Virus record (IMG/VR): IMGVR_UViG_3300044712_001255 | Coordinates: 124,001 to 188,000 of that record | Length of the DNA: 64,000 nt | Strand: one strand, 5' to 3' | Part shown: positions 1 to 64,000 of the stretch, piece by piece | Layout of the letters: each line of letters begins with the position of its first letter | Numbering within the stretch: position 1 is the stretch's first letter | The notes under the pieces: model-generated | What the model was told of the DNA's origin: nothing | The model's database searches: none | Seen by the model: only the letters and a program-made list of their open reading frames with translations | Translations under genes and position numbers: made by a program

Positions 1-1
1 C

Positions 2-400
2 GTGCCAACGTGGGATGACCTGAACCAATTTCCAGAGTGGCAGGGTATCGCTACTCTTGAACCATTCTTCTCAGGGGACTCGTACAGGGTATTGTTGGTC
101 GGCGAAGACGCATTCGGAATTCGTGTTGCAAATGGGCAAAGCTGGATCAAGAACTCCGTTGGAGCTGATGCATCATTTGATACGCCATGCAATGAAATTG
201 TTGCGCATGCTCGCAAAGTTGCCAATGAGTTTGCGCTCGATGTTGCAGGAGTGGATTACGTTGTAAACCCTCGACACCCAGAAGATTTTCACTTCCTTGA
301 GGTAAATCAGTTCCCTGGTATACCGCTCGACCTGCCAGGTATTGAGCGTGTTGAGCATTTCATAGATTCACGTATGCAGTGGGTAGAAAATGAAATTTGA
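2..400 (+). CDS. ATP-grasp (RimK-like) protein, C-terminal part, truncated by window edge
   Basis: LDVAGVDYV...FLEVNQFPG matches the ATP-grasp C-terminal G-x-D...LEVNxxPG motif. Confidence 0.65.
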   Translation: MPTWDDLNQFPEWQGIATLEPFFSGDSYRVLLVGEDAFGIRVANGQSWIKNSVGADASFDTPCNEIVAHARKVANEFALDVAGVDYVVNPRHPEDFHFLEVNQFPGIPLDLPGIERVEHFIDSRMQWVENEI

Positions 401-656
401 TATCGTCCCAGGCGATATGATCGAATGGGTATACAATTCAAATAAACGGCGTGTTGACGTAAATGAACAACTTTATTCGACTGTAATGAAACAATGGGTG
501 TCTATCGGACGTCCAGCTTTGTTGATCCACATCGATGAACACACGTATTCGTGGCTTTCCCCGACGGGGTTGTTCCACGCGCGTGTGGATGATACGCAGC
601 CGGTCGGTTGGGGTGGCACCCTCCTCCACCCTGTTGTTCCACACTTGTGCGGATGA
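390..656 (+). CDS. PGDMIEW-family small protein, copy 1; C-terminus encoded by a CRISPR-like repeat-spacer-repeat
   Basis: Paralogous to ORFs at 6589, 16864, 17170 and 49158 (PGDMIEWxY...W.PIG.P.LLIH.D...Y.WL...GLFHARV.DT); synonymous third-position differences between copies indicate coding selection. Confidence 0.8.
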   Translation: MKFDIVPGDMIEWVYNSNKRRVDVNEQLYSTVMKQWVSIGRPALLIHIDEHTYSWLSPTGLFHARVDDTQPVGWGGTLLHPVVPHLCG

Positions 657-660
657 TACA
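569..660 (+). CRISPR. Mini-array-like unit 1: repeat-36 nt spacer-repeat (type I-E-like repeat)
   Basis: R1 569-596 GTTGTTCCACGCGCGTGTGGATGATACG; R2 633-660 GTTGTTCCACACTTGTGCGGATGATACA (23/28 identical, read in different frames); TCCAC/GTGGA stem followed by an 8-nt ATGATACG tail. Confidence 0.65.
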
Positions 661-813
661 TACAACACCACAGTGATTAGTGAAGTTCACGCTCGTGTTA
701 TGACGTAAATAAGCTCACCAGTGGTGTAACAAATGCGCGCGCGAGGTAATTTATCTATGGGCAGCAATGCTGCGCCAAGTTTGACAAGTAATTCAAGTTG
801 AAAGGTAGAAAAG

Positions 814-1926
814 ATGACAATTCAGGCTATTGATTTGGCAATTTCGTTCGATACGACTGGTTCAATGTATCCGTGTCTCACCCAGGTACGTCGTAACGTT
901 GCAAACCTCGTCAAGAAGATGATCGCGACTGTACAAGGTATTCGAATCGCAATCATTGCTCACGGTGACTACTGCGACGAGGGACACTCATACGTTACGA
1001 AGATTCTTGACTTCACCTCTGATGAAAAGAAGATCAGCGATTTCATTCAGGGCGTTGAACCCACTGGTGGTGGTGACGCTCCAGAGTGCTATGAGCTTGT
1101 GCTGCATCAGGCTCGTTCGTTGTCGTGGAAGTCAGGCAAGTCCAAGGTGCTTGTCATGATTGGCGACGACGTTCCTCATGCTCCCAACTACCCACTGAAC
1201 AAGGGACGAATCGACTGGCGCAATGAGCTCGGGCTTCTTACCGAGGCAGGCATCAGCGTTCACGGAGTCCACGCTCTTCCGGGATGTCGTCGACACTCAA
1301 AGTCATTCTATGATGAGATTGCACGAAAGACCGGCGGGTTTTATCTCACCCTCGATCAGTTCTCAACCGTCGAGGACCTGTTGATGGCGGTTGCCACAAA
1401 GCAGGATGGAGATGAGACGCTCAACAGCTATGTTGAGACTGTGAAGGCAGCAGGTCGCGCGACTCGTAACTTCATCAATATCGTGGGAACTCTCACTGGC
1501 AAGGCGATTGCTTGGGCAGGTCCAAAGGTCACCACGTCTGACGGCAAGGAACTCGTGCCTGTTCCTACTGGACGTTTCCAGGTGATGAAGGTGGATGAGA
1601 CTACGGTGATTGCAAACTTTGTGCAGGCACAGGGCGCAAGCTTCAAGCCGGGTCGTGGCTTCTATGAGCTGACGAAGTCCGAGAAGGTGCAGGGATACAA
1701 GGAGATCATCCTGCAGGACAAGGTCTCTGGTGATCTCTTCAATGGTTCGCAGGTACGTGATCTGTTGGGACTTCCGCATCATGAAGACGGACGCCTGTCC
1801 AGCAAGTCTTTGCTCGACAAGTACCGCATTTTTGTGCAGAGCACTTCCTACAATCGTAAGCTTGTAGGTGATACATACTTCTTGTACGAAACACCGGATT
1901 GGGAGCGGCTAGACGACGCCGCGTAA
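814..1926 (+). CDS. von Willebrand factor A domain protein
   Basis: MIDAS motif FDTTGSM, then TGGGDAPE and IGDDVPH; A-rich RBS upstream. Confidence 0.85.
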   Translation: MTIQAIDLAISFDTTGSMYPCLTQVRRNVANLVKKMIATVQGIRIAIIAHGDYCDEGHSYVTKILDFTSDEKKISDFIQGVEPTGGGDAPECYELVLHQARSLSWKSGKSKVLVMIGDDVPHAPNYPLNKGRIDWRNELGLLTEAGISVHGVHALPGCRRHSKSFYDEIARKTGGFYLTLDQFSTVEDLLMAVATKQDGDETLNSYVETVKAAGRATRNFINIVGTLTGKAIAWAGPKVTTSDGKELVPVPTGRFQVMKVDETTVIANFVQAQGASFKPGRGFYELTKSEKVQGYKEIILQDKVSGDLFNGSQVRDLLGLPHHEDGRLSSKSLLDKYRIFVQSTSYNRKLVGDTYFLYETPDWERLDDAA

Positions 1927-1983
1927 TCCAAGACGCTTTCTTGGAATTGATCAGGCCTCCTCGCGGGGCCTGATCTGTTTGTA
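1927..1983 (+). terminator. Tandem hairpins, probable intrinsic terminator
   Basis: TCCAAGA-N5-TCTTGGA (1927-1945), then GATCAGGCC-N9-GGCCTGATC (1949-1975) followed by TGTTTGT, right after the vWA stop. Confidence 0.7.
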
Positions 1984-2013
1984 CTGCACGTTGTTTTGGA
2001 GTATGGTCATAGC

Positions 2014-2940
2014 ATGCATACTCCAAGAATTTTCGTCCTCGTGCATCCAGCATACGCTGATATGATCTGTTACCCACAAACATTGAATGTGTGGGAGTCA
2101 TTTGAGCGTTGTGGCGCAATTGTCAAGTACGGCGATGATATTCATAGCATCGACCCACGGCCGGGAGACCAATTGGTGGGATATGGTCGCATGGATGATT
2201 GGCGTGTAGTTGCTGATAAGTTTCCACGTAATTGTAAGTGGAGTTACGTTGTAGACGAGTCAAGTTCATCAGTTGGAATCTACGAAAAAGCTCTTGGGTA
2301 TTTGCGTCTACTTGACATTGGCAATATGATTGTCACATATCAAAATCCAGTTCACCTTGAAAAACTGCGTTTCAACGGAATCAATTACATCATAATGCCG
2401 CAAACAATGCCGGCAATTCGTCCAAAGACTGAAAAGAAGCACGGAATTTTGCTCAGCGGTCAAGTTAGCACAAGCATTTATCCAACAAGAACAAGAGCAT
2501 GGTCTGCATTGGAACGTGGGCTAAAACGTCATGTGTATGCCCTTGAAACGCCAGGACAAGACATTTCAACGCGGCGACACAACGTTATTCGAAATGCGTA
2601 CTATGATCTGCTTGATTCGTGCAAGATGGGTATAGTGTGTAAGGCTGGAGTCAAGGATCGATTTGTTGCAAAGTACATTGAAATGGGAGCATGTCACATG
2701 CTTCCTGTTGGTGACTGTCCTTCATACATGCCAGATGAAATGAAGCGAGCTATGGTTGACATTGAAGGAATGTCTGACGTCCAAATCGTAGAAGAGGTTC
2801 GTCGTTTGCTTGAAGATGCACCAGACGAGCTCGAGGCACGTACTGCCACGTTTACGCACCAAGTGGAAAAACATTATCTAGCAACGCCCAATATGACACG
2901 AGTCATGAATGAATTAAGGGCACATGCAATGAAGGTGTAG
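2014..2940 (+). CDS. Glycosyltransferase-like protein (GT-B C-terminal half, YkvP/Glyco_trans_1_2-like)
   Basis: Y.DLLDSCKMGIVC...KYIEMGACHMLPVG resembles the K..E..A.G nucleotide-sugar-binding segment; ATG 2014 lies 6 nt after TATGGT. Confidence 0.5.
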   Translation: MHTPRIFVLVHPAYADMICYPQTLNVWESFERCGAIVKYGDDIHSIDPRPGDQLVGYGRMDDWRVVADKFPRNCKWSYVVDESSSSVGIYEKALGYLRLLDIGNMIVTYQNPVHLEKLRFNGINYIIMPQTMPAIRPKTEKKHGILLSGQVSTSIYPTRTRAWSALERGLKRHVYALETPGQDISTRRHNVIRNAYYDLLDSCKMGIVCKAGVKDRFVAKYIEMGACHMLPVGDCPSYMPDEMKRAMVDIEGMSDVQIVEEVRRLLEDAPDELEARTATFTHQVEKHYLATPNMTRVMNELRAHAMKV

Positions 2941-2963
2941 AAGTAAACTTGATGTGTTAGAAT
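2935..2963 (+). promoter_or_regulatory. Extended -10 promoter for a leaderless dnaE transcript
   Basis: TGtTAGAAT (TAGAAT 2958-2963) 7 nt before ATG 2971, no SD; GTGTAG 17 nt upstream. Confidence 0.55.
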
Positions 2964-2970
2964 TGGGTCC

Positions 2971-5900
2971 ATGAGTAGTATCAATGATGGGAAAATTGCC
3001 CCGGAGTGTAGGAGGCCGACTCGTTATGTCAGCCTTCACAATCACTCCGGGGCGTCTTAGCTGCGTTCGATGGATTCGGACCAGTTGAGATTCACCTTGA
3101 GTTCTGTGTTAAGAATGGCCTCGATTGTCACGCCATAACAGAACACGGCCATATGAATAGCTACCCAGCTGCGCAGCTTCTCTCAGAAGATTGGGCAAAA
3201 AAGGGTAAAACGTTCAAATTCATCCCAGGCGTTGAGGCGTATGTTCATCCTAATCTTGATGAATGGCGTAAGCTAAAGGTCGAATCTGAAGAAGAGAAGG
3301 CGGCTAAGAAGGCGGCTAAGAAACGTGGCGAAGAAGAAGACGGCGTATCTGATGTTGACACAAATAATGCGTTAGTCGTTGAAAATGAAGACGCTACGAA
3401 ACAACGTTATCAGAATCCAGTAAACCGTCGTCACCATCTCGTATTGTTACCCAAGAACGCTCGAGGGCTCAAGAAAATCTTTGAGCTTGTCTCCTTTGGA
3501 TACATCGACGGGTTCTATCGTTTTCCCAGGATTGACCTGAGAGAGATTAAGCGAATTCAAGGTGATCAAGGCGATATCATTGCGTCGACTGCGTGCATTG
3601 GTGGTCCACTGGCGTATGAAGTCTTTGGCAAGGTGGGAGACGTAGAGTGGGACGCCATGAACGCCGATCTGTTGCGAGATGAGTTTCGTGCCAAGCAGAT
3701 CATAAATGCAATCGGTAACACATATGATCAGTACGTAGACGCCCTAGGACTGGGGAATGTGTACCTCGAGTTGCAGTTCAACAGGCTTCCGCAACAGGAC
3801 CTAGTAAACCACGCGATCATCAGGTACGCCAAGGAAAATGGCCTGACAAATCAGCTCATTGTCACCTGTGATGCCCACTATCCTGGACCAGAGATGTGGT
3901 TGTACCGCGAGATGTACAAGAAGCTAGGCCACATGAACTACGAGGAAATGGACCCCTCCAAGCTTCCTAAGTCCAAGGATGACATCAAGGCTGAACTGTA
4001 TCCTAAGAACGCGGAACAGTTGTGGTCAGAGTACCAGGCGACCAAGGGTCGATGTGATCTGTATGCCGACATGGATGATTTGGTGTGTGATGCCATCGAG
4101 CGATCGTATGACGTGGCTCATAATGTCATCGGCGATGTACCCGCAGACAAGACTCCCAAGTTCCCCAAAGCAGTTATCCCTGAAGGCAAGACAGCATTTC
4201 AAGAGCTTGTAGAGCGAGCGAAGCGTGGGCTTATTACAAAGGGCCACGATAAGAAGCCAGAATACGTGTCTCGTCTCAAGGAAGAACTGCTTGTGATGAA
4301 AGAACTTGGCATTGCTGAGTATTTCGTTACTCTTGCAAGAGTTCTTGAACTAGCTCGCACGAAGGTGCTTGTCGGAACATGTCGTGGCTCAGGTGGTGGT
4401 TCGCTTGTTGTGTATTGCCTTGGCATTACCGATGTTGATCCTGTGAAGTACGGGTTGTACTTCTCTCGATTCTTGTCAGTGTATCGTAAGGGTATGCCTG
4501 ACGTTGACATTGATATCGATGATCGCGATACTGTTCTTGATCTTTTGCGAGAGGAGTTTGGTAATACCAACGTCGTTCCCATCTCCAACTATAACTTGTT
4601 GAAGCTCAAGAGCCTCACCAAGGATGTGTGTAAGTTCTTTGGCGTTTCGTTTGAAGATGCAAACGCAGCAACACGTACCGTTGAAGATGATGTGCGTAAG
4701 GCAACATTGAAGGAGGGCGATGACAAGAATTTGTTTGAGCTCAAGTTCGATGATGCCATGAAGCATAGTCCAAGTTATCGAGCATTCATAGAGAAGCTGG
4801 CCGAAGAACACCCAGCAGCGGTAGACGCAATCAAGGCATTGTACAAGGAACAGCGTTCACTTGGGCGTCATGCTGGCGGTGTGCTTGTGGTGGATGACCT
4901 TCGCACAAAGATGCCATTGATCACTTCTGGCGGTGAACCACAGTCACCGTGGGTGGAAGGCATGGCGGTGAAGCACCTTGAGAAGGTTGGCAATTTTGTC
5001 AAGTATGATTTGCTTGGTCTTCTTACGCTTCGATTGATTCGTCGAACTGTTGAGCTTATCCTAGAGCGTAAGACTGGCCGCACGCCATCGTTTGATGAAA
5101 TCAAGGCGTATTACAATGCCCATCTACATCCCGACGTTTTGGATTTTGATGATCCCAAGGTCTATGAGTATGTTTTCCACTCTGGACGGTGGGCAGGTGT
5201 GTTCCAGTTCACCCAACGGCCAACGCAGCGATTCTGCGCTCAGTGTAAGCCAAGCAACGTGACTGACTTGGCGGCCATTACGTCAATCTGGCGTCCTGGC
5301 CCACTCGCAGGTAAGATGCATGAGCTTTACGTCGATGCAAAGTTCAATAAGCCGTATGACTGGGGTCATCCACTGTTGAATGAGACCCTTGCTGACACAT
5401 ATGGTCTGCTGATCTTTCAGGAACAGATCATGTTGCTGGCCAACAAGGTTGCAGGATATGACCTTGCAAAGTGCGATGAAGTCCGTCGAGCAATCTTGAA
5501 GCGTTCTCTTGCAACTGGCGAATCTGCTAAGAAGGAAGCTCGGGAGCTCGAAGACAGCTTTGTGAAGGGTTGCGTTGGAAATGGCGTTCCTGAATCGATT
5601 GCTCGAAAGCTATACGCAAACATCCTTGCGTGGGGTGGTTACGGCTTCAATAAGGCACACGCAACAGGGTACGCAATGATTTCATATCAGTGCGCGTACT
5701 TGATGACATATTTCGAGGAAGAGTGGCTATGTTCTTACCTCGAAAGTATGAGCAGGAGTGAGGACAACAAGGCGAAAGCTTTTAGTGAGATACGGTCATT
5801 GGGTTATCAGATTGTCCCAATTGATATCAATCATGCTTCTTTCGGTTGGACAATCCTTGACGGCAAGCGTTTCATGCCATCGTTCTTGACTTGTAAAGAC

Positions 5901-6584
5901 GTTGGATCTGCTGCCGTTGAAGAGATTGTGCGTGAGCGACCGTATGAAAAAATTCAAGATGTGCTGTGGGATGAGCAGGGAGACTGGAAGCACAGCAAGT
6001 TCAACAGCAAGGCTCTTGCTGCGCTCATAAGAATCGGTGCATTCCAAAGTCTAGATTGCATTGGCGATGATGATGAACACTTGTTTGATTCATACGCACA
6101 CATGTATGAGGTCATCATCAATCACCTGAATGATATCAAAAAGCATCCAGTCAAAGAACCCCTAAAGGGCATGAATGAATTCTACAAGCTGTCTCGTGAG
6201 CTCAAGGGTCAGATTGAGCCGTGGGACCGTCGGCAACTTGCAGAGCACAGCATCAAACACTTTGGCTCAATCGATGTAATGAACCTCATTGATCCAACTG
6301 TACTGCAAGTGTTTCAACAAAAGGGTATTTCGTCAATTGACGAGTACGATGATGCTGGCATCTATTGGTTCTGCATCACAAAGACTACGCCGAAAAAGAC
6401 GAAGAACGGTAAACACTATTTGCTTCTCGAGGCCCAAGGTCCAGGTGGTAAAACACACAAGATTTACATGTGGGGATGGGACGGCCACCGACAATTCGAA
6501 AGTTACGCAGTGTGCTTTGCCGAGTTGAAGCAAAGTGACTTTGGTTTCGGTACACAGATGAGCAAGCTCCGCGAGCTTGAGTGA
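2971..6584 (+). CDS. dnaE: DNA polymerase III alpha subunit (family C); PHP N-terminus interrupted by 5 extra nt at 3058-3062
   Basis: 2971-3057 gives YVSLHNHSGAS; 3063 onward gives AFDG...AITEHGHMN, then RGSGGGS, MPDVDID, RHAGG, RPGP, FNKAHA and a C-terminal OB fold. Confidence 0.95.
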
Positions 6585-6588
6585 AAAA

Positions 6589-6849
6589 ATGTTTCCCGGT
6601 GACATGATTGAATGGGCATACACGGCGAATGACAAAGTAGTTCGTAAAGATGAAGAACTCTGGTCATCAACGATGATACAATGGGTGCCCATTGGGCACC
6701 CTGCACTTCTCGTTCACGTCGATGAACACACGTATTCGTGGTTAACCCCGAAGGGGTTGTTCCACGCGCGTGTGGATGATACTCCTCGATGGCTCGTGCC
6801 TCGAGCGGCGCGCCCTCGGTTGTTCCACGAACTCATAAATCTAGAATGA
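6589..6849 (+). CDS. PGDMIEW-family small protein, copy 2
   Basis: Paralogue of 390-656; starts 4 nt after the dnaE stop. Confidence 0.8.
   Translation: MFPGDMIEWAYTANDKVVRKDEELWSSTMIQWVPIGHPALLVHVDEHTYSWLTPKGLFHARVDDTPRWLVPRAARPRLFHELINLE
6756..6829 (+). CRISPR. Mini-array-like unit 2: repeat-35 nt spacer-truncated repeat
   Basis: R1 6756-6783 GTTGTTCCACGCGCGTGTGGATGATACT (27/28 identical to unit 1 R1); R2 starts at 6819 with GTTGTTCCACG, then diverges. Confidence 0.55.
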
Positions 6850-6856
6850 TTAGCAC

Positions 6857-7099
6857 ATGACAGAAGAAGAATTTTTGCGACGTTGGGAGATCTACGAGAC
6901 ATATGACCCACGATGTCCAGCGTGTGATCAAGTTCATCCTCGTAAGAAATGCAATGGCGTGTGGGTAGAAGACACATCAAAAATTCGTACCAATGATGGC
7001 ACGAAAGATTGCAAAGTGTGTGAAGTCAAGGGAAAAGGTATTGCAATTCCACTTGAGCTATTCCTTCGAGGTATGAAACGGCGGCAAGACGATGATTGA
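6857..7099 (+). CDS. Small Cys-rich (zinc-binding) hypothetical protein
   Basis: CPAC...H...C and CKVC motifs. Confidence 0.5.
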   Translation: MTEEEFLRRWEIYETYDPRCPACDQVHPRKKCNGVWVEDTSKIRTNDGTKDCKVCEVKGKGIAIPLELFLRGMKRRQDDD

Positions 7100-7183
7100 A
7101 GCTTCTCTCATTTTCTATGTTGTTTGTACACTTGGCGGCATAACGTTACAATTGTGTAAGTTCATGTTCTTTTAGGAGTTACG

Positions 7184-7387
7184 ATGATTGCGTGGTTGAC
7201 TGAATTTGTGATTTGGTATCGACAAATTTTTTGTGATCATATTTGGAAATATGATGAAGCATTACTAAATGACCAGGTTCAGGAATTTTCATCTCATAGG
7301 GGATTTTACATGCGTCCAATTCGCGTAACGTATGTTAGACAGTCATGTAAAGTATGCGGATATCATAAGACATATCCAAAATACTGA
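7184..7387 (+). CDS. Small phage hypothetical protein (CxH...CxxC)
   Basis: FCDHIW...CKVCG; AGGAG RBS upstream. Confidence 0.55.
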   Translation: MIAWLTEFVIWYRQIFCDHIWKYDEALLNDQVQEFSSHRGFYMRPIRVTYVRQSCKVCGYHKTYPKY

Positions 7388-7405
7388 CGTAAATGAAAGG
7401 GTTGT

Positions 7406-7693
7406 ATGTCATATCAAATTGTTGGTAAGTGTTCGTTGTGTGGTGGCAGGGTGATTTTGCCCACGATATGGTGGGGCGTCGTGCCACCTCGTGCAACGTG
7501 TGAAAAGTGTGGTGCTGTGGAGGATCAAGATCACAATTTACCTGTCATTCCTATGAAGCGTTTGACTACGACGTACACGTCAAAAACAATTGTCATCAAA
7601 CCAATTGTTATTCCTTCTACGCCGTTCATTCCGACGTACGAAATGCCAGAAACTACGTGGACGATTGATGATTGGTGCGATACACAAAAGTGA
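7406..7693 (+). CDS. Zinc-ribbon hypothetical protein
   Basis: CSLCGG...CEKCG. Confidence 0.55.
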   Translation: MSYQIVGKCSLCGGRVILPTIWWGVVPPRATCEKCGAVEDQDHNLPVIPMKRLTTTYTSKTIVIKPIVIPSTPFIPTYEMPETTWTIDDWCDTQK

Positions 7694-7700
7694 GTGAAAC

Positions 7701-7910
7701 ATGACATACGATTATGTTTGTGATGCATGTCAACATGCATGGGAGCTCGAGCAGCGTATTTCTGACGCCCCGATAATTCAATGTCCGGCATGTGGCTCTT
7801 CAAGGGCCCATAGGGTCATCTCAGGTGGTGTAGGTTTTATTTTGAAGGGCGTTGGATGGGGAAAAGATCTATACGCAAGCAAAAAGTCTAGTGTGAAGAA
7901 GGAGGAATGA
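7701..7910 (+). CDS. FmdB-family zinc-ribbon protein
   Basis: YDYVCDAC...CPACGS...RVISGGVGFILKGVGW. Confidence 0.8.
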   Translation: MTYDYVCDACQHAWELEQRISDAPIIQCPACGSSRAHRVISGGVGFILKGVGWGKDLYASKKSSVKKEE

Positions 7911-8416
7911 TGACAGTTCAATTGGAACTTTTTTCATCGGCGAGGCCACCACGTCCACAAAGAACTGACGAAGCCGTGTTTCAGCTCATGATTGATCGCA
8001 TGATGCCTCGAGTGATGCATTGGATGGATCAACAACCTGATCTTCCAGGAAGCGAGTTCTATGAAGACGTAAAGCGTGATCTTGTGTCTTGTCTAGAGGA
8101 TCGCGGCCGCCAACTTGATGCATGGGAGGCTGTGATGTATCCCAACGACACGTGTCGTTGGGATATGGATCGTGACTCTCTTGACCTATTCGACGAAGTG
8201 AATGACGTATTGGGAGAATGCCACAATGATCTTATCATGGATTGGGTTGATCGATACAATGTAAAGTGTCGCTTCAATGTTAATGACGTCGTACGTGTAA
8301 ATGGGAGAATTGCTGATACGGTTGAACGCGTTAGCAAAGTCATAACCACACATGCGAGCTATCTGATCAAGGGTTCATTTGTGAATGATGAAGACGTTTA
8401 TGCAGTGGTAGTATGA
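7907..8416 (+). CDS. Hypothetical protein
   Basis: Overlapping start/stop coupling with both neighbours. Confidence 0.55.
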   Translation: MMTVQLELFSSARPPRPQRTDEAVFQLMIDRMMPRVMHWMDQQPDLPGSEFYEDVKRDLVSCLEDRGRQLDAWEAVMYPNDTCRWDMDRDSLDLFDEVNDVLGECHNDLIMDWVDRYNVKCRFNVNDVVRVNGRIADTVERVSKVITTHASYLIKGSFVNDEDVYAVVV

Positions 8417-8637
8417 ACATTGAAAATACCAAAAAGATTCGTGCCGCAGTCAAAGAAGCTGGCGAATACTTAAAAGATAAGTTACAACCAACGCCAGATC
8501 ATCCTGTTCGTAATCCTTGGGCTCATCTTTGGCGTGAAATCAAGACAAAGATGGGTAAGTCGTACATTGATTGCGACGACTCTGACGTGGATGCAATTAT
8601 GCAAACAATTGAGTATTATCGGACACATCCATGTTAA
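8413..8637 (+). CDS. Hypothetical protein
   Basis: Coupled ORF of 74 aa. Confidence 0.55.
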   Translation: MNIENTKKIRAAVKEAGEYLKDKLQPTPDHPVRNPWAHLWREIKTKMGKSYIDCDDSDVDAIMQTIEYYRTHPC

Positions 8638-9242
8638 CACTTCCTAAAGTCTGGCTGACGTCAGACACGCACTTTGGCCACGAAAACATCATCAAATATT
8701 GCAACCGACCGTTCAATGACGTGTGGCAAATGAATGTTGCGCTCACCACAATCTGGACGGGTAAGGTTACTGATGATGACATTGTCGTTCATCTTGGTGA
8801 TTTGACCTTGATGAAGGACCCAAAAAAGTACAAATCGACTTGGCAGCTTATCAGGTCTTTACCAGGTAAGAAGATACTAGTGAGAGGTAATCATGATCAC
8901 CCACGTATAGTTCCATACTTACGTGAAATTGGGTGGGTGATTGTCAATGAGATCATCTCGGAAAATGTCACAATGAGGCACATCCCGCCGACTGGAACCA
9001 GTGATGCTGACATCGTTTGTGCGCCTGATGTATTTCTACATGGGCACATCCACGGAAAGTCGCATCACAGAGATCATCCGAGTGGGAATTGCTATGATGT
9101 TGGTGTTGACGCGACGGCAGACTACGGTCCTGTGTTGCTCGATGGATTTCTAGAGGCAAAAGACCTTCCGCGAGTGAAACAAGCGTTGCTTGACATGTAC
9201 AATGCTAATGTCATCAACCCATCGGAGCACGAGAATGTTTAA
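8631..9242 (+). CDS. Calcineurin-like metallophosphoesterase
   Basis: SDTHFGH, LGD, GNHD, HGHIH motifs. Confidence 0.9.
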   Translation: MLTLPKVWLTSDTHFGHENIIKYCNRPFNDVWQMNVALTTIWTGKVTDDDIVVHLGDLTLMKDPKKYKSTWQLIRSLPGKKILVRGNHDHPRIVPYLREIGWVIVNEIISENVTMRHIPPTGTSDADIVCAPDVFLHGHIHGKSHHRDHPSGNCYDVGVDATADYGPVLLDGFLEAKDLPRVKQALLDMYNANVINPSEHENV

Positions 9243-9801
9243 ACAACACGTCATCTGCGTTGTAGGCCCAGATCGTATCGGTAAGACAACAATGGTGAAG
9301 TTGTTGTCGCATTGTTTGAACATCCCGTCATACAAGGCATCAAAGGAACAGAGTGATTTTCTAAATTCTCAAGACAAGTTCCTACAGCAACTACGACTTG
9401 CTGATCCGCGTCAGCTTGATTTGCTTGAACAGATCAAGTTTTCAATGATCATGGATCGTGGATGGGTATGCGAGTATCCCTATTCAAAGTTGTATGGTCG
9501 TAGCACTGACTTCAACCAATTGATGCAAAATGACGCGCGATACGCAGCGTTGGGTACAAAGATAGTGTTTTTGTATCGAACTTCGTACGCAGGACTTCAG
9601 GATGACTTGGATCCTACGCTTACTGACAAACGATTGCAGATCATCCATGATGGATACGAAGAATTCTTTCAAATTACGCGGTGTGAAGTTGTCAAACTTT
9701 GCGTAGATCCGCATGTTGGTGAAATGTACTATGATGAACAAGAAAAGCTCAACGAACTTATCAAGGCGTTGTTTCACACGGAGCTGATAAAAGGTGTCTG
9801 A
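9235..9801 (+). CDS. Deoxynucleoside monophosphate (thymidylate-like) kinase
   Basis: P-loop GPDRIGKTT near the N-terminus; MDRGWVCEYPY matches the dNMP-kinase DR motif. Confidence 0.7.
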   Translation: MFKQHVICVVGPDRIGKTTMVKLLSHCLNIPSYKASKEQSDFLNSQDKFLQQLRLADPRQLDLLEQIKFSMIMDRGWVCEYPYSKLYGRSTDFNQLMQNDARYAALGTKIVFLYRTSYAGLQDDLDPTLTDKRLQIIHDGYEEFFQITRCEVVKLCVDPHVGEMYYDEQEKLNELIKALFHTELIKGV

Positions 9802-10006
9802 CATCGTTCCGTTGAAAAAAGTGGACGTTGTCGTCCAGATTGCAAATGGCATAGAAACATTTCAAGCCGCAAAGCAGCTTGAAAAACTTGGTCTCGAAGT
9901 GACTCACGTTCTTGGGAACACGAGTACTGTGATTGGTAAATGCCTCGAAGAAGACGTTCTCAAATTACAATGTCATACTCGTGTTGCGAAGATTGAGATT
10001 GATTAA
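9794..10006 (+). CDS. Small ferredoxin-like-fold protein (peptidase inhibitor I9-like)
   Basis: VVVQI...QLEKLGLEV...VIG...L....V..IE pattern. Confidence 0.35.
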   Translation: MSDIVPLKKVDVVVQIANGIETFQAAKQLEKLGLEVTHVLGNTSTVIGKCLEEDVLKLQCHTRVAKIEID

Positions 10007-10257
10007 TCTTCGTTTGCAATCCAATTGCTTGACCCGATGACGTTATCAGGCGCTCTTTCACCAATTGCAATTGTTCTGCTACGATCGTCTTCGTTAATCC
10101 ACAGAATGTTTCCTTCTGTCTCGGCTACCACCATACGACGGTCTGTTTGATCGAATAACGCACGCATTTGTCGACAGATCTCATCAACGTCTGTGCTTTC
10201 TAGCGTGATGCAATCTGGTACGTCCTTTAGTAGGTTGTACTTGACTTTGACTTTCAT
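10003..10257 (-). CDS. Hypothetical protein; one of only two convincing minus-strand genes
   Basis: 84-aa ORF filling a gap with no + strand gene; convergent 4-nt stop overlap with 9794-10006. Confidence 0.65.
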   Translation of the reverse strand: MKVKVKYNLLKDVPDCITLESTDVDEICRQMRALFDQTDRRMVVAETEGNILWINEDDRSRTIAIGERAPDNVIGSSNWIANED

Positions 10258-10479
10258 GAGATATCATCTACGTATTTTATAGGCGGTGCCATTAGAATCA
10301 GCTACCCAAAAACATTTTGTAAGCATTACGGCGATGAATTGCCGTAGGGACGACGTGCTTCTCATACATTGTAAGTATGTGATACGTCTTGTTGATGTTG
10401 TACGAATAACACCAAGAGTTAGAAAAATATGGCAATTATGTTGTTGACGCCACATATAACAACTGTGATAATCAGAGAA

Positions 10480-10788
10480 ATGATGCATGAAAATCGCAGC
10501 ACGGCAGAATATGATCGTTACACGATGGAAAATATGAGAGAGTTCGTTGACCTCTTGATGAACGCGCCAGATAATCTTCTTGACGCTTCATTGAAACCAA
10601 AGATTGGTGCGTGGTCAGAACCACCTACGTCGCTCCAAATCTTGGAAGTGTTGGATTTTGCAATTCGCGGCGCGTTGGCAAGCAGCGTCGTGGTATCTGT
10701 GCTGGAGTCTGTCTATTCTCAGCGTCTCGATGAAGAGAAGACGACTCATGAAGAAGTAGTGAAGAATGCAATGTGGAGAAATCAATGA
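10480..10788 (+). CDS. Hypothetical protein
   Basis: Stop overlaps the ATG of the next vWA gene. Confidence 0.55.
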   Translation: MMHENRSTAEYDRYTMENMREFVDLLMNAPDNLLDASLKPKIGAWSEPPTSLQILEVLDFAIRGALASSVVVSVLESVYSQRLDEEKTTHEEVVKNAMWRNQ

Positions 10789-11459
10789 CTGATAAGAATT
10801 TGACTGAGATTGTGGCTATTCTTGATCGATCCGGGTCTATGTTGGACCTGCGTGCCGATACGATTGGCGGATTCAATAGCTTCGTTGCAGAACAGCGCAA
10901 GGCTGCTGGAATTGCCAAGTTGACATTGGTGCAGTTTGATGACAAGTATCAGACTGACTATGAAGGCGTTGACATCACGGCGTCTCCATTGCTTACCGAA
11001 GAGACGTATGTTCCTCGAGGAAATACGGCACTATTTGATGCAGTTGGGTTGACTATTGCGTCTGTGGGAGAACGTCTTGCGAAGCTTGATGAGTCTCAAA
11101 GGCCGGGACAAGTAATTTTTCTGATCATCACTGATGGGCAGGAGAATGCCTCACGACTGTACAGTTCTGAGAAAGTTCAAGAGATGGTGAAGCATCAAAC
11201 GGAAGTCTATAACTGGACGTTCGTTTTCATGGGTGGTGGAGATCTGACCACGCAGACTGCGCAATCTATCGCGATGGGCATCCCTCAGACGAACTCTTAC
11301 AACTACGGTAATAACGCAGTTGGTACAAGAGCCCTGTATACCACGCTCACGAAGGGCGTATCTAAGCGCCGTGAGGAGCTCACCAGGGGTGTCATTCTGG
11401 GCGCGTGCGATGCAATGCTAGATGCAGATGACAAGGCTGAGCTCCTGAAGAGCAAGTGA
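10785..11459 (+). CDS. vWA domain protein (phage type)
   Basis: ILDRSGSM, RGNTALFDA, ITDGQENAS. Confidence 0.85.
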   Translation: MTDKNLTEIVAILDRSGSMLDLRADTIGGFNSFVAEQRKAAGIAKLTLVQFDDKYQTDYEGVDITASPLLTEETYVPRGNTALFDAVGLTIASVGERLAKLDESQRPGQVIFLIITDGQENASRLYSSEKVQEMVKHQTEVYNWTFVFMGGGDLTTQTAQSIAMGIPQTNSYNYGNNAVGTRALYTTLTKGVSKRREELTRGVILGACDAMLDADDKAELLKSK

Positions 11460-12310
11460 GGTTGAATATGAATGTGCGCCTAATTGCATTGGGTACTGGT
11501 TCTGCATTTTCAATGAAGAATTGGCAGACGAATTTCCTGCTCGAGGTGATTGAAGCTGACGGCACTACACGTAGGTTACTGATCGATTGTGGCAGTGACG
11601 TACGATTCTCGCTGCGGGACGTTGGACTGTCATACCTCGATATTGACGCAGTGTATGTTTCTCATGCGCACGCAGACCACGTCGGTGGTATGGAATACAT
11701 CGGTTTCTGCTCTTACTTTGACAGGAGATATGTTGATCGTCGAATTGGCACAAGGGACGCGCAAACGAAGCCCACCTTGTTCTGTGAGCGTAATCTTCTG
11801 CGTACGCTGTGGGATTACTCGCTTCGTGGTGGAATGGAAGGTTTAGAGGGCGTAGACGCTACAATCTCTACGTTCTTCAACCCAAAGCCTGTTGAACGCA
11901 ACAAATCATTCACCTTTGCGGGTGTTGATTTTGACATTGTGCAAAGCGTACACGTCTCAGCGAAATACTGCATTGTGGATTCATTTGGTCTGATGTTCAC
12001 CGATCCAGTGAACACCAAGCGTGTCTACATTACAACTGACGTACAGTTTGCGCCTGAAACCAGCATGATGGCGTATTACAAGGAAGCAAATGTCATCATT
12101 CATGATTGTGAAACAGCAGGATTCAAGAGTGGTGTTCATGCGCACTACGATAACCTGAAGACTCTGAAACCAGAGATCAAGAAGAAGATGCGTCTAATTC
12201 ACTATCAGGATAATGTCATTGACAATTGGGATGAGTGGAGTAAAAAGGCACTCGACGATGAGTTCCATGGGTTTACGCAAAAGGGACTGATTTACTCGAG
12301 CGAGGAATAA
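11456..12310 (+). CDS. Metallo-beta-lactamase-fold phosphodiesterase, Apyc1 (anti-Pycsar)-like
   Basis: GTGSAFS, LLIDCG, SHAHADHVGGME, LWDYSLRGG, HV, TTD, HDC, GVHAHY, HYQDN. Confidence 0.75.
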   Translation: MRLNMNVRLIALGTGSAFSMKNWQTNFLLEVIEADGTTRRLLIDCGSDVRFSLRDVGLSYLDIDAVYVSHAHADHVGGMEYIGFCSYFDRRYVDRRIGTRDAQTKPTLFCERNLLRTLWDYSLRGGMEGLEGVDATISTFFNPKPVERNKSFTFAGVDFDIVQSVHVSAKYCIVDSFGLMFTDPVNTKRVYITTDVQFAPETSMMAYYKEANVIIHDCETAGFKSGVHAHYDNLKTLKPEIKKKMRLIHYQDNVIDNWDEWSKKALDDEFHGFTQKGLIYSSEE

Positions 12311-12313
12311 AGA

Positions 12314-13603
12314 ATGAAGAGATTGTTGATTGAGACACAGTTGAGCAATTACGATACCAAGGGTAAGTTCATCCTCGAGTGCGACTCAGGCTGGCAAATG
12401 TGTCTTGGACGAGTTCGAGAAATGTTAAAGTTGAATCCACAACTTTACATTGACGTATTGGGTCCCGACCTAACGCAGTGCCGCACATTGCCACATGAAG
12501 TCAATCAAGATATTTTTGGCGATAGGGTACGTTACATACCCATGAATATCATTCCAAATGCGTTGGCAACTCGATATGATTTTGACTTTGAAGGTATTGC
12601 AAAGGTGTTGAACCTTGGGTCTGACAATGATCCCAAGTACACGCATGTCTACATCAATGACCCAATGTTGTTACGGAACTATCGAGCATTGTTCTTGCTG
12701 AAGGCGAAGTACAAGCCGTTCTTTGCCGTTCACTCACACTTCGTGGATGTGCCTGAGTGTCCCAAGTTCCCAACAGAGGCCTCACTGTGGTTGGGCCAAT
12801 GTGAAGCTGCAATTAAGGCAGACTTCAACTTTTGGCAGTGCGAGTCTGCAATGTTGCAGTTCTTTGAGTCCATGAGCAACACGTATCGGTCAGATGTTGT
12901 CAAGGCGGTTAGAGATAAGTCGTTGCCATGGGATGACGGGTATTCAAGTGCAGAGATGCATCAACCTGTGAATTACGCAAATGTTCGCTTTAATGTTGAG
13001 CAACTACGGCGTGACATTAAGGATAAGACACTTGTGTTTGTTCCCAATCGAGTAGGTGGTCGTGGTAGAAGCAGCGATTACACAAATTGTGGTAAATTTC
13101 TTTTTGATGTTGTGCCTGAGATTTGGAAGAAGCGGCGTGACTTTACAATCATCGCAGGCAATCCAAATCAGAAGTTCAACAATGATGAGCTTGTCGAACT
13201 GTGTCCAGCAGTGATGAAGGTTGTACCTGATGCATTGAATCGCGATGAGTACAAGGTAATCGCGAAGATGCACGATATAAGCGTAGGACTCTTCAATGTT
13301 GATACCTTTGGTGGGACATCGTCTAGGGAATTATTGGATATTGGTAGCATCCCATTTTGGGTTGATAACTACGAGTACTCCTCAATCGCCAAGACGGTCA
13401 ATTGGCCGAATGATTTAATGACATTGTCAGATCTCAGCGACATCGCAGTGAAATTTGAAACATTGTTGGATTGGTATCAACAAACTCAACAATTTGATTT
13501 TACGCTTTCACAATGGCATGAAAAATTTCGTGACGTTGTTCGTAAACGATGCTCTTATGAGATTACGACCAAAGAAGCAATGAAAATAATGAATTTACTA
13601 TGA
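12314..13603 (+). CDS. GT-B glycosyltransferase, candidate DNA glycosyltransferase
   Basis: Two-domain size; C-terminal DTFGGTSSRELLDIG resembles the GT-B E-x7-E signature; lies next to the epimerase. Confidence 0.6.
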   Translation: MKRLLIETQLSNYDTKGKFILECDSGWQMCLGRVREMLKLNPQLYIDVLGPDLTQCRTLPHEVNQDIFGDRVRYIPMNIIPNALATRYDFDFEGIAKVLNLGSDNDPKYTHVYINDPMLLRNYRALFLLKAKYKPFFAVHSHFVDVPECPKFPTEASLWLGQCEAAIKADFNFWQCESAMLQFFESMSNTYRSDVVKAVRDKSLPWDDGYSSAEMHQPVNYANVRFNVEQLRRDIKDKTLVFVPNRVGGRGRSSDYTNCGKFLFDVVPEIWKKRRDFTIIAGNPNQKFNNDELVELCPAVMKVVPDALNRDEYKVIAKMHDISVGLFNVDTFGGTSSRELLDIGSIPFWVDNYEYSSIAKTVNWPNDLMTLSDLSDIAVKFETLLDWYQQTQQFDFTLSQWHEKFRDVVRKRCSYEITTKEAMKIMNLL

Positions 13604-14625
13604 TTCTTGAAATCATTGAAAGATGGGTAAAAACGTCTCGCTACAAATACAAAGGCAAACGTATTTTAACGGCCTTGTATAAATGTGATGCGTGTGGAAA
13701 AATTGAAGAATTGCCTTATCGCAAAGGACGTGAAAAACATCTTCGTGTTTGTTCACCTGAGTGTGATTCTCAATTGAGAAGTCGTGGTGGTAAACTTTAC
13801 AATAACATCACATCAACAAATGTTGATAAATACGGTGAAATTTTTGCTTCAAAGACGAATCTCTGTAAAGAGAAACAACGCCAAACAAACATCGAACGAT
13901 ATGGATGTGAATCTACATCGCAAAACATAGAGGTCCAGAAAAAGAGACATTCGACGTGCATGAAACGTTATGGCGGTCCTGCCCCCACTAGTGATCCAAG
14001 GGTAAGAGAAAAGGTTCGTGCAACTTGCATTCGTAAATTTGGTGGAGGTCATTTATTGGATCCTGAACTTCGTAGACGGTTTAATAATACGATGCGATCA
14101 AAGTATGGTTGTGATTGGGCGGTACAAAACAAAGAAATACGTGCAAAACAGTATCTTACAAATATCAAACGTTATGGCGTAATAGATCCTAGACATTCTG
14201 TAGAATCAAAGAGAAAGTGTGCTTCATTAGAAGTTGCTCAAAAACGTCATGAAACTATGAAACGCAATAAATCATACGGCAAATCAAAGCCTGAAGATCG
14301 ACTCTACGAAGTGCTTTGTGAAATCTTTGGTGTGGATGATGTGGAACGTCAGAAGACAGTGGAACGTTGGCCTATCGATTTCTACGTTAAGAGCATTGAT
14401 ACGTACGTGCAATACGACAGTTACTGGCATGGCGTAGGAAGAGACATTAATGAAATCGCAGAATACAAGAACAAACGTGATGTCATGATTCACAAGAAAA
14501 TGTTGACAGACATCAAACAAAACGCGTATTTTCTAGAACATCGTTTGAAACTCGTAAGAGTGTTGGGATTACAAATACGTGAAATTACTGTTGATTCAAT
14601 TAAAACACTGATGGGGTTGCTGTGA
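13600..14625 (+). mobile_element. Putative free-standing homing endonuclease (Zn finger + KYG repeats + Vsr-like PD-(D/E)xK domain)
   Basis: CDAC..C.C, repeated (K/R)YG units, WPIDFYVKSIDTYVQYDSYWH; AT-richer than flanks; paralogue at 36254. Confidence 0.65.
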
Positions 14626-14783
14626 CAGACGAAGAAATACAAGCAGACATCGATTATTTTACCAAGTGTTTGATTGATAACTTGAAGATTCCTAAGGAGT
14701 TTTTAGGCCACATCAAAGAGACACCCAATCCTCTTACAATTGAGGAAGACTTTGTGTTAGAGACCAAGGAGAAAAAAGAATGA
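14622..14783 (+). CDS. 53-aa ORF missing from the ORF track; resembles a portal-protein segment
   Basis: GTG 14622 to TGA 14783 with GTGA/ATGA overlaps on both sides; MTDEEIQADIDYFTKCLIDNLKIPKEFLGH... Confidence 0.55.
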   Translation: MTDEEIQADIDYFTKCLIDNLKIPKEFLGHIKETPNPLTIEEDFVLETKEKKE

Positions 14784-15736
14784 CAACTCGTGTGCTTATC
14801 ACAGGCGGTGCAGGTTTCATCGGTAGTAATCTCGCAAAGCGATGTGTAGATGAAGGATTTGAAGTCACCATTGTCGATGATATGTCGAATGGTCACGAAG
14901 AGTTTGTGCCAAAGGGCGTCAAACAGTTCTATAAGTGTGATTTCACTGCGCCTGCAGTGATGATAGACATTGCATTACAAAAATTTGATCTTGTGTTTCA
15001 CGTCGCTGCGCTCCCTCGAGTGAGCTACTCAGTTGAGCATCCCATAGAGACAAATGACGTCAATGTGACGAAGTCTCTTAGATTGATCAATGCATGTCGC
15101 GGTAATGTGAAGCGAATTGTTTTTTCAAGTTCATCTTCAGTGTACGGCGGCGCAGATGAGTTGCCTACACATGAGTCTGCCCCATTTCGTCCCAAGTCTC
15201 CCTATGCTCTGCAGAAGGCAATCATTGAGCAGTACCTCAGGCTCTACAACGAGACGTATGAGTTGGAGTCGTGTTGCCTGCGTTACTTCAATGTATTTGG
15301 GAAAAATCAATTAGGATCTTCGCCATACGCAACAGCTGTTTCTGCGTGGCTCACGGCTATCAAGCAAGGCAAGCCTATGCGTTCGGACGGTGATGGCACA
15401 CAGAGCCGAGATATGTGTCATGTAGACAATGTTGTTGAAGCCAATGTCCTAGCTGCAAAGTCGACTAAGGACCTACGAGGTCGTGCGTACAATGTCGCAT
15501 GCGGTGACAGGACAACCAACAATCAGATCCTTGAATATCTGAAGATGAGATATCCAGCAGCCACGAGCTACAACGCGCCTTACAGGGTGGGTGATGTGAT
15601 GCATACCCAGGCCGATATCTCTCGTATCAAAGAAGAATTGGGATACGAGGTACAGGTAAGATTCTTTGATGGCCTTGAGAGGACCATTGAATGGTATGAG
15701 ACGTCTGAGCTTGCGAAGTTAGCGTTGAAGGTGTGA
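14780..15736 (+). CDS. NAD-dependent NDP-sugar epimerase/dehydratase (extended SDR)
   Basis: TGGAGFIGS, SSSSVYG, YALQK (YxxxK), RYFNVFG. Confidence 0.92.
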   Translation: MTTRVLITGGAGFIGSNLAKRCVDEGFEVTIVDDMSNGHEEFVPKGVKQFYKCDFTAPAVMIDIALQKFDLVFHVAALPRVSYSVEHPIETNDVNVTKSLRLINACRGNVKRIVFSSSSSVYGGADELPTHESAPFRPKSPYALQKAIIEQYLRLYNETYELESCCLRYFNVFGKNQLGSSPYATAVSAWLTAIKQGKPMRSDGDGTQSRDMCHVDNVVEANVLAAKSTKDLRGRAYNVACGDRTTNNQILEYLKMRYPAATSYNAPYRVGDVMHTQADISRIKEELGYEVQVRFFDGLERTIEWYETSELAKLALKV

Positions 15737-15737
15737 A

Positions 15738-16286
15738 ATGACTTGTATTATCGGAATTGAACACAATGGGCGTTGTTACGTCGGTGGCGATTCAGCAGGA
15801 ATTTCAAATTATGACGTCACCATCAGGCGTGATGAGAAGGTGTTCACGAACGGCGAATTCGTAATAGGATTTACGTCATCGTTCAGAATGGGCCAAATCC
15901 TACGTTACAGGTTTGATCCACCAAAGCATCATCCCGACCAAGACGTTATGGAATACATGGTTGTCAATTTCATAGATGCTGTGAGGGAAACATTCAAGGC
16001 ATCAGGGTGGACTCCACAAGAAGATACATCAAAGGGTATTGAATGTAGCGGTACGTTCATAGTCGGCTATAAAGGGCGCATTTTTGAGATTGAAGGTGAT
16101 CTTCAGGTATCATCTCCTTCATGTGGAATTGCAACTTGTGGATGTGGCTATGCGCTTGCCCTTGGAGCAATGGACGCATTGTCAGAATACGAACATGACG
16201 TTGAAAACCGTATCAAAAAAGCATTGTCAATTGTGGCAAAGCGAAATTGCGGCGTGCATGCGCCGTTCATCGTAAAGAGCGTGTAG
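15738..16286 (+). CDS. Ntn-hydrolase, HslV/proteasome-beta-like protease 1
   Basis: N-terminal MTCIIG, GDS, K at about position 33, CGCG in the GSG position. Confidence 0.7.
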   Translation: MTCIIGIEHNGRCYVGGDSAGISNYDVTIRRDEKVFTNGEFVIGFTSSFRMGQILRYRFDPPKHHPDQDVMEYMVVNFIDAVRETFKASGWTPQEDTSKGIECSGTFIVGYKGRIFEIEGDLQVSSPSCGIATCGCGYALALGAMDALSEYEHDVENRIKKALSIVAKRNCGVHAPFIVKSV

Positions 16287-16314
16287 TTGTTACAATAGCA
16301 AACAAGGAGAGAAA

Positions 16315-16860
16315 ATGACGTGCATTGTTGGTGTTGTGTATGGAAAGAACGTTTGGCTCGGCGGCGATAGGGCTGCGACGTCTGGTAATCTCAATAGGAC
16401 AATCATCAAAGATCCAAAGGTGTTCGTGAAAGAGAACATTGGATTTGGTGTGTGCGGATTGCCAAAGGTGATGGACACACTGCAATATCACATTGAGATT
16501 CCTGTGTACAATGGCGAAAACGTAAAGACGTATCTTGTGTCATCTGTCATTCCTGCAATTCGCAGTGGGCTCAAGGCGATGGACTGTACGGTTCACCACG
16601 AAGGACAAGATTATTTTGAGGGAGCGATGTTGGTCGCTTTCAATGGTCGTCTCTTTGAACTCGAAGCAAATTTCCAGCTTGTAGAATCAAGCAAGGGGTT
16701 CAATGCAGTTGGATCCGGTGCTGAACCCGCATTGGGGTCGCTAAGGGCAACAAAGGGCAATCCACGAACTCGTCTGCTTCAGGCTTTGCAAACGTCTGCC
16801 GAGAACAATGCAGGCGTGGCTCCACCTTTTGATGTGATTGAGATCAAGCGACAGAAATAA
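16315..16860 (+). CDS. Ntn-hydrolase, HslV/proteasome-beta-like protease 2
   Basis: MTCIVG, GDR, PKVF, AVGSG. Confidence 0.75.
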   Translation: MTCIVGVVYGKNVWLGGDRAATSGNLNRTIIKDPKVFVKENIGFGVCGLPKVMDTLQYHIEIPVYNGENVKTYLVSSVIPAIRSGLKAMDCTVHHEGQDYFEGAMLVAFNGRLFELEANFQLVESSKGFNAVGSGAEPALGSLRATKGNPRTRLLQALQTSAENNAGVAPPFDVIEIKRQK

Positions 16861-16863
16861 GCG

Positions 16864-17118
16864 ATGTCGCCGGGTGACATTATTGAGTGGGTGTACAAAT
16901 CGAACAATAAAGTTGTTGACACGAATGAACATCTTTGGTCACATACAATGACACGATGGGTACCCATCGGGTGCCCTGCTCTTCTCATTCATATAGATGA
17001 TTATGTATATACATGGCTCAACCAGAAAGGGTTGTTCCATGCACGCGTAGGTGATACGTGGGTCTTGGAGACGGTGATGAGGCGCACCGTCTCGGTTGTT
17101 CCACACACACGTGGGTGA
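16864..17118 (+). CDS. PGDMIEW-family small protein, copy 3
   Basis: Paralogue of 390-656; stop TGA lies inside the second repeat. Confidence 0.8.
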   Translation: MSPGDIIEWVYKSNNKVVDTNEHLWSHTMTRWVPIGCPALLIHIDDYVYTWLNQKGLFHARVGDTWVLETVMRRTVSVVPHTRG

Positions 17119-17122
17119 CACC
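17031..17122 (+). CRISPR. Mini-array-like unit 3: repeat-36 nt spacer-repeat
   Basis: R1 17031-17058 GTTGTTCCATGCACGCGTAGGTGATACG; R2 17095-17122 GTTGTTCCACACACACGTGGGTGACACC (22/28 identical); period 64. Confidence 0.65.
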
Positions 17123-17169
17123 GCCTATTCTCTATCTGAAGCACAACCTGTTATCGTGGAGTTTGAAGT

Positions 17170-17439
17170 ATGTTGCCCGGAGACATGATCGAGTGGGTAT
17201 ACGTAGACACCGGTGATGTTGTTGACATAAATGAAAAGTTGTGGTCATGCACAATGTCTACATGGGCGCCTGTTGGGCGCCCTTCACTTCTCATATCAAT
17301 AGATGAAAAGATATATTCTTGGTTGACATCCATTGGCATATTTCATGCACTTATGAGTGACGTGTACTCAGAAGGTGTATGTACAGAATCTTCGTGTCAC
17401 ATTTACCCACGAAAAATAGAGGCGCGCTTTAATACATAA
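17170..17439 (+). CDS. PGDMIEW-family small protein, copy 4 (most diverged)
   Basis: PGDMIEWVY...GIFHALMSD; repeat remnants at 17337 and 17401 (period 64). Confidence 0.75.
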   Translation: MLPGDMIEWVYVDTGDVVDINEKLWSCTMSTWAPVGRPSLLISIDEKIYSWLTSIGIFHALMSDVYSEGVCTESSCHIYPRKIEARFNT

Positions 17440-17443
17440 TCAT

Positions 17444-17842
17444 ATGAAAATGTCGCTTGGACAATTACGTCTTTTGATCATGGAGGCGGTCGAAGAAGGA
17501 GACGATGATAATGTTCATCAAGGACGTATTTTACTTGGAGAACCTGAAAAATTGCCTTTCAATATGAAAGACAACGAATTGAAACGATACGTACTTGACA
17601 AGTATGATCAAAAAACGGTAGTAGTAGCTGCGCCAGTTGGTCAAGGATCATCAAAAAAGGTTCGAGCGTGGGTTGATGATGTAGAAATTAGCTACATGCC
17701 AACAGACTTGGACTACGAAACAATGCGACCCAAAAATACTAGGGTTGTTTTTCTATTGTCTAATGGTCTCAATAAGAAAGAGGGCGGCGTCTACCTAGAT
17801 GGGAATTCAACGATTCAAATTTTAGCAAAGAAATCTAAATAA
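17444..17842 (+). CDS. Hypothetical, probable late/virion protein
   Basis: LRLLIMEAVEE motif; ATACATA 5 nt upstream. Confidence 0.55.
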   Translation: MKMSLGQLRLLIMEAVEEGDDDNVHQGRILLGEPEKLPFNMKDNELKRYVLDKYDQKTVVVAAPVGQGSSKKVRAWVDDVEISYMPTDLDYETMRPKNTRVVFLLSNGLNKKEGGVYLDGNSTIQILAKKSK

Positions 17843-17896
17843 ATAAGCAAGCTATTACGTTAGTAAAGCCAAGAACTATGTGATAGTATCCTCCAT

Positions 17897-18898
17897 ATGG
17901 AGCACAACTACCAATCGTTTACGACAGCATACGCAGGACTGATTAAGGATGTTTACGAGAATCCTGATTTTGTATGTGCTCCACGCGGGCAGAAGATCAA
18001 GGAGAAGTTGGGTGTCAAGTTTGTCATCCAGAATCCACGAGCTCGATTGCCATTCATCAAGGAACGTAAGTTCTCTGTTGCGTATGTGATAGCTGAGGCG
18101 TTGTGGTATCTCAGCGGTAACAACAGCACTGAATGGATCTCTTACTATTCGAAGTTCTGGCGTGACATCAGCGACGATGGCGTAACTGCAAATTCAGCGT
18201 ATGGCGCTAGAATTTTCAAGCCACATTCTCGATCTGGCGCGTTGTCCCATGATGATGGGTGGACGCAGTGGAACTGGCTGATTGATGAGCTAGCGGCAGA
18301 CAACGACTCTCGTAGGGCCGTCGTGCACATCAGGAGCCCTCTCGATTCTCGATTGGCCAAGAAGGATGTACCCTGCACGCTGACCCTTCAATTTTTTCTG
18401 AGGGATGACAAGGTGCATCAGGTCGTCTCTATGAGGTCTTCTGACCTCGTCTTGGGCATCGCTAACGACATTCCGGCGTTTACGATTTTCCAAGAGCTCT
18501 TGGCGTTGGACCTCACTGAACGTTTGAAGCGTCCCATCGGATTGGGAACATATACACACGTCAGTAACTCTTTGCACATTTACGAGAGGAACTTTACGTT
18601 GGTGGAGTCTATCATCAATACGACTGAAGATCTGACGAAATACGATGATGAGTCATACGCCATGCCCGCCATGCCAAGCAAGCCTCCGTTGGTAGATCTC
18701 AATTGTCATGAATCAATGATTCGAGTTGCGACAGCAGGTGTACGATTGACGCACGCCAACTATCGTACTTCAGATCCATACTGGCGAGATTGGCAGACGA
18801 TCTTAGCACGTCATCGTTGTCAGAAGTGGGATATTGACTGTAATTTTGACGTTCTTGGTGGGATCAATTGGCCACACTACGGATTCTTTGAGGAGTGA
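17897..18898 (+). CDS. Thymidylate-synthase-family enzyme with dCMP hydroxymethylase (T4 gp42-like) signature
   Basis: NSAYG, DVPCTLTLQF, MRSSDLVLGIANDIPAF (Asp at the ThyA Asn177-equivalent position), SLHIYERNF. Confidence 0.75.
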   Translation: MEHNYQSFTTAYAGLIKDVYENPDFVCAPRGQKIKEKLGVKFVIQNPRARLPFIKERKFSVAYVIAEALWYLSGNNSTEWISYYSKFWRDISDDGVTANSAYGARIFKPHSRSGALSHDDGWTQWNWLIDELAADNDSRRAVVHIRSPLDSRLAKKDVPCTLTLQFFLRDDKVHQVVSMRSSDLVLGIANDIPAFTIFQELLALDLTERLKRPIGLGTYTHVSNSLHIYERNFTLVESIINTTEDLTKYDDESYAMPAMPSKPPLVDLNCHESMIRVATAGVRLTHANYRTSDPYWRDWQTILARHRCQKWDIDCNFDVLGGINWPHYGFFEE

Positions 18899-18899
18899 T

Positions 18900-19502
18900 A
18901 TGACATGTGTAGTTGGCTACAAAGATGGCGATGCCATCTATCTTGGGTCTGACAGCTACGTGGGTAGCGTCGAAAATGGCATTCAACATGTCCTGGCAAA
19001 TCCAGAGAAGATCTTTCAAACGGGACAGTTCTTGATTGGTGTCGCGGGTAGCATGCGCATCGGTCAACTTCTTCACCACGGTCTACGCGTCGCAAAGCAG
19101 AGACGTGGTGATTCAGATCAAAAGTACTTAGTGATCAATGTGATGAGTGCCATCAGGTCTTTGTTACAGGAACACTGTCAGTGGGGCTCCGCAGAAGATG
19201 ATTCCGAAGTGGGCATGATGTATGACACTGATTTGATCCTAGCCTACAAGAATCAAATCTACATGATCGACGTAGACCTGCAAGTACAGCAGATCGTAGG
19301 AAACTATGTCTGCATCGGCTCCGGCCGCGAGGTGGCCAATGGTGCTATGTTCGCTTTTGAAAATGGCGATGTTGCAGAAGTAGCTGTATCAGCTCCCGAC
19401 CGCATAAAACTTGCGCTTCAGGCGGCAACGCACCATCAATCTGGTATTTTGCCGCCTTACCATATCATGCAGCTCAAGAACGGTATAGTTTCTAAGGTAT
19501 GA
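18900..19502 (+). CDS. Ntn-hydrolase, HslV/proteasome-beta-like protease 3
   Basis: MTCVVG, SDS, EKIF, CIGSG. Confidence 0.7.
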   Translation: MTCVVGYKDGDAIYLGSDSYVGSVENGIQHVLANPEKIFQTGQFLIGVAGSMRIGQLLHHGLRVAKQRRGDSDQKYLVINVMSAIRSLLQEHCQWGSAEDDSEVGMMYDTDLILAYKNQIYMIDVDLQVQQIVGNYVCIGSGREVANGAMFAFENGDVAEVAVSAPDRIKLALQAATHHQSGILPPYHIMQLKNGIVSKV

Positions 19503-20080
19503 AGTTGCCGATGCAAAATCCTCAATTTATTGTCTATTGTGGTCCAATGTGGTCGGCAAAGACAACGTCTATGTTGCTTCGCCTTGAACGTTTTGAGTTA
19601 CAAGGACGAAAAGTTAAGCTGTTCAAACCAAATATCGATGAACGATATGATGCAAAGTTTGAAGTTGTAACTCACTCTGGGTGGAAACGTGCCGCAGTGC
19701 CTATCAAGAATGCGGTTGATATCCTCAAAGAGATTGAGAATGATCCACCCGAAGTGATTGCGCTCGACGAAGCGTTCATGGTGAAGGATAGCCATAAGGT
19801 ATTGGTGTGGTTATTCAAGACAGGAGTGACTATTGTAGTCTCGAGCCTTGATTTGAGTTTTAAGGGAGTACCTTTCAAAGAAGTTGAAAAGATGCTGTCA
19901 TGGGCGACGGAGGTGCATAAGTGCGCTGCCGTTTGCAAGGCATGTGGTTCTGACGCATTCTACACATATCGTAAGAATGATGACAACGAAGATATCATAG
20001 TGGGTGGTGCTGAGCTCTATGAGAGTAGGTGTTTCAGGTGTCATCCCATCATTGACGAGAGACCTGGTGACTATGAGTGA
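19499..20080 (+). CDS. tdk: Thymidine kinase
   Basis: GPMWSAKTT, LDEAF, CxxC...Y..RCxxC. Confidence 0.88.
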   Translation: MKLPMQNPQFIVYCGPMWSAKTTSMLLRLERFELQGRKVKLFKPNIDERYDAKFEVVTHSGWKRAAVPIKNAVDILKEIENDPPEVIALDEAFMVKDSHKVLVWLFKTGVTIVVSSLDLSFKGVPFKEVEKMLSWATEVHKCAAVCKACGSDAFYTYRKNDDNEDIIVGGAELYESRCFRCHPIIDERPGDYE

Positions 20081-20576
20081 GATACAACGTCCTACTTGGC
20101 CACAAAAGTGGATGAACATCGCCAGAGAAATTTCTGAGATGTCTTATGATTCGCGCTTGAAAGTTGGCGCAATTATCGTCCCAGTTGACAATACTGGCAT
20201 ACTTTCATTGGGATTCAACGGCAATGCTCACGGCCTTCCCAACAAACGTGACAGCGAAGAAGAGGGCAAGGCGGGTTTCATTCACGCAGAGCAAAATTGT
20301 TTCTATAAACTTGATTATCGACACCCATCACAGAAGGTTCTATACGTTCTCTATTCGCCTTGTCCTGAATGCGCAAAAGGCGCAATACAGTGTAAGATAA
20401 ACAGAGTTGTTTATGATAAACCTTTTCGAGATACGCGTGGTATAGACATTCTGAATATGGGCGGAATCGAAGTGTACACGCTCGATGAAGCGATATTCCT
20501 GGCGCAACAAGGCATCTGGGGAGATGAACATTGTAAGGTAGATCGCAAGGTCGCGCTGACAAGTTTACGTCCATAG
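20073..20576 (+). CDS. dCMP deaminase
   Basis: KVGAII, GFNG, HAEQN, SPCPECAK. Confidence 0.9.
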   Translation: MSEIQRPTWPQKWMNIAREISEMSYDSRLKVGAIIVPVDNTGILSLGFNGNAHGLPNKRDSEEEGKAGFIHAEQNCFYKLDYRHPSQKVLYVLYSPCPECAKGAIQCKINRVVYDKPFRDTRGIDILNMGGIEVYTLDEAIFLAQQGIWGDEHCKVDRKVALTSLRP

Positions 20577-20584
20577 TTAACTTC

Positions 20585-21103
20585 ATGGAAACTAACGAGC
20601 GACGGGTCATTCGTATTTTGCGAGAGGAGTATCATAAAAGAACTTCTCGCGCATTGCAAATGATTTACGAAGGCGAAGAGAAAGAATCTAACATCAAGTT
20701 TGATCTAAAGAACGTTGTTAAACCAGGCTTGTCAGTACGCTTACGTAAAGACTACCAGAAATGGAAGAAGGGCGCAGCATTTACTATCAAGTCTGTCGGT
20801 GGAACACACGTTGAACTTGACCCTCCTTCTGAAGAAGCTGTTGAAGCGCCTGGCGCAACAAGCGATCCGATAGGCGTCCCTGTGGCAGCGACGCAATCGT
20901 CTGCGGCGCCGCAAGCCACCAGTAACGCTAGTGATTCTGAAAAGACGACTGAAATGCCACGCAAAGAATCATTGCGCATGTCTTGGCAAGAATTCGATAA
21001 TGACGGTGGTGTTTTTGAGCTTCATGGTGGAGAAGAAGACAAGGACGCTAAAAAACAAGCTGGCTCAGACAAGCAGAAGACCAAGGACGACAAGAATAGT
21101 TAA
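20585..21103 (+). CDS. Hypothetical, probable late/virion protein
   Basis: RILREEY motif; ATAGTTA 5 nt upstream. Confidence 0.55.
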   Translation: METNERRVIRILREEYHKRTSRALQMIYEGEEKESNIKFDLKNVVKPGLSVRLRKDYQKWKKGAAFTIKSVGGTHVELDPPSEEAVEAPGATSDPIGVPVAATQSSAAPQATSNASDSEKTTEMPRKESLRMSWQEFDNDGGVFELHGGEEDKDAKKQAGSDKQKTKDDKNS

Positions 21104-21112
21104 GGACACGCC

Positions 21113-21838
21113 ATGTCTAACATCGATCTATCAGAAACCGATCTTCAAAAGATTGTAAGCGAGTCACTATCAAAAAGTCTCAGCAAGCATGGCGTTGCGC
21201 CGGCTGAATCAACGAAGTTGTCTGAGGCTTATGTCGTCGATACGAAAACGTATAAGTTGACCACTGACAACTTATCGCAGAAGACTAAGGACGGACACGT
21301 CCAGTTGTATCAGGATTATGTTCGTGTCGCGAACACAGTATCCGCTGAACTTGATTCCACGAATAAAAGTGATGCAAACTCGAGTCACTCGCAGTTCAGG
21401 TCATTGAAGCTGGATGAATCGTACAATCTCAATGCGAAGTGGCTGCACGAGCTGTACTTTTCGAATTGCTTTGATCCAAATAGCGAAATCTTCATGGATT
21501 CGCAAGCGTACATACGCCTTCAGCGCGACTTCGGTACGTTTGAGAACTGGCAGAAAGATTTCATGGCATGTGCAATGTCTGCCGGCGAAGGGTGGGCAGT
21601 CACTGGATGGCATCATTATCTGAAGCGCTACGTCAACACAATTGTCAGTCACCACAGCGGCGACGTGATGATGGGTTTGTATCCTGTGATTGTGCTAGAC
21701 GTTTGGTCACATGCGTATCACAGAGATTACGTTGTAGATCGTAAGAGCTACATTGTTGCAATGATGCGAGAGCTTAATTGGAACACCATTGAAAATCGTT
21801 TCAAGATGTGCGAACGCATGGCAGAGGTGATGAAGTGA
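21113..21838 (+). CDS. Fe/Mn superoxide-dismutase-like protein
   Basis: HVQLY..YV, WLHELYF, FG.FE.W..DF, LDVWSHAY (canonical DVWEHAY). Confidence 0.75.
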   Translation: MSNIDLSETDLQKIVSESLSKSLSKHGVAPAESTKLSEAYVVDTKTYKLTTDNLSQKTKDGHVQLYQDYVRVANTVSAELDSTNKSDANSSHSQFRSLKLDESYNLNAKWLHELYFSNCFDPNSEIFMDSQAYIRLQRDFGTFENWQKDFMACAMSAGEGWAVTGWHHYLKRYVNTIVSHHSGDVMMGLYPVIVLDVWSHAYHRDYVVDRKSYIVAMMRELNWNTIENRFKMCERMAEVMK

Positions 21839-22404
21839 GTAACGCAAAACGTCAGCTTAAGAAGCTCATAGAAGAAATGCGTCACAAGGCGCTCATCTCT
21901 GAGGCAGATGACCCAGCAGCAGAAGATGCGCAGCCAGTTGATGGTAATGATTCTCTTGACGTGCAGGTGGACTCTTACATCGCGTCATATGAAAAAGAAG
22001 CCAGCAATGCAGTGAAAGAAGGCAAGGACTTCAGAGCATTGACACGTCGTCTGATGACAGAAGCAGACGATGAAGAAAAGGACGCAGATGCAGGAGAAGA
22101 CGCTGCAGATGATGCTGCCCCACCACAACCTGCAAAGAAAACAGGCGCTGACTTAGAGGTCCGCACATTTGCAAGTTCTGTTGCACGCTTGATTGAAAAT
22201 GTTGATTCTTTGATTGAATTTCGTAGTACAATCATGCGAAGAGCCAGCAATTTCTTGACGAAGAACTACGATGCGCAGGTGCTACGACAATTTGAGATCA
22301 TCATGGAAGATGAACATGGTATTGCTGCTGGAAAGTCAGCAAAAGATATCGAAGATGATTTCCAAGCGCCTTGGGCAGCACAGTCAGGACCTGGCGGAGG
22401 TTGA
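21835..22404 (+). CDS. Acidic hypothetical protein (scaffold/internal-protein-like)
   Basis: LIEEM, LISEA and LMTEA motifs; very acidic. Confidence 0.55.
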   Translation: MSNAKRQLKKLIEEMRHKALISEADDPAAEDAQPVDGNDSLDVQVDSYIASYEKEASNAVKEGKDFRALTRRLMTEADDEEKDADAGEDAADDAAPPQPAKKTGADLEVRTFASSVARLIENVDSLIEFRSTIMRRASNFLTKNYDAQVLRQFEIIMEDEHGIAAGKSAKDIEDDFQAPWAAQSGPGGG

Positions 22405-22410
22405 CATGCC

Positions 22411-22749
22411 ATGCGCACTGATTTGCTAGCTGACCACAAGTGTATCCACGTCAAACTAAAGAAAGACGTCTACTCAAGCCTCAAGATTGCCCTTTTTAAG
22501 CATGGGTTATCAATGCAAGAGGTGTTTGGCGAATTTGCTCGCCTGCTTGTGATGGGCGAATCACGATCATCAAAAATCGTGCAAGAATTGATCGTCAAAA
22601 AGACAGAGGAACTGTTGGAGGGTAAGATTGTGCGTAAAACGCGCAAACGTACCAAGCCCATAGAGGAACAGGACCGTGATGTGTTGTACAGTTTGATCGA
22701 AGGTACACACAATGACGACGGAACGTCCCAAGACCCCACCGGAACCTGA
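22411..22749 (+). CDS. Ribbon-helix-helix-like DNA-binding protein
   Basis: IHVKLKKDVYSSLKIALFKHGLSMQEVF pattern. Confidence 0.45.
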   Translation: MRTDLLADHKCIHVKLKKDVYSSLKIALFKHGLSMQEVFGEFARLLVMGESRSSKIVQELIVKKTEELLEGKIVRKTRKRTKPIEEQDRDVLYSLIEGTHNDDGTSQDPTGT

Positions 22750-23038
22750 GCAAAAATTTAGAGACCCAACATCGTTGGAAAAAGCAGCGTTTTACGTGTT
22801 TCGAAACGTGCCCCCGTGGAGCACGTTGTACGCGAACATTAATTGGCTGGCTCATTGCGTGGGATCAACTGCTAAAAGCATTGATGCCATTGTCAAAGCA
22901 ATTTCTTTGTTATCTCTTCAGGTTGAAGTGTTAGCAATGGAACATGATGACCTCGTTGACAAGCTAGTTAAAGCATCGGTGCTCAAAGAAGACCCGCGTC
23001 CAAAGCGAGACGATACTGCGAGCAAAGATCTGAATTGA
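22712..23038 (+). CDS. Hypothetical protein
   Basis: Coupled ORF. Confidence 0.5.
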   Translation: MTTERPKTPPEPEQKFRDPTSLEKAAFYVFRNVPPWSTLYANINWLAHCVGSTAKSIDAIVKAISLLSLQVEVLAMEHDDLVDKLVKASVLKEDPRPKRDDTASKDLN

Positions 23039-23463
23039 GAGGTCATATGATTCTTCCTACTTGGCTACAACTTACGTGGGCGTTCATCAAGAAGTACTGG
23101 CAGGTCTTTGCTACTATTGCCGTGTTTGCGTTCATCTACTTTTGGACAAAGTCAAGTTCAACAAGCTTGGCTGAAAAGTTGGCAGCGTTGAACGCGACTC
23201 ATGACGAAGAGATCAAGAAAATCATAGCAGCTCGAGACGAAGAGATAAAGAAGCGTCTTGAAAATGAGGCTCGTTATCAGCAGCAGATAAAGCAAATTCA
23301 AGATCAATACGAAAAGGCCAAGATTGAACTTGATGCTCGCACGAAAAAGCAGGTTGAGACAATCGTCAAAGACTATGGCGATGATGAAGTGAAACTTGCA
23401 GAGCAGATTGCAAAGGTCACTGGGTTCACTCTTGTGATGCCTAATTCTGGAGATAAGAAATGA
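23035..23463 (+). CDS. N-terminally anchored coiled-coil membrane protein (i-spanin-like)
   Basis: One N-terminal TM segment followed by a long heptad coiled coil. Confidence 0.5.
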   Translation: MRGHMILPTWLQLTWAFIKKYWQVFATIAVFAFIYFWTKSSSTSLAEKLAALNATHDEEIKKIIAARDEEIKKRLENEARYQQQIKQIQDQYEKAKIELDARTKKQVETIVKDYGDDEVKLAEQIAKVTGFTLVMPNSGDKK

Positions 23464-23954
23464 AGAAATTCATAGCATACTGTTTGATTGCGTCAATGCT
23501 GGCGACGTCTTTGCCAACGTACGCGCAAGAACCCGCTGCGAAGTTGCCAACGCCTGCAACGCCTATGTCGCAGGGACGTATCTCTCCCATGACAAAGGGC
23601 GATAAGGCAATCTTTGACGGAATCTTGTTTGATTCTTACGCTGCTGCGTGGCTAATCGTTCAGAAGAAAGACGTTGAAGATCGCATCAAGATAGAGCGAG
23701 ATAACGCAACGGCTATCGAAAAAGCAAAAAGCGTCAAAGATCTTGCTGATGCGAAAGCTTCGTCTACTGCGACGCAAAAAGTGATGCAAGCATCGCTAGA
23801 TGAACGTCAAAAGCGAATTGAGTTGTTGACAAAACAAATCAATGATGATGCAAAAAAGTCTGACCCGCCACTCGTGTTATGGGTTGGGCTTGGCGCAATC
23901 GCAGGAACTCTATTGACATTAGGTACTGTTGCCGTTGTTGGCGCAGTAAAGTAG
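23460..23954 (+). CDS. Signal peptide + coiled coil + C-terminal TM protein (spanin-like)
   Basis: MKKFIAYCLIASML...AQE signal; C-terminal LWVGLGAIAGTLLTLGTVAVV. Confidence 0.45.
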   Translation: MKKFIAYCLIASMLATSLPTYAQEPAAKLPTPATPMSQGRISPMTKGDKAIFDGILFDSYAAAWLIVQKKDVEDRIKIERDNATAIEKAKSVKDLADAKASSTATQKVMQASLDERQKRIELLTKQINDDAKKSDPPLVLWVGLGAIAGTLLTLGTVAVVGAVK

Positions 23955-23962
23955 GAGCACAT

Positions 23963-24295
23963 ATGGATACGAATACAACACCAGAAACACCACCCTCGCC
24001 AGAAGCTACCGTGGCTGCTGAAGTTCAAGAGACGCCAGTTCCGCATGACGCAACGGTTGCGCCGCGTTGGTATTGGATAAAAGACACAAAAGGGTATGGA
24101 TCAGTGACTGTCACGTTGGTCACGATTGCATTTTGGGTGACAACACTGGCATACATCTTGTCCGTATTCCAGAAGATCGGGCCGCTTGAGATACGTCCGT
24201 TTGACACAGCTGCGACGTCAGTTTACTTGATTCCCATCTTGAGTTTATATTTTGGAAGAAAGTTGACTGACGCAAAGTTCAAGCCAGACAAATGA
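23963..24295 (+). CDS. Two-TM holin-like membrane protein
   Basis: Two hydrophobic segments, YFGRK basic C-terminus; AGGAG RBS. Confidence 0.5.
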   Translation: MDTNTTPETPPSPEATVAAEVQETPVPHDATVAPRWYWIKDTKGYGSVTVTLVTIAFWVTTLAYILSVFQKIGPLEIRPFDTAATSVYLIPILSLYFGRKLTDAKFKPDK

Positions 24296-24339
24296 TCGTG
24301 GCTGAAAGCCATGAACAGATGACATGAATACCTATTGCC

Positions 24340-25908
24340 ATGCTGCGCGCCGATCCTGATGCCACATTGAGGGAAATGGTAAGAAAAGCCCTAGATGGCA
24401 CGTTGGTCACTGAGCTCTTTGAGCCCGAGGATCCCGTGCATGTCAATGCTGTTATTGACCCACAAGCAGCGCAGACAGACAGACACGACACAAAGTTTTT
24501 GCCTACCAACGGAGTCGAGTTCCAGGTAGCGATTCAGCAGCTAGTTAAAGCATACCCGTCAGCCGACTTCGGAGAGGTGCTCAAGGTGATCAAAGCAACC
24601 TTGGAGAAGGCTCAGGAACAAAACACCGACCGAGGAGACCCAAAAATGAACAAGCAACAGGCAGCAGAAGCACTTATTCGTAAGCGAGTACGTCAAATCA
24701 TTCGCGAGGCGATGGCAGCAAACGATCCCCGCCGCAGGGCAGGATCAAAGAAGTTGCCGCCGGGTTACGCAGAGCATCTGCCCGATGCAGTACGTTCAGC
24801 GGGACTTGAAGCTCCTGGATCAATTGCTGCACATCTTCCTGATGATGTCAAGCATGATCTTGCGATGGTTCGTAAGGGCCTCGAAGGCATGGGAGACGAA
24901 GACGCAGATGCACTCAAGAGGGTCGCAGCTGCCGGTAAGAATGTTCGTGGTAGCAAGGTGAACGATGAGCAAGCGCAGCAAATTATTGCCGCTCTTGGCG
25001 ATGAAGACCTTGGAATGAGCCAGTTCATGAACCTTGATAAGGCAACGAAGATGCGTTTCTTTGTCATCATGTACCTTACAAACAAGGACCGTAGCTTCTT
25101 CCAGCGCTGCGTTGATGATTATATTGCCGAGCTCGAAGATCAGTGGACAACTGCAAATCAGCAAGAGGCAGGCGACGACAAGGCTCTGCTGGCGCAGCTG
25201 AATCAGGAAATGATGGATGGCATCGATGAAATCGAAGCTGCGATTTCTGCAGACCCGTCTGTTTCTGAAGGGTTCAGCGACTTTGTTCAGAAGGAAGTCA
25301 CAGACACAATCAATGAGATGAGTCCTGAACAGTGGAAGGATCTCGTTGATAGGGCAAAGAAGGGATTCGAAGGCGTTCCTGGTGGTGTATCACCTGAGAA
25401 CATTGAGAATCTCCGCACGTGGATCTCTCGACGTGGTAACTGGCTCAAGCCAGGTGGGTCGCTCGATCGTTCCCGTCCACTGCCCCCTGCCGCGATTGCT
25501 GACCCTGCGCCCCCAAGCACAAGAGGCCCGGCTTCCACACCCACTCCTTCGGCGGCTACCGGCGCGGAACCTGATGACATGATGTCTGACGATGACTTCA
25601 AGGCATTTGCAAATGATCTTGCGTGGGACAAGCGTCGTAATGCGGTGATGAACGCTCGACCAAAGTCGTTAGCTAAGAAAACTGGTGACACGTCTGTGCC
25701 TGATTGGTCACCAACATCTAAATTAAAATCTGAACCGAATGTAAATTTAGACGATTCAAGCGATCCTATAGTGAGAAAAGCTATGTCTATGATGTTTGCG
25801 CATGATAGTTCAATAGAAGATATAGCGAAACAAACGAAGTTGTCACCTTCGCAAATTCGTCAAATAGCAGTGAAAAACGGGATTGATCCCGATGGGCTTG
25901 ACTTTTAA
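24340..25908 (+). CDS. Large hypothetical, probable virion/internal protein
   Basis: LREMVRKAL and RVRQIIREA motifs; ATACCTA 5 nt upstream. Confidence 0.6.
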   Translation: MLRADPDATLREMVRKALDGTLVTELFEPEDPVHVNAVIDPQAAQTDRHDTKFLPTNGVEFQVAIQQLVKAYPSADFGEVLKVIKATLEKAQEQNTDRGDPKMNKQQAAEALIRKRVRQIIREAMAANDPRRRAGSKKLPPGYAEHLPDAVRSAGLEAPGSIAAHLPDDVKHDLAMVRKGLEGMGDEDADALKRVAAAGKNVRGSKVNDEQAQQIIAALGDEDLGMSQFMNLDKATKMRFFVIMYLTNKDRSFFQRCVDDYIAELEDQWTTANQQEAGDDKALLAQLNQEMMDGIDEIEAAISADPSVSEGFSDFVQKEVTDTINEMSPEQWKDLVDRAKKGFEGVPGGVSPENIENLRTWISRRGNWLKPGGSLDRSRPLPPAAIADPAPPSTRGPASTPTPSAATGAEPDDMMSDDDFKAFANDLAWDKRRNAVMNARPKSLAKKTGDTSVPDWSPTSKLKSEPNVNLDDSSDPIVRKAMSMMFAHDSSIEDIAKQTKLSPSQIRQIAVKNGIDPDGLDF

Positions 25909-26311
25909 GCTGCGTGATCTAATGTATAAATCTTTGGTCTCCGAGGCGCGAATCACAGTACCATCTAGGTACCCGATCGTGCCTCGTGACCAAGACGCCC
26001 CCATAACAACGTCAAATCGTTGGACGTTGCTTGACACGGGTGCTGCTCAACATCTACAAAAGACGTACGAGTTTCATGATGCATTTGCTCGTAATCGTTT
26101 TGTAGATGAGCTGTTTGCGTATGAAGAAAAGAAGGGTCACAGATCGCAGATAACGACGCAGTATCGTCAAGAGACGCCCAACTACATTGTGAAAGTTGAA
26201 GTATTCACGCCTGGAGTTGACGTCACCACAAATCTTGATAAAGAATATGCTCGTTACGCCGATGTACTGTGGCGTGACCTATGTTATGATATCCTGCATG
26301 TCGCAGGATGA
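25892..26311 (+). CDS. Pterin-4-alpha-carbinolamine dehydratase-like protein
   Basis: LQKTYEF...FVDEL..YEE..GH...I...V.V..FT...TNLD.EYA..D. Confidence 0.6.
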   Translation: MGLTFKLRDLMYKSLVSEARITVPSRYPIVPRDQDAPITTSNRWTLLDTGAAQHLQKTYEFHDAFARNRFVDELFAYEEKKGHRSQITTQYRQETPNYIVKVEVFTPGVDVTTNLDKEYARYADVLWRDLCYDILHVAG

Positions 26312-26720
26312 TGTAGGTGGCTCACTCCTCATGAGTGAGGGCCTTGACGCTGAGCTTGATCTTGACTCAGAAACATCTGACGTTTTTAAAGATCGAGCTA
26401 AGATATTGATTGTCAAGACTCGCGAGAACAACGAGCCTAACGTAATTGTAGCAGCTCTTCGTGCAATGGGTACAAAGGGGTCTACGTTTACGATTGAAAT
26501 GATTGTGCAACAAATGGTTGGCATTGAAACAGTGCTAGCATTTCGAGATAAAAAAATCACGTTTCACGGAATTGATATGCATCACAAGGATAAGGTGACA
26601 ACCGTACTCGCGGAGCATGTAGATACACCTTACGATATTGAATCTTGTAATGCGTATGATATAGTCGTTGAAAATGAAGAGTGCTCACTGGTGATTGTCT
26701 TCGCTCAACCTCCTATTTAG
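26298..26720 (+). CDS. Hypothetical protein
   Basis: In-frame ORF; start uncertain. Confidence 0.45.
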   Translation: MSQDDVGGSLLMSEGLDAELDLDSETSDVFKDRAKILIVKTRENNEPNVIVAALRAMGTKGSTFTIEMIVQQMVGIETVLAFRDKKITFHGIDMHHKDKVTTVLAEHVDTPYDIESCNAYDIVVENEECSLVIVFAQPPI

Positions 26721-26742
26721 GAGTCTGGAAGGAACGGTATAC

Positions 26743-26916
26743 ATGGAAGACGGCGTCAATTTTGACAAGTTCATGGATAGCATCCTGGTAAAGGAAGCAC
26801 AGGCCGAGCGCCGCGATGCTGGTGATGAAGAATTGCCACCCATGCAGCGATTGGCGAAACAACGTCGCGAGAAACCCGCGCAGTTGGTTAGATTCACACC
26901 TCAAGGGAACAAGTAA
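26743..26916 (+). CDS. Small hypothetical protein
   Basis: TAATG coupling to the next gene; ILVKEA motif. Confidence 0.45.
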   Translation: MEDGVNFDKFMDSILVKEAQAERRDAGDEELPPMQRLAKQRREKPAQLVRFTPQGNK

Positions 26917-27509
26917 TGAAGACGTTGGGTGAAAAGCTCGATGACGTCTTTGCAAGCGCAAAGCGTGGGCTTACTGAAACAACGACTCCACGTAGAAGTC
27001 GTCTTGTTGAGGAAGAAGAGTTTCAGGCGAATGTCAAGAAGGATCCCAACACAGCAAATGTGAGTGGGCAGAAACCCGTAGCTCCTGGCGACCTTGAAGA
27101 CGATGAGGCTATGAAACAAGGTGATGTCGGGGTCTCTGACATCATTGACAAACTGAATGCTATTCGAGCAGGAAGAAGTGTGAAGGACGATGAGATCGCG
27201 AAGGCGCTCGAGGCGTATTTCATGGACCTTGATCCAGCAGAACGCGTTGCATTGTTTGCGTATCTGAAGGGAATTTCTGAGGTTGTTAGTGGACAGACGG
27301 CGGGAGAAGCCGCTGTTGAACCAGCCGATCCAGCTCCTGGCATCAAAATGCAAAAGAAAAATTCAGCAGGCGGCGAAAGCAATAAAGCTTCGCCAGCTCC
27401 ACACTCCTTGGCGTCTAGAGGCACAAAGTCTAACGTCACTGTGACCGTCAACAAGAGCCACGCTGGTGGCGGCCAAGAATCGGCTCCCATCACACCAAAA
27501 ACTCGTTGA
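26916..27509 (+). CDS. Hypothetical, probable late/virion protein
   Basis: LTE and LVEEEE motifs; IIDKLNAIRAGRS segment. Confidence 0.55.
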   Translation: MKTLGEKLDDVFASAKRGLTETTTPRRSRLVEEEEFQANVKKDPNTANVSGQKPVAPGDLEDDEAMKQGDVGVSDIIDKLNAIRAGRSVKDDEIAKALEAYFMDLDPAERVALFAYLKGISEVVSGQTAGEAAVEPADPAPGIKMQKKNSAGGESNKASPAPHSLASRGTKSNVTVTVNKSHAGGGQESAPITPKTR

Positions 27510-27532
27510 GCAGAAGATAAGGGTTACACTGT

Positions 27533-27739
27533 ATGATGACTCGAATAATCACGTTGCCTCGAGGCGGAAAGTTGGAAATCGAAATGGATCCAACGTTCTT
27601 AGATCATGTTTGTCGTCACTTCGGGCTGTCTGCTCATTCTGAGGTGACAGATGCGCACCTTAGGATGTTCATTTGGGGAGCTACGAAAAATGCAATCGAC
27701 AATGTGGAAACAATGGCCCCAGTGGCAGTTGCAGGGTGA
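27533..27739 (+). CDS. Small hypothetical protein
   Basis: TACACT -10-like hexamer just upstream. Confidence 0.5.
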   Translation: MMTRIITLPRGGKLEIEMDPTFLDHVCRHFGLSAHSEVTDAHLRMFIWGATKNAIDNVETMAPVAVAG

Positions 27740-30050
27740 ATCACAAGCACAAAAGTTTCAACCGTGGCCATCAGGTCGGGTGTTCGAAGGCAAGACAAAA
27801 GGCTCAAGCATTCAACACCCGATTGATCTAAAATCATCATTGACAATAGGTGATCTAAAAGAGATCACTTTGCAAGCTACTCAAGGTAAGCTTGAAAAAG
27901 TCAATGTAAAGATCGACGGCGGTCCGTTGTTTTTTACGTGTGATGCACAAACAGGCGAAGTGTTTGTCGCAAAAGAAGACAAAGATCTGCTATCTGGAGG
28001 CGTTCCTGCTTCTGGAATGAGGGAACGCTACCCGGCGGGTTCTCCTGTTGAACATGTAGGTGAGGCATTCGCGGGCGCAGCAGAGATATTGCAAAAAGCA
28101 GTGTCAGGGTTTGATGTTGGAACGCTTGAAGAGATTTTTGGTCCAACGAAAAACAACTTCTACTCCATTGAAGTGGTTTATCCAAATGACCAGCGCGTCT
28201 TTGGATACGACGGTAAGCACGTCGTCTTCCATCCAAATCCTTACAAATACGTTGACTACAGTACCGGTGAGGTCATTACAGAATATGATGACATTCCAGG
28301 CCTTGATAAGTTAATGCAAAACATCATCCAAAAAGACGCAGCTACGCGTCAAAGTGAGTGGAAGATTCATGCCCCGATGGTGATGCAGCTTCGAGACATT
28401 TCTTCCGGTGGTCTTGGACAGGAAATCATCTCAGAACTGGAACAGCTGCAAGCAGATGCAGGCGTAGGTGATGACGCAACGATACCTGAGTTCATTGCTG
28501 GCTTAGCACAGGTCCGTATTGACGAACTCGGTATTCAGGAGCCCACTGGTGCACTCGCAAAAAATCTCGCGGGTGTCAAGGGTGCACCCACCATAGTACA
28601 GTTGAAAAAACTTGTACCATCCGAGCAGCTGCCTCAGGTTGAGGCGCTTGTCGCAGATAGAGATAACATCAGGCTTGAGTTGTTGGCGTCGTTGGATGAA
28701 GTTTTCAACCGTCTCGCAATTGGGATAATGAAAGCGATTGAGAACCTTCCATTGCCTGCAAGAGTGCAACATCCTGAAAAGATCAAATCAGCAGTGGCGC
28801 TTGCGAACTCATCTGCGTTAGAGGGTAATCCGCTGCAGGCGAGGATGAAGCGACAGGCGAACAGACTTGGAAATCCTGAGGACATGGTTCCCATGGAAGG
28901 AATTGTCTTCTTTTACAAAGGGCAAGCCTATAAATTCACAGGACAATTTGGACCCGCCAATCAGCTGATTGGAATGTTGCGTAAGCTCGGACTAGGGTCT
29001 GACGCTGCTCTTGCCGAAGCTCGCCGTCGCATCAATGAAGGCGGGTCGGCGTTCACTAACGACCGCGCGGCAGAGAAGCGTAATGTTCAACGTTTTCGTA
29101 GAGAGACGTGGTTGAAGGAAAAAGAATACATCTTCGACATTCTTGAAGAAGTGGGCTGCGAACGACAGACGGCGCATCCACCGTGGATGAGCAAGTCTGC
29201 AGAAGAAGTGCAACGATTCTACGTAGCCGGCAGCACTGGTAAGAAAGATGATTCTGGTGATGCTGACATCGTAGCAGTGTATCGTGGCACACGAGATGAG
29301 TTGATGCCGAAACTTGTGAATGTTCTCGCGGCAGCTGCGAAACACGAAGGCGCAGAACCACCTGCAGTTGCAAAGATCGGTGAAGACGTTTCGTTTGCGT
29401 ATCCTGTGAAATCAATGCCAGGTGTGTACATCCAAGTCGACATAAATTGTGCATCTGGAGAAGAGCAATACAACTGGAAGACGTGGACGCATTGGGGTGC
29501 AACGCCTGGATCGAAAGAGCAATCAATCCCAGGTAGTGGCATATCGCGCTTCAAGGGCGCACTTAGGGCGTTCTTGTTGGAATCAGTGTTAGAGTTTTTG
29601 TCAAAGGAGCACTTCCCAGGTCAGCAAAACGATATAGACAAGACTGGGTATTCTTTGAATGTGGGCAAGGGACTTTTCAAGTCAACAAAGACTCGCAAGG
29701 GAAAGAAACCAGGCGCAATCAATAAAACGTGGTCAGAACTTTATCGTGGCAATGAATTTGGCGATGAAGGTGAACCCATAACGTTAGATCCAGACGCAGC
29801 GATTGAGAGAATGTTTGGACCGGGCCATGGCGCATATGATGCACGATCGTTAGAAGATGTTGTAGAACTTTTGAAGACAAGCGAACGTTTTACGCCAGCT
29901 GAAAAGCATGAAATCGTTGAGATCTTCTTGAATAAGATGCGCAGCAAAGTAGCTGATTCTTCAAAATGGTCTCGAGTGGCACCGTCTCAAGAAGTCGCAG
30001 CGTCAATTTACAATGATGTTGAAGAGTACATAAGAGAGCAAATTCCATGA
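27651..30050 (+). CDS. Fusion of a ligase-superfamily nucleotidyltransferase domain and a Pol-beta-like nucleotidyltransferase domain (start uncertain)
   Basis: VKIDG (motif I), MEGIV (IV) and YKFTG (V), then GSTGKKDDSGDADI and IQVDI. Confidence 0.6.
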   Translation: MRTLGCSFGELRKMQSTMWKQWPQWQLQGESQAQKFQPWPSGRVFEGKTKGSSIQHPIDLKSSLTIGDLKEITLQATQGKLEKVNVKIDGGPLFFTCDAQTGEVFVAKEDKDLLSGGVPASGMRERYPAGSPVEHVGEAFAGAAEILQKAVSGFDVGTLEEIFGPTKNNFYSIEVVYPNDQRVFGYDGKHVVFHPNPYKYVDYSTGEVITEYDDIPGLDKLMQNIIQKDAATRQSEWKIHAPMVMQLRDISSGGLGQEIISELEQLQADAGVGDDATIPEFIAGLAQVRIDELGIQEPTGALAKNLAGVKGAPTIVQLKKLVPSEQLPQVEALVADRDNIRLELLASLDEVFNRLAIGIMKAIENLPLPARVQHPEKIKSAVALANSSALEGNPLQARMKRQANRLGNPEDMVPMEGIVFFYKGQAYKFTGQFGPANQLIGMLRKLGLGSDAALAEARRRINEGGSAFTNDRAAEKRNVQRFRRETWLKEKEYIFDILEEVGCERQTAHPPWMSKSAEEVQRFYVAGSTGKKDDSGDADIVAVYRGTRDELMPKLVNVLAAAAKHEGAEPPAVAKIGEDVSFAYPVKSMPGVYIQVDINCASGEEQYNWKTWTHWGATPGSKEQSIPGSGISRFKGALRAFLLESVLEFLSKEHFPGQQNDIDKTGYSLNVGKGLFKSTKTRKGKKPGAINKTWSELYRGNEFGDEGEPITLDPDAAIERMFGPGHGAYDARSLEDVVELLKTSERFTPAEKHEIVEIFLNKMRSKVADSSKWSRVAPSQEVAASIYNDVEEYIREQIP

Positions 30051-31675
30051 TTGTTGTTCCTACACAAAACGTACTGCTAGAGGCCGTGTATGATCCCGAC
30101 GCTCACTATGAGCAACTGTTAGGAAAGGTCGCGTCCGCTGAGAAGAATGTGGCGATGTGGTCGCCAGTAGCTTCGTCATTGAAGAAACTTTTTGGTATCA
30201 TTTCAAATGCAGTGGGTAAGGACTCCACTAAACGCATTGAACAAAAGTGGTCAGATGATCCTGAAGTGATTATGAATCTCGCAAGTCTAGCGCGGTTTAG
30301 CTCTGCCACCGGCGGCGATTCCTTGAATGACGTTGTCAATGAAATTCATGCAAATTGGCCGTCAGGTAAAGAAGGGTTCAATGTTGACCTTGAAAAGTTT
30401 AAAGATTTTCCTGACGTAATCACAACAGTACCTGGAGCAAAACCCAAGCGCAAGGGCGAGGCTGTCGTCAATAAGCGTCGTGCAAACTTAGAAAAAGTCA
30501 ATGAATTTTTGGCGCCATTTCGTAAGCCGTTCGACCTCGCGCAACGTTCATTGCGCAAGGCTGAGCATGAATTGGCAACTGCGCAAGAGCGCGTTGATAA
30601 TTTTGACACTTCTGATGGATCGTTCGTTTCTCATCTGTCACAGGAAAAAGTTACAGAACCCGAATACGAACATACGTCAAAGCTGGTATCGATCAGTGAA
30701 TTGCCGGCTTTGCAGTGGTATTTGTGGCCCGATGATATTGACGTAGCTTCAAATTCAAAGTTTAAGTCTGGTAAACAGGGCGAAGGTGGCGGCGAGTCGT
30801 GGTCTGCATATGTTTTTGGTGGCAAGGTGCAAGGACAAAGTTCACTATTCGACCTTGCCGTTCCAGCAGACAACGGATATGAAAAGTGGGAAGTAAAAGA
30901 GTATGATACTTCCTCGAAAGAACCTGTCATTCGTTTGGGCAGTCATGGTACGTCCGTAACAGCTGACATCCTTGAAAGATTATCGGGCGTATTTCGTCAA
31001 TTGAAGTCATTCATGAACATCTACAAAGAGATGAAGCTTGACCAACTCACCGGAGAGTACCCATTTGCGTCAAAGTTTGTCAAGTCTCTTGAGGAGTACA
31101 TTCCCAGGGCACAGTCAAAAATGATCGTGCATGGACAGATCACGAATATTGACCTTGAGTATCTCGGCAAAGCAATTCGTGCTGCGAACAAGGTGTACAA
31201 TGACGTTACGTCTAAGGTAAAGACGCCAAGTCTTGAACTTATGGTGAATGGTAAAAAGCTGACATTAGACGGAGACGATTATGTCAAATTGCTATATAAA
31301 TTACATAGCATGAAGATGCTCCCAGACGAGCTTGGTAACCAAGAGATACTCTGCGCCGCAGTGGCAGAGCTTGATGATCCTGTTTTACGCGGCGCAGAAT
31401 CGTATAGAGATATGTTGAAATCGTTGTTTAATGCCTTGTCACCGCAAGCGGCGTTTAATAATGTTGATGGTCTATTGCTCGTCAGTCCACGAGCATTTGT
31501 GAAGATTCCTAGGGCGTCGTTGAATGACGTTCTAGAATACGTAAGTTTGTCAGAGAATCGTCGACCAAACTTCAAGATATCAGCAGACTTTCCACGTCCG
31601 GAATCAGCGCAGCAAATTCCCGTGGCAGCGCCCGCGACGGCATTGCCACCGTTTGATGCCGAGGTTACGCAATAA
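30047..31675 (+). CDS. Large hypothetical protein with a possible PD-(D/E)xK nuclease motif
   Basis: GE...GGKVQGQSSLFDL...WEVKE; N-terminal LLEA. Confidence 0.45.
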   Translation: MIVVPTQNVLLEAVYDPDAHYEQLLGKVASAEKNVAMWSPVASSLKKLFGIISNAVGKDSTKRIEQKWSDDPEVIMNLASLARFSSATGGDSLNDVVNEIHANWPSGKEGFNVDLEKFKDFPDVITTVPGAKPKRKGEAVVNKRRANLEKVNEFLAPFRKPFDLAQRSLRKAEHELATAQERVDNFDTSDGSFVSHLSQEKVTEPEYEHTSKLVSISELPALQWYLWPDDIDVASNSKFKSGKQGEGGGESWSAYVFGGKVQGQSSLFDLAVPADNGYEKWEVKEYDTSSKEPVIRLGSHGTSVTADILERLSGVFRQLKSFMNIYKEMKLDQLTGEYPFASKFVKSLEEYIPRAQSKMIVHGQITNIDLEYLGKAIRAANKVYNDVTSKVKTPSLELMVNGKKLTLDGDDYVKLLYKLHSMKMLPDELGNQEILCAAVAELDDPVLRGAESYRDMLKSLFNALSPQAAFNNVDGLLLVSPRAFVKIPRASLNDVLEYVSLSENRRPNFKISADFPRPESAQQIPVAAPATALPPFDAEVTQ

Positions 31676-32444
31676 TCTTTGCTGATCCGTCGATCAACAT
31701 ACGCTCAAGAATCTTGATAACGAATCCTTCGTTCTTGGGTGAAACGAGCAATTGCTCGGGTTCAGGTTGTTTGTTGCTGGAAATGAGTTGCGACAGGATT
31801 TTTTCTCTTGATTGTGGAGATAGAAACCCTGGTAGGTTGTCTTTGAATTCTTCTGCGGCAGCTTCATCACCAGCAGCAGCTTTTGCAAGCAACCGTCTCA
31901 TTCGAGTTGCGCTGATCTCACCCGCTTGACGTCCCACGGCGCCTGCTTGACCCACTGCTGCTCGTACCTTGATTTCAATTTGATCTTTGTACCTCCAGAT
32001 TAACTTCTCTTGCGCAGTCTTGGGCGCAGCGCCTCCCTTGATCTTATCGACAGTGGCGTAACGTTGTCTTTCGCTTGGGTCACCAATCATGATCGTGATG
32101 AATGTAGTAGGACGTACGCCTGATTCTTGTTCCTTCAACAGCTGCATCATTCTTGCGAATACACCACGTGCAGGTTGACGAGACGGGAAGATTTCAATTC
32201 TATCGCCGAATTGCTGCTTCAACTGCGGGATTAGCTCATCGTTCCACAACTGAAACATTGAATTTCCACTGACTGGGTATTCATCACCTGTATCACCACG
32301 CATTGTGTCTTCGCCAGTCCCAGCAAATACTGAAACTTCATCGTTGCTTTCCAACGCTTGACGAATTAGCTCGAAATGCATCTTGTGAAATGGTTTCGCA
32401 GACATTACCATCAGCGCATGACGCTCGGTATCAAATTGATCCAT
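31665..32444 (-). CDS. HIGH-superfamily (cytidylyl/adenylyl) transferase-like protein
   Basis: SAKPFHKMH (HxGH-like) and ISATRMR; ATAGTTA 6 nt upstream on the minus strand. Confidence 0.65.
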   Translation of the reverse strand: MDQFDTERHALMVMSAKPFHKMHFELIRQALESNDEVSVFAGTGEDTMRGDTGDEYPVSGNSMFQLWNDELIPQLKQQFGDRIEIFPSRQPARGVFARMMQLLKEQESGVRPTTFITIMIGDPSERQRYATVDKIKGGAAPKTAQEKLIWRYKDQIEIKVRAAVGQAGAVGRQAGEISATRMRRLLAKAAAGDEAAAEEFKDNLPGFLSPQSREKILSQLISSNKQPEPEQLLVSPKNEGFVIKILERMLIDGSAKIIA

Positions 32445-32483
32445 ACGTCATAACTATAACCCGGTGTTTGATACGATGGTCAC

Positions 32484-32930
32484 ATGCTACCAGAAGTAAT
32501 TTCGTGCGGTGCGTTGCCGTACAGAATTGTTGACAACAATATTGAAATTTTGTTGGTTCAACATGTTCGGTCCGCAGACAAGAGCTGGGGTATCCCAAAG
32601 GGAAAACAAGAGAAGAACGAAATCATTCAAGATTGTATCTTGCGTGAAGTGAAGGAAGAAACAGGTCTCTCTGTTGTTCGCCTTGAGGATCCACTTGCAA
32701 ATGTGTCATATGTGAAAAATGCCATTGTGAAGCGCTTGATTGCGTGTTTAGCCGTTGTTGAAAATGGAGTGCCAACGCCAATCGATCGCAAAGAGATATC
32801 GCAAGCGCAATTTTTCAAAGTCACAGACCTTCCGCTAATTCACAGATATCAACTATCGCTAGTGAAAGAGGCGATTCGTCTAATCAGGGCTAAGAAGTTG
32901 ACGATCGATGATAGTTCATCCAAGAATTAA
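32484..32930 (+). CDS. NUDIX hydrolase (Ap4A-hydrolase-like)
   Basis: SCGALPY, WGIPKG..E.NE.....LREVKEETGL. Confidence 0.88.
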   Translation: MLPEVISCGALPYRIVDNNIEILLVQHVRSADKSWGIPKGKQEKNEIIQDCILREVKEETGLSVVRLEDPLANVSYVKNAIVKRLIACLAVVENGVPTPIDRKEISQAQFFKVTDLPLIHRYQLSLVKEAIRLIRAKKLTIDDSSSKN

Positions 32931-33174
32931 CGCAGCTCTGGAGACATTTTATGTGTATGCGTCAAATGTCAACAACTGGCTCATAGTCAAGAAGAACATT
33001 TTGTTGATGTTGCCGTCACGACTTCGTGCAAGATTCTCTCGCAGGGATGAAAAAACAAAGTTGCAACGTCCCAATGAGCTCGAATATGAGCTGATGCAGC
33101 GATGGGCGAACATGACTGGGCGAGACGTCCTATTTACCAACGATGGAATCGAAGGAAAAGTTTCTCCTACGTGA
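32908..33174 (+). CDS. Hypothetical protein
   Basis: ORF between NUDIX and 33143. Confidence 0.45.
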   Translation: MIVHPRINAALETFYVYASNVNNWLIVKKNILLMLPSRLRARFSRRDEKTKLQRPNELEYELMQRWANMTGRDVLFTNDGIEGKVSPT

Positions 33175-34534
33175 GTACGTACGACGTCTCTTGCGTGAGG
33201 ACGGTGAAGGCGGCGGTGGTGGTGGAGCTGTCGGCGATGGCTGGGATTTCTCTGGCATGGCTGGCCCATGGGGTGGCGGCGGAGGTGGCGGGGGAGGTTC
33301 TGGTGGCGAAGCTTACCAAGCCGCGTCAGAGCTTTTTGCCGGATTCATCAACACTTGGGAAACAGGCAAGATGGCGATAAAGTCTATCGCCAGCAGCGTC
33401 GGCCACGTGTTGAAGTTGTCAACGCGAGTTGTCATACAATCTGTGTTTCCAAACGCCCAGAATCGCTATGCTGAGCTTGCGATGAAAGAAAAGCAGCGTC
33501 AGGAAAAGATCAATCATGAATATGCTGCTGTGTATAGCAAAATTATTGATGAGATGCGTCGCAATGATGACTTTCAGGTCTCTGCGTTCTTTTTCGATCC
33601 AAGCAAGTGGTTTGATACAGTAATTCAAAATCCAACTGCATACATCACAGTTGCGTTTGCGAAGAACGCAAAACCATCGTTTCTTGGTATCTTGAATCAT
33701 TTCACTGGCGGTCACTTTGAGGAACGTCTACGTAATGAACACCCTGAACTACGGGATGATCGCAACTGGCGTCGGTATCGCCAACACATGGAACACGGTA
33801 GACAAGACAATGAACGTGTCGTAAAGCCCAACGCAAAGCAGCGTCGTGGCATTGAACAAGCAATGGCGCAAGAATCGTTCGTGCCAGGAGGACGTCTTGT
33901 TATCGAAGAGGCGCAGGAAGAGCAACTAGATTTTGCAAAGCTTGATAAGTCAGCAAAGAAAATCTTGGAAGAGTACGTGCAATCACAACCCAAGAAGGTG
34001 GAAGCAGCTAAGGCGAATGTTCAAAAGCTAGTGCCAGAATCATCACAAATAGAGGAAGCTTCAGCAGAACAACAAAAGTCGCTTGTGCTGTCTCAGATGT
34101 TCAAGGACGCAATGGCAGTCAATGCTGCTGAATCTTTAGAAGACATCGTAAAGACAGGCCTTCTTACATCAAACGATGCCGCGAAGATCAAACAAGATTT
34201 ACAAAAAGCGGCGAGCAAGACAAACGAAGATGTCGCTACAAAACAACAGCCACCAGCGCAAGAGCAAAAGCCTCAAACTTCACAAAATCCCCAAAAGCCG
34301 CAGCAAGATTCATCACAGGTAATTCAAGATGCAGAAAAGATGGTGGTTGTTGAGGCAAAGCTTGCAATAATCGGTGGGCTCTCTGAGTTGGTGTCTCGAT
34401 ACAAGAAATTTCTTGAATCTAACAATGATATGGCCACTGATCTTCGTTCGGCACGTCTGAAGCATGCCGACGCAGTGCTCAAAAAATTTGATGGAATCAT
34501 CAAGAATCTTGAGTCTTTGGCTAAAGGACACTAA
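33143..34534 (+). CDS. Gly-rich hypothetical, probable virion protein
   Basis: LLREYVRRLLRED, then poly-Gly; CTATTTA 6 nt upstream. Confidence 0.6.
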   Translation: MESKEKFLLREYVRRLLREDGEGGGGGGAVGDGWDFSGMAGPWGGGGGGGGGSGGEAYQAASELFAGFINTWETGKMAIKSIASSVGHVLKLSTRVVIQSVFPNAQNRYAELAMKEKQRQEKINHEYAAVYSKIIDEMRRNDDFQVSAFFFDPSKWFDTVIQNPTAYITVAFAKNAKPSFLGILNHFTGGHFEERLRNEHPELRDDRNWRRYRQHMEHGRQDNERVVKPNAKQRRGIEQAMAQESFVPGGRLVIEEAQEEQLDFAKLDKSAKKILEEYVQSQPKKVEAAKANVQKLVPESSQIEEASAEQQKSLVLSQMFKDAMAVNAAESLEDIVKTGLLTSNDAAKIKQDLQKAASKTNEDVATKQQPPAQEQKPQTSQNPQKPQQDSSQVIQDAEKMVVVEAKLAIIGGLSELVSRYKKFLESNNDMATDLRSARLKHADAVLKKFDGIIKNLESLAKGH

Positions 34535-34573
34535 CACTGAAACAGAAGCCCGACAGGCGATACAATCCTGTCC

Positions 34574-34870
34574 ATGGCAAGAGTCAAAAAGTCTGTTCCC
34601 GCTCCGAAGAATTACAATTTGGCTGCAATGCAACCTGATGAACTCAATGAGCTCAAGAAGGTTGTAGTTGAGTACGTTGAACGTCGAGGACGCATTGAAA
34701 ATGAAATTGAAACCTTGAAGGGCGACATCAAGACGCTCGAAGAGGAATATGCATCAAAGCTTGACCTGAAGACACTGAAGCAGGTCGAGCGTTATTTCCG
34801 TATTCGACAGGGAATTGCTCACAAAGATACGTTTGACCTTTTCTGCGAGGTGCTGGAGAATAATGTATGA
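34574..34870 (+). CDS. Small dsDNA-binding protein (GapR/T4 DsbA-like)
   Basis: VEYVERRGRIENEIETLKGDIK.L...LDLKTLKQ pattern; TACAAT 7 nt before ATG. Confidence 0.5.
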   Translation: MARVKKSVPAPKNYNLAAMQPDELNELKKVVVEYVERRGRIENEIETLKGDIKTLEEEYASKLDLKTLKQVERYFRIRQGIAHKDTFDLFCEVLENNV

Positions 34871-35424
34871 CAATTTCAAAGAAGAAACCTGCTAAGAAAA
34901 TGGCGCTTCCCGAAAAGAAGACAGACGTTGTTGACAAGAAGGTTGAACAGCTCGATGTCCCAGCGACGGCAGAACTGCTAAAGGTGCTTGAAGCGCTGCG
35001 TAGCGCTATTCCAAAGGTTGAGGAGGAAGTTGATACCTCTGATGAAGAAAAGGAGCGTCCGCCACGTGAGACTTTCACTGTAAAGTTCACGAAGTTTGAA
35101 CTCATTCACCTTCGCGACTTGTTTGGTATCAAGTTCCCTCCCACGTTTGACAAGACTGTGTCTTCTGTGCTCGCCCAGCGAGCGGGACGTCCTATCATCG
35201 AGTCAGTGTTGTGGGCGAAGTTAGCTGCAGCTTGTGAGACCGCAAAGATTCCGATTGGTGAGGATGCGCCTGATTTCATGGTTGGCGTCGTCAGCATGCC
35301 AGAGATGAGTGTCTTTGAGATCGCGTCAGAACCTGATGAGGATTATGGCGAAGAAGAGGAAGATGATTCTGAAAACATCAATCCCTTCGCAAAGGACAAA
35401 GAAGATAAGCCAGAGGATAAGTAA
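34867..35424 (+). CDS. Hypothetical protein
   Basis: Coupled ORF with an acidic tail. Confidence 0.55.
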   Translation: MTISKKKPAKKMALPEKKTDVVDKKVEQLDVPATAELLKVLEALRSAIPKVEEEVDTSDEEKERPPRETFTVKFTKFELIHLRDLFGIKFPPTFDKTVSSVLAQRAGRPIIESVLWAKLAAACETAKIPIGEDAPDFMVGVVSMPEMSVFEIASEPDEDYGEEEEDDSENINPFAKDKEDKPEDK

Positions 35425-35427
35425 CAC

Positions 35428-35889
35428 ATGATGCGGATGAAGGTCGGCCAGGTAATTTACATTCTCAATGCAAAAACGCGAGAGGTGTTACCTGGTCGCG
35501 TCATCACCGAAAACAAACAAAAGACACTGACTGGTACCGTTGTGACGTACGAGGTAGAAGTACGTGAGCTTGCAAAGCAAGGTGTCAATGTCATAACAGT
35601 TGGTGAAGCAGACAAAGACACAATCTTTGATTCTACGCGTAAGGTCAAAGAGTACTTGATGGCGCAAGTTGCAAGATCATTTGACGTGCTGATCGCAAAG
35701 GCAGAGAAGATCGCCGCAGAACACTTTTCTGATGAGAAGAAGGTATCTGATGATGACGATGATGATGACGATCAAGTACCGAAGCCCGCAACTGCGTTCA
35801 AGAAGCCACCGTCTCCAAGCGGAATGCAGGTTCAGCTAGAAAATGGCATGATCGCCAACGTTCACATCGGTGAACCTCGTGTAGGTTGA
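35428..35889 (+). CDS. Hypothetical protein (N-terminal SH3-like)
   Basis: MKVGQVIYIL...VLPGRV; ATAAGTA upstream. Confidence 0.55.
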   Translation: MMRMKVGQVIYILNAKTREVLPGRVITENKQKTLTGTVVTYEVEVRELAKQGVNVITVGEADKDTIFDSTRKVKEYLMAQVARSFDVLIAKAEKIAAEHFSDEKKVSDDDDDDDDQVPKPATAFKKPPSPSGMQVQLENGMIANVHIGEPRVG

Positions 35890-35924
35890 GTGTAGATTGA
35901 CGTCCTGCGTGGTATGATCGTACC

Positions 35925-36257
35925 ATGTCAGAGAAACCAACGTTGAATGATCATATCGACAACGTACGACGTCAATTGGAGAATAGCGTCGCGCTTGTTA
36001 GCATGTATTTGTTTATAGCATTGCTTACGTCGCTCGCTGCACTTGGGATGTATTGTTTGTACAATGTCGCTACGCATGATCACAAGCATGACTATTGCTT
36101 TTTGGAAGTGAGTGATTACAATAGCAATATCATAGTTCTATATGCTCACAGGCCATGGCAAGCGTCTTCACGTATTGGAACGTTCGTGAATGTGGATGAG
36201 GCTCTTGTGGCTGCCAAGAAGATCAACTGCCAAATCAGCACAGCGGAGGTAAAGTGA
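35925..36257 (+). CDS. Single-TM hypothetical protein
   Basis: TATGAT 6 nt before ATG; one hydrophobic segment. Confidence 0.55.
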   Translation: MSEKPTLNDHIDNVRRQLENSVALVSMYLFIALLTSLAALGMYCLYNVATHDHKHDYCFLEVSDYNSNIIVLYAHRPWQASSRIGTFVNVDEALVAAKKINCQISTAEVK

Positions 36258-37114
36258 TAATCTGTTCTGAAAAGAATGGAAGTAGAAAGTATTGGCGTTG
36301 GCTTGTGAAATGTGAAAATTGCGCAAAGGAACGTTGGGTTGCTCAGGGAGCGCGCCCAGAAACAAAAACGCAGCATTGGTGTAAATCTTGCGCGTTTAAG
36401 AAATCGACACAAACACCTCAAGCAATTGAAAAACGTAAACAAACATGTCTTAAGAAATTTGGGTTTGTAAACGCATTTCAATCACCAAAAACAAAACGTA
36501 CCGTGAAAGAGCGATTTGGTGTTGATAACGTGTTTCAACATGAGTCTGTAAAAGAGAAAATTAAACAGACGACATTTGCGCATTATGGCGTAACTTGCTC
36601 TTTACAATCACCTGTTGTTTATGAAAAGAAACGACAAACTATGATTGAACGTTACGGCGTTGAGTTTGCGTTACAGTCAGACGCGATTAAGAAGAAGATA
36701 GATTTTAAGGCGGCATGGCAAAAACGTCATGAAACGCTAAAAAGACTTGGCAGTTATGGATCACGTACATCGAAAATTGAAGGATTATTTTACGTTGAGC
36801 TTATGACGCTGTTTGGTGCAGCTAACGTAGAACGTTTTGTATTAGTAAATGATTGGTCTATTGATTTCTACGTCAAGTCAATAGACGCGTATATCCAATT
36901 TGATGGAGTGTACTGGCATGGTCATAACAAAACGCTTGATGAGCTAAGACAATCAACGTCAAAAAGATCTCATACAATTGCGTGTCATCGTGAAAATGAT
37001 GAAAGACAAAATCTTTGGTTTAGAGACAATAATTTACGCTTAATTCGAGTCACAGACGAAGAGTTCAAGAATGGTAAACATTTGGAGAAATTGAATGTCA
37101 ATAATGATCATTGA
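36254..37114 (+). mobile_element. Putative free-standing homing endonuclease, paralogue of 13600-14625
   Basis: CENC...CKSC, (F/Y)G repeats, KRHETLKR, WSIDFYVKSIDAYIQFDGVYWHG; AT-rich. Confidence 0.65.
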
Positions 37115-37919
37115 TGGAGCTAACTTTTTACATCGTGCTCGTGCCGGATTTGCACATGGCGAACATGCCCTGGTGTTTACGTTCTTTCGCAATCTGCGTG
37201 CCCTGGTCGGTCAGATGCAGCCTGAACGCGTCATCTTTTGTCGCGAAGGTCATCCAAAGCATCGCTACGCCGCACTTCCAGAATACAAGGCTAATCGCAT
37301 AGTTGAAGCAGATTCTCCAAAGGCTCGAGAGATGGAGGATTTTCATCGTCAATGCAAGATTGTCATTGACTTGATGAGTGAGTGCTTCCCAATCTCCGTG
37401 ATGAAGCACCCCGACTTTGAGTGTGATGACTTGATCTACAACATCATTGCTAATGGCGCATCAAGCACTGAATACGTCGTGGTGTCAAATGATTCAGACT
37501 TCACGCAGCTGCCTCAGCAGTTTGGTAATGCCAAGGTGTACAATCCAATGAAGAAGCAGTACGTCGTTCCACCCACGTATGATTACGTGACATGGAAGGC
37601 GCTTCGTGGAGATGGGTCTGATAACATTCCTGGCATTCCCGGGTGTGGTGATAAGACTGCGACGATGCTTGCCGAGAACGAAGACAAGCTCAAGGCTTAC
37701 TTCACCGAAGATCCAGAACGAGCTCGCATCTTTTCTCGCAATCACGATCTCATTTCCTTCCATCGCTTCAATGACGAGGAATTGATGCAAGTAACCTGTT
37801 CAGCACCATCTCGAGACTGGGACGTTGTCAAGACGGCATTTGAAGGTTGGAACTTCCAATCGTTGCTCGTCGAAAAAACGTGGGCCAAATTCATTGGCAC
37901 TTTTGATGCGTTGTGGTGA
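37095..37919 (+). CDS. 5'-3' exonuclease / flap endonuclease (PolI N-terminal, T4 RNase H-like)
   Basis: IIDGAN, EYKANR, ECDD, SNDSDF, GDGSDNIPGIPG.G.KTA. Confidence 0.92.
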   Translation: MSIMIIDGANFLHRARAGFAHGEHALVFTFFRNLRALVGQMQPERVIFCREGHPKHRYAALPEYKANRIVEADSPKAREMEDFHRQCKIVIDLMSECFPISVMKHPDFECDDLIYNIIANGASSTEYVVVSNDSDFTQLPQQFGNAKVYNPMKKQYVVPPTYDYVTWKALRGDGSDNIPGIPGCGDKTATMLAENEDKLKAYFTEDPERARIFSRNHDLISFHRFNDEELMQVTCSAPSRDWDVVKTAFEGWNFQSLLVEKTWAKFIGTFDALW

Positions 37920-38188
37920 CAACAATGAAGCGTAAGCGTAAGAAGGCAGCTGATTACAACGTAGACATCAAATTTGATGAACTCAACTTGATCAATGACC
38001 CAGTCGCGGCAGAAGGCGCCCGATTCGGAGCGCTGTGTGAACCCAAAAGCGTTGAACAGGTGGTGAATCCGCGTTGTGATGTGTGTCTTGATACGGGTGT
38101 CATCGCTGTTCCTGTGTTTGGCATCGAAAGATCATTGGTTTACTACAACATTTGTATATGTGAAGCACGCAAAGACGTTTTGCATTGA
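37913..38188 (+). CDS. Small Cys-containing hypothetical protein
   Basis: CDVC...CIC. Confidence 0.45.
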   Translation: MVTTMKRKRKKAADYNVDIKFDELNLINDPVAAEGARFGALCEPKSVEQVVNPRCDVCLDTGVIAVPVFGIERSLVYYNICICEARKDVLH

Positions 38189-38201
38189 ATAGGAAACGAA
38201 T

Positions 38202-39227
38202 ATGAAGCACATTTCATGGTGTGATATCGAGAATTTTCATACGCTACGTAAGACGCTCGACAAGTACCCTGAGCTGCTGCGCGGCCGCAAGAAGGTTACG
38301 TATCGTGGTAAGGTGAAGCTGCATGGTACCAACGCTGCAATTCAGTACGTGGGTGGTAAGGTGATTGCGCAGTCTCGTACTCAGATCATCAGCCCTGGAA
38401 ATGACAACTGTGGATTTGCGGCGTGGGTTGAAACATTTCGTGAAGAGCTTGAAAAGAAGTTGAACTCAAGCAGCTGTTCTTCGTTTGTGATTTATGGTGA
38501 ATGGTGTGGTCCTGGCATCATGAAGGGCGTCGCCGTCAATCAAATCCCTGAAAAGCAATTCGCAGTATTTGGTGCTCGACTTGTAGATCATAAAGGCGCA
38601 CCGTTCAATGAAATGGGATTTTTGTATCTTCCCACGACATTGCAAATCGTTATTGATAAAACATGGAATGTTCCATGCAAGATTCTGCCGTGGTACGGTG
38701 ATGAAATAACGATCGACTTTTCATCGAGTTCTGAAGAGCTCAATGAACAGCTCGTCGCAGTAAATGAAGCTGTGGCAGCAGTTGAAGCGTGCGATCCGTG
38801 GGTTGAAGAGAATTTCGGCGTCAAGGGAATTGGCGAGGGAATCGTCTATTACCCGGTGTCTCTTGGCGATGATACCACAAATTACAAGATCGCTACTGAT
38901 TTGATGTTTAAAGCTAAGGGCGAGCAGCACAAGGTTGTCACAAAGTCTAAGGCAGCACAGGCTGATCCTGCCGTAGCAGAGTCAGCTGCCGAGTTTGCTC
39001 GCATGGTGTTGCCGCTACCACGCCTCGAGCAGGGCGCTCGAGCTGTGAATCGTGGCGAGTTCAAGTGCGACATGAAGTTGATTGGTCCGTTTTTGAAGTG
39101 GGTCAATGAAGACATTGCAAAGGAATGCGATGCTGAGCTCGAGGCCAGCGGTATCGATCGAAAGGTAGCAATGAAGGCATGTTCTGACTTTGCGAGAACG
39201 TGGTACATGACAGAATCACGAAAGTGA
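38202..39227 (+). CDS. RNA ligase (Rnl2-like)
   Basis: KLHGTN (I), YGEWCG (III), FAVF, GEGIV (IV), FKAK (V). Confidence 0.85.
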   Translation: MKHISWCDIENFHTLRKTLDKYPELLRGRKKVTYRGKVKLHGTNAAIQYVGGKVIAQSRTQIISPGNDNCGFAAWVETFREELEKKLNSSSCSSFVIYGEWCGPGIMKGVAVNQIPEKQFAVFGARLVDHKGAPFNEMGFLYLPTTLQIVIDKTWNVPCKILPWYGDEITIDFSSSSEELNEQLVAVNEAVAAVEACDPWVEENFGVKGIGEGIVYYPVSLGDDTTNYKIATDLMFKAKGEQHKVVTKSKAAQADPAVAESAAEFARMVLPLPRLEQGARAVNRGEFKCDMKLIGPFLKWVNEDIAKECDAELEASGIDRKVAMKACSDFARTWYMTESRK

Positions 39228-39566
39228 TTGATGATCATCACAAACCCTCTTCCAACACACCCGTTGATTTGGGACTCAATAAACCCAGGCGATAGTTTTT
39301 ACTGGGTTTATTGGGAAGGTGCCCTTGCGAAAAAGTCTGTCACAAAAGACGAATTGTTGTTTTCGTCAGAAGAGAATTCGTGGGTTGGTCCAATTGATGG
39401 CATGTGTCTGTTGATTGCAAAGACGCCAACGCATGTTAGATTTTTGAACAGCGAAGGACGTCTCATTCGTGTATTGGCGGCTGACACAATGGTGCCTATG
39501 CGAAATGGAGAATCACCGTCAGCTGTGCCAGTTCTGCTGAGCGTTGACTCATTGAACCATACCTAA
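39228..39566 (+). CDS. Distant member of the PGD small beta-barrel family
   Basis: INPGDSFYW...W.GPI...CLLIAK...FLNSEG; lacks the CRISPR-like repeat. Confidence 0.55.
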   Translation: MMIITNPLPTHPLIWDSINPGDSFYWVYWEGALAKKSVTKDELLFSSEENSWVGPIDGMCLLIAKTPTHVRFLNSEGRLIRVLAADTMVPMRNGESPSAVPVLLSVDSLNHT

Positions 39567-39570
39567 TTCC

Positions 39571-40002
39571 ATGAGGGCGTTAGACATCGTAGGATACGCA
39601 TGGGCAGCGCCTCTGACAATGCCTGCGTTGTCATATGTGTTATTATTTCAGGCACTTGGATGGTACGTGTATGTAGGCCGCCGTGGACATGCGTTTGTGT
39701 GGGTCACAGTGCCACGTAAGATGCCTCTGTTACTACGACGTTGGTGGCAAGGGCCGCCCAATGTTTATGGGCATTCGATTGGAAACGTTGTTGTAATTTC
39801 TGACAGCGAAAACAATGAGTTTTTCAACTACGTGCTTGCGCACGAGCAGGTTCATGTTCAACAAGCAATGCGTCTTGGAATCTGGATGCCGCTATTTTAC
39901 TGCATATTTTACTTGACGTGTTTGGCGCTTGACAATGTTGATTCTTATCGGGATAATCCCCTTGAAATTGACGCGCGCTTGGGGTCTAACCAAAAGCGCT
40001 AG
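39571..40002 (+). CDS. Membrane-associated HExxH metallopeptidase-like protein
   Basis: LAHEQVHVQQ, Y..NPLE..A; ATACCTA 5 nt upstream. Confidence 0.6.
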   Translation: MRALDIVGYAWAAPLTMPALSYVLLFQALGWYVYVGRRGHAFVWVTVPRKMPLLLRRWWQGPPNVYGHSIGNVVVISDSENNEFFNYVLAHEQVHVQQAMRLGIWMPLFYCIFYLTCLALDNVDSYRDNPLEIDARLGSNQKR

Positions 40003-40021
40003 CGCTGATTACAATTGACGT

Positions 40022-40834
40022 ATGGAAATTGCAGACAAGCTCACGCCTATCCCTGAGAAAGACTTCATACTGCTTGTTGCTCGATGTTGGGCAAAGTATT
40101 ACAATTTTCCGCCCAAAGTGGATCAGTTGGCGTGTTGTCTGTCGCAGATGGTACTTGAGTCTGGACGCGAAAATCGCAATGGCGTCATGATGTGGGGCAA
40201 GAGCGCCCACAATTACAACTGGGGAAACATCAAGTACTCTGGAGGAGAGCACTGGCAGTTCTACCCGGCAGGAGAATGGATCAAGGTTGATGGAAAACCG
40301 CAGTGGCAGATGTTTTACCCGCCGCACATACAGTGCAAGTTCCGCGCATTCCTCACGGCTGAGGACGGCACGATGGACTACATCGGGTTCCTAGAAAAGC
40401 GCGAGAATTATCGGGAGGCTTGGAATGATGGTGTCCTGGCTGGTGATCCTGTAAAATTCTCGTATGGCCTGAAGAAGGGCGGGTATTATACAGAACCTGT
40501 TGACAATTACACACGCACTGTCGTGAAACTGTTCAAGGAATTCCGTGGCAAAGTAGCTGACGTCTTGGGATCACCAGAAGCGTTAGACATATACGCGTCA
40601 GATTTCGAACGACGGGCTGCTATCATTGAAGCGCTCACTGCAAAACAGACTTGGGAAGAGTTACAGGCTTATGATGGTCCAACAAACGAAGATGTAATAG
40701 ATCGTCTGCCACCTCCACCTGCGCTGCCGAGTGAAGCAAACGCGGTGATTGAATACCGTAAGGGCTGGTCCATTGTGGACTTCATCATGTTCATCTTCAA
40801 GTTGATCATGGATGTCATGTCACGTCCTAAGTAA
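40022..40834 (+). CDS. Glucosaminidase/FlgJ-like peptidoglycan hydrolase (endolysin candidate)
   Basis: LESG, NYNWGNIK, FRAF, LKKGGYYT. Confidence 0.7.
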   Translation: MEIADKLTPIPEKDFILLVARCWAKYYNFPPKVDQLACCLSQMVLESGRENRNGVMMWGKSAHNYNWGNIKYSGGEHWQFYPAGEWIKVDGKPQWQMFYPPHIQCKFRAFLTAEDGTMDYIGFLEKRENYREAWNDGVLAGDPVKFSYGLKKGGYYTEPVDNYTRTVVKLFKEFRGKVADVLGSPEALDIYASDFERRAAIIEALTAKQTWEELQAYDGPTNEDVIDRLPPPPALPSEANAVIEYRKGWSIVDFIMFIFKLIMDVMSRPK

Positions 40835-41403
40835 TGGCTATGATTCATCGCGCAAATAAACTGTTCGAACAAGTCGTCAGACACATTCTTGCAGAAGAAA
40901 CACCAGCCTGGCCGGCTGTAACGCCCAAACCTGCTGGAGGAAGAGACCAAGTGTCACCCGCACGCACAAACTACGATAATCTCGTATCAAATACGCCGCT
41001 TTCACCCGGCGAAGGACATCTCAACCTTGATGAGCCCACTCGTCGGGCAGCATGTTGTTTGATCATTCGTAGCGATGGCAAGGTTCTTGCTGTATCGAGA
41101 AAGTACGACAAGAACGCAATGGGTTTACCTGGTGGAAAAGTGGACCCCGGCGAGACTCCCGAACTCGCTGCCGCTCGAGAACTCGAGGAAGAGACCGGCC
41201 TCACTGCAACTCGGCTGAATCCCGTATTCTCTCGCGTCGATGACGACGGTTATGAGACGACCACGTTCGAATGTGATGTTGATGATGTAGACGATATTCA
41301 CACTGACGAAGCAGGTCGAGTTGCATGGGTCACTTGGGAGAAGCTCCTCGATGGACCATTTGGCGATTACAACCTTGCTTTGAAGAACACAGTGGGTGCA
41401 TAA
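40834..41403 (+). CDS. NUDIX hydrolase
   Basis: PGGKVDPGETPELAAARELEEETGL. Confidence 0.9.
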   Translation: MAMIHRANKLFEQVVRHILAEETPAWPAVTPKPAGGRDQVSPARTNYDNLVSNTPLSPGEGHLNLDEPTRRAACCLIIRSDGKVLAVSRKYDKNAMGLPGGKVDPGETPELAAARELEEETGLTATRLNPVFSRVDDDGYETTTFECDVDDVDDIHTDEAGRVAWVTWEKLLDGPFGDYNLALKNTVGA

Positions 41404-41444
41404 TTGTACTGTAAAAATCAACACTTTGTGCGTATGATGTGTCA

Positions 41445-41993
41445 ATGGCTGACAAAAAGTACATTTGTGTGATTGATACTGAGACGACTGGCCTTGATCC
41501 CAAGGTACATGAGATCATAGACCTTTGCTTCGTGCGTCTATCATTTGAACCCGGTCCGCGGTGGAAGGAGACCATTGAGGAAGAGGGTCGTGTTGCTTGC
41601 AAAACGTTTCCAACAAATCCTAATGTTGATCCAACTGTTGCCGCAATCAACGGGTATGACGCCGCTCTGTGGGCTAAGGAGGCTGTGACTCTCCCAACTG
41701 CTCTTTACAACGCGCTTCCTCTAATGAAGGACGCATATCACATCGGTAGCAAGCCTTCATTTGATATTTCATTCATTGAAGCTGCGCTCGAGCGCCTTCA
41801 CTGGCAGCTTCCTCGCCTCGCAGGACACCACGCAATTGACATGGTATCGTCATTTGCATCTCTGTGGTTTGAGGGAAAGATCAAGAAGATTGGTCAGTCA
41901 TACGTGATGTCAACGCTCATTCCAGATGAGAAACAGCGTCATACTGCAGAAGAAGACGTCAACAACCTGATTGAAATGTTGAAGTTCCTGTGA
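41445..41993 (+). CDS. DEDDh 3'-5' exonuclease (DnaQ-like)
   Basis: IDTETTGL, FD..F, HTAEEDV. Confidence 0.88.
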   Translation: MADKKYICVIDTETTGLDPKVHEIIDLCFVRLSFEPGPRWKETIEEEGRVACKTFPTNPNVDPTVAAINGYDAALWAKEAVTLPTALYNALPLMKDAYHIGSKPSFDISFIEAALERLHWQLPRLAGHHAIDMVSSFASLWFEGKIKKIGQSYVMSTLIPDEKQRHTAEEDVNNLIEMLKFL

Positions 41994-42430
41994 TGAAACG
42001 TGGGTGGATTCCATCAAGAAGCCCGTATAGTCTTATACAAGAAGACGTTTGGTCACCAACGAACGGTGGATGGTTGGTGCTTGTGTCTTGCGTGCTGTTG
42101 AATTGCACGACTCGCAAGCAAGTCCAGAAAGTGATGCCACGATTTCATCACGATTGGAATTCACCCGCAAAGTTTCTCCTTGCTGATGTTGATGATGTGC
42201 AGAATACGATCAAGTGTCTTGGATTTGGGTCTCGGCGGACACTTAGACTTCGAGACCTTGCACAAGACATGCTCGCTGGTTTCACTGATCCTCGAGAACT
42301 GCGCGGTATTGGAGAATACTCTGCACGTTCGTATGAGATATTTTGCTTAGGAAAGTTGGGAGATGAAGAACCCAGTGACGGCTCACTTGGGCGATATTGG
42401 CGATGGGCGAAGAGAAATCTTTCCAGGTGA
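41990..42430 (+). CDS. MBD4-like HhH DNA glycosylase
   Basis: WIPSRSPYSLIQE, LLN.T, LG, ELRGIGEY..RSYEIFC, PSD..L..Y. Confidence 0.8.
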   Translation: MMKRGWIPSRSPYSLIQEDVWSPTNGGWLVLVSCVLLNCTTRKQVQKVMPRFHHDWNSPAKFLLADVDDVQNTIKCLGFGSRRTLRLRDLAQDMLAGFTDPRELRGIGEYSARSYEIFCLGKLGDEEPSDGSLGRYWRWAKRNLSR

Positions 42431-43164
42431 TATGTGCATTGTCGCCGACAGAGTTCCATTTTTTGACGTAGAATTTACATCAATTATACCTGTGAGTTAC
42501 CCATTGCCACCCATGCTTGTTATTTCAACGCGTGCAAAAGTAGTTGATGGTTGCGTAACGGTATTGTTGAATGGACGATTACTGCTAGTGATCGCAAGAG
42601 CTTTGTCAAGGATTTTCTAATGAACGAGTTGAAAGATGGTGATGCCGTCGTCACAGTTCGTGTTCTTCGTATAAGAGCAGAAAATGGTGAAATAGTTACA
42701 ATTCCTGAGAACACGTTGTGCATCGTTTTAGAAGCTGATAGCGAACAACGTGTTCTAGCTGATAACGTAATGTCAATTACGTCAGCCTGTTACGTGTTGC
42801 CGAACAACTATCACAGTCCATTCTTCGTAAGTTCACATTTTTTACGATTGGCATTCACATGAGCAAGTGCTATATCAACCCAGGCGATATCGTGATTGCT
42901 AAACATGATTCGCAAATCGTGCCAGTGGATAGTGGTCCAATATGGATAGTCCAACAGCAAACTCACTTTTTGCTCATTGCACTAAATTGTGATACCATTG
43001 TTAAACAGCATGATTTTACAACACCAACGTACCCCGCTGCTCGTGATCTTGCAGATCCCTGTGTCGTGTTGTATGAAGGCAGACTGTGTATTATGTCACG
43101 TAATAATCTGTGCAGAGTAGATTTTTCAAGTCGCAAGAGATTTGAACGTACAAGAAGGCGGTAA
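42363..43164 (+). other. Three tandem small PGD/DGD beta-barrel-like ORFs (42363-42620, 42620-42862, 42859-43164)
   Basis: FPGDMCIV, LKDGDAVV and INPGDIVI N-terminal motifs; coupled stops and starts. Confidence 0.5.
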
Positions 43165-43166
43165 CC

Positions 43167-43631
43167 ATGAACGATACTCTACGTAAGCGTCCTGAACGCA
43201 AGAAGAAAGAGAAGAGCAAAGTAGCAAAGACGTCCTTTGGTACAATGAAGAGCTTTGACCCAAGGACCGCGTCAGCTGATGACATGTGTTTCAAGGTCAA
43301 TGAGGCGGGAGAGCGTGTATTTGATGCAAAAGTTGGTGAACGTGTCATAGTGCAACGCTTCAATTCATGCGCCGAGGGAAAATATGACTTTGATGTTGGA
43401 ATCATCAAAGCAATTGAAGACGACGGCACCGTAAAGTTTTGGGACGAAACAAAGGAACAATGGTTCTATTTCGATTGGTGCCATGAAAACATTCCGCTTG
43501 TGTTCAAGGTGGATGAAGCCAGTATCAGGAAGTTCAGCAAGCGCAAGCGACGTTCCAAGGTAGAAGAGCAGCGCGAAGAGGGTATCGCAGCAGTAGAGGC
43601 CCTAATTGAACAAAGCGAAGAAGACGAGTGA
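43167..43631 (+). CDS. Hypothetical protein (SH3-like core, basic ends)
   Basis: AKVGERVIV...GII..IE.DG.V. Confidence 0.55.
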   Translation: MNDTLRKRPERKKKEKSKVAKTSFGTMKSFDPRTASADDMCFKVNEAGERVFDAKVGERVIVQRFNSCAEGKYDFDVGIIKAIEDDGTVKFWDETKEQWFYFDWCHENIPLVFKVDEASIRKFSKRKRRSKVEEQREEGIAAVEALIEQSEEDE

Positions 43632-43926
43632 TGAGGCAAGCGCTTGGTACAACATAGATCCTGGCGATCTTTTTGAGTGGCGATTTGCCTATGTTTACAA
43701 CAGGGGTGGTCGCACATTGGCGCCAAAAAATATCGAAATATGGATAAGCGCTAATGATGATAGTCCAATTGGTGAATGGTATCCTGCGTCTCGTCCGTGT
43801 CTGCTGATTTCAAAGACGTCGCGTTCTGTATCGTACGTTAGTAACGGCAAATTTGCTAACATTGACGCCACAATTTGCGAATTTGCGTCAACAGCGGGAC
43901 CAGTCGTACCTGTTCCGTGTTGGTAA
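43606..43926 (+). CDS. Distant member of the PGD family
   Basis: IDPGDLFEW...W.P...PCLLISK...VVP; no repeat. Confidence 0.5.
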   Translation: MNKAKKTSDEASAWYNIDPGDLFEWRFAYVYNRGGRTLAPKNIEIWISANDDSPIGEWYPASRPCLLISKTSRSVSYVSNGKFANIDATICEFASTAGPVVPVPCW

Positions 43927-43962
43927 GTTAGTGTGTAAATAAGACACCGAGTAGGTAGATTC

Positions 43963-45471
43963 ATGCCATCAAGGAAAAAACGTTTGCTCTACAGAAGCAC
44001 GTCAATTTTCGGCAGAGCACCACGACCAACAAAAGAAATGAACCCACCCATGAAAATGAAGCGCAAGAAGTTTGATCCTGACATCAACCAAATGGATTCG
44101 CTTGTCAATGGCGCGACCGTGTCCAACATTCGTTGGCTTGCCAACAAGTACTATGCGTCTGGAATCCCGGAAGCCCTTGAGACTTGTGGCGCAGTGCTCG
44201 ATAAGATTGCGCCCTTTGCTGAAAAGCCTGGCATTTTCACCGCAGGTCGATCGATGTTGGGTCTCCTTGAGCTCTTTGGTGATAACAACGCCGTGTGGTC
44301 TGATTGTTACTTTGACGACAAGTCAGAGTGGGTTGAGCCATTCAGCTCTGCGTTGTTGCGTATGATTGTCAATGTTGCGTCCGAGTTTCCTTATGAGGTC
44401 ATTCGCCCAAAGGATAATTCCAAGACGTCGGCAATCAAGGTCGTTGACTTTGATGGTGTAAAGGTTGGGTGGAATGTCGTTGCGTCGTCTCCTGATTTGA
44501 TGCCATTCTCCATCTACGTTGAGGTGGGCGGAGTCGATCATGTCAAGGCAATCTTGAAGGACAAGATGTGGCACCAATACGGCGACAAGTCATTGGTGTT
44601 GAACCAGACGCACAATGTTATGAATGACTCCACAAAGGTGGAGATCAAGGTTGACGACCTTGTTGATGCACTTCCGAGCGGGCCCGCCGCTCGCCACGCT
44701 CGAAACTTTGAGAAGGCGTTTGCAGTCAATGAGCATCGATCATTGTTCCTGTATGGGCCTCCCGGGTCTGGTAAGAGCACCATGGCTCGACAAATTGCCA
44801 AGGAGCTCAACCTGCGAAGCATCAGGTTCAAGGTACAGTGCATCAATGACAACGTCGGCACGCTGCAGGACATTGTTGAAATCTTTCAACCAGGGTGCAT
44901 CATCATTGATGACTTTGATCGTGCAGCAGACCCAGCAGTGCAGCTCGACCTGATCTCTCACATCAGGAAGACTGTGCCGCTTATCATTGCCACTGCGAAC
45001 GATCGCAATGCGCTCGATGAGGCGCTGCTGCGGCCTGAGCGCTTTGATGAGCTTGAGTTCGTCAAGCAACTCGATGAGGGCGTGATTCGCAACATGCTTG
45101 GGCAGTATGCCGATGAAGCATATGACCAGGTAAAGGATTGGCCGATTGTCTTCATCAATGACTATGTGCGTCGGCGCAAGTGGTTGTCTGCCGAGGAGGC
45201 CGTTGAGGCTATGCGCGAGCTCTCTCGGCGTGTTGCTCGACTGTCGTCTTATGATGATGACGATGCGTTCAATAGTGCTGAATCCATCAGGCGCCTCTTG
45301 AAGACTTCTGGCGGCAAGCGTCGGTTGAAGATGTCGACCGCTGCTTCGAATCGAGTGCCAGCGCCACCCGGGCTCAGTGACCCTGCGTTGCAAGCTCTGC
45401 TTGAGCAGATTAACGACGGCGATAGCGAAGATGAATCTTACGCCGAGGAAGAATGCAACTTTGTGAAATAA
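43963..45471 (+). CDS. AAA+ ATPase
   Basis: Walker A GPPGSGKST, Walker B IIIDDFD, SRH LDEALLRPERFD. Confidence 0.88.
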   Translation: MPSRKKRLLYRSTSIFGRAPRPTKEMNPPMKMKRKKFDPDINQMDSLVNGATVSNIRWLANKYYASGIPEALETCGAVLDKIAPFAEKPGIFTAGRSMLGLLELFGDNNAVWSDCYFDDKSEWVEPFSSALLRMIVNVASEFPYEVIRPKDNSKTSAIKVVDFDGVKVGWNVVASSPDLMPFSIYVEVGGVDHVKAILKDKMWHQYGDKSLVLNQTHNVMNDSTKVEIKVDDLVDALPSGPAARHARNFEKAFAVNEHRSLFLYGPPGSGKSTMARQIAKELNLRSIRFKVQCINDNVGTLQDIVEIFQPGCIIIDDFDRAADPAVQLDLISHIRKTVPLIIATANDRNALDEALLRPERFDELEFVKQLDEGVIRNMLGQYADEAYDQVKDWPIVFINDYVRRRKWLSAEEAVEAMRELSRRVARLSSYDDDDAFNSAESIRRLLKTSGGKRRLKMSTAASNRVPAPPGLSDPALQALLEQINDGDSEDESYAEEECNFVK

Positions 45472-45956
45472 TCGCTGAACGGTTCAGAGCAAACAAATCA
45501 ACACAAGTGCATGTGTTGAATGCGGAATTAAAGCTTCCGCTTGGCACTCGAATCATCTCTGACATTGGATACGTTGTTGGGTTGGATGTTGGGTTGGATG
45601 TGTTAGATGATTTCACGCTCCGGCGCGTAGACGTTGGATCTACGCGTGGAAGACTTATCGCGACATACCAAGTTCAAATGCCCGTAACGCGAGTACGACA
45701 AAACTGGCAATGGGGTCCTGAAGTCATCGAAGGAACTGAAACCATACGTTGCGATGAACACGAGCTAGAACTAGTTGAGAATCAAGACATGGCAATGCCA
45801 CAAAATGCATACTATCCGCAATATAATGCAGGAACGACAATCCAGGCGTCAGTGGTGATGCCAATAAAAACAATACAGCACGAAGACAACGTATCTGTCG
45901 TGACTTCCGAAAAAGAAACACAACCCAAACAACAAAAGAAAGAAGAGAAACAAACA

Positions 45957-46346
45957 ATGGCAACTACAACTGTAACACCCGCTTCCCTGTTCGACATGGC
46001 CAAGTCTGACGTCAATGACGCACTGTATCGTACGGCAGCCACGCAGCTGACCAACGTCGTTGCTGGACTCGTTGCCGAGTTCCTGAAGGCTGAGGGCGCT
46101 GACGATGGCGTGCTGAAGTTCTTTGCGAATCAGGCAGAGAAGCCTCTTGGCAAGGCGCTAACGTCAGCCGTCATTGGCTACGGCCTGACCGCGCTGCCGC
46201 AGTACTCCAGCGATGCTCGAGTCACCAAGCTGTCGAAGGAGTTCCGCGTGGGTGGATTTGCCGGTGGGCTGAATGAGGTCGCAAACAAGATTGCACCCAA
46301 GCTGTTGCCTGCTGTCATGACGATCATCGAGGGATTGCCGGAGTGA
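45957..46346 (+). CDS. Hypothetical protein (upstream in-frame extension uncertain)
   Basis: A-rich RBS before ATG 45957; codon usage resembles highly expressed genes. Confidence 0.6.
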   Translation: MATTTVTPASLFDMAKSDVNDALYRTAATQLTNVVAGLVAEFLKAEGADDGVLKFFANQAEKPLGKALTSAVIGYGLTALPQYSSDARVTKLSKEFRVGGFAGGLNEVANKIAPKLLPAVMTIIEGLPE

Positions 46347-46347
46347 C

Positions 46348-49158
46348 ATGACTATTACTAAGCACGTCGTTGGGATGCTGATCATTTTTGCGTTTATTGG
46401 ACTGTGCGCCTGGAGCTTGTACTTCATATTTGAGAACGCAACGTGGTGCAGGAAGGTATGCGATCCATACGCACTCAAGATGTGTGGTGACAACCTCGCT
46501 GTGTGTGCTGATGATTCTGTGAGGAAACGATAACGTGATCAGCCAACAACAGATCGACGACATGAAGCGTCGAATGAGTGACATTCAGTTCGATCTTACT
46601 GCACGTCAAGCGTTGCAGATTGGTCGCAAGTTGGCCAGTGATGTGAAGCTGTTGCTCAATCAACTTGAACGCTTGCGACAGGAAAACAATAATGACACTC
46701 GATGAAGCCATCACACACTACACTCACCTCGGCACTGGTTCTTCGCAGCTAGCGCATGAGGCGCTTCAACTGTCAGAATGGTTACAGGAACTGCGTGTTC
46801 GTCGTAAGCAAACTGATTCTGTTGATGGACCTGACGCCCTTGTTGAGAGTACACGATGCCTACGCAGGTTGGCACAGCAATCACACGATGATCATCTCTT
46901 CAGGAAGATCTGTGATTACGTGGTGCAGTTGACATGTCAGGGTCATCCCAATAAGGTGGGTGTTCCCTACACCGAAAAGTGGCCCTCGCCTGATGTGATG
47001 ACACGGTTGAATGACGTAGGCATCTATATCAACAGACGTCAAGTGGGCAGCAGGACTTACACAGAGATCACATGGGACAGGTGAAATGATGAGTAATGCA
47101 GACAAATCAACAAAGCAATTGATGGCAGCTCTTGACACGCCCACTTTGGACAAGGTGGTGGAACTCATCGTTGGCGACTGGAGCGGTGACGGGCACGATA
47201 AGAAAGAATCGTGCGTCATCAAGTCCACACACGATGGCAAGGACATCGAGAAGTTCTACCAGGCAGGCGTGAAAAAGCTCAAGTGCGACCCAGCACAGGA
47301 AGTCGCCGAGTATGAAGCATCGACGCTGTGTGCTGATACCGTCAAGAAGCTGGTTGCAGCCGGGTTTGAGTGCCGGTCAGGCGATGAGGTCAACAAAGAC
47401 GGCACTCTGGACCTCTGGACGACGGCGTACGAGGACGTCTACATGTTCGTCGCCGTCAAGGGATCCAAGGGGAAGCTCGTGTGGGAACGCAATGATTCTG
47501 CGGGCTCACACGTCAACATCGGTGGTTATGGCTTGTTCGAGTGAGGCACTGTGATCTACGTCACACCAGACCCAGCGCTTCCTGTCACCTTCGATTCGTT
47601 CGTCGAGCAGTACATGCCCCGTGCCCTTGAGATGTGTCACGAGCAGGGACGTCCTGAGTTCCATGCTCGTCTCATGGCTGAATCGATGGCACACCTCGAC
47701 ATTGAGGTCATCAGGGATGTGATGACACTGCAGAACTGCTCGGCGCAAGAGGCGCTACAACTAATGCTCAAACCACAGGAGACAACACATGACACCAAAC
47801 CCACTCTGTAACACACCGTCACATCCCATTGTGCCTACGCTCACCATCGCTGGGCAGTGCGTCAGGGGGACGTATACCAAGGGCGCAACATACGATGGCA
47901 AATATCCATCATCACCGTCATACATGCGATGGATATTTGATTCATTTCCGTTCAGTGTCATGATCACAGCGTTTTCTGACAAGATTAACGTTGTGTATCG
48001 TGAGCCGACACTTGGTCACTTTGACTATGAAGCGTGCTCAGATCTGCAGCAAGTCGCCGATGACATCACCAGGAAACTCGACCTATACGCAGCCAACATG
48101 CGTGACTGGATGACTCGTGTGGAACAGAAACCCGTCTCTGGCACCACGCCTGACCAACGAGCTCGTGAGTTCCTGAAGCGTATCCGTGACGAGGCAGCGG
48201 GCATGGGACTCAACATCTTCGCTGTGGTGGGTGGGCCTGCGTACTCAGGGTGTTCGATCTATCACAATTGTGGATCAGAACGCAGCAACAACGCTGTCTG
48301 GTCAGCACGGATACATCACAACGGGTGGGAACGTGATCATGGGTTTGATCCTGACCACGATTGGGAGAAGGACGAATGAGCGACGATCCTCTACGACAAC
48401 GAGAATCACAGGCACGCTTGGACTTCGTGCACACATATCTCGCTATGCAACCACGACAACGTCTTGAGATGATGAGGCAATTGCTCATTGATCTACTTGA
48501 CGTTGAGGAACAAGGTTACTATGAAGATTTTATCCTTGATATGTTGCAAATCGTTGAGGGTCAATGGGAAGCTAAGATCAAGGTAGCAGAGGAACGTGTA
48601 CAACGCATTATGAATGATGCGCCGAGGTAAAATGGACGAAGATCTTAAGGAAACCGCAAAAGAACTAAGTGAAATTGTCGTTCAACAAGCGAAGACTGTC
48701 ACTCGTGTGGTCGCAGCATCAACGTTCAAACCCGTTGTTACGCTTGTCAAATCGCTCATAAGTGATGACGACGACGATGATGACTTTGATGATGAGGACT
48801 CGTGGTGGTGAGTTGACGTGTAGATAATTCGTGTCCATGGTGCCATGAGTCCATGGTCAAAGCAATTCAATATATTCGAGAGTTCTTCCGTGAGCCCGTG
48901 AGATGGTTGTCATTTAGTCTACCCAAACGCCACCCTCGGTGGGCTTTTATTATAGACGGCCAGGGACATGAGTGGGTGATTACCGAGAATGATTTTGCTG
49001 GTATCAATGCTACATGTGAAGAACTTGAATTGCAAATGTGGATTGATACTGACACTGGTGAGTATGAGGTATGCGACATTGTGACCGCGAATAGCGGCGG
49101 TGATTGCATGCCTGACGTTGCGAATCTTGCAATTGACGCGTGGAGATCGAAGTACTAA
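46348..49158 (+). other. Run of short accessory ORFs (46348, 46692, 47086, 47551, 47789, 48376, 48632, 48853)
   Basis: Tightly packed, coupled + strand ORFs with no recognisable motifs. Confidence 0.55.
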
Positions 49159-49433
49159 TGTTTCCTGGCGACATGATCGAGTGGGAGTATACACTTGACC
49201 ACCGACTTGTGCATAAGGGAGAACAATTGTGGTCAACGACGATGTGCCAGTGGTGTCCAATCGATGAAAAATCTTTGCTGATTCATGTAGATACTGACAC
49301 ATATACGTGGCTCAATTCAAGGGGATTGTTTCGCGCGCGAATAGACGATACGCTCGACCAACCTCCACGAGGTGGTCGTCATCTTGCCGTTACCCCGCGT
49401 CAGTGCAACATGCTCCACACTAAGGTATATTGA
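49158..49433 (+). CDS. PGDMIEW-family small protein, copy 5
   Basis: MFPGDMIEWEY...GLFRARIDDT; TAATG overlap with the upstream stop. Confidence 0.8.
   Translation: MFPGDMIEWEYTLDHRLVHKGEQLWSTTMCQWCPIDEKSLLIHVDTDTYTWLNSRGLFRARIDDTLDQPPRGGRHLAVTPRQCNMLHTKVY
49325..49416 (+). CRISPR. Degenerate mini-array-like unit 5
   Basis: R1 49325-49352 ATTGTTTCGCGCGCGAATAGACGATACG; 36-nt hairpin spacer; R2 remnant GTTACCCCGCG at 49389 (period 64). Confidence 0.35.
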
Positions 49434-49436
49434 ACC

Positions 49437-51230
49437 ATGAGCAAACTCTCGACCAAGGACGTCAAGGCACTCATCACCACGTGGTTCGCAACACCCGAGG
49501 CTCGCACGTTCTGGGAGTGCGCGTACGGAGAGAACCATTTCTATCGATCATTCGATGAATGGAAGAAACATTACGTCGATGATCCGAGTTACCTCGGCCT
49601 CACTGCGAAACAGTTTGAGGCGATGATGACGCGAGAAGATTTCTCGCGTCATCTTGTTGCCTGCGCCACGAACGGCAACATGTGGAATAGGGGCGAGAAG
49701 ATGAAAGTGGGCGCTGAGAATGGGTGGCAGTGTTACTTCGAGTACGAGTGTAAATGGACGCCTGAACCCATTAATGAATCGAGTCGATTCAACAAAAATC
49801 GCAATGTATATATCACCGATGTTGTCGGGTCTACCTTCAAGGCAGATGACCTCGGGTGGAGCGATGAAGTCCTTGTCAAGGAACTGTGCGCTGCAGGCAC
49901 AAAAGAACTCGACAGGTGCATCGAACGTATCTTCTATCCGAAGGTGGGACATATCGCCAACAATTACAGACTTCATGTCGTCACTGACCCCACTGACACT
50001 CGAGTCGTTGGGTGGTCGCTAAACGTGGACTGAGGGAAACACTATGATCTACACAAAAGAACAAATCGACGCCATGCTTGTCCTTGATTCGTCATCGACG
50101 CCCATCAATACACCTGTAGTGCTAAACTCACATGATTTAGCGAGTGTACTTCCGCTCATGCGCGGCAGTCGCTGCATTTACTTGGGCGAAGTCGCCGGCA
50201 TGACAGGTCATGTCGTCATCGCTGATACACACGGAGGAGTGTGGTGGGGGTACCACGATGACAACTTTTCGATCATACCGGAGCACTTGCTATGAAACTG
50301 TTCATACCCGCCTGTGGAAACCGCATCAAGCTGACGTCTGACTGGACGTTCACGCTGTACTTCGAGTCTCGTAATTTCACCCTCCTCAAACTCATCAAGG
50401 GCGTGAAGGAGTTCGCTGTCTACGGCGTGGATGGCAAGCTCGAGAGTGTCACGATGCCCGCTGGCACTACACTCGAGGTCGACAGGGTGTACATCCGTCA
50501 GTTCAGCAAGACCGCTGAGAATGTCGAGAGTGATTACGACAGCCTGACATTTAAGGTCCTCGATGGCAAGTACGCCAAGACTCGCTTCTGGGCAAAGCTC
50601 TCTGATGTCAATAACATCGAATGCGAGCTACCACCTGATGTTGCAGGTTCAAAGTGTCCACCCACGTCGCCAAAGAAGATGAAGATCGAGAAGGTGCGGG
50701 ATGAAATCAAGAGGGCAACGTGGTATGTCACTCGCGATGCCGGTAACGACCGGTGGGATTACATGCACCGACAGGCATGGCGCACCCTCGAGTTCGTGAC
50801 AATGCTGCGCAAGATTCTCACCGCCCACGCCAACAGACGTCGAGCTGTCATTGAAGCTGAGTTGCTCCTTTTGAAGGACGTCAAGGACTATAATGAGACG
50901 CGCATGGCCTTCTGCAAGATAACGCCAGAGTCAGACGTTGAACGCAAACGTGCGCTCACGTATGAGCTTCGAAACATGTGTGAATCGTTTCTACATGATC
51001 TTCCCAGCCTTCTTGATGAACATGCTGTGAAGCCTGTCCGAGATGATCAGGGTCGTCTCATCAGGAAGTGGGTGGGCAACACGGCACGTACGAAGTGCAC
51101 GTGGCGTAGTACTGGATATGTCACTGACGAACAGGTCTGCCTCGTCAAGGACGTGGCGCTGACGATCACCATGACGCCAGACGAGTCTGCGATCGAGAGC
51201 GTGATGCTGACGTGTGGGGAGGAACTGTGA
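49437..51230 (+). other. Accessory hypothetical ORFs 49437-50033, 50044-50295, 50292-51230
   Basis: Coupled ORFs; TATATT 5 nt before ATG 49437. Confidence 0.55.
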
Positions 51231-51232
51231 AG

Positions 51233-52028
51233 ATGAACTTTGATACGGTAATTGTAGTGTTTCTCATCGTAGGTACGTTGATATGGTGCGGTTCCCTTAT
51301 GCGATGGACTGCAATCGAAATCGCAGAGTGTGAGACGTCAACGTGTCCAGGTGACATGAAACCTGTGTTTGATCGCGGGATCTGCAGGTGTCACATCGCG
51401 CCTGTTCGCAAGAGAGAATGAACATACGCATTGGTTGTTGAGTGTGGAGGAATTATGAAATTGTCTCGCGTTACAAATGCTGTGAAGCACCTAGTTGAAG
51501 AACACGATCCCCTTGATTACGTCATGTCTGCGCCTAGCATTGTGGTGATTGTGTTTCTGCTATTCTCATTCTTCATGCTCTTGTCCTACCTTGATATTGA
51601 TCACCTAGACGCCGTCCGACAACGACAACGCGAGTGTGAAGAATCACAGTGTCCACTCGATATGAAGCCCTACTTTGACCGCGAGATGAACACGGGAACT
51701 TGTAGGTGTTATGTGGCGCCGGTGAGAAACGTGGAGAGACGATAACATGGCGGCACCGGGCAGTGGACATTACGTTCGAGTACCTTTGCGTGATGAAGCT
51801 CCTGTGAGCTACGCGGGCGATTGGGTAATACTCATCTTCATCATCTGGATCGCAGCGTGTGTATTTGCGCTCTTCCGCCACAGTTTTTTGAATGACGTCG
51901 ATCGTCCAATGTCACCCGTCAGCAGGTGTCAGGAATCGAGTTGCCCGACTGGGATGAGCTCCTACTACGACTACTACAACAACGTGTGTCACTGTCGCAT
52001 AACACCAGTGTACAAGGGAGAAAGATGA
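51233..52028 (+). other. Three tandem TM + Cys-rich small proteins (51233-51421, 51455-51745, 51747-52028)
   Basis: Shared C-x3-S-x-C-P-x2-M...C-x-C-x3-PV after a TM segment. Confidence 0.7.
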
Positions 52029-55000
52029 CTAACGAGAGATTGCAAGCCGTGATTGAGGTGTTACAAGGCGCTGCGTACGATGGCCCGCCTAGACACAAGC
52101 AATACCACATCATGCAAGCGTTGCTCGGGCTGATGGGTCGCAAGAAATACGACGCCTTCATCAATGCTGCTCGAACAAACGGTTATCATATCGATGAAGG
52201 TGAGCTGTGAAGCGCATGCGTTGGTTGATGCTCTTGGGTTTGTTGTGTATCGGGTGTTCTCCCACCCCGTGCGACTGTGTCTACGATTGCCTCCGATGGG
52301 GAACAACCATTTCGATGGTGCCAGTCGTCAACGGTAAGGTGACAACGATGATACCGATCACCAACCACTACTGTGTAGAGCGATCTGCGTACAGGATTCG
52401 TGATCCACAGCAGTGTCCCAACATGATGTGTGTAGAGAGGTGAGTGATGAATGACACGCTAGACAAGCTGCGATACGTTGAGTGTTGGGCTGACCCGTAC
52501 GGCAACAACTGGCAGGTGATGGACGGGTCCAACGTATTGGTGTTGCGATCTACGTTTGCAAACGAACCTGATAAAGACGCAATGCTCATCATGAGGATGC
52601 ACAAAGGCGTCCCACACTACATTCAGGCTGCGTACAACGTAATTGATGGCAAGATGAACTACGACGCTCAGCACAATGTGCAAATCGAGTTCGGCGTTTT
52701 GAACTACATGATGCTGCGTTATCGCATCAAGCGTTTGTTGCCTGATGCGCTGTACAAGGCGTTATACAGGATGTTCTCTACCATAGTGCCGATAAAGGAG
52801 ACACATGAAGATTAGATTGTCGATTGACGCTGGGTTAGATTGGTGGACTGGATGGGTGGTCAATCGAGATCACGAAAAAGGTATTGCCAAACTAATCATG
52901 AAGCTCATCTTTATTGAACTTTCATTTGAATGGAAAACTTGGAAGTATGCGCCAAAGCCACCTCCCCCGCCACCAGCAAAGAAGTAGGAACATATGGGAA
53001 TATTGACTTGGGTTGACAAGCTTCGTACGCATTCGGGACGTCTCGGTTCACGATATGGCAATGGCGTCGTGGTGTCCACGAACACTGAAGCTGACAGACG
53101 ACAGTGGCAAGCTTGCTTGAAGCATGAAAACACTGACTATCCTGTTGTAGAAATCAGGCATGACACTGTTCACATTACGCTTTCGCTGAACGGGTATGCC
53201 ACAAACGGCGGTACTCGACAGACGCCTGAGTTCATTGAGCACATGGGAGAGCTATGCACTGATAAGTTCACACTCGAGGACGCCAAGAAGGTTGTTCTCA
53301 TAAAATCAACTCTCCCGATTCAGTTCACGATGCAGGAATTCAGAGACTTTCGCCTTGCGCTCGACGAGGGTATGTCAAAGTTGTACCTCGTTCGTCTGCA
53401 GAGTCGCATGAAGGCGAAGGGTGAGGCCAAGAAATTCATCGTGTGCTACTGTTGTTACGGTTCTCAGCCTGACATCCAATTGTTGTGTGACCAGTCGTGG
53501 ACCACGCCCAGCTACGACGCTTCAAACGAAACTCCCATTATACCCAATGTGTACAAGGCGGCAAATGAGCGGTACTATTCATTCGAAAAGCACAACGTCA
53601 CATGCGAAGCGTGCTTGAAGGCTATTGAAGGAATAAAATCATGAAGGTAAAAATCAATACAACGGTCGATAGTACGCTCGTAGTCCTCGAAGGCCCAAGC
53701 GCAGACGTCATTTCTGTGCTCGACTGGCTCTATCAGGAAGCTGAAGAAACTGCGCAAGAGGCGCCACCAACCACGCAGACAAATGCCCCAAATGACAAGC
53801 CCAGCAATCCATACGCACGTTACAAGTTCCTTACCGATAAGGTACGTGCAGCTCTTGAGCAACTTGACATTAGAAATCGTGGACAAGTTTTCACTGTAGA
53901 CGATGTGTATTTCGAATTGCTGCAAGATTATCTTAACGGTGTAGTTGTCTACGATAATCGTTTAGAATTCTACAACAAAGTGCAAGACACGTTGAAGGCG
54001 CTTGATCGTCAAGGACATGTTTACGAAACTACAGGCTATGACGGTAACGATGAACCATTCTTGGAGTATGAACTTTCTGAGTTTGGCAAAGATTACCTAC
54101 ACAAGAAGGCAAAGTTGATTGACGCATGACAAAAGTTGAACTTGCGAAGTTTCTGCTCGAGTATGAGCAGATGGTTGAAAATTCCATCAAGGGCGTAAGC
54201 GGTCAGGTGGAATGGGCTCAGCGAGTGCGTGTCGCAGGAGCCAAGGTTGTGTTGCAAAATGCCTTGAAGGAAGCGAGTGCTGCAACGATTTTGGGAACTG
54301 AAAATGTACCAGAATGATTACTTTGACCTTCGTGAGCGTCTGCTTGGTATCACATACGTAGTGCACAGTGTCAAGAAAGTCATAAGTCAGTAAAGCATTG
54401 CATCGAAGCGTAAGTGCACTAGCGCAACGTGTTGAATATCTTGAGGAAGCATTGAATGCCAAGGAAAAAGATAGCATTTTGTGACTTTTGCAAGTGCGTC
54501 AACTGTCGCGATGGAGCTTCGTGGCTGTCACATGCAAAGACGTCTGACGGTCGATGGATCTGTGATGTGTGTTACACGTACGATGTATGCGTTCGTGCAA
54601 AGCGCAAGGCAGGTGGCCGACAAGACGGACCGTGTGATGACATGAATTGTGAACATCGCCCACGTCTTGTGTCAGCGTGGGAACGTTTTGAAGAGGAGAA
54701 AAGATAATGAAGATCGTTGAAGGAAAAGAGCAGACGTACAAGGATTGGTTCGATAAGAACGATGATCCGTACGGTCGTTGTTGCTTTGAGTACGCTGAAG
54801 CTTGGGCCAATGAAATGGAACGAGTAATATCGACAGGCGCAAAGCTCGTTGATATTGCAGATTCAACGTCACATGACGTAGATTTACGCAGTGGATTTGG
54901 AATCACTGGTTTCATGTACGGATGCGCAGTATCGATCCTGTCTGAGTGTTGGATTCATGGTGAAGAGCTGCGAAAGTGGCACAATGGTCAATATTCCAAG

Positions 55001-55566
55001 ACCGAAGTCACTGGCGCCATCAACCCTGCGATCCTTTCGGTGTCTGTATGAATTCGGGAGACGAGCTGTCAGAATGGCGCAATGCCTTTTGGGAGCTTCT
55101 AGGGATTGAAAGCGATGACGGGACGCCTGATGAGATGCGTTGTCACGTCAGCAAGTTTCGTAAAAGGATCAACGAGCTTCAACAGTATGAACGCGATCTC
55201 TCAGTTGCCGTGATGGAGCGCAACGAGGCTCAGTGTCATTTGCTTGAGGCAGAAGACATCATTCATACGTTGGTTGATGAACGCGTAATTACGCGAACCG
55301 TGCAACGATACATGTGCATGTCAGAGAACGGATTACAGAAGACTTTGCAAATGCAAGTTGAATTTGCTAATCAAGATCGCGTTGAACTGCTAAAATTGCG
55401 GAAAATGAAAGATGCATTGTTACGTTACGCCACTGCGCGCAAGAAGTGTAATGAAGCAGTAGAACGATGGGCAAGCGGTGATGCTCCTGATAACATCATC
55501 ACTGAAACTGATAATGAAGCATTGGCGCTTGAGGAAGCACTTCGAGCTGCATTGGAGGAACGATAA
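52026..55566 (+). other. Accessory hypothetical ORFs (52207, 52444, 52805, 52994, 53641, 54126, 54456, 54707, 55048)
   Basis: Coupled + strand ORFs; several are Cys-rich. Confidence 0.55.
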
Positions 55567-55784
55567 TGGGACGAAATGTTGACTTTCAGAAATTGTACGA
55601 GCTACCCAAAATGTGTACTTGCCCAGTGTGCGGTAAGCTATCGCCTGCTCGATACGATGATTACGATATTGATTTTTTCGGACACCCGATGAAGGGGGAT
55701 GGTCTGCTGGAGTTTTCGCTCATCTGCTATGCGTGTGAGCATGTGTGGACGGAACGTTTTTGTGTCACCGTGAAACCTACAGTC

Positions 55785-58700
55785 GCCCCTGACGACCTCG
55801 CCGCCCTGCGCGCCAAGCTGTCGGCGGCGGAGAGCAGGGTTTACGGGCTGCAGATGTCCCTCAAGCTACTCGGGGAAGCAGCACATCAGGAGGCAGTGGA
55901 GGTCGAGTCCATCATCCACGCCCTCTGCGACGAGCGGGCGAGGCTCAGGGCTAGCGTGAGGTGGGGGCATGAATCTGTTGCCGCTATCCGGGCGTCCACC
56001 CCGCACCGCATAGTCCTTCCTATCGGCTACGTGCCTGGCCTCTCTGGGATGCGCGCTGGCATGCTGCTGGAATATCAGGAAACTGGTGAACGAGTGCGAG
56101 TGTGTTCCGCGCCTGAATACTGGAAGCCACACTGGGCGAGTTGGCACCTAGCCGAACCTTACATCATGTTGGTGGAAGAGGCCGCCGAGCCCCCCAAGCC
56201 CTCCCCCCGCATCCTCCCCGCTGGCCACGTGCCGGGGCGGTTGATGGTGGGGATGGTGGTACACAGTGTGTGGGATTGGGAGGTAACCAACGTGACTTCG
56301 ACAGAGGCTAGGATCTACTGTCCACAAACTGGGAGTTCTAGGTGGGTGAGCGTTGGCAACGACCTTCGCGCTTGCCTCGCCGCCCCCTTCGAGGTGCCCA
56401 ATGAGTGACCCGGCAAGGTGGGGCGCGCTAAATGAGAGTGAGCGCGAGGTGTTGAGGGCTGCGCATGTGCTACGCGTCGCCGGTTTGACGCCCGCCCCGT
56501 CAGTGGCCGCTGAACCTGCCTATCGCCGCCATATGCTGGAGTTGTTGGAGAGAGTTGGCAAATGCTGCGCCTTCCTCACCGATACCGACCCGCCCGAGGC
56601 GGTGATCGCGATGCCGGAGGGGTGGGAGGTGGTCGATGCCATCATCCCCGCGGGTGCGGTATTCCTGCTCCACCAGGGCTCCAACGTGATGGGGTTCTGG
56701 CGAGGTCACGTCCACATGGGTGACAATTATCTGGATGATGATTTCCGAGTTCCGGAGTCGGCGGTTCGCGCCCTGATGCTTCGTGCCGCCGGCTTGCGGG
56801 TGGAGGGGCCGCATGACTAACCGTTGGGGCGCAGGTGAGTGGTTGTTGGGTTTTGCGTGTGCCTTGTTCATAGGAGCCGTCATGCTGATGTTGCTTTACT
56901 CGTGCGCTCGTGAGCGGCGTTGTTATGACTCCAAGTGCCCCGCCGGCATGGTGCCGGTGTGGGCTAGCAGCGCGGGATGCATTTGCGTAGTGAGGCCCGC
57001 TGACCATGCCTAACCGCCACCTACTCCTGCCCGCGCCGCCGGATGAGAGGACGTGCGATGGATGTGACTTCCCGAGTAGTGACCACCGCTGGTGTACTCT
57101 ACACGGTGGCAAACTTAACGACGATGGTAGGTCGCTACTGCGCAACGCAAGATGCCTTACCGCCGAACAGTCCGCCCGCGAGCAGGCTGCCGAGCTTGCC
57201 AAGCTACGGCGGATTGAGGACGCCACAAGGGCGTTCTACGCCATCTACGAGCAGAATCCTTACGCCCCCTCATCGCCCGAGGAGAGCGAGGCGTCTGGTA
57301 AGCTTTGCGCCGCATTGGAGGAGAAGTGATGGACCTATCAGATGATGGATTGTACGCTGTCGCAGAAGACAAAGATGAGGAAATACAACGACTCCACGCA
57401 ACGTCAACCATTATCCAAGCTTGGGCAATGGTACTTCGTGCAGTCCGCGACGCTTCGCGCGCTGAGAGTTCCGCAGAGTTGTTTGGGCTGAGGGCACAGC
57501 TAGCTGAATGCACGCGCGAGAACGAGGCGCTCAGGAAGGCTTTGCGTGCGCACGTGTCGGATGTCGCCTCAGATGGCGTGATGGGATGGTCCGATTCTGC
57601 TAGGGACGAGTTAGGATAATTGGAGGAACGATGAAACTGGACGATGAGTCACTATGCAAACGCGCCATCAAGTGCGCGAACATCAACGCTGAAGACCTTA
57701 CAGGCATACTGCAAGACGTCCGCGACGCCGCCCGCGCCGAGAGCGCTGGGGAGGTGGAGAGGCTGCGGGCACGGGTGGCGGAGTTGGAGCAGAAGCTCGA
57801 CCTTGCGCACGACGACGCTGTTGCGGAGGCTCTGGCCGATGCGGCGCAGTTGCGCAGGAGCAACGAAACGCTGGAGGAAGAACTCCGCCGCAAGTCAGAG
57901 CGGCTGGCGGAGTTGGACGCACCGGTGGACTCGCGCGTGCGGAATGCGTGTGGGGAGTACGTGCCTGTGTCCAATGACGGGGTGTACTGGAAGTCACGGT
58001 ATGACTCATGTGAAGAGCGCCACCTGAGCCGGTTTCATGACTTGGAGGATGAGTACCACGACCTCCGCGTCCTCCTCGCCGCCCTCGAAGCGCCGCCGGT
58101 TGTGCCGGAGGGGTGGGAGATAGGGTGTACTATGGGTGCCTGGGTTTTCTGGGAGACCAACGTGGACGTGCCGGGCCAGAACCGTCGTGTTGCCCGCGCA
58201 CAGACTGCCCGCGCACTAGCCTGGGCCATCGAGCACGACGCCAGGCCACCACATGCCGCGGACGCGAAGGGAGGCGAGCTTCCGCCTGGCTACTGGGCCG
58301 GTGCGCAAGCTGCCCTCAATGCCGCGCCAGAGATCGAAGACTCCGAGCCGTCGGAAGAACCGGAGCCACTGCTATGACCATCCCGAAGCGCCTGATAGTC
58401 ATCGAAGCCACAATCCCGACGGGGGAGAGCTGCGAGGGGTGCGAGTTTTCGTGCGGTATAATGGAGTGCTCACCTACTGAGTTTCGTATCGAGCGCGACA
58501 AGGTTGGATGTAAGGACACCGCATTCGGGGAGGTGTTGCGGACCGACGGCCTCCGCCTCCCCGCCTGCCGCACCCGCGACGGCTACGTGGTGCTGAAGCC
58601 TGGGAGCGCTGGGGCGAGGCTGCTAGAGACTATCATGCGACACGGCAGCGACCTGCGGGACTTTGAACCCGCCGCTAGGTATGCCGTCGTCGAGGCAGCG

Positions 58701-58810
58701 GCTGCGTACTACCATGCGGAGCAACTTCAGAAGGCTCTTGATGCTGAAAGGCTCGCCACCTCCACTGAAGCCCGCAAGGTCGCGGGGGAGGGGGAGGCAG
58801 GTGGGTGATG
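55785..58810. other. GC-rich island carrying ORFs 55566-56408 (3' part), 56401, 56813, 57006, 57329, 57631, 58374
   Basis: Abrupt shift to GC-rich sequence and G/C-ending codons inside ORF 55566, with return near 58810. Confidence 0.7.
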
Positions 58811-60802
58811 GATATGAAAGTCATCAATGACGAAGTATCAGCTATACTACAAGAAGAGCGTCGACGTGACTCTACACGCCAACACTTCGCACCGAAGTTG
58901 CCGGACGGGTGGTCATACGACAAACAAGCAGAGTGCTTAGATGGACCCGCTATTCGCATTTACGTTGGGACCAGTGATGTGCAGGTGTTTGCTGGTCTTG
59001 ATGGAGGTGGTAGGATCCCCTGGCTCGTCCTACGCTGGCTTGCGTTTCATGGAGGTTGTGATGAGTGATAAATCATTAGTATGGCAAATAGTCTATGCCA
59101 CCACATTCTCGGCATTGGTGGAAGACTTACGAAAGGCGGATTTTCGTATATGGGGCGAACGTAGTCAACTACTTGAAGACAATCTTGATGCGGTTATCGA
59201 GGAAGCTACGCGCATCGCAGATGCTTCATTGAAAGGAGATACTCATGGATGAGTTCTGGCCGTTGGTCGCCCTTGTGACCATGCTTATGTGCGGATACGC
59301 AATTGGTATCGTTGAACGTTGGTTGTTGCGAGCTTCATATCGGGAGTTGGCAGATGATCTTCAATATTGGAAGACACGATATTGCGATATGTTTACGATC
59401 TCTGACGCAGAGATACACATGGCTAGAAGAGCGCAAGAAGAAGCAAAGACGCTACGAAGCGAAAGAAATTACTATGCAGAGCAACTTCAGAAAGCTCGAG
59501 GCTGTCGACATACGTGGAGTCGTCATGATCTCGATGGGAGACGATGATGAGTAATCCATTCATTATTGACGTAACAGAAACTGGCGATCGTAGACCGGGA
59601 CTCCCGTATCCAGTCACAGTTTTACTTACACCTGAATACATTGCTGATTTGCTGCGTTCTCGAGGCTACCTCGTGGCAGAACCGGGATCAGCCATGGCGG
59701 AATTAGTGTCGGCGGCCCGTCACATCGATGAGGGGTGGTATCCAGATCGGTGTTCAGAGCTGGGCGAGTTAGCACGCAAGGTCACCAAAGAACCCACCAA
59801 ATGACACGAGTATACATTGTGAGCTTGACAGTATATCCTGTTTCTTGACACAAAGAATTGTTTAGAGTGACATAGAGAACCAACAGAAGGAAAAAGAAAT
59901 GACAATTGACCAACACAATGAACTTCATATGATCCTGACGATCCTATGGTTGCTTTCGACTGCGGCGGCGATCTGGTGGTGGCGTCTGTCGATATTTGTG
60001 TTTCGTATCAATGATGAGCTGCTAGAACTCACGAGCAAGATGAATCAGCATACGCTTGATTCAGCGACAAAGATGCTTGAGATAGCAGCGCAGGCCAAGG
60101 CTAGGTACGAAGCCTCGCAGGAAGATGAGCGATGAGGCCAGTCAGTGCCAGCGTAATGGGATGGTTGCTTGGCTCCGATTATTGCATACGCAACATCGGA
60201 AGCAAGTTCATGATTGGTGTGATTCCGCTCCTTCCAGGCGTTGAGCGTTACGTATTGCGTGATAGGTTTCGTGATTCTTCTAGTGATCCTGATACGTGGT
60301 ATGCAACCATGTGGCGAAATGAGAGCGGTTCAATAATCATGTTGACGCTTTCTAACGAAGACGAAGATAATCTGACGACGCTGACGACCTATCGCGTTCC
60401 AGTTTTAGGATACGGCAGGTTGTTTGCCGAGGGTGGTTGCATTCCACCCGGGCTTGTTGGCTATGCATACGAGCTGCTGGACGCGTACCTGACAGTTGGG
60501 ACAACGCAAGATTGGATAAGAGTGAAGAGATGATGCAATCGCTTGACATAGCAATCAGATGGCTGGTGTTTATCGGGATCCTTCTTGTGAGCCCTGCGAT
60601 CATAATAGCGGTGCTTACACATGAGTCATCACACGCTGCAACGTCTTGCTGGGAACAGTGCGCAATTGACCGCAAGGTTTGTGAAATTGCGCTGAAGAAA
60701 CACAACTATCGACACTACAAGTTGGTGTGTGGCGTGGCACAATGCAACTGTGAGAAGTTGTGCAATGTTGAAGATGAAGCGATGGCATCGGTGGTAAAAT
60801 GA
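58805..60802 (+). other. Accessory ORFs 58805, 59061, 59245, 59544, 59899, 60132, 60530
   Basis: Coupled ORFs; 60530-60802 is TM + Cys-rich. Confidence 0.55.
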
Positions 60803-60943
60803 GTGATGATAGGTGTGATTGCCCACGTTGTCAGACAAGGCGCGCAAGATTTGGGTATATCGTAGCCGCTGCGACTGTGGTCTTTTACGTCGCTGTGATC
60901 GGTGTTTACGTTTGGAACCTCATAGAGGAAAGGAAACAGGACA

Positions 60944-61234
60944 ATGGAGACGTTTGATTTCGGCGTTGCACTCGTGAAGATGTCTCAGGGATATGCCGTT
61001 CGACGCGTTGGGTGGAACGGAAAGGGCATGTACATATTCATTACGACTCCAGCTTCTTTTTCGCCCGTTTTTGGAACGACAATGCACGCAGCTGAAAAGT
61101 TTGGCGATGATCAAATCTGTCAGGCAGATTTGCTACCATGTGTTGCAATGCGAACGGCAGACAAGAAAATCTTGCTTGGATGGCTCGCAAGTCAGACTGA
61201 CATGTTGACAAGCGATTGGGAGATCGCATCGTAA
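60944..61234 (+). CDS. DUF2829 / Tad2-like (Thoeris anti-defence) protein
   Basis: FDFG.AL..M..G..V.R.GWNGKGM.I...MRTAD...GWLASQTDML..DW. Confidence 0.8.
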   Translation: METFDFGVALVKMSQGYAVRRVGWNGKGMYIFITTPASFSPVFGTTMHAAEKFGDDQICQADLLPCVAMRTADKKILLGWLASQTDMLTSDWEIAS

Positions 61235-62242
61235 TGCAAAAGTACAGCATTCATTCGATCTCGTGTATTGATGGTGACGAGATCGTTCCGGGTGCAATGG
61301 TATGTCATTACATTGATCCGCTTTCTCGTGGCATGGTGGTATGGGTTGTTGATAACGATTGTGGTGTTGTCTGGAGCAAAGAACCCGTCAATCCTCTAGA
61401 CGGCATTTTCACAAAAATAAAGCCCGTTGGTATGTCAACAATCGCACAGCAGCTATGTTCTGTGCAACCTATGTCATTGCCCAGCGGATTGATATTCTAC
61501 ATTGATTACCAGTATGGCAAGAAAGTTGCAGATGGAAAGAATGACAAGCGCAGCAAATGCGCTCATTGGGGTAGAAGATCCTACATGCGAGATCGTACCC
61601 GGGATGCTCGTGAGTTCCCGTGCAGACGCAGGAAGTCTCGGCTTAGTAATCTCAGTATGCGAAAATAAGTGCGACGTGTTGTGGAGCGTTTTCCCACGTT
61701 TGATCATTGAAGCGCTTGATTTCACGTCAGAGAAGTTGTCAGTGAATTATTATATGGATTTTTCATGTCGTTAGTTGAATACACAAGTACAGCGCTTTCG
61801 CCAATTGACGAAGGCGATGAATTGAATCCTGGTGTGGCTATCACACATGATAAAGATAAAAGCGCTTATGGTATAATCGTTTCTGTTGACAAAGAAACTC
61901 GTGTGTGTTCAGTATTGTGGTCTCGCAAACCATTTACTGACATGTACCAAGACATTGATACTGGCACAATGCGTGATTTGATACATGCTGCGTTACGAAG
62001 ATGAATCAATGTTTCTTGAACGTACAAGAATATGGGATCAATTTTTGTTTCCGTGGAATGGAAACGATCAATATGAACCCGGAGATCTTGTTTATCGACG
62101 AGGCGATAGAAGATTGCTAGGACTTGTCATCTCGGTTGTCAATGAAGACATGACAATTTTGTGGAACAAACATAAACGCGGCGTAGGATTGCCTGTGCCT
62201 GGCGTGTATGTAAATATCTTTTCCAACATAGTGCAATCGTGA
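61234..62242 (+). other. Four tandem SH3/KOW-like ORFs (61234-61668, 61541-61774, 61765-62004, 61985-62242) with different C-terminal tails
   Basis: Shared PG-x-x-V...G-x-V-x-x-V...V-x-W core; the first tail matches a T4-like major capsid segment. Confidence 0.65.
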
Positions 62243-62264
62243 TCACCAAATGATACGGTGAATC

Positions 62265-63215
62265 ATGAGTTTAGGACTTTGTTGCCACTACCTGTCAGAG
62301 GTTCCAAATAAACGTGGGACATATCAAAACATCCTCAAACAACGTGTGTTGCAATTGGGTCGGTGGCAGGCTGGCGCGTATAGCGAAAAGTACGTGCGAC
62401 AGTTATACATCGACAATGTCAATACGTTGATTACGCAGTTGCCTGACATCTTCGAGCGTTACAAGGTATTTCGCTTTCCAAGTGGTATCTTTCCGCTTTA
62501 CGATGTCGTGCCACGCGAGTGGTGGGACAATGGCGTTATTACCACGATGCTCAGCGTATTGGGTAACATTGTCAAAGCGCATGGTGTCCGCGCGACATTT
62601 CATCCTGGACAATTTTGCTCTTTGACTTCTGACGATTCGCGTATCATTGCAAATTCTGTGCGCGAAATTAACCACCACGCGTGGATCTTTGATGAAATGA
62701 AGTTGCCTGCCACGCCGTTTCACGCTATCAATGTGCATGGTGGAAAAAGTGATAGGCAGGAACGCCTTGCGTTCATGTTAGACACGCATTCTGTCGGTCT
62801 TGATGAACATGAGTTATCATCCTCAGCGCGTGCTCGCATTACACTCGAAAATGATGAGTCATGTTACTCGGTTATTGATCTTCTTGAGATACACAAATTG
62901 ACCGGCGTCCCAATTGTCTTTGACTCTCACCATCACACATTCAATGATGATGGAATTGACATGGATCTTGCTTCCAAAGCATGCAAGGCGACGTGGTTGC
63001 CAAGCGGTTGCAAGCCGCTTCAGCACATCAGTAACAGCGATCAATTGCTTTCTGAATCAGCGTCGTTTATCAAGCGTCGAGCCCACAGTGATTACATCTG
63101 GCACATTCCTGAATGCCAGAGAATTGACGTAGTTAATGATATGATTAGCCTCGACGTAGAATGCAAGATGAAGAATTTGGCTGTAGACGCCCTCCAGAGG
63201 CTGTTGACTGGATGA
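62265..63215 (+). CDS. uvsE: UV damage endonuclease (UvdE/UvsE)
   Basis: LGLCC, FRFPSGIFP, FHPGQF, INVHGG, LENDE, FDSHHH, QHIS, HSDY, VECKMKN. Confidence 0.9.
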   Translation: MSLGLCCHYLSEVPNKRGTYQNILKQRVLQLGRWQAGAYSEKYVRQLYIDNVNTLITQLPDIFERYKVFRFPSGIFPLYDVVPREWWDNGVITTMLSVLGNIVKAHGVRATFHPGQFCSLTSDDSRIIANSVREINHHAWIFDEMKLPATPFHAINVHGGKSDRQERLAFMLDTHSVGLDEHELSSSARARITLENDESCYSVIDLLEIHKLTGVPIVFDSHHHTFNDDGIDMDLASKACKATWLPSGCKPLQHISNSDQLLSESASFIKRRAHSDYIWHIPECQRIDVVNDMISLDVECKMKNLAVDALQRLLTG

Positions 63216-63256
63216 ACACAACGCTCTAAAGATAGGAAAGAAAAGGTACAATACTT

Positions 63257-63544
63257 ATGAATGCGATGTCAGCGACCCGCAACCCCGACGCAGCTTCTCT
63301 TGGTCCCAATCAGACGGAGTTTCAGATCTACGTTGGCAGTAGGTCGCTCTTGAAAGATGGGCTTCACAAGCTTCTAGACTTCACAGAACACAAGCTTCTT
63401 AGATATGCAGAGAATGTTTTTGGTACCGAGAAGTTGAACGTAATGGTCTTGATCACAGAATATCGCAAGGGAAATGTGGCAGTGTGTTGGAAGCACGGCA
63501 AGCCACACTACATCCAGGTGAAACGAGAGTCTACTGGTCGTTGA
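63257..63544 (+). CDS. Hypothetical protein
   Basis: 95-aa ORF with a purine-rich RBS. Confidence 0.5.
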   Translation: MNAMSATRNPDAASLGPNQTEFQIYVGSRSLLKDGLHKLLDFTEHKLLRYAENVFGTEKLNVMVLITEYRKGNVAVCWKHGKPHYIQVKRESTGR

Positions 63545-63578
63545 GTACATTGATCTCAATGCGGTATAAGATTGCCGC

Positions 63579-64000
63579 ATGCTTGATGATTCAAAGTCAG
63601 ATAAGTCAACGCACGTCTTGTTTGGAGACGATGCAAAGAAAGCACTTTTAGCAGGCGCAGAGATTGTCGCCGAGGCTGTGGGTTGCACGATGGGTCCCCG
63701 CGGCAAGACAGTGTTGATTCAGCAACAGGGAAAGGCACCCGTCCTAACGAAGGACGGCGTCACCGTTGCACGATCCCTGCGTCTCAAAGATCCGGTGAAG
63801 CGCATGGGTGGCGACTTGCTTCGAGACGCAGCAACGCGCACCAATGAAGTCGCTGGTGATGGCACCACAACCGCCACAGTAATTTCGTATGCATTGATGC
63901 GCGAAAGTTACAAGCTGATCGCCGCTGGCGTTGATCCCATTGTGTTAGCAGATGACATCAAGAACGCATCAGAAGTTGCCCTGCGAACGTTGAAGGACGT
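63579..64000 (+). CDS. groEL: Chaperonin GroEL, 5' part (runs off the window; missing from the ORF track)
   Basis: Own translation: ...AVGCTMGPRGKTVLI...TKDGVTVAR...NEVAGDGTTTATV. Confidence 0.95.
   Translation, partial: MLDDSKSDKSTHVLFGDDAKKALLAGAEIVAEAVGCTMGPRGKTVLIQQQGKAPVLTKDGVTVARSLRLKDPVKRMGGDLLRDAATRTNEVAGDGTTTATVISYALMRESYKLIAAGVDPIVLADDIKNASEVALRTLKD

Follow-up and report, generated by a model that had tools for sequence, protein, structure and literature searches.

Why does the dnaE gene of a giant phage, encoding the alpha subunit of DNA polymerase III, carry five extra nucleotides and an in-frame stop codon in the middle of its PHP motif? We addressed this question on a window of 64,000 nucleotides (positions 124,001 to 188,000 of the IMG/VR record IMGVR_UViG_3300044712_001255, whose full length is 324 kb), where the original prediction had described an essential dnaE broken by exactly five nucleotides. 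It had proposed a collapsed or lost group I intron, programmed recoding (a TCT-to-GCT hop or a -1 shift) or a sequencing error as possible reasons. The observation itself is confirmed. On computational evidence alone, the five bases are most likely real and skipped by the ribosome.

The gene is distributed over two frames. Frame A runs from ATG 2971 and reads MSSINDGKIAPECRRPTRYVSLHNHSGAS, with TCT at 3055-3057, followed by TAG at 3058-3060. Frame B is open from 3012, reads AFDGFGPVEIHLEF... from GCG 3063, and continues to the stop at 6582-6584. The elements of the locus are the following:

2971-3057, + strand: dnaE coding segment 1 (29 codons, MSS...HNHSGAS), carrying the HxH of the PHP motif, whose last codon, TCT 3055-3057, is the proposed take-off Ser codon.
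2998-3053, + strand: 5' stem-loop H1, with an outer stem that is an 11-bp perfect helix, GCCCCGGAGUG (2998-3008) with CACUCCGGGGC (3043-3053), plus an inner helix; it ends one base before the take-off codon.
3049-3052, + strand: G-run (GGGG), 2 nt 5' of the take-off codon and 7 nt 5' of the landing triplet.
3054-3091, + strand: 3' stem-loop H2 (16 bp, one bulged C, 5-nt loop), whose 5' arm holds the take-off codon, the stop and the whole gap; the five gap bases pair with AGUUG 3083-3087.
3058-3062, + strand: putative coding gap UAGCU, with UAG 3058-3060 as the in-frame stop and GCU 3060-3062 as the proposed landing triplet, which matches UCU at positions 2 and 3.
3063-6584, + strand: dnaE coding segment 2 (1173 codons plus stop), starting AFDGFGPVE... 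and holding the rest of PHP, the Pol III alpha core, the finger and the HHH_6 domain.

The two pieces were searched separately. Pfam profiles placed the PHP, DNA_pol3_alpha, finger and HHH_6 domains in order on frame B (E-values 8.6e-17, 7.8e-48, 1.2e-34 and 1.8e-08), identifying the gene as a DnaE-type DNA polymerase III alpha, but the PHP match starts only at profile position 11. The 29-aa piece alone gave no Pfam hit, being too short. However, it is homologous to the N-termini of intact relatives, sharing the pattern PEC..P.R.VSLHNHSG.S with the intact relative L003. In an alignment with six homologues, it ends in the column of the conserved Ser and segment 2 starts in the next column, with no overlap and no gap. 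Moreover, all of the 13 or more relatives first retrieved have an uninterrupted HxHxGxSxxDG. Exactly five nucleotides are therefore surplus, TAGCT 3058-3062 or, equivalently, TTAGC or CTTAG. The joined length of 29 + 1173 = 1202 aa matches the 1198-1203 aa usual in the family, and segment 2 is an uninterrupted frame, 44-67% identical to relatives over its full length. Stop-codon reassignment was rejected, because the two pieces lie in different frames and TAG ends 61 of 392 long ORFs. A split protein or reinitiation was also rejected, as frame B has no ATG, GTG or TTG between 3012 and 3152, its first being at 3153.

Are the five bases present in the phage? An independent 17.4-kb Logan contig from the probable source sample, at depth 11.5, matches window positions 1500-4338 with 0 differences and 0 gaps, although such contigs, unlike raw reads, cannot show minority alleles. 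A second sample with the phage, matching 43% of the sequence words, has no contig over 2706-3911 and does not cover the site, and no RNA run was found to hold the window. Searches for near-identical strains carrying this exact gap returned none in IMG/VR, JGI metagenomes or a set of 5.8 billion proteins, where the nearest were 65-67% (loci) and 55% (proteins) identical. Among GenBank phages there were no close DNA relatives, and protein-level hits were all 29% identical or less.

The break sits at the junction of two exceptional hairpins, which is far more than expected by chance. Positions 2995-3094 fold at -58.2 kcal/mol and form the most stable 100-nt segment sampled on the + strand of the 324-kb genome, where 100-nt windows average -22.9 +/- 6.1 and the best other window reaches -54.3 after local optimisation. 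Synonymous-codon randomisation gave -25.3 +/- 3.9, with 0 of 2000 randomised sequences as stable (z -8.5), whereas intact relatives fold at -12 to -22. H1 alone folds at -36.3 kcal/mol, against a synonymous-codon null of -13.3 +/- 4.1. H2 folds at -19.8 kcal/mol on the sense strand and -6.0 on the antisense strand (4 G-U pairs), and depends on the gap, since z against synonymous recoding is -5.5 with the gap and -1.5 when the five nucleotides are deleted. Of 1024 possible pentamers, TAGCT ties for fifth in stabilising H2 and is the joint best of those that begin with a stop. A scan of the genome for other recoding junctions returned none with comparable structure.

We then asked whether the same arrangement occurs elsewhere. 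Eighteen other metagenomic phage dnaE loci carry a gap right after the same Ser codon, so that 19 loci from different samples, including the window, present 13 distinct gaps of 5, 7, 9, 10 or 15 nt, all of which start with TAA, TAG or TGA. In eight of the ten loci with 9-15-nt gaps the last three gap bases are a Ser codon read by the same tRNA as the take-off codon (UCG/UCA, UCC/UCU, UCU/UCU and UCC/UCC), while the other two end in ACC, a two-of-three match to UCC. In the 5- and 7-nt gaps the last three bases match the take-off codon at two of three positions, except in one type that matches at one plus a wobble-equivalent third base. An equivalent 5' stem-loop is present in all 19 gap-bearing loci and absent from 79 intact ones. 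The 66 nt ending at the Ser codon fold at a mean of -31.7 in 16 gap-bearing loci and -8.9 in the 79 intact loci (Mann-Whitney U = 1, p = 1.8e-10). The stem covaries: 83% of cells are paired against 27-49% when partners are slid, 10 pairs change on both sides, and 0 of 500 shuffles reach the observed score. In contrast, the 3' hairpin is not supported as a family-wide feature, as it was found only in the window. Gap-bearing pairs differ by dN 0.08-0.19 and their downstream frames are intact, indicating that function is kept after gap acquisition, although dS is saturated and no dN/dS ratio can be given.

These gaps often occur next to a nuclease gene. A Phage_endo_I-like gene lies directly upstream of dnaE in 9 of 13 gap-bearing loci and 1 of 78 intact loci (p = 8.7e-9), but the stem-loop goes with the gap and not with the nuclease gene. 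Two of the metagenomic loci, L061 and L060, are 99.7% identical from the base after the gap onward, and in L061 a 1-kb cassette (nuclease gene, new 5' end, gap) replaces 124 nt. The tree requires at least 9 gains or losses. The window differs from this cassette family in several respects. The nuclease gene is absent from it and from the whole 324-kb record, as it is from three other gap-bearing loci with enough upstream sequence (L030, L066 and L105). The upstream ORF (1996-2940) was considered as a homing endonuclease and rejected, since it has no Pfam or PHROG hit and an Atlas search points to a glycosyltransferase-like protein. The N-terminus of DnaE in the window resembles that of the intact L003 rather than the cassette type (..NPVRVPxRFxGLHxHxGFS), and the 5' stem-loop of the window pairs in a different register (pairs sum to 69 instead of 72). 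Kinship with the cassette family therefore rests on analogy and is not shown by descent, and the gap of the window would be either an old, domesticated cassette remnant or an independent origin.

With fairly high confidence, we interpret UAGCU 3058-3062 as a programmed coding gap skipped by translational bypassing, a short 'stop-hop'. In this view, the ribosome would translate 29 codons and pause with peptidyl-tRNA-Ser on UCU 3055-3057 and UAG, followed by C, in the A site; the 3' arm of H1 would at that moment be held inside the ribosome, and re-zipping of H1 behind it would favour forward sliding of the mRNA, by analogy with the 5' stem-loop model for T4 gene 60. The retained tRNA-Ser would re-pair with GCU 3060-3062 through codon positions 2 and 3, and decoding would resume at GCG 3063 to give one 1202-aa DnaE with the canonical HNHSGAS-AF-DG motif. 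What the analysis demonstrates is the sequence, the motif spacing, by homology, and the conservation of the 5' stem-loop with the gap; the pause, the sliding, the re-pairing, any stimulatory effect of the stem-loop and the protein product itself are inferred, in the absence of protein, RNA or ribosome data for any of these genes. The landing triplet GCU is only near-cognate for tRNA-Ser, with a G-A mismatch at codon position 1, and the next fully cognate Ser codon downstream, UCG 3067-3069, would resume in a dead frame. Only 29 residues precede take-off. The G-run may pair with the anti-Shine-Dalgarno sequence, but this is inferred only from analogy with prfB and with the internal SD elements proposed for phiHau3 and gene 60, and its GG comes from the conserved Gly codon. 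By a further inference, the gap together with the recoded 5' end probably protects the cassette carriers from their own nuclease, as the gene 60 insert does for MobA.

The interpretation accompanying the original prediction is thus supported in part, since the TCT-to-GCT hop, which the evidence now favours, was one of its options, whereas a collapsed or lost group I intron is not supported. Programmed recoding with a different geometry is unlikely but deserves consideration: in a +2 shift, tRNA-Ser(UGA), which the phage encodes, would re-pair from UCU to UUA 3057-3059 through two Watson-Crick pairs and a central G-U and resume at GCU, whereas a -1 shift could be stimulated by a strong downstream hairpin such as H2. 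Both reach the right frame, giving HNHSGAS-A-AFDG and HNHSGAS-LA-AFDG, respectively, and two intact family members (P0045 and P0051) have one extra residue between HxH and S, so that the spacing upstream of the Ser is not absolutely fixed. However, S-x-x-D-G spacing is invariant in every intact relative examined, there is no X XXY YYZ slippery heptamer, and H2 begins at the P-site codon with no spacer. Single-step shifts also cannot explain the sister cases with 9-, 10- and 15-nt gaps that contain two stops, whereas bypassing explains all gap lengths. An inactivating insertion, in a defective or recently mutated lineage or in a dnaE made dispensable by another polymerase, with hairpins of unrelated role, is similarly improbable. 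It would be compatible with the single sample at about 11x that supports this exact sequence, with the intact state of the closest relatives L002 and L003, with the tendency of quasi-palindromes to be indel hotspots, and with a small PolA-like gene elsewhere in the genome, because of which the essentiality of dnaE is plausible but not shown. Nevertheless, both coding pieces are intact and conserved, the hairpins are built from synonymous choices that preserve both reading frames, templated hairpin correction would have inserted CAACT and not TAGCT, and the same design recurs in 18 other loci whose genes stay under purifying selection.

A sequencing or assembly artefact is very unlikely, even though the record is a metagenome assembly compared here with contigs only. 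Two independent assemblers give the identical sequence over 2.8 kb, a 5-nt non-repetitive insertion is not a typical short-read error, the insert fits an RNA hairpin and a stop-codon design, and equivalent gaps occur in many unrelated assemblies, some seen in two samples (L028/L029 and L032/L033). Removal at the RNA level, by a remnant or miniature intron or by endonuclease-plus-ligase editing, is equally doubtful. The site is flanked by hairpins and relatives carry large insertions in dnaE, but these are ORF-bearing and lie at other positions. Five nucleotides are far below any self-splicing intron, group I and group II introns having a catalytic RNA core of hundreds of nucleotides, and no Rfam match was found in 2700-3400 at E <= 10. 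Finally, the gap bases are paired inside a stem, not in a loop or bulge, and the resemblance between take-off codon and landing triplet across the 13 gap types is what tRNA re-pairing predicts and has no role in splicing.

A broader reading, which we consider probable, is that phage dnaE genes host a widespread class of mobile translational-bypass cassettes, each made of a free-standing Phage_endo_I-like nuclease gene, a recoded dnaE 5' end forming a covarying 5' stem-loop, and a stop-led 5-15 nt gap after the PHP-motif Ser codon. Literature searches for a bypass in dnaE found no description of it. This would be a second, independent invention of the gene 60/MobA strategy, and would supply the first natural in-frame stop-hops and the shortest natural programmed hop (5 nt), the window being a nuclease-free, possibly convergent instance reinforced by a second hairpin. 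Efficient bypassing has essentially one well-studied natural model, T4 gene 60, in addition to mitochondrial byps and one candidate in Streptomyces phages. If our reading is right, the 13 natural gap variants, both in-frame and frame-shifting, would make the proposed forward sliding by mRNA re-pairing behind the ribosome directly testable with natural sequences, and would show that nuclease genes repeatedly use ribosome hopping to hide an immunity insert inside an invariant catalytic motif. Gene callers truncate or mis-start about a quarter of this polymerase family (34 of the 120 nearest clusters), and such 'broken' essential genes in phage assemblies should not be dismissed as errors.

The closest known system is the T4 gene 60 bypass with its MobA homing-endonuclease cassette. 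In both, a non-coding block interrupts an invariant metal-binding motif near the 5' end of a replication gene (essential, with the reservation made above for dnaE), a stop immediately follows a take-off codon lying in or at a stem-loop and preceded by a 5' stem-loop, and the landing triplet resembles the take-off codon. In relatives of the window, a free-standing nuclease gene sits directly upstream and the whole unit behaves as a mobile cassette that can later lose it. However, the dnaE system, which would work in a similar way, is not a member of the gene 60 family: the host gene is not a topoisomerase gene, the nuclease is Phage_endo_I-like and not MobA, the gap is 5-15 nt instead of 50 nt, the 5' stem-loop is strongly conserved whereas in the gene 60 family it is not, and no sequence or Rfam homology was found; the window itself has no nuclease gene and only a near-cognate landing triplet. 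Candidate short-gap bypassing in terminase genes of Streptomyces phage phiHau3 and prophages likewise involves short blocks (7 and 10 nt after UUA) that split a conserved phage gene at a highly conserved junction, with a slow A-site codon after take-off, strong local structure and an SD-like element 5' of the gap, and the same argument from junction conservation for bypass rather than a +/-1 shift. [quoted passage not shown] In synthetic stop-hops in E. coli (Weiss, Dunn, Atkins and Gesteland 1987) and mitochondrial byp elements of Magnusiomyces, peptidyl-tRNA hops over a stop or an unused codon to a matched or two-of-three matched triplet a few nucleotides downstream, and in-frame dnaE cases such as UCU UGA AAA UCU and UCC UAG UGA UCC have exactly the stop-hop layout. 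Stop-hops were engineered and inefficient, a 2016 review stating that no natural in-frame one was known, and byps are 27-55 nt, mitochondrial and largely context-independent, whereas the dnaE gaps come with a dedicated, covarying 5' stem-loop. Finally, prfB (+1) and dnaX (-1) frameshifting share a recoding site at a stop codon with a G-rich SD-like run just upstream (prfB) or a downstream hairpin (dnaX), but in the window a +1 shift enters a dead frame with a stop at 3084-3086, a -1 shift has no slippery heptamer and would add two residues to the motif, and the net movement needed is +5.

The 324,468-bp IMG/VR virus record to which the window belongs (as bases 124001-188000) derives from a rhizosphere metagenome and represents a jumbo phage with 46.6% G+C, 47 tRNA genes and a tmRNA. 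In the complete record (G000), the tmRNA (tag ANDNATVLRAAA), 46 ordinary tRNAs including four tRNA-Ser, and an ARAGORN call of a tRNA with anticodon UUA, which is a possible ochre suppressor or a false positive, were found at 49473-49828, 213410-283308 and 313007-313079, outside the window. A small PolA-family open frame also lies outside the window (G000:96153-96869; 422 aa, 40 bits to DNA_pol_A positions 111-376), indicating that dnaE is not the only polymerase-like gene in this genome.

From the ATG at 2971, one frame reads MSSINDGKIAPECRRPTRYVSLHNHSGAS and then meets a TAG at 3058-3060. The frame one base behind it is open from 3012, reads AFDGFGPVEIHLEF... from 3063, and continues for 1173 codons to the stop at 6582-6584. 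This long frame carries the PHP, Pol III alpha core, finger and HHH_6 domains, but its match to the PHP profile starts only at profile position 11. All relatives first fetched (44-67% identical) have an uninterrupted HxHxGxSxxDG, and in an alignment the first piece ends in the column of the conserved Ser while the second begins in the next column. Exactly five bases are therefore surplus, TAGCT at 3058-3062, and the joined length of 1202 aa matches the family norm of 1198-1203 aa. The original prediction, which had noted a dnaE gene broken by exactly five extra nucleotides in the PHP motif, was correct in this observation. The spacing upstream of the Ser is not absolutely invariant, since intact members of two protein clusters of the family (P0045 and P0051) read HxHTSVGSPYDG or HxHTGVGSPFDG, with one extra residue between HxH and the Ser.

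An artefact is very unlikely. An independently built Logan contig (17.4 kb, depth 11.5) from the probable source sample matches window 1500-4338 with no difference and no gap. This does not represent independent data, and contigs hide minority alleles, but it does exclude an assembler-specific slip. A second sample contains the phage at low depth without covering the site. The exact gap of the window is supported by one sample. Moreover, the genome is not riddled with broken genes: dnaE has the longest start-less 5' extension of 392 long ORFs, and a scan for a stop followed by another frame open for at least 150 codons with no nearby start found nothing else comparable.

The break sits in an extraordinary predicted RNA structure, where two hairpins meet exactly at the site:
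2998-3053, hairpin H1, an 11-bp perfect outer stem plus an inner helix, folding at -36.3 kcal/mol.
3054-3091, hairpin H2, 16 bp, folding at -19.8 kcal/mol, whose 5' arm contains the Ser codon, the stop and all five extra bases.

The 100 nt at 2995-3094 fold at -58.2 kcal/mol, whereas 100-nt windows across the + strand of the genome average -22.9 +/- 6.1, and the best other window, after local optimisation of the top loci, reaches -54.3. When the amino acids were kept and synonymous codons were drawn from the genome's own usage, the mean was -25.3 +/- 3.9 and none of 2000 draws reached the observed value (z -8.5). The equivalent stretch in intact relatives folds at -12 to -22. H2 is specific to the sense strand (-19.8 against -6.0, with four G-U pairs) and is significant only when the five bases are present (z -5.5 with them and -1.5 without them). 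Among all 1024 pentamers placed at that spot, TAGCT ties for fifth in stability; the four better ones begin with C and give no stop, so TAGCT and TAACT are the best pentamers that start with a stop. A hairpin-templated mutation would instead have inserted CAACT. The structure is thus selected, it acts at the RNA level, and the insert is part of it. A search of Rfam returned nothing similar. The same genome-wide folding scan also revealed two G+C-rich hairpins just after the dnaE stop (window 6676-6775; GGGUGCCC...GGGCACCC and AACCCC...GGGGUU), which give one of the most stable 100-nt windows of the genome (-47.4), are probably terminators, and lie inside the small ORF 6577-6849. A repeated, highly structured element (GGGTCCCTCACG...GGATAGGGG...) was likewise observed at several intergenic places in a more G+C-rich part of the genome, outside the window (G000:240742, 225621 and 242081).

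In order to determine whether the same arrangement recurs across the family, we considered the 120 nearest protein clusters (48-55% identity), of which 34 have gene calls that start downstream of the HxH motif. We read the DNA of ten of these and of 80 further IMG/VR loci, and found 18 more loci (loci are designated by L numbers hereafter) with a short block right after the same Ser codon. These sets are not a random sample, as the IMG/VR set favoured full-length matches and the protein set was chosen by truncated N-termini, and the prevalence figures are accordingly rough.

Gaps found after the conserved Ser codon of dnaE, given as take-off codon, gap, resume codon
TCG, TAACG, ACC (five loci; L112 resumes at ACT)
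TCG, TAACTTG, GCT
TCG, TAGCTTG, GCT
AGT, TAAATGC, ACT (two samples)
TCG, TAGGAATCA, CCC
TCC, TAAGTAACC, ACG
TCC, TGAATAACC, ACG
TCT, TGAAAATCT, ACC
TCC, TAGTGATCC, CCA
TCT, TAAAGATCC, GCC
TCC, TAGAGATCT, CCT
TCC, TAGTAAATCT, CCA
TCG, TGAAGGCACTAATCA, CCC
TCG, TAGGGGATTTAATCA, CCC
TCT, TAGCT, GCG (the window)

The gaps are 5, 7, 9, 10 and 15 nt long, every one begins with a stop, and several contain two stops. The last three gap bases would be the landing triplet. In eight of the ten loci with 9-15-nt gaps they are a Ser codon readable by the same tRNA as the take-off codon, and in the other two (L061 and L066) they are ACC, a 2-of-3 match to UCC. In the 5- and 7-nt gaps they match the take-off codon at two of three positions, except in one type (L028), which matches at one position plus a wobble-equivalent third base. 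A random triplet reaches two of three with a probability of about 0.16-0.25, and resemblance in thirteen types out of thirteen, counting the weaker L028 type, is what re-pairing of a retained peptidyl-tRNA predicts. Simple +/-1 frameshifting cannot explain the in-frame gaps, and readthrough cannot explain the frame-shifting gaps or the double-stop gaps, whereas bypassing explains all of them. For the window, nevertheless, a +2 or -1 alternative that adds one or two residues is not excluded, and its landing triplet is only near-cognate.

The gap is accompanied by a conserved 5' stem-loop. The 66 nt that end at the Ser codon fold at a mean of -31.7 kcal/mol in the 16 gap-bearing loci first tested, while in 79 intact loci the mean is -8.9 and the best is -22.9 (Mann-Whitney U = 1, p = 1.8e-10); the three loci added later fold at -22.6 to -30.4. 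In 14 cassette sequences the stem keeps one register while its sequence varies: 83% of cells are paired, against 27-49% when partners are slid, ten pairs change on both sides, and 0 of 500 shuffles reach the observed score. The 3' arm runs into the take-off codon. The stem-loop follows the gap and not the nuclease gene described below, being present in gap-bearing loci without a nuclease gene (the window, L030, L066 and L105) and absent in the one intact locus that has one (L098). In contrast, the 3' hairpin H2 is peculiar to the window.

A Phage_endo_I-like gene lies directly upstream of dnaE in 9 of the 13 gap-bearing loci that have enough upstream sequence, but in only 1 of 78 intact loci (Fisher p = 8.7e-9). 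L061 (9-nt gap) and L060 (intact) are 99.7% identical over 5 kb starting at the base after the gap, and 97.8% identical upstream; between these stretches, 1017 nt in L061 replace 124 nt of L060 and comprise the nuclease gene, a new dnaE start with the stem-loop, and the gap. On a tree of the first 450 residues the trait needs at least 9 gains or losses. Gap-bearing pairs have diverged to synonymous saturation, with dN of only 0.08-0.19 and intact frames, and the polymerase therefore stays under purifying selection with the gap in place. Other insertions and nuclease genes occur in and around dnaE. The two closest relatives of the window have dnaE split at other positions by ORF-bearing insertions: in L002 (4470-5769; same as L015) a 326-aa ORF with a weak Phage_endo_I hit sits at residue ~471-488, and in L019 (4740-7823; same as L003) a 654-aa HTH_7/resolvase-like ORF plus a sulfotransferase sit at residue ~672-675. 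In the gap-bearing L102, L110 and L112, the dnaE matches span 4.8-5.1 kb instead of ~3.6 kb, so that, judging from this span, these genes carry a further large insertion downstream (intron, intein or nuclease gene). In L034 an Endonuclease_7 gene (581-1183) lies directly upstream of an intact dnaE that the gene caller mis-started at MFSPYDG; a different nuclease family thus occupies the same position without a gap.

The window itself has no nuclease gene of this kind anywhere in the record. The two genes upstream of its dnaE (814-2940) encode a VWA-domain protein and, directly upstream, a glycosyltransferase-like protein, and have no counterpart upstream of dnaE in relatives, whereas the downstream genes 6577, 7701 and 8413 are syntenic with L002; the 5' flank of dnaE is a variable region. 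The N-terminus resembles that of the intact relative L003 rather than the cassette N-terminus, the stem-loop pairs in a different register, the extra hairpin H2 is present, and the nearest relatives, L002 and L003, are intact. The window is therefore either a long-domesticated remnant or an independent, convergent solution. Either way, it has the full functional signature: a Ser take-off codon, an immediate stop, a landing triplet that repeats codon positions 2 and 3, and a very strong 5' stem-loop.

All the evidence is computational. We regard the gap, the stop, the hairpins and their selection, the family-wide pattern and the mobility of the cassette as established by these analyses, while the course of translation, including the product itself, is inferred. 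In this view, the ribosome would pause on UCU/UAG, refolding of H1 behind it would favour forward sliding, as argued for the 5' stem-loop of gene 60, tRNA-Ser would re-pair on GCU, and decoding would resume at GCG. The phage itself encodes the GGA and UGA isoacceptors of tRNA-Ser. More speculatively, the G-run at 3049-3052 may act like the internal Shine-Dalgarno elements discussed for prfB, gene 60 and phiHau3. The interpretation offered in the original prediction is partly supported, programmed recoding by a hop over the stop being one of the options it raised.

Full-text searches, in a library that is incomplete, found no report of a dnaE bypass, and a 2016 recoding review states that no natural in-frame stop-hop was known. 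The closest systems are T4 gene 60 with MobA, the 7-10-nt blocks in Streptomyces phage terminase genes, and synthetic stop-hops. The layout of the dnaE cassette matches the logic of gene 60 with MobA, where the insert in an invariant motif blocks self-cleavage and is bypassed by the ribosome.

What the first reader, a model, noticed from the sequence alone, without database searches (positions are those of the whole stretch)
12314..15736. Glycosyltransferases plus NDP-sugar epimerase: possible non-glucose DNA hypermodification
Seen: a GT-B-like gene next to an extended-SDR epimerase, and a second GT-like gene directly before dnaE (2014). Known: T-even phages glucosylate hmC using host UDP-glucose, and some use other sugars. 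Inference: a phage-encoded epimerase suggests a dedicated sugar donor and possibly an uncharacterised base. Protein or capsid glycosylation is an alternative.
Basis: inference. Interest (0 to 1): 0.6.

Follow-up and report, generated by a model that had tools for sequence, protein, structure and literature searches.

The report
Jumbo-phage hmC DNA glycosylation module
A 324-kb uncultured soil phage carries, among its DNA-replication genes, what looks like a complete pathway for replacing cytosine with hydroxymethylcytosine and then attaching a sugar that the phage tailors itself, probably not glucose.

Summary
12314-13603 encodes a 429-aa protein with no sequence-family hit. Its confident model (pLDDT 93.5) is a GT-B/GT4-like glycosyltransferase (Z 28.9 to BshA). 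14780-15736 is an extended-SDR UDP-sugar 4-epimerase. 2014-2940, just before dnaE, is a second compact GT-B. The two main genes are not strictly adjacent, because a homing-endonuclease gene (13600-14625) sits between them.

The DNA-modification reading is well supported by context:
- A thymidylate-synthase homologue 2.2 kb downstream (17897-18898) matches T4 dCMP hydroxymethylase gp42 at 12 diagnostic residues.
- Just upstream of the window lie ThyX, a dTMP-kinase-like gene, a gp56-like dCTPase candidate and a clear UDP-glucuronate decarboxylase (UXS).
- The order kinase, GT, epimerase, hydroxymethylase recurs in about 30 related metagenomic jumbo-phage loci.
- The hydroxymethylase subtype, and in more distant relatives the GT family, are swapped while the slot is kept.

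A separate classical glycan island at the contig ends is the better candidate for protein or envelope glycosylation.

The sugar is unresolved: a pentose made by UXS plus the epimerase, or Gal/GalNAc. Nothing has been tested chemically. I rate it a new variant of a known kind, of moderate interest.

The parts
2014..2940 (+). GT2: compact GT-B glycosyltransferase (308 aa), lineage-specific accessory transferase. In relatives it sits directly downstream of UXS.
   Evidence: No Pfam, PHROG or NCBIfam hit. 39 homologues. AF2 pLDDT 92.1. Foldseek/VIA: GT-B, Z 19.1 to PimA and Z 17.8 to T4 AGT. Absent from 5 long relatives. Adjacent to UXS in L067 and L077-L079.
3153..6584 (+). DnaE-type DNA polymerase III alpha: replication context and synteny anchor.
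   Evidence: PF07733, PF17657, PF02811, PF14579. Conserved upstream of the module in relatives.
9235..9801 (+). P-loop kinase (AAA_28/dNK-like), candidate hm-dCMP (nucleotide) kinase. The ORF as listed starts at TTG 9190; ATG 9235 fits the family alignment.
   Evidence: Weak PF13521 hit. A 22-sequence profile hits deoxynucleoside kinase 2jas (E 2.5e-4) and YorR 2axp/3kb2 (E 0.019). Always 0.5-4 kb upstream of the GT in relatives.
12314..13603 (+). GT1: GT-B/GT4-like glycosyltransferase of a new sequence family, proposed 5-hmC DNA glycosyltransferase.
   Evidence: no sequence-family hit; 426 homologues; pLDDT 93.5; MshA/BshA, Z 28.9; linked to a dCMP hydroxymethylase in 29 of 30 related loci.
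13600..14625 (+). Homing endonuclease gene inserted between GT1 and the epimerase; a mobile element, not part of the pathway.
   Evidence: PF24308 DUF7487 at E 3e-21; phrog_3339 homing endonuclease at E 5e-18. Absent at this position in L009, where GT1 and the epimerase abut.
14622..14783 (+). 53-aa ORF of unknown status, lying within the inserted segment between the endonuclease gene and the epimerase.
   Evidence: ORF list. Only a sub-threshold Pfam hit. Not followed up.
14780..15736 (+). Extended-SDR UDP-sugar 4-epimerase, proposed to make the donor sugar for GT1.
   Evidence: PF01370 at E 2e-57. PDB 6dnt at 6e-55, WbgU 7e-51, WbpP 6e-47. The Ser/Tyr/Lys triad is conserved, and Thr is invariant at the E. 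coli GalE Tyr299 position in 28 orthologues.
17897..18898 (+). Thymidylate-synthase homologue with the dCMP hydroxymethylase signature; proposed to make 5-hm-dCMP.
   Evidence: MilA at 3e-40 and T4 gp42 at 7e-16. E58, R126, R127, D143, C146, T147, R166, S167, D169, D177, H207 and Y209 are identical to T4 gp42 and invariant in 30 homologues. It is the only ThyA-type gene in the contig; ThyX is present elsewhere.
19499..20080 (+). Thymidine kinase: pyrimidine-precursor context.
   Evidence: PF00265 at E 1e-39. Syntenic in relatives.
20004..20576 (+). dCMP deaminase: pyrimidine-precursor context. The listed GTG start overlaps the TK gene, so the true start may be later.
   Evidence: PF00383 at E 9e-16. 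Syntenic in relatives.

Best explanation
The region is the core of a T4-style, pre-replicative cytosine-replacement and glycosylation pathway in an uncultured rhizosphere jumbo phage.

Proposed steps:
1. A gp56-like pyrophosphatase turns dCTP into dCMP (inferred).
2. The thymidylate-synthase homologue at 17897-18898 hydroxymethylates dCMP. This rests on its residue signature.
3. P-loop kinases (9235-9801 and/or the dTMP-kinase-like gene upstream of the window) plus host NDP kinase make hm-dCTP (inferred).
4. The phage DnaE polymerase incorporates hm-dC.
5. After replication, GT1 (12314-13603) transfers a sugar from a UDP-sugar onto the hydroxymethyl group. The fold is shown; the acceptor is inferred. 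If GT1 follows GT4 chemistry, transfer occurs with retention of configuration.
6. The donor sugar is tailored by phage enzymes: UXS (UDP-GlcA to UDP-xylose, 0.45 kb upstream of the window) and the 4-epimerase at 14780-15736.

The most economical scheme is UDP-GlcA to UDP-Xyl to UDP-L-Ara to GT1. In that scheme GT2 (2014-2940), which sits next to UXS in relatives, acts as an accessory xylosyl-type transferase. UDP-GalNAc or UDP-Gal as the epimerase product is about equally possible.

ThyX, thymidine kinase and dCMP deaminase keep thymidylate supply separate from this pathway. The expected benefit to the phage is evasion of restriction and CRISPR nucleases.
For: (1) Folds. GT1 and GT2 are confident GT-B models. 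GT1's best PDB matches (BshA, MshA, sucrose-phosphate synthase 6kih) are the ones reported for the proven DNA arabinosyltransferases of phages DLP3 and RB69 (PMC13326640, Table 1).

(2) Hydroxymethylase. The residue signature is identical to T4 gp42 at 12 positions. It is Asp at ThyA-177, meaning cytosine rather than uracil. It is Asp, not Asn, at ThyA-169, so not a 5-hydroxy-dCMP synthase (PMC13326640 sec. 28). It has Ser167 and Arg126, meaning deoxyribo rather than ribo (PMC5175136).

(3) Rest of the pathway. ThyX at E 2e-36, a dTMP-kinase-like gene at 1e-12, and a gp56-like gene (dUTPase_2 at 27.3 bits, above the cut-off; phmmer with T4 gp56 at 1.5e-5). The kinase profile resembles dNK/YorR.

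(4) UXS matches human UXS1 at E 5e-87. Orthologues are present in 13 of 15 related records.

(5) Synteny. 29 of 30 related loci have a gp42-signature thymidylate-synthase homologue within about 4 kb of GT1, and 27 of 30 have the epimerase. The linkage survives gene-order changes (GT1, hydroxymethylase, epimerase in L019, L021 and L037) and swapping among three hydroxymethylase subtypes, one of them about 50% identical to T4 gp42. In more distant relatives GT1 is replaced by an unrelated Glyco_trans_1_2 protein beside the same kinase and hydroxymethylase.

(6) Gene packing. The genes are tightly packed or overlapping on one strand within the replication and nucleotide-metabolism module.

(7) Precedent. 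Phage glycosyltransferases whose action on 5hmC needs a partner epimerase have been shown experimentally (bioRxiv 10.1101/2023.12.21.572611).
Against: - No chemical or expression data exist. The genome is a metagenomic contig (86% complete by CheckV), and no RNA run holds it.
- A GT-B fold does not identify the acceptor. GT1's closest solved relatives act on small molecules or lipids.
- The GT1 family is acidic (median pI 5.7, against 9.05 for T4 BGT), so bulk charge gives no hint of DNA binding.
- GT1 has no sequence relationship to T4 AGT/BGT or to the RB69 arabinosyltransferase.
- The loci compared are related phages, so conserved synteny is partly inherited rather than independent evidence.
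- The genome and its relatives also carry a classical glycan island that could consume the UXS or epimerase products.
- The dCTPase and kinase assignments are weak.
- The epimerase's nearest characterised relatives act on UDP-GlcNAc, not UDP-xylose, so the pentose route is only one option.
Confidence: 0.65

Rival explanations
1. The DNA does contain hmC and GT1 glycosylates it, but with an ordinary host donor such as UDP-glucose or UDP-GlcNAc. The epimerase and UXS serve the phage's separate glycan island, or simply reshape the host sugar-nucleotide pool.
For: - T4 uses host UDP-glucose without any sugar enzyme of its own (established knowledge).
- The genome has a large glycan island with GT4, GT2, Gmd, PseB-like, DegT and UGD-like genes that needs sugar nucleotides, and relatives have one too.
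- Three related loci (L033, L035, L036) keep GT1 and the hydroxymethylase without an epimerase nearby.
Against: - The epimerase sits between or beside GT1 and the hydroxymethylase in 27 of 30 loci. It stays next to the hydroxymethylase even where GT1 is replaced by another glycosyltransferase.
- The glycan island has its own SDR enzymes.
- UXS is kept in the replication module, not in the island.
Confidence: 0.15
2. GT1, GT2, the epimerase and UXS glycosylate proteins (virion or other) or a host envelope glycan. Their position beside nucleotide-metabolism genes is only inherited gene order.
For: - GT4-like enzymes usually act on lipids, proteins or small molecules.
- The best viral structural matches are Arthrobacter phage glycosyltransferases of unknown acceptor.
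- GT1 is acidic.
- The synteny evidence comes from related phages.
Against: - The GT slot next to the kinase and hydroxymethylase is preserved through non-orthologous replacement of both the glycosyltransferase and the hydroxymethylase. Inheritance alone does not explain that.
- These genes lie far from the structural genes and from the classical glycan island.
- No lipid-carrier, flippase or secretion genes adjoin them.
Confidence: 0.12
3. The module makes a free modified nucleoside or nucleotide, as in mildiomycin biosynthesis: a MilA-type CMP hydroxymethylase plus a glycosyltransferase using a UDP-glucuronate-derived sugar. DNA is not modified.
For: - The best overall PDB hit of the thymidylate-synthase homologue is MilA (E 3e-40).
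- UXS consumes UDP-glucuronate, the donor used in that antibiotic family (own knowledge).
- GT1's closest folds act on small acceptors.
Against: - The ribose-specificity residues are the deoxy type: Ser167 and Arg126, against Ala176 and Lys133 in MilA (PMC5175136).
- In many relatives the same slot holds a protein about 50% identical to T4 gp42.
- A dCTPase candidate, ThyX, TK, dCMP deaminase and kinases surround it.
- No MilB-like N-glycosidase was seen among the scanned neighbours.
Confidence: 0.03

Closest known systems
T-even phage hmC pathway: gp56 dCTPase, gp42 dCMP hydroxymethylase, gp1 kinase, alpha/beta-glucosyltransferases
   Same: - A pre-replicative route through a ThyA-fold dCMP hydroxymethylase with the same 12 diagnostic residues.
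- A gp56-like pyrophosphatase candidate and nucleotide kinases.
- GT-B-fold transferases encoded next to the hydroxymethylase, as b-gt sits next to gene 42 in T4.
- A dCMP deaminase, and an N6-adenine methylase elsewhere in the genome.
   Different: - The glycosyltransferases share no detectable sequence similarity with AGT or BGT. GT1 is GT4-like.
- The phage encodes its own sugar-nucleotide enzymes (a 4-epimerase and UXS), so the sugar is probably not glucose.
- The polymerase is DnaE-type and thymidylate comes from ThyX.
- The genome is a 324-kb jumbo phage.
Epimerase-dependent 5hmC glycosylation clusters of the metavirome (subclass II clusters; bioRxiv 10.1101/2023.12.21.572611)
   Same: A glycosyltransferase is paired with a nucleotide-sugar epimerase that supplies a non-default donor. 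The products there were Hex-, HexNAc- or HexA-5hmC. That paper's metagenome mining also notes glycosyltransferases near thymidylate synthases and epimerases.
   Different: - Those clusters make 5hmC after replication, using a methyltransferase plus a TET-like dioxygenase, and the epimerase-dependent transferases are GT-A.
- Here the base is made before replication by a ThyA homologue and the transferases are GT-B.
- A UXS is an additional conserved partner.
- A search for TET/JBP in this genome found nothing, but the control also failed, so that result is uninformative.
Arabinosyl-5-hydroxycytosine systems of RB69, DLP3 and HY126 (PMC13326640)
   Same: A ThyA homologue, a nucleotide kinase, GT4-like GT-B transferases (same best PDB matches) and phage-encoded synthesis of a UDP-pentose, all clustered near the DNA polymerase gene.
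   Different: - The diagnostic D169N change of 5-hydroxy-dCMP synthases is absent here (Asp is retained), so the base should be 5-hmC, not 5-hoC.
- The donor route differs: UXS plus a 4-epimerase would give xylose or L-arabinopyranose. Those phages instead use an arabinose-5-P isomerase, kinase/pyrophosphorylase and phosphatase to give D-arabinofuranose.
- There is no sequence similarity to the RB69 Aat protein.
Bacterial UDP-xylose / UDP-L-arabinose pathway (UXS plus UDP-xylose 4-epimerase, e.g. in Sinorhizobium meliloti; own knowledge)
   Same: The phage UXS is 52% identical to the S. meliloti pSymB homologue, and it co-occurs with an extended-SDR 4-epimerase.
   Different: I could not retrieve a characterised UDP-xylose 4-epimerase for comparison. 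The phage epimerase's nearest solved relatives are UDP-GlcNAc 4-epimerases. The proposed acceptor, DNA, is unprecedented for this pathway.

Membership tests
dCMP hydroxymethylase (T4 gp42 type, ThyA superfamily) | ThyA fold with the catalytic Cys146 and Glu58 (E. coli ThyA numbering) | tested here: met
   PF00303 at E 1.5e-21. Cys and Glu are aligned and invariant in 30 homologues.
dCMP hydroxymethylase (T4 gp42 type, ThyA superfamily) | Asp instead of Asn at ThyA-177 (cytosine rather than uracil substrate) | tested here: met
   Asp in the window protein and in all 29 neighbours. ThyA and SPO1 gp29 have Asn.
dCMP hydroxymethylase (T4 gp42 type, ThyA superfamily) | Ser167 and Arg126 (deoxyribose preference; MilA has Ala and Lys) | tested here: met
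   Ser and Arg are invariant in 30 of 30. The criterion is from PMC5175136.
dCMP hydroxymethylase (T4 gp42 type, ThyA superfamily) | Enzymatic conversion of dCMP to 5-hm-dCMP | not testable with these tools
   Needs an enzyme assay or in-vivo LC-MS.
5-hydroxy-dCMP synthase (RB69 gp48 / DLP3 gp80 type) | Asn replacing Asp at ThyA-169 (D169N) | tested here: not met
   Asp is retained in the window protein and in all 29 neighbours. RB69 gp48 shows Asn in the same alignment. The criterion is from PMC13326640 sec. 28.
GT-B glycosyltransferase, GT4-like (retaining) | Two Rossmann-like domains with a C-terminal helix crossing back | tested here: met
   GT1: Z 28.9 to BshA and 27.2 to MshA, covering residues 1-429. 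GT2: Z 19.1 to PimA, covering 4-308.
GT-B glycosyltransferase, GT4-like (retaining) | Sequence membership (Pfam Glycos_transf_1 / EX7E motif) | tested here: inconclusive
   No Pfam hit at E <= 0.01. By eye, GT1 has invariant D330-x8-E339 within FGG...RE, where GT4 enzymes have E-x7-E.
T4 alpha- or beta-glucosyltransferase families | Sequence homology to AGT or BGT | tested here: not met
   No Pfam family hit for GT1 or GT2. phmmer with T4 BGT finds nothing in the genome at E <= 1. Only fold-level similarity: GT2 to AGT at Z 17.8, and to BGT at Foldseek E 3e-6.
DNA (5-hmC) glycosyltransferase, functional class | Transfers a sugar to hmC in duplex DNA | not testable with these tools
   Only context supports it. 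Bulk charge gives no support.
UDP-hexose 4-epimerase (GalE/WbpP/WbgU extended SDR) | GxxGxxG NAD site and Ser/Tyr/Lys catalytic residues | tested here: met
   GGAGFIGS is present, and S/Y/K align with E. coli GalE S124/Y149/K153 in 28 orthologues.
UDP-hexose 4-epimerase (GalE/WbpP/WbgU extended SDR) | Substrate class, set partly by the residue at the GalE Tyr299 position | tested here: inconclusive
   Thr is invariant there. It is a small residue, like Ser in WbgU, and so compatible with N-acetylated or other substrates (bioRxiv 10.1101/2020.09.22.308395). It does not name the sugar.
UDP-glucuronate decarboxylase (UXS) | Close full-length homology to characterised UXS | tested here: met
   E 4.9e-87 over residues 2-324 to human UXS1 (4gll, 2b69). 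The next family scores at 1e-31.
T4 gp56-type dCTPase | All-alpha NTP pyrophosphatase homologous to gp56 | tested here: inconclusive
   A 124-aa ORF at G000:C1:110438-110812. phmmer with T4 gp56 gives E 1.5e-5 against the genome's ORFs. PF08761 scores 27.3 bits (cut-off 22.9) but covers only the C-terminal part.

The most novel reading that the evidence does not exclude
A widespread clade of uncultured soil and groundwater jumbo phages replaces cytosine with a pentosylated 5-hydroxymethylcytosine (L-arabinosyl- and/or xylosyl-hmC). The donor would be made by a route not known for DNA modification: UDP-glucuronate decarboxylase followed by a UDP-xylose 4-epimerase. Transfer would be by a glycosyltransferase family that no profile library recognises. 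This would be a new DNA base and a new use of the UDP-xylose pathway.
Probability: 0.3. Interest if true: 0.75.

Novelty: new variant of a known kind. Interest (0 to 1): 0.55.

Why it matters
Glycosylated cytosines are a main way for phages to escape restriction enzymes and CRISPR nucleases, and they in turn select for type IV restriction and DNA-glycosylase defences. Almost all known chemistry comes from T4-like coliphages and a few expressed metagenomic clusters.

- This module would extend the pre-replicative hmC strategy to a large, uncultured jumbo-phage lineage with hundreds of metagenomic homologues.
- It adds a glycosyltransferase family that current profile libraries miss.
- It links DNA modification to UDP-xylose metabolism.
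- It gives a concrete enzyme set (hydroxymethylase, GT1, epimerase, UXS, GT2) that can be expressed in E. coli and read out by nucleoside mass spectrometry.
- Possible practical uses are new DNA-glycosylating enzymes for 5hmC labelling, and better prediction of modified genomes from sequence.

Tried and rejected
- Sequence-family searches for GT1 and GT2 (Pfam, PHROGs, NCBIfam, PDB sequences) gave nothing. Only structure prediction resolved them.
- tblastn of GT1 and GT2, and megablast of the region, against 50,697 phage records gave no match. There is no cultured relative to lean on.
- hhalign of the GT1 family against the GT2 family gave probability 0.2, so they are not detectably related.
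- The 5-hydroxycytosine (RB69-type) reading is rejected, because Asp169 is retained.
- The ribonucleotide (MilA-type) reading is rejected, because Ser167 and Arg126 are present.
- The dUMP hydroxymethylase or true thymidylate synthase reading is rejected, because residue 177 is Asp, residue 143 is Asp, and a ThyX is present.
- A six-frame search for MazG (PF03819) in the genome was negative. A direct phmmer search with T4 gp56 found a candidate.
- The Tet_JBP search was empty, but its control was empty too, so it is uninformative.
- No NTP_transferase (sugar-1-P nucleotidyltransferase) was found.
- I tried to fetch the characterised S. meliloti UDP-xylose 4-epimerase through the pSymB UXS hit. 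No epimerase lay within 4 kb of that hit, so I dropped it.
- Bulk charge of GT1 as a hint of DNA binding: the protein is acidic, so there is no support.
- Sequencing runs: only two DNA runs from rhizosphere metagenomes and no RNA. I did not use read laying, because contigs cannot show expression or modification.
- I did not use complex prediction or the large representative search, as no claim depended on them.
- No alternative genetic code was used.

Full report
**1. What is there**

The window is bases 124001-188000 of a single 324,468-bp viral contig: GC 0.47, linear, 86% complete by CheckV. It comes from a rhizosphere metagenome. Almost all genes in the first 30 kb are on the + strand and are tightly packed or overlapping.

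Within the finding's coordinates there are four ORFs:
- 12314-13603 (429 aa, GT1).
- 13600-14625 (341 aa).
- 14622-14783 (53 aa).
- 14780-15736 (318 aa, the epimerase).

It is followed by dnaE at 3153-6584.

**2. The two glycosyltransferases**

Neither protein matches any Pfam, PHROG or NCBIfam profile or any PDB sequence. Both are nevertheless real, conserved genes:
- GT1 has 426 metagenomic homologues, many on contigs of 200-370 kb.
- GT2 has 39 homologues.

AlphaFold2 models built on alignments of these homologues are confident: pLDDT 93.5 and 92.1, pTM 0.90 for both.

GT1 is a full-length GT-B fold of the GT4 type:
- Foldseek gives E 8e-14 to MshA.
- VIA-align gives Z 28.9 (rmsd 3.5, 353 residues) to BshA, 27.2 to MshA and 27.2 to sucrose-phosphate synthase 6kih.
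- These are the same structures reported as best matches for the proven DNA arabinosyltransferases of phages DLP3 and RB69 (PMC13326640, Table 1). They are generic GT4 representatives, though, and do not identify the acceptor.

GT2 is a compact GT-B:
- Z 19.1 to PimA and Z 17.8 to T4 alpha-glucosyltransferase bound to DNA (1y8z).
- Foldseek also lists T4 beta-glucosyltransferase and the phage HY126 DNA glycosyltransferase.

The two families are unrelated at sequence level. Neither has a counterpart in 50,697 deposited phage genomes.

**3. The epimerase and the inserted gene**

The 318-aa protein is an extended SDR (PF01370, E 2e-57).
- Its nearest solved relatives are UDP-GlcNAc/GalNAc 4-epimerases: 6dnt at 6e-55, WbgU at 7e-51, WbpP at 6e-47.
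- It keeps the NAD motif and the Ser/Tyr/Lys triad.
- At the position of E. coli GalE Tyr299, whose side-chain size influences acceptance of N-acetylated substrates, it has Thr. This Thr is invariant in all 28 phage orthologues.

This makes it a credible UDP-sugar 4-epimerase with a roomy pocket, but it does not name the sugar.

The gene between GT1 and the epimerase is a homing endonuclease (DUF7487, phrog_3339). In close relatives GT1 and the epimerase abut, or other small inserts sit there.

**4. The evidence that decides the interpretation: the neighbours**

*The hydroxymethylase.* A thymidylate-synthase homologue lies 2.2 kb downstream (17897-18898).
- Its best PDB hits are the CMP hydroxymethylase MilA (3e-40) and T4 dCMP hydroxymethylase (7e-16), ahead of true thymidylate synthases.
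- I aligned it with E. coli ThyA, T4 gp42, RB69 gp48 and SPO1 gp29, all taken from annotated records.
- It matches T4 gp42 at all 12 positions examined: E58, R126, R127, D143, C146, T147, R166, S167, D169, D177, H207, Y209.
- Asp177 indicates a cytosine substrate; ThyA and the SPO1 dUMP hydroxymethylase have Asn there.
- Asp169 excludes the 5-hydroxy-dCMP synthases, which carry Asn (PMC13326640).
- Ser167 and Arg126 indicate deoxyribose, unlike MilA's Ala and Lys (PMC5175136).
- It is the only ThyA-type gene in the contig.

*The rest of the pathway.* Thymidylate is covered by a ThyX 15 kb upstream (G000:C1:108782-109456, E 2e-36). Next to ThyX are a dTMP-kinase-like gene and a 124-aa gp56-like pyrophosphatase candidate. 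Thymidine kinase and dCMP deaminase follow the hydroxymethylase. A P-loop kinase (9235-9801) upstream of GT1 weakly resembles deoxynucleoside kinases and YorR.

Together these amount to a T4-like set for excluding dCTP, making hm-dCTP and glycosylating the product.

**5. A second sugar-nucleotide enzyme**

An ORF ends 448 nt before the window start (G000:C1:122572-123552). It is an unambiguous UDP-glucuronate decarboxylase: E 5e-87 to human UXS1, with the next family at 1e-31.
- Orthologues at 46-64% identity lie upstream of dnaE in 13 of 15 related records examined, and in further loci.
- Wherever GT2 occurs in relatives, it lies immediately downstream of UXS: L067, which is the G006 contig, and L077-L079.
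- GT2 is absent from five long relatives, three of them at least 91% complete, that still keep UXS, GT1 and the epimerase.

*Inference.* UXS feeds GT2 where GT2 is present. Because UXS is retained without GT2, its product is probably also used through the epimerase, as UDP-Xyl to UDP-L-Ara for GT1. This is parsimony, not proof. UDP-GalNAc or UDP-Gal as the epimerase product, and use of UDP-xylose elsewhere, remain open.

**6. Comparative test of the linkage**

I collected 29 IMG/VR loci with the GT1 profile and added one groundwater contig.
- 29 of these 30 loci have a gp42-signature thymidylate-synthase homologue within about 4 kb of GT1. The remaining contig ends too early to tell.
- 27 of the 30 have the epimerase.
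- The usual order is DnaE, kinase, GT1, epimerase, hydroxymethylase, HslV-like, TK, dCMP deaminase, SOD.

These phages are related, so shared order alone is weak evidence. Three features go beyond inheritance:
- The order is rearranged in a subclade (GT1, hydroxymethylase, epimerase in L019, L021, L037), yet the genes stay together.
- Three different hydroxymethylase subtypes occupy the slot. One is about 50% identical to T4 gp42. All carry the same signature.
- In more distant relatives found with the kinase profile (L086-L089, L091), GT1 is missing. An unrelated ~350-aa protein with a Glyco_trans_1_2 domain (E 4e-7 to 8e-3) instead flanks the same kinase, next to the hydroxymethylase and usually an epimerase.

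A slot that keeps 'a GT-B plus a dCMP hydroxymethylase' while both occupants change argues for a functional module.

**7.

The contig ends hold a classical glycan island on the minus strand, at roughly G000:C1:304.5-324.4 kb and 1-6 kb. It contains:
- five Glycos_transf_1 and two Glycos_transf_2 genes;
- GDP-mannose 4,6-dehydratase;
- a PseB-like dehydratase;
- a DegT aminotransferase;
- a UDP-glucose-dehydrogenase-like gene.

Relatives have 3-6 GT4 genes away from the replication module. This island is the natural candidate for protein, virion or envelope glycosylation. It shows that the phage separates that function from the module studied here.

It is also a caveat. The island could draw on UXS or epimerase products, and its dehydrogenase-like gene could supply UDP-glucuronate to UXS.

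**8. Weak points**

- There is no chemistry, no expression data, and no cultured relative.
- A GT-B fold does not reveal the acceptor.
- The GT1 family is acidic (median pI 5.7, against 9.05 for T4 BGT).
- The dCTPase and kinase assignments are marginal.
- The sugar is not determined.
- I could not obtain a characterised UDP-xylose 4-epimerase for comparison.

**9. Relation to the known**

The logic is that of T-even phages, and b-gt likewise sits next to gene 42 in T4. Here, however, the transferases are unrelated to AGT and BGT, and the phage tailors its own donor.
- Epimerase-dependent glycosylation of 5hmC has been shown for TET-type, post-replicative clusters with GT-A enzymes. That study's metagenome mining noted GT-B genes near thymidylate synthases and epimerases (bioRxiv 10.1101/2023.12.21.572611).
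- Pentose-modified cytosines are known as arabinosyl-5-hydroxycytosine, made by a different base-forming enzyme and a different sugar route (PMC13326640).
- I found no report of a UXS-plus-epimerase route to DNA glycosylation.

I therefore class this as a new variant of a known kind.

**10. Verdict**

- Confidence is 0.65 that GT1 glycosylates hmC in DNA with a phage-tailored sugar.
- Probability is about 0.3 that the sugar is a pentose made via UXS and the epimerase.
- Interest is 0.55.

Noticed in passing
window 13600-14625 (and L052:6333-7256, minus strand): A DUF7487 homing-endonuclease gene splits the GT1-epimerase pair. A second copy of the family sits in the glycan island. In relatives the GT1-epimerase gap holds inserts of 0 to about 2.8 kb, so it looks like an insertion hotspot.
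   Followed up: partly
window 11456-12310: A metallo-beta-lactamase-fold protein matches the anti-Pycsar nuclease Apyc1 (PF23023, E 3e-23, above the cut-off). It lies immediately upstream of GT1 and is a candidate cyclic-nucleotide-degrading counter-defence gene. In relative L002 an Acb2/Tad1-hairpin protein occupies the position just before GT1.
   Followed up: no
window 15738-16286, 16315-16860 and 18834-19502: Two tandem HslV-like peptidase genes (phrog_1040) and a third weak proteasome-like ORF sit between the epimerase and the TK gene. They are conserved in most relatives, a phage-encoded proteasome-like set of unknown role.
   Followed up: no
G000:C1:~304500-324468 and 1-6000 (outside the window; loci L051, L052): A large minus-strand glycan-biosynthesis island spans the contig ends. 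It holds GDP-mannose 4,6-dehydratase, a PseB-like dehydratase, a DegT aminotransferase, a short UDP-glucose-dehydrogenase-like gene, at least five GT4 and two GT2 genes, and a PD-(D/E)XK nuclease. It is probably for glycosylating a protein or envelope component.
   Followed up: partly
G000:C1:122572-123552 (L038:18572-19552), 448 nt before the window: A UDP-glucuronate decarboxylase (UXS) matches human UXS1 at E 5e-87. Homologues are rare in cultured phages (10 records, including Pseudomonas phage QdP_Psa3 and some cyanophages).
   Followed up: yes
G000:C1:108782-110812 (L038:4782-6812): A cluster of ThyX, a dTMP-kinase-like gene and a gp56-like dUTPase_2 gene. Nearby are a C39 peptidase, a polynucleotide kinase-phosphatase plus RNA ligase (a T4-like RNA repair pair), an N6/N4 DNA methylase and a Dps-like protein.
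   Followed up: partly
related loci L009, L013, L016, L017, L023, L024, L029, L030, L033, L037: The DnaE polymerase gene is split into two or three ORFs in many relatives. Intervening genes, probably mobile endonucleases or inteins, separate the pieces. It is intact in this window.
   Followed up: no
related loci L086-L089, L091 (e.g. L086:10525-11559, L091:6717-7772): A third, unrelated GT-B family (~350 aa, Glyco_trans_1_2) replaces GT1 beside the kinase and hydroxymethylase. L086 and L087 also carry an extra SDR next to it.
   Followed up: partly
related loci, e.g. L002:13567-14328 versus L009:12747-13778 versus L024:14494-15336: Three length and sequence subtypes of dCMP hydroxymethylase occupy the same genomic slot in different relatives: about 250 aa and gp42-like, about 335 aa and MilA-like with a C-terminal extension, and about 280 aa.
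   Followed up: partly
window 814-1926 and 10773-11459; 21113-21838; 24340-25908: Two von Willebrand A-domain proteins flank the module. An Fe/Mn superoxide dismutase is conserved downstream. A 522-aa protein has a weak sigma-70 region 4 match.
   Followed up: no

What the first reader, a model, noticed from the sequence alone, without database searches (positions are those of the whole stretch)
17897..18898. ThyA-family enzyme has the dCMP-hydroxymethylase signature: likely modified-cytosine genome
Seen: PCTLTLQF and MRSSDLVLGIANDIP. Known: ThyA has PCH and QRSxD...PFNI, where Asn177 selects dUMP. T4 gp42 has CT, MRSND and Asp at that position, selecting dCMP. Inference: it makes 5-hydroxymethyl- (or methyl-) dCMP. 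The dNMP kinase (9235), dCMP deaminase and thymidine kinase fit a rerouted pyrimidine pool.
Basis: partly seen in the sequence, partly recalled or inferred. Interest (0 to 1): 0.7.

Follow-up and report, generated by a model that had tools for sequence, protein, structure and literature searches.

The report
Jumbo-phage dCMP hydroxymethylase gene module
This gene in an uncultivated 324-kb phage almost certainly makes 5-hydroxymethyl-dCMP, the building block T4 uses to replace cytosine in its DNA, so it is a well-supported new member of a known phage DNA-modification system.

Summary
The ORF at 17897-18898 (+, 333 aa) is real and both quoted motifs are in it. It is the only ThyA-family gene in a 324,468-bp IMG/VR phage record that also carries ThyX and no DHFR.

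In E. coli ThyA numbering, 15 of 16 active-site positions match T4 gp42: Cys146, Asp177 (cytosine), Asp143 (all verified hydroxymethylases have Asp/Glu), Asp169 (not the Asn of 5-hydroxy-dCMP synthases), Ser167 and Arg126 (deoxyribose, unlike MilA's Ala/Lys), Thr147. MilA is the closest solved structure, including its five-helix C-terminal domain. 264 of 271 aligned sequences share the signature.

In 60 related viral loci, a thymidylate-kinase-like gene (50/60) and a UDP-sugar 4-epimerase (54/60) lie next to the hydroxymethylase. One subclade fuses hydroxymethylase and kinase. This window also has a GT4-like glycosyltransferase upstream of the epimerase. Relatives carry that gene or a 5hmC-type carbamoyltransferase in the same slot, never both.

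Verdict: dCMP hydroxymethylase (about 0.8). 5hmC-derived cytosine in the DNA is likely, and glycosylation is possible. This is a new member of a known kind. Enzyme activity, extent of replacement and final adduct are inferred.

The parts
17897..18898 (+). Long-form deoxycytidylate 5-hydroxymethyltransferase (dCMP hydroxymethylase). It has a ThyA-fold core plus a MilA-like five-helix C-terminal domain (about residues 245-333). Key residues: Cys160 (nucleophile), Asp191 (=N177), Asp157 (=L143), Asp183 (=D169), Ser181 (=S167), Arg139/Arg140 (=R126/R127), Thr161 (=H147), Glu67, Tyr102, His227, Tyr229.
9235..9801 (+). P-loop thymidylate-kinase/dNK-like protein, the candidate hydroxymethyl-dCMP (dNMP) kinase. 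A separate bona fide Tmk lies next to ThyX outside the window.
   Evidence: PHROG 761 at E 2e-6. Phage G gp315 kinase hits it at E 2.6e-4. Atlas places it among viral Tmk/dNK clusters with TM 0.8-0.86. Homologues are present within 10 kb of the HMase in 50/60 related loci, at a median centre-to-centre offset of -774 bp, i.e. adjacent. HMase-kinase fusions exist.
12314..13603 (+). Virus-specific GT4-like retaining GT-B glycosyltransferase. It is a candidate DNA (5hmC) glycosyltransferase, but its acceptor is unproven.
   Evidence: No Pfam, PHROG or PDB sequence hit. Atlas gives TM 0.7-0.8 to GT1/GT4 enzymes and an AGT cluster among feature hits. AF2 model has pLDDT 92.9. Foldseek and VIA-align match BshA (Z 28.8), MshA, PglA and PimA. 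426 homologues occur on jumbo-phage contigs. It is near the HMase in only 9/60 loci.
14780..15736 (+). NAD-dependent UDP-hexose/UDP-HexNAc 4-epimerase (WbgU/WbpP-like) with intact GGAGFIG and Y142xxxK146 motifs. It is the candidate supplier of the sugar donor.
   Evidence: PF01370 at E 2e-57. PHROG 540 at E 7e-73. PDB 6dnt, WbgU and WbpP at E 1e-47 to 1e-55. Motifs confirmed. Adjacent to the HMase in 54/60 related loci.
19499..20080 (+). Thymidine kinase (thymidine salvage).
   Evidence: PF00265 at E 1e-39. Found in 35/60 related loci.
20112..20576 (+). dCMP deaminase. It converts dCMP to dUMP, feeding ThyX, and balances the dCMP pool as T4 cd does.
   Evidence: PF00383 at E 9e-16 and PHROG 174 at E 8e-38. 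Gene start taken. Found in 52/60 related loci.
3153..6584 (+). DnaE-type DNA polymerase III alpha, the replicase that would have to accept the modified dNTP. It is syntenic with the module in 54/60 relatives.
   Evidence: PF07733, PF17657, PF02811 and PF14579

Best explanation
The ORF encodes a folate-dependent dCMP hydroxymethylase (EC 2.1.2.8 chemistry). Cys160 attacks C6 of dCMP. Asp191 reads the N3/N4 face of cytosine. Methylene-tetrahydrofolate donates the one-carbon unit. Water, admitted by the acidic residue Asp157 in place of ThyA's Leu143, hydrates the exocyclic methylene to give 5-hydroxymethyl-dCMP plus THF. The enzyme is a 'long form' that shares MilA's C-terminal helical domain but carries the deoxyribose determinants Ser181 and Arg139'. 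The inferred downstream steps are as follows. A phage Tmk-like kinase (9235-9801) makes the diphosphate, a host NDP kinase makes the triphosphate, and the phage DnaE polymerase incorporates it. A gp56-like all-alpha pyrophosphatase beside ThyX-Tmk may deplete dCTP. dTMP is supplied separately by dCMP deaminase, ThyX, Tmk and TK. After replication, 5hmC is possibly glycosylated by the GT4-like enzyme (12314-13603) using a UDP-sugar made by the adjacent 4-epimerase. The purpose is protection of phage DNA from host nucleases. What is shown: the gene, its fold, its residue signature and the gene linkage. What is inferred: activity, incorporation, extent of replacement and the final adduct.
For: (1) Signature. 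At 16 active-site positions the query equals T4 gp42 at 15 (re-aligned). It differs from E. coli ThyA (L143, H147, N177), SPO1 dUMP hydroxymethylase (N177), RB69 5-hydroxy-dCMP synthase (N169), XP12 5-methyl-dCMP synthase (N143, P147) and MilA-type enzymes (K126, A167). The diagnostic meaning of these positions comes from PMC5175136, PMC13326640 and PMC8670742.
(2) Similarity. The best PDB sequence hits are MilA (E about 1e-40) and T4 dCH (7e-16), ahead of any ThyA (>=2.6e-12). The AF2 model (pLDDT 94.5) matches MilA over its whole length (TM 0.79-0.82), then T4 dCH.
(3) Family. 264 of 271 aligned sequences (265 database relatives, the query and 5 reference enzymes) share R-D-C-S-D-D. The query sits in starred clades of 4, 15 and 26 proteins that all carry this signature. 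MilA homologues form a separate starred clade.
(4) Genome logic. This is the only PF00303 gene. ThyX and Tmk are elsewhere in the record. There is no DHFR. A gp56-like dUTPase_2 ORF lies at genome 110438-110812.
(5) Linkage. Kinase 50/60, epimerase 54/60 and dCMP deaminase 52/60 are near the HMase, and the trio's internal order permutes. HMase-Tmk-like fusions exist. T4 and phage G likewise place a DNA glucosyltransferase near their HMase gene.
(6) Published experiments. Asp177/non-His147 ThyA homologues are enriched on modified-cytosine metavirome contigs (PMC8670742). Phage 5hmC glycosyltransferases often need a partner epimerase, and GT-B types associate with thymidylate-synthase-type pathways (bioRxiv 10.1101/2023.12.21.572611).
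Against: No biochemical or mass-spectrometric data exist for this protein or any close relative (<=62% identity to anything in the protein databases searched, and below 40% to any named phage). Position 143 is not a clean methyl/hydroxymethyl switch, because XP12's methylase has Asn there, not a bulky hydrophobic residue. T4 gp42, RB69 gp48 and ThyA are long branches, so the tree does not prove common descent of function. The dCTPase candidate is weak (27 bits; T4 gp56 phmmer E 3.5e-6 against only 449 ORFs). The trimeric dUTPase is a generic dUTPase. Full replacement of C is therefore unproven. The GT-like gene is absent from the +/-10 kb neighbourhood in 51/60 relatives and was not detected in five large relatives, one of them complete. 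It is therefore not an obligate partner, and its acceptor could be a glycan or a protein. Conserved synteny within one phage lineage partly reflects shared ancestry.
Confidence: 0.78

Rival explanations
1. It is a dCMP methyltransferase like that of Xanthomonas phage XP12. It would make 5-methyl-dCMP by reductive methyl transfer, so the genome would carry 5mC rather than 5hmC.
For: Asp at position 177 is shared with XP12's enzyme. XP12 has Asn rather than a bulky hydrophobic residue at 143, so the 143 rule is imperfect.
Against: The query has Asp143 and Thr147, like T4 gp42, MilA and phage G gp319, whereas XP12 has Asn143 and Pro147. Reductive methylation yields dihydrofolate, and XP12 carries a DHFR two genes away, just beyond its dCMP deaminase. 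No DHFR was found in this 324-kb record. The top sequence and structure matches are hydroxymethylases.
Confidence: 0.06
2. 5hm-dCMP is made but is mostly deaminated by the neighbouring dCMP deaminase to 5hm-dUMP. The modified base in DNA would then be a thymine analogue (5hmU or a derivative) rather than a cytosine analogue.
For: A dCMP deaminase lies 1.2 kb downstream and is conserved in 52/60 relatives. From general knowledge, T-even dCMP deaminases can act on hm-dCMP.
Against: The genome invests in a full dTMP route (ThyX plus adjacent Tmk plus TK), which argues that thymine is kept. T4 has the same deaminase/HMase/TK set and uses the deaminase to supply dUMP. MetaGPA links this domain combination to modified cytosine (PMC8670742).
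Confidence: 0.05
3. It is a MilA/BcmA-like CMP (ribonucleotide) hydroxymethylase. Its product would feed a small-molecule or RNA pathway rather than DNA.
For: MilA is the closest solved relative in sequence and over the whole fold, including the C-terminal domain.
Against: Both residues shown by mutagenesis to set ribose preference are of the deoxy type here: Ser181 versus MilA Ala176, and Arg139 versus MilA Lys133 (PMC5175136). True MilA homologues with K..A form a separate starred clade. No MilB-like partner was noticed. The gene is embedded in DNA-precursor genes.
Confidence: 0.04
4. It is a flavin-dependent 5-hydroxy-dCMP synthase of the RB69 gp48, DLP3 gp80 or HY126 AfhB type, and the genome would carry glycosylated 5-hydroxycytosine.
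For: It has the same superfamily, Asp177 and an acidic residue at 143. A sugar-nucleotide enzyme and a glycosyltransferase lie nearby, as in RB69.
Against: The diagnostic D169N substitution is absent: the query has Asp183, and all 26 members of its clade have Asp (PMC13326640). HY126 AfhB is a much weaker hit (E 2e-9) than MilA or T4 dCH.
Confidence: 0.03
5. It is an ordinary thymidylate synthase or a dUMP hydroxymethylase acting on dUMP, as current database annotation says ('thymidylate synthase').
For: Pfam, PHROG and source annotations all read 'thymidylate synthase'.
Against: Asn177 is replaced by Asp. His147 and Leu143 are replaced as well. ThyX is present elsewhere in the record.
Confidence: 0.02

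Closest known systems
Bacteriophage T4 gp42, dCMP hydroxymethylase (PDB 1B49/1B5E/6A9A), with its partners gp1, gp56, cd, tk and alpha/beta-glucosyltransferases
   Same: The active-site signature is identical at 15 of 16 positions, including Cys146, Asp177, Asp143, Asp169, Ser167, Arg126/127 and Thr147. The companion logic also matches: dCMP deaminase, TK, a dedicated kinase, and a glycosyltransferase near the HMase gene.
   Different: Identity is only about 27%. The query is 87 residues longer, with a C-terminal five-helix domain that gp42 lacks. The kinase is Tmk-like and not a gp1 homologue. dTMP comes from ThyX, not a ThyA-type td. The polymerase is DnaE-type. No T4-type alpha- or beta-GT was detected, and the candidate transferase is GT4-like with a partner 4-epimerase.
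MilA, CMP 5-hydroxymethylase of mildiomycin biosynthesis (PDB 5JNH/5B6D)
   Same: It is the closest solved relative (E about 1e-40, about 30% identity, TM about 0.8 over the full length), including the extra C-terminal helical domain. It shares Asp177 and Asp143.
   Different: MilA's ribose-preference residues Lys133 and Ala176 are Arg and Ser in the query. Mutating MilA's residues to Arg and Ser (A176S/K133R) reversed its preference to dCMP (PMC5175136). The context here is phage DNA-precursor genes, not an antibiotic gene cluster.
Metavirome ThyA homologues linked to modified cytosine, and the 5hmC carbamoyltransferase (MetaGPA, eLife 2021, PMC8670742)
   Same: Asp177 and a non-His147, co-occurring with dCMP deaminase and a MazG-like pyrophosphatase. 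Relatives of this phage (e.g. L025/L045) carry a carbamoyltransferase about 2 kb upstream of the HMase.
   Different: This genome has no carbamoyltransferase. A GT4-like gene occupies the equivalent upstream position instead.
Phage 5hmC glycosyltransferase and partner-epimerase modules (bioRxiv 10.1101/2023.12.21.572611)
   Same: The glycosyltransferase, sugar epimerase and 5hmC-producing enzyme are clustered. GT-B types were reported to associate with thymidylate-synthase-type (pre-replicative) pathways.
   Different: Those characterised modules use methyltransferase plus TET-like dioxygenase to make 5hmC after replication. The GT here has no detectable sequence similarity to named families, and its acceptor is untested.
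Bacillus phage G gp319 with gp313, gp315 and gp317
   Same: It is a long-form HMase with an R-D-C-S-D-D signature next to a Tmk-like kinase, a dCMP deaminase and an alpha-glucosyltransferase. Its kinase hits the window's 9235 ORF.
   Different: It is 38% identical and groups with SPO1 gp29 in the tree, not with the query's clade. No modification data for phage G were found here.

Membership tests
dCMP hydroxymethylase (T4 gp42 type, EC 2.1.2.8) | ThyA/thymidylate-synthase fold | tested here: met
   PF00303 at E 1.5e-21. AF2 model pLDDT 94.5. Foldseek probability 1.0 to T4 dCH, MilA and ThyA structures.
dCMP hydroxymethylase (T4 gp42 type, EC 2.1.2.8) | Catalytic cysteine (E. coli C146) plus conserved Glu58, Tyr94, Arg166, His207 and Tyr209 | tested here: met
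   Cys160, Glu67, Tyr102, Arg180, His227 and Tyr229.
dCMP hydroxymethylase (T4 gp42 type, EC 2.1.2.8) | Asp in place of Asn177 (cytosine rather than uracil) | tested here: met
   Asp191. SPO1 gp29 and E. coli ThyA have Asn at this position.
dCMP hydroxymethylase (T4 gp42 type, EC 2.1.2.8) | Acidic residue in place of Leu143 (water access, so hydroxymethyl rather than methyl) | tested here: met
   Asp157, as in T4, MilA-like proteins, SPO1 and phage G. XP12's methylase has Asn, so the rule is suggestive and not absolute.
dCMP hydroxymethylase (T4 gp42 type, EC 2.1.2.8) | Deoxyribose determinants Ser167 and Arg126' | tested here: met
   Ser181 and Arg139. Their meaning comes from MilA mutagenesis (PMC5175136).
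dCMP hydroxymethylase (T4 gp42 type, EC 2.1.2.8) | Common clade with T4 gp42 | tested here: inconclusive
   Both lie inside a 148-row group (SH-aLRT 91, not starred). T4 gp42 is a 3.1-substitution long branch, so its placement is unreliable.
dCMP hydroxymethylase (T4 gp42 type, EC 2.1.2.8) | Conversion of dCMP plus CH2-THF to 5hm-dCMP plus THF, and 5hmC in virion DNA | not testable with these tools
   Requires an enzyme assay or LC-MS.
T4-like hmC replacement system | dCTPase that removes dCTP (gp56) | tested here: inconclusive
   The 124-aa ORF at genome 110438-110812 matches PF08761 at 27.3 bits (cut-off 22.9), T4 gp56 by phmmer at E 3.5e-6 in a 449-ORF database, and PRA-PH at E 0.0045. Its specificity is unknown.
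T4-like hmC replacement system | Kinase that accepts hm-dCMP (gp1) | tested here: inconclusive
   There is no gp1 homologue. The Tmk/dNK-like ORF at 9235-9801 is adjacent to the HMase in 50/60 relatives and is fused to it in a subclade.
T4-like hmC replacement system | T4-family alpha- or beta-glucosyltransferase | tested here: not met
   PF09198 gave no hit, but it rang in no control genome either. T4 beta-gt gave no tblastn hit. T4 AGT and BGT are not among the top 50 structural matches of the GT-like protein.
MilA-type CMP hydroxymethylase | Lys133 and Ala176 (ribose preference) | tested here: not met
   The query has Arg139 and Ser181. True MilA homologues (P0216, E 1e-95 to MilA) have K and A and form their own clade.
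MilA-type CMP hydroxymethylase | Extra C-terminal five-helix domain | tested here: met
   Five helices lie between residues 246 and 331 of the model. The whole-length TM to MilA is 0.79-0.82 (PMC5175136).
5-hydroxy-dCMP synthase (RB69 gp48, DLP3 gp80, HY126 AfhB) | Asn in place of Asp169 | tested here: not met
   The query has Asp183. RB69 gp48 has Asn (PMC13326640).
Canonical thymidylate synthase ThyA | Asn177, His147 and Leu143 | tested here: not met
   The query has Asp191, Thr161 and Asp157. ThyX is present elsewhere.
dCMP methyltransferase (XP12 type) | Asp177 with a non-acidic 143, and a DHFR partner for DHF recycling | tested here: not met
   The query has Asp143. No PF00186 was found in the 324-kb record, which is 86% complete, so the absence is not absolute.

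The most novel reading that the evidence does not exclude
The kinase, hydroxymethylase and UDP-sugar 4-epimerase trio may be the conserved core of a cytosine-hypermodification system in a large, uncultivated jumbo-phage lineage, with an exchangeable 'decoration' slot upstream of it. In this phage the slot holds a previously unannotated GT4-like glycosyltransferase family. That enzyme would attach an epimerase-derived sugar (for example Gal or GalNAc from UDP-Glc or UDP-GlcNAc) to 5hmC in DNA, giving a glycosyl-hmC adduct not yet described. Some relatives use a carbamoyltransferase in the same slot instead.
Probability: 0.3. Interest if true: 0.6.

Novelty: new member of a known kind. Interest (0 to 1): 0.45.

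Why it matters
The result re-annotates a family of more than a thousand metagenomic 'thymidylate synthases' as probable dCMP hydroxymethylases. It implies that a widespread lineage of 100-350 kb phages replaces or decorates cytosine. That affects how their DNA behaves in sequencing, cloning, restriction and CRISPR targeting. It also shows that the 'long form' with MilA's C-terminal domain is mainly a phage dCMP enzyme, which places the antibiotic enzyme MilA as a ribose-adapted offshoot of that group. The tight linkage to a sugar 4-epimerase, and the mutually exclusive glycosyltransferase and carbamoyltransferase neighbours, give concrete and cheap candidates for finding new DNA adducts and new DNA-modifying enzymes.

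Tried and rejected
- Megablast of 20 kb of the window against 50,697 phage records found nothing. The nearest named phages are below 40% identical at protein level.
- The 9190-9798 ORF against PDB sequences gave only generic P-loop hits.
- MazG (PF03819) gave no hit at E<=0.1 in the genome.
- The T4 beta-GT profile gave no hit, but it rang in no control genome, so that negative is uninformative.
- T4 gp1 and T4 beta-gt gave no tblastn or phmmer hit in the genome.
- The GT-like ORF had no PDB sequence match and no Pfam or PHROG family.
- The GT-like protein was searched in five large related records, including a complete one with terminal repeats, and nothing was found. No positive control was run, so this is weak evidence.
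- Palindrome and restriction-site avoidance: no GC-containing 4- or 6-mer palindrome is strongly depleted (median observed/expected 0.97). This is compatible with protection by modification but does not discriminate.
- The seven glycosyltransferase-profile hits at the contig ends belong to a full glycan and sugar-nucleotide cluster (Gmd, PseB-like, DegT, UDP-sugar dehydrogenase). I judged this more likely a glycan pathway than the DNA-modification partner, and it is unresolved.
- I considered whether position 143 alone separates methyl from hydroxymethyl products. I rejected it as a strict rule after XP12 showed Asn143.
- MilA itself could not be put in the tree because no sequence id was available. 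A close homologue (P0216) stood in for it.
Full report
**Observation.** The ORF 17897-18898 (+, 333 aa) exists, and its translation contains both quoted strings. It is a bona fide gene. It matches Pfam Thymidylat_synt at E 1.5e-21 and four PHROG 'thymidylate synthase' families at up to E 1.5e-47. It has 1017 homologues at E<=1e-10 in the 5.8-billion-protein collection. It also has 7530 cluster representatives at E<=0.001, of which 383 are at E<=1e-30. The window is bases 124001-188000 of a 324,468-bp IMG/VR virus record (JGI sample 3300044712) with a CheckV completeness estimate of 86%. No phage record is similar at the nucleotide level. The nearest named phages are below 40% identical at protein level: an uncultured 462-kb phage, Bacillus phage G gp319, a Manatee Spring contig annotated 'pyrimidine hmase', and SPO1 gp29.

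**What the enzyme is.** MilA, the CMP 5-hydroxymethylase, is the best solved relative by sequence at E about 1e-40. T4 dCMP hydroxymethylase follows at 7e-16, and thymidylate synthases start at about 1e-12. I fetched enzymes of known activity from annotated records:
- E. coli ThyA
- T4 gp42
- RB69 gp48, a 5-hydroxy-dCMP synthase
- SPO1 gp29, a dUMP hydroxymethylase
- the XP12 ThyA homologue, a 5-methyl-dCMP synthase
- phage G gp319

I aligned them with the query and its relatives. The table gives the query's residues in E. coli ThyA numbering.

| E. coli position | Query residue |
|---|---|
| Glu58 | Glu67 |
| Trp80 | Trp88 |
| Tyr94 | Tyr102 |
| Arg126 / Arg127 | Arg139 / Arg140 |
| Leu143 | Asp157 |
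| Cys146 | Cys160 |
| His147 | Thr161 |
| Gln165 | Met179 |
| Arg166 | Arg180 |
| Ser167 | Ser181 |
| Asp169 | Asp183 |
| Asn177 | Asp191 |
| His207 | His227 |
| Tyr209 | Tyr229 |

This equals T4 gp42 at 15 of 16 compared positions. Only position 168 differs (Ser versus Asn).

**What the positions mean.** The meaning of each position comes from published work. Asp at 177 selects cytosine. An acidic residue at 143 accompanies hydroxymethyl products. Asn at 169 is diagnostic of the flavin-dependent 5-hydroxy-dCMP synthases (PMC13326640). Ala176 and Lys133 in MilA, in place of Ser and Arg, give ribose preference, and the A176S/K133R double mutant reverses it (PMC5175136). The controls behaved as expected:

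| Enzyme | Residues that differ from the query |
|---|---|
| SPO1 gp29 | Asn177 |
| RB69 gp48 | Asn169 |
| XP12 ThyA homologue | Asn143 / Pro147 |
| MilA homologues | Lys126 / Ala167 |
| E. coli ThyA | Leu143 / His147 / Asn177 |

One caveat emerged. XP12's Asn143 shows that position 143 is not a strict methyl/hydroxymethyl switch. All verified hydroxymethylases, and the query, do have Asp or Glu there.

**Structure.** An AlphaFold2 model built on a 66-sequence alignment is confident (pLDDT 94.5, pTM 0.93). Foldseek against the PDB puts MilA first over the whole length (TM 0.79-0.82 by query, 0.81-0.86 by target). T4 dCH and many ThyA structures follow. The 90-residue C-terminal extension forms five helices, like the extra C-terminal domain described for MilA. 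That domain lies away from the active site, and truncating it made MilA insoluble. The protein is therefore a 'long-form' pyrimidine hydroxymethylase with MilA's architecture and T4 gp42's specificity residues.

**Family and tree.** 264 of the 271 aligned sequences have the six-residue signature R126-D143-C146-S167-D169-D177. That set comprises 265 database relatives, the query and the 5 reference enzymes. The exceptions are three of the reference enzymes, three MilA-like proteins (K..A) and one R-D-C-A-D-D protein. In a 161-row maximum-likelihood tree, the query lies in nested well-supported clades of 4, 15 and 26 proteins, all with this signature. The MilA-like proteins form their own clade (SH-aLRT 99). 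P0216 from that clade is a close MilA homologue, at E 1e-95. T4 gp42, RB69 gp48 and ThyA are very long branches whose placement is unreliable. The functional assignment therefore rests on the residue signature and context, not on tree position relative to T4.

**Genome logic.** The ORF is the only PF00303 gene in the record. A flavin-dependent ThyX lies at genome 108782-109456 and is followed immediately by a bona fide thymidylate kinase. dTMP synthesis is therefore covered independently. No DHFR is detectable. That fits ThyX plus a hydroxymethylase, because neither produces dihydrofolate. It argues against an XP12-like reductive methylase, since XP12 has a DHFR two genes from its enzyme. Right after ThyX-Tmk lies a 124-aa ORF that passes Pfam's threshold for the all-alpha dUTPase_2 family (27.3 bits against a 22.9 cut-off). 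It is the best match in the genome to T4's gp56 dCTPase (phmmer E 3.5e-6 in a 449-ORF database) and weakly matches PRA-PH. It is a candidate, not a proven, dCTP-depleting enzyme. A trimeric dUTPase, an intein-containing RNR and an HD-domain protein lie nearby. Within the window, thymidine kinase and dCMP deaminase follow the hydroxymethylase, as in T4's gene repertoire.

**Linkage across relatives.** I fetched 80 related viral loci, of which 60 have at least 8 kb on both sides. Their hydroxymethylases are 38-63% identical to the query. Counts of the window's proteins near the hydroxymethylase were as follows.

| Window protein | Loci with a homologue (of 60) | Median centre-to-centre offset |
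|---|---|---|
| UDP-sugar 4-epimerase | 54 | +1.0 kb (adjacent) |
| P-loop kinase (9235) | 50 | -0.8 kb (adjacent) |
| dCMP deaminase | 52 | not computed |
| SOD-like protein | 54 | about +5.9 kb |
| DnaE | 54 | about -3.8 kb |
| Thymidine kinase | 35 | about +1.8 kb |
| gp56-like ORF | 29 | about -5.6 kb |

The internal order of kinase, hydroxymethylase and epimerase permutes between loci while the three stay together. That argues for functional coupling beyond inherited synteny. A subclade of 470-550-residue relatives fuses the hydroxymethylase to a thymidylate-kinase/dNK-like domain. Phage G's kinase gp315, which lies four genes upstream of its gp319 in the same cluster, is the best external hit to the window's 9235 ORF. 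By language-model and structure search, that ORF falls among viral Tmk/dNK-like clusters. Together these results support a dedicated kinase step for the modified nucleotide, analogous to T4 gp1.

**Possible decoration.** The epimerase is a WbgU/WbpP-like UDP-hexose/HexNAc 4-epimerase (E 1e-47 to 1e-55 to solved enzymes) with intact GxxGxxG and YxxxK motifs. Upstream of it, separated by a DUF7487 homing-endonuclease-like gene, is a 429-aa ORF with no Pfam, PHROG or PDB sequence match. Its confident model (pLDDT 92.9) is a GT4-type retaining GT-B glycosyltransferase. The closest structures are BshA (Z 28.8), MshA, PglA and PimA. The Atlas search gave the same fold and included a T4 DNA alpha-glucosyltransferase cluster among its feature hits. 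The protein belongs to a family of 426 'hypothetical proteins' found largely on jumbo-phage contigs, several of them the same contigs that carry the hydroxymethylase. However, it lies within 10 kb of the hydroxymethylase in only 9 of 60 loci. It was also not detected in five large related records, one of them complete. Four of the 60 loci instead carry a carbamoyltransferase 2-4 kb upstream of the hydroxymethylase, and none has both genes. MetaGPA showed that this kind of carbamoyltransferase converts 5hmC to 5-carbamoyloxymethylcytosine and co-occurs with Asp177 ThyA homologues only on modified contigs (PMC8670742). A preprint shows that phage 5hmC glycosyltransferases frequently require a partner epimerase, and that GT-B types associate with thymidylate-synthase-type pathways. 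The glycosylation reading is therefore plausible but unproven. I put it at about 0.3-0.4.

**Rivals.** An XP12-like methylase, deamination of the product to a 5hmU precursor, a ribonucleotide (MilA-like) role, a 5-hydroxy-dCMP synthase and a plain thymidylate synthase were each tested. Each fails on at least one tested residue or context criterion (see the Rival explanations section). Together they hold about 0.2 of the probability.

**Comparison and novelty.** This works like T4 gp42 and meets every sequence-testable defining feature of a dCMP hydroxymethylase. It does not meet the defining features of MilA-type, RB69-type, XP12-type or canonical ThyA enzymes. The chemistry and the biological strategy are known. 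Metagenomic surveys have already noted ThyA(D177) modules with deaminase, pyrophosphatase, carbamoyltransferase, glycosyltransferase and epimerase neighbours. What is new here is the assignment of this particular large clade of long-form enzymes, all annotated 'thymidylate synthase' or left unannotated. Also new are the near-universal kinase-hydroxymethylase-epimerase trio and an unannotated GT4-like family as a candidate decoration enzyme. I rate it a new member of a known kind, with moderate interest (0.45).

**Limits.** Nothing here measures activity or DNA composition. The weak palindrome-avoidance signal is only compatible with modification. The record is 86% complete, so the absences of DHFR and of a carbamoyltransferase are not absolute.

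Noticed in passing
window 15738-16286, 16315-16860, 18900-19502: Three paralogous HslV/proteasome-like peptidase genes (PHROG 1040, E 1e-15 to 9e-24) flank the hydroxymethylase. Homologues occur beside the HMase in only 6 of 60 relatives.
   Followed up: partly
window 16864-17118 and 17170-17439: Two adjacent small ORFs (84 and 89 aa) are evident paralogues: both begin M-S/L-PGD-I/M-IEWVY and share a ...NE-H/K-LWS... motif. They have no family hit and unknown function.
   Followed up: no
window 11456-12310: A metallo-beta-lactamase-fold protein matches the anti-Pycsar Apyc1 family above threshold (PF23023, 83 bits against a 50 cut-off). It is a likely cyclic-nucleotide-degrading counter-defence gene.
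   Followed up: no
window 13600-14625 and 36254-37114; genome 310801-311724 and 314794-315555: Several DUF7487 / homing-endonuclease-like genes (PHROG 3339) are scattered through the genome. One sits between the GT-like gene and the epimerase, which are directly adjacent in relative L024.
   Followed up: partly
window 21113-21838: A protein with only the C-terminal domain of Fe/Mn superoxide dismutase (PF02777, E 1e-19) is syntenic with the HMase module in 54/60 relatives. Its role is unknown.
   Followed up: partly
window about 25892-26311 (L009:17996-18415): A pterin-4a-carbinolamine-dehydratase-like ORF (PF01329, weak here but unmarked in relatives L024 and L025) is conserved downstream of the module. 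It may relate to pterin or folate handling.
   Followed up: no
genome C1:1-6000 and 308000-324468 (outside the window): The two contig ends carry a large sugar-nucleotide and glycan cluster on the minus strand: four to five GT1 and two GT2 enzymes, a UDP-Glc/GDP-Man dehydrogenase, a DegT aminotransferase, a PseB-like dehydratase, GDP-mannose 4,6-dehydratase and a methyltransferase. Its target (virion, host surface or DNA) is unknown. The two halves would be contiguous if the genome is circularly permuted.
   Followed up: partly
genome C1:104251-108441 (outside the window): The ribonucleotide reductase large subunit (1396 aa) is interrupted by an intein with an HNH endonuclease (PF02867, PF14890, PF13392).
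   Followed up: no
proteins P0154, P0157, P0181, P0198 and related (about 470-550 aa): One subclade of the family is a natural fusion of the hydroxymethylase (R-D-C-S-D-D signature) with a C-terminal thymidylate-kinase/dNK-like domain.
   Followed up: partly
L025:7584-9350 (contig Ga0114969_10000001, 297,894 bp, terminal repeats, complete): A complete relative carries an O-carbamoyltransferase two genes upstream of its hydroxymethylase, two epimerase genes and a dUTPase_2-like ORF. By analogy with MetaGPA it is a candidate 5-carbamoyloxymethylcytosine phage.
   Followed up: partly
window 56001-60000: A GC-rich island (0.61 and 0.55 in consecutive 2-kb windows, against about 0.47 genome-wide) with several minus-strand ORFs. 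It was not examined.
   Followed up: no
window 37095-37919, 38202-39227, 40022-40834, 43963-45471: A second 5'-3' exonuclease (a first lies upstream of the window), an RNA ligase, a glucosaminidase-domain protein and an AAA ATPase. There are no tRNA genes in the window.
   Followed up: no
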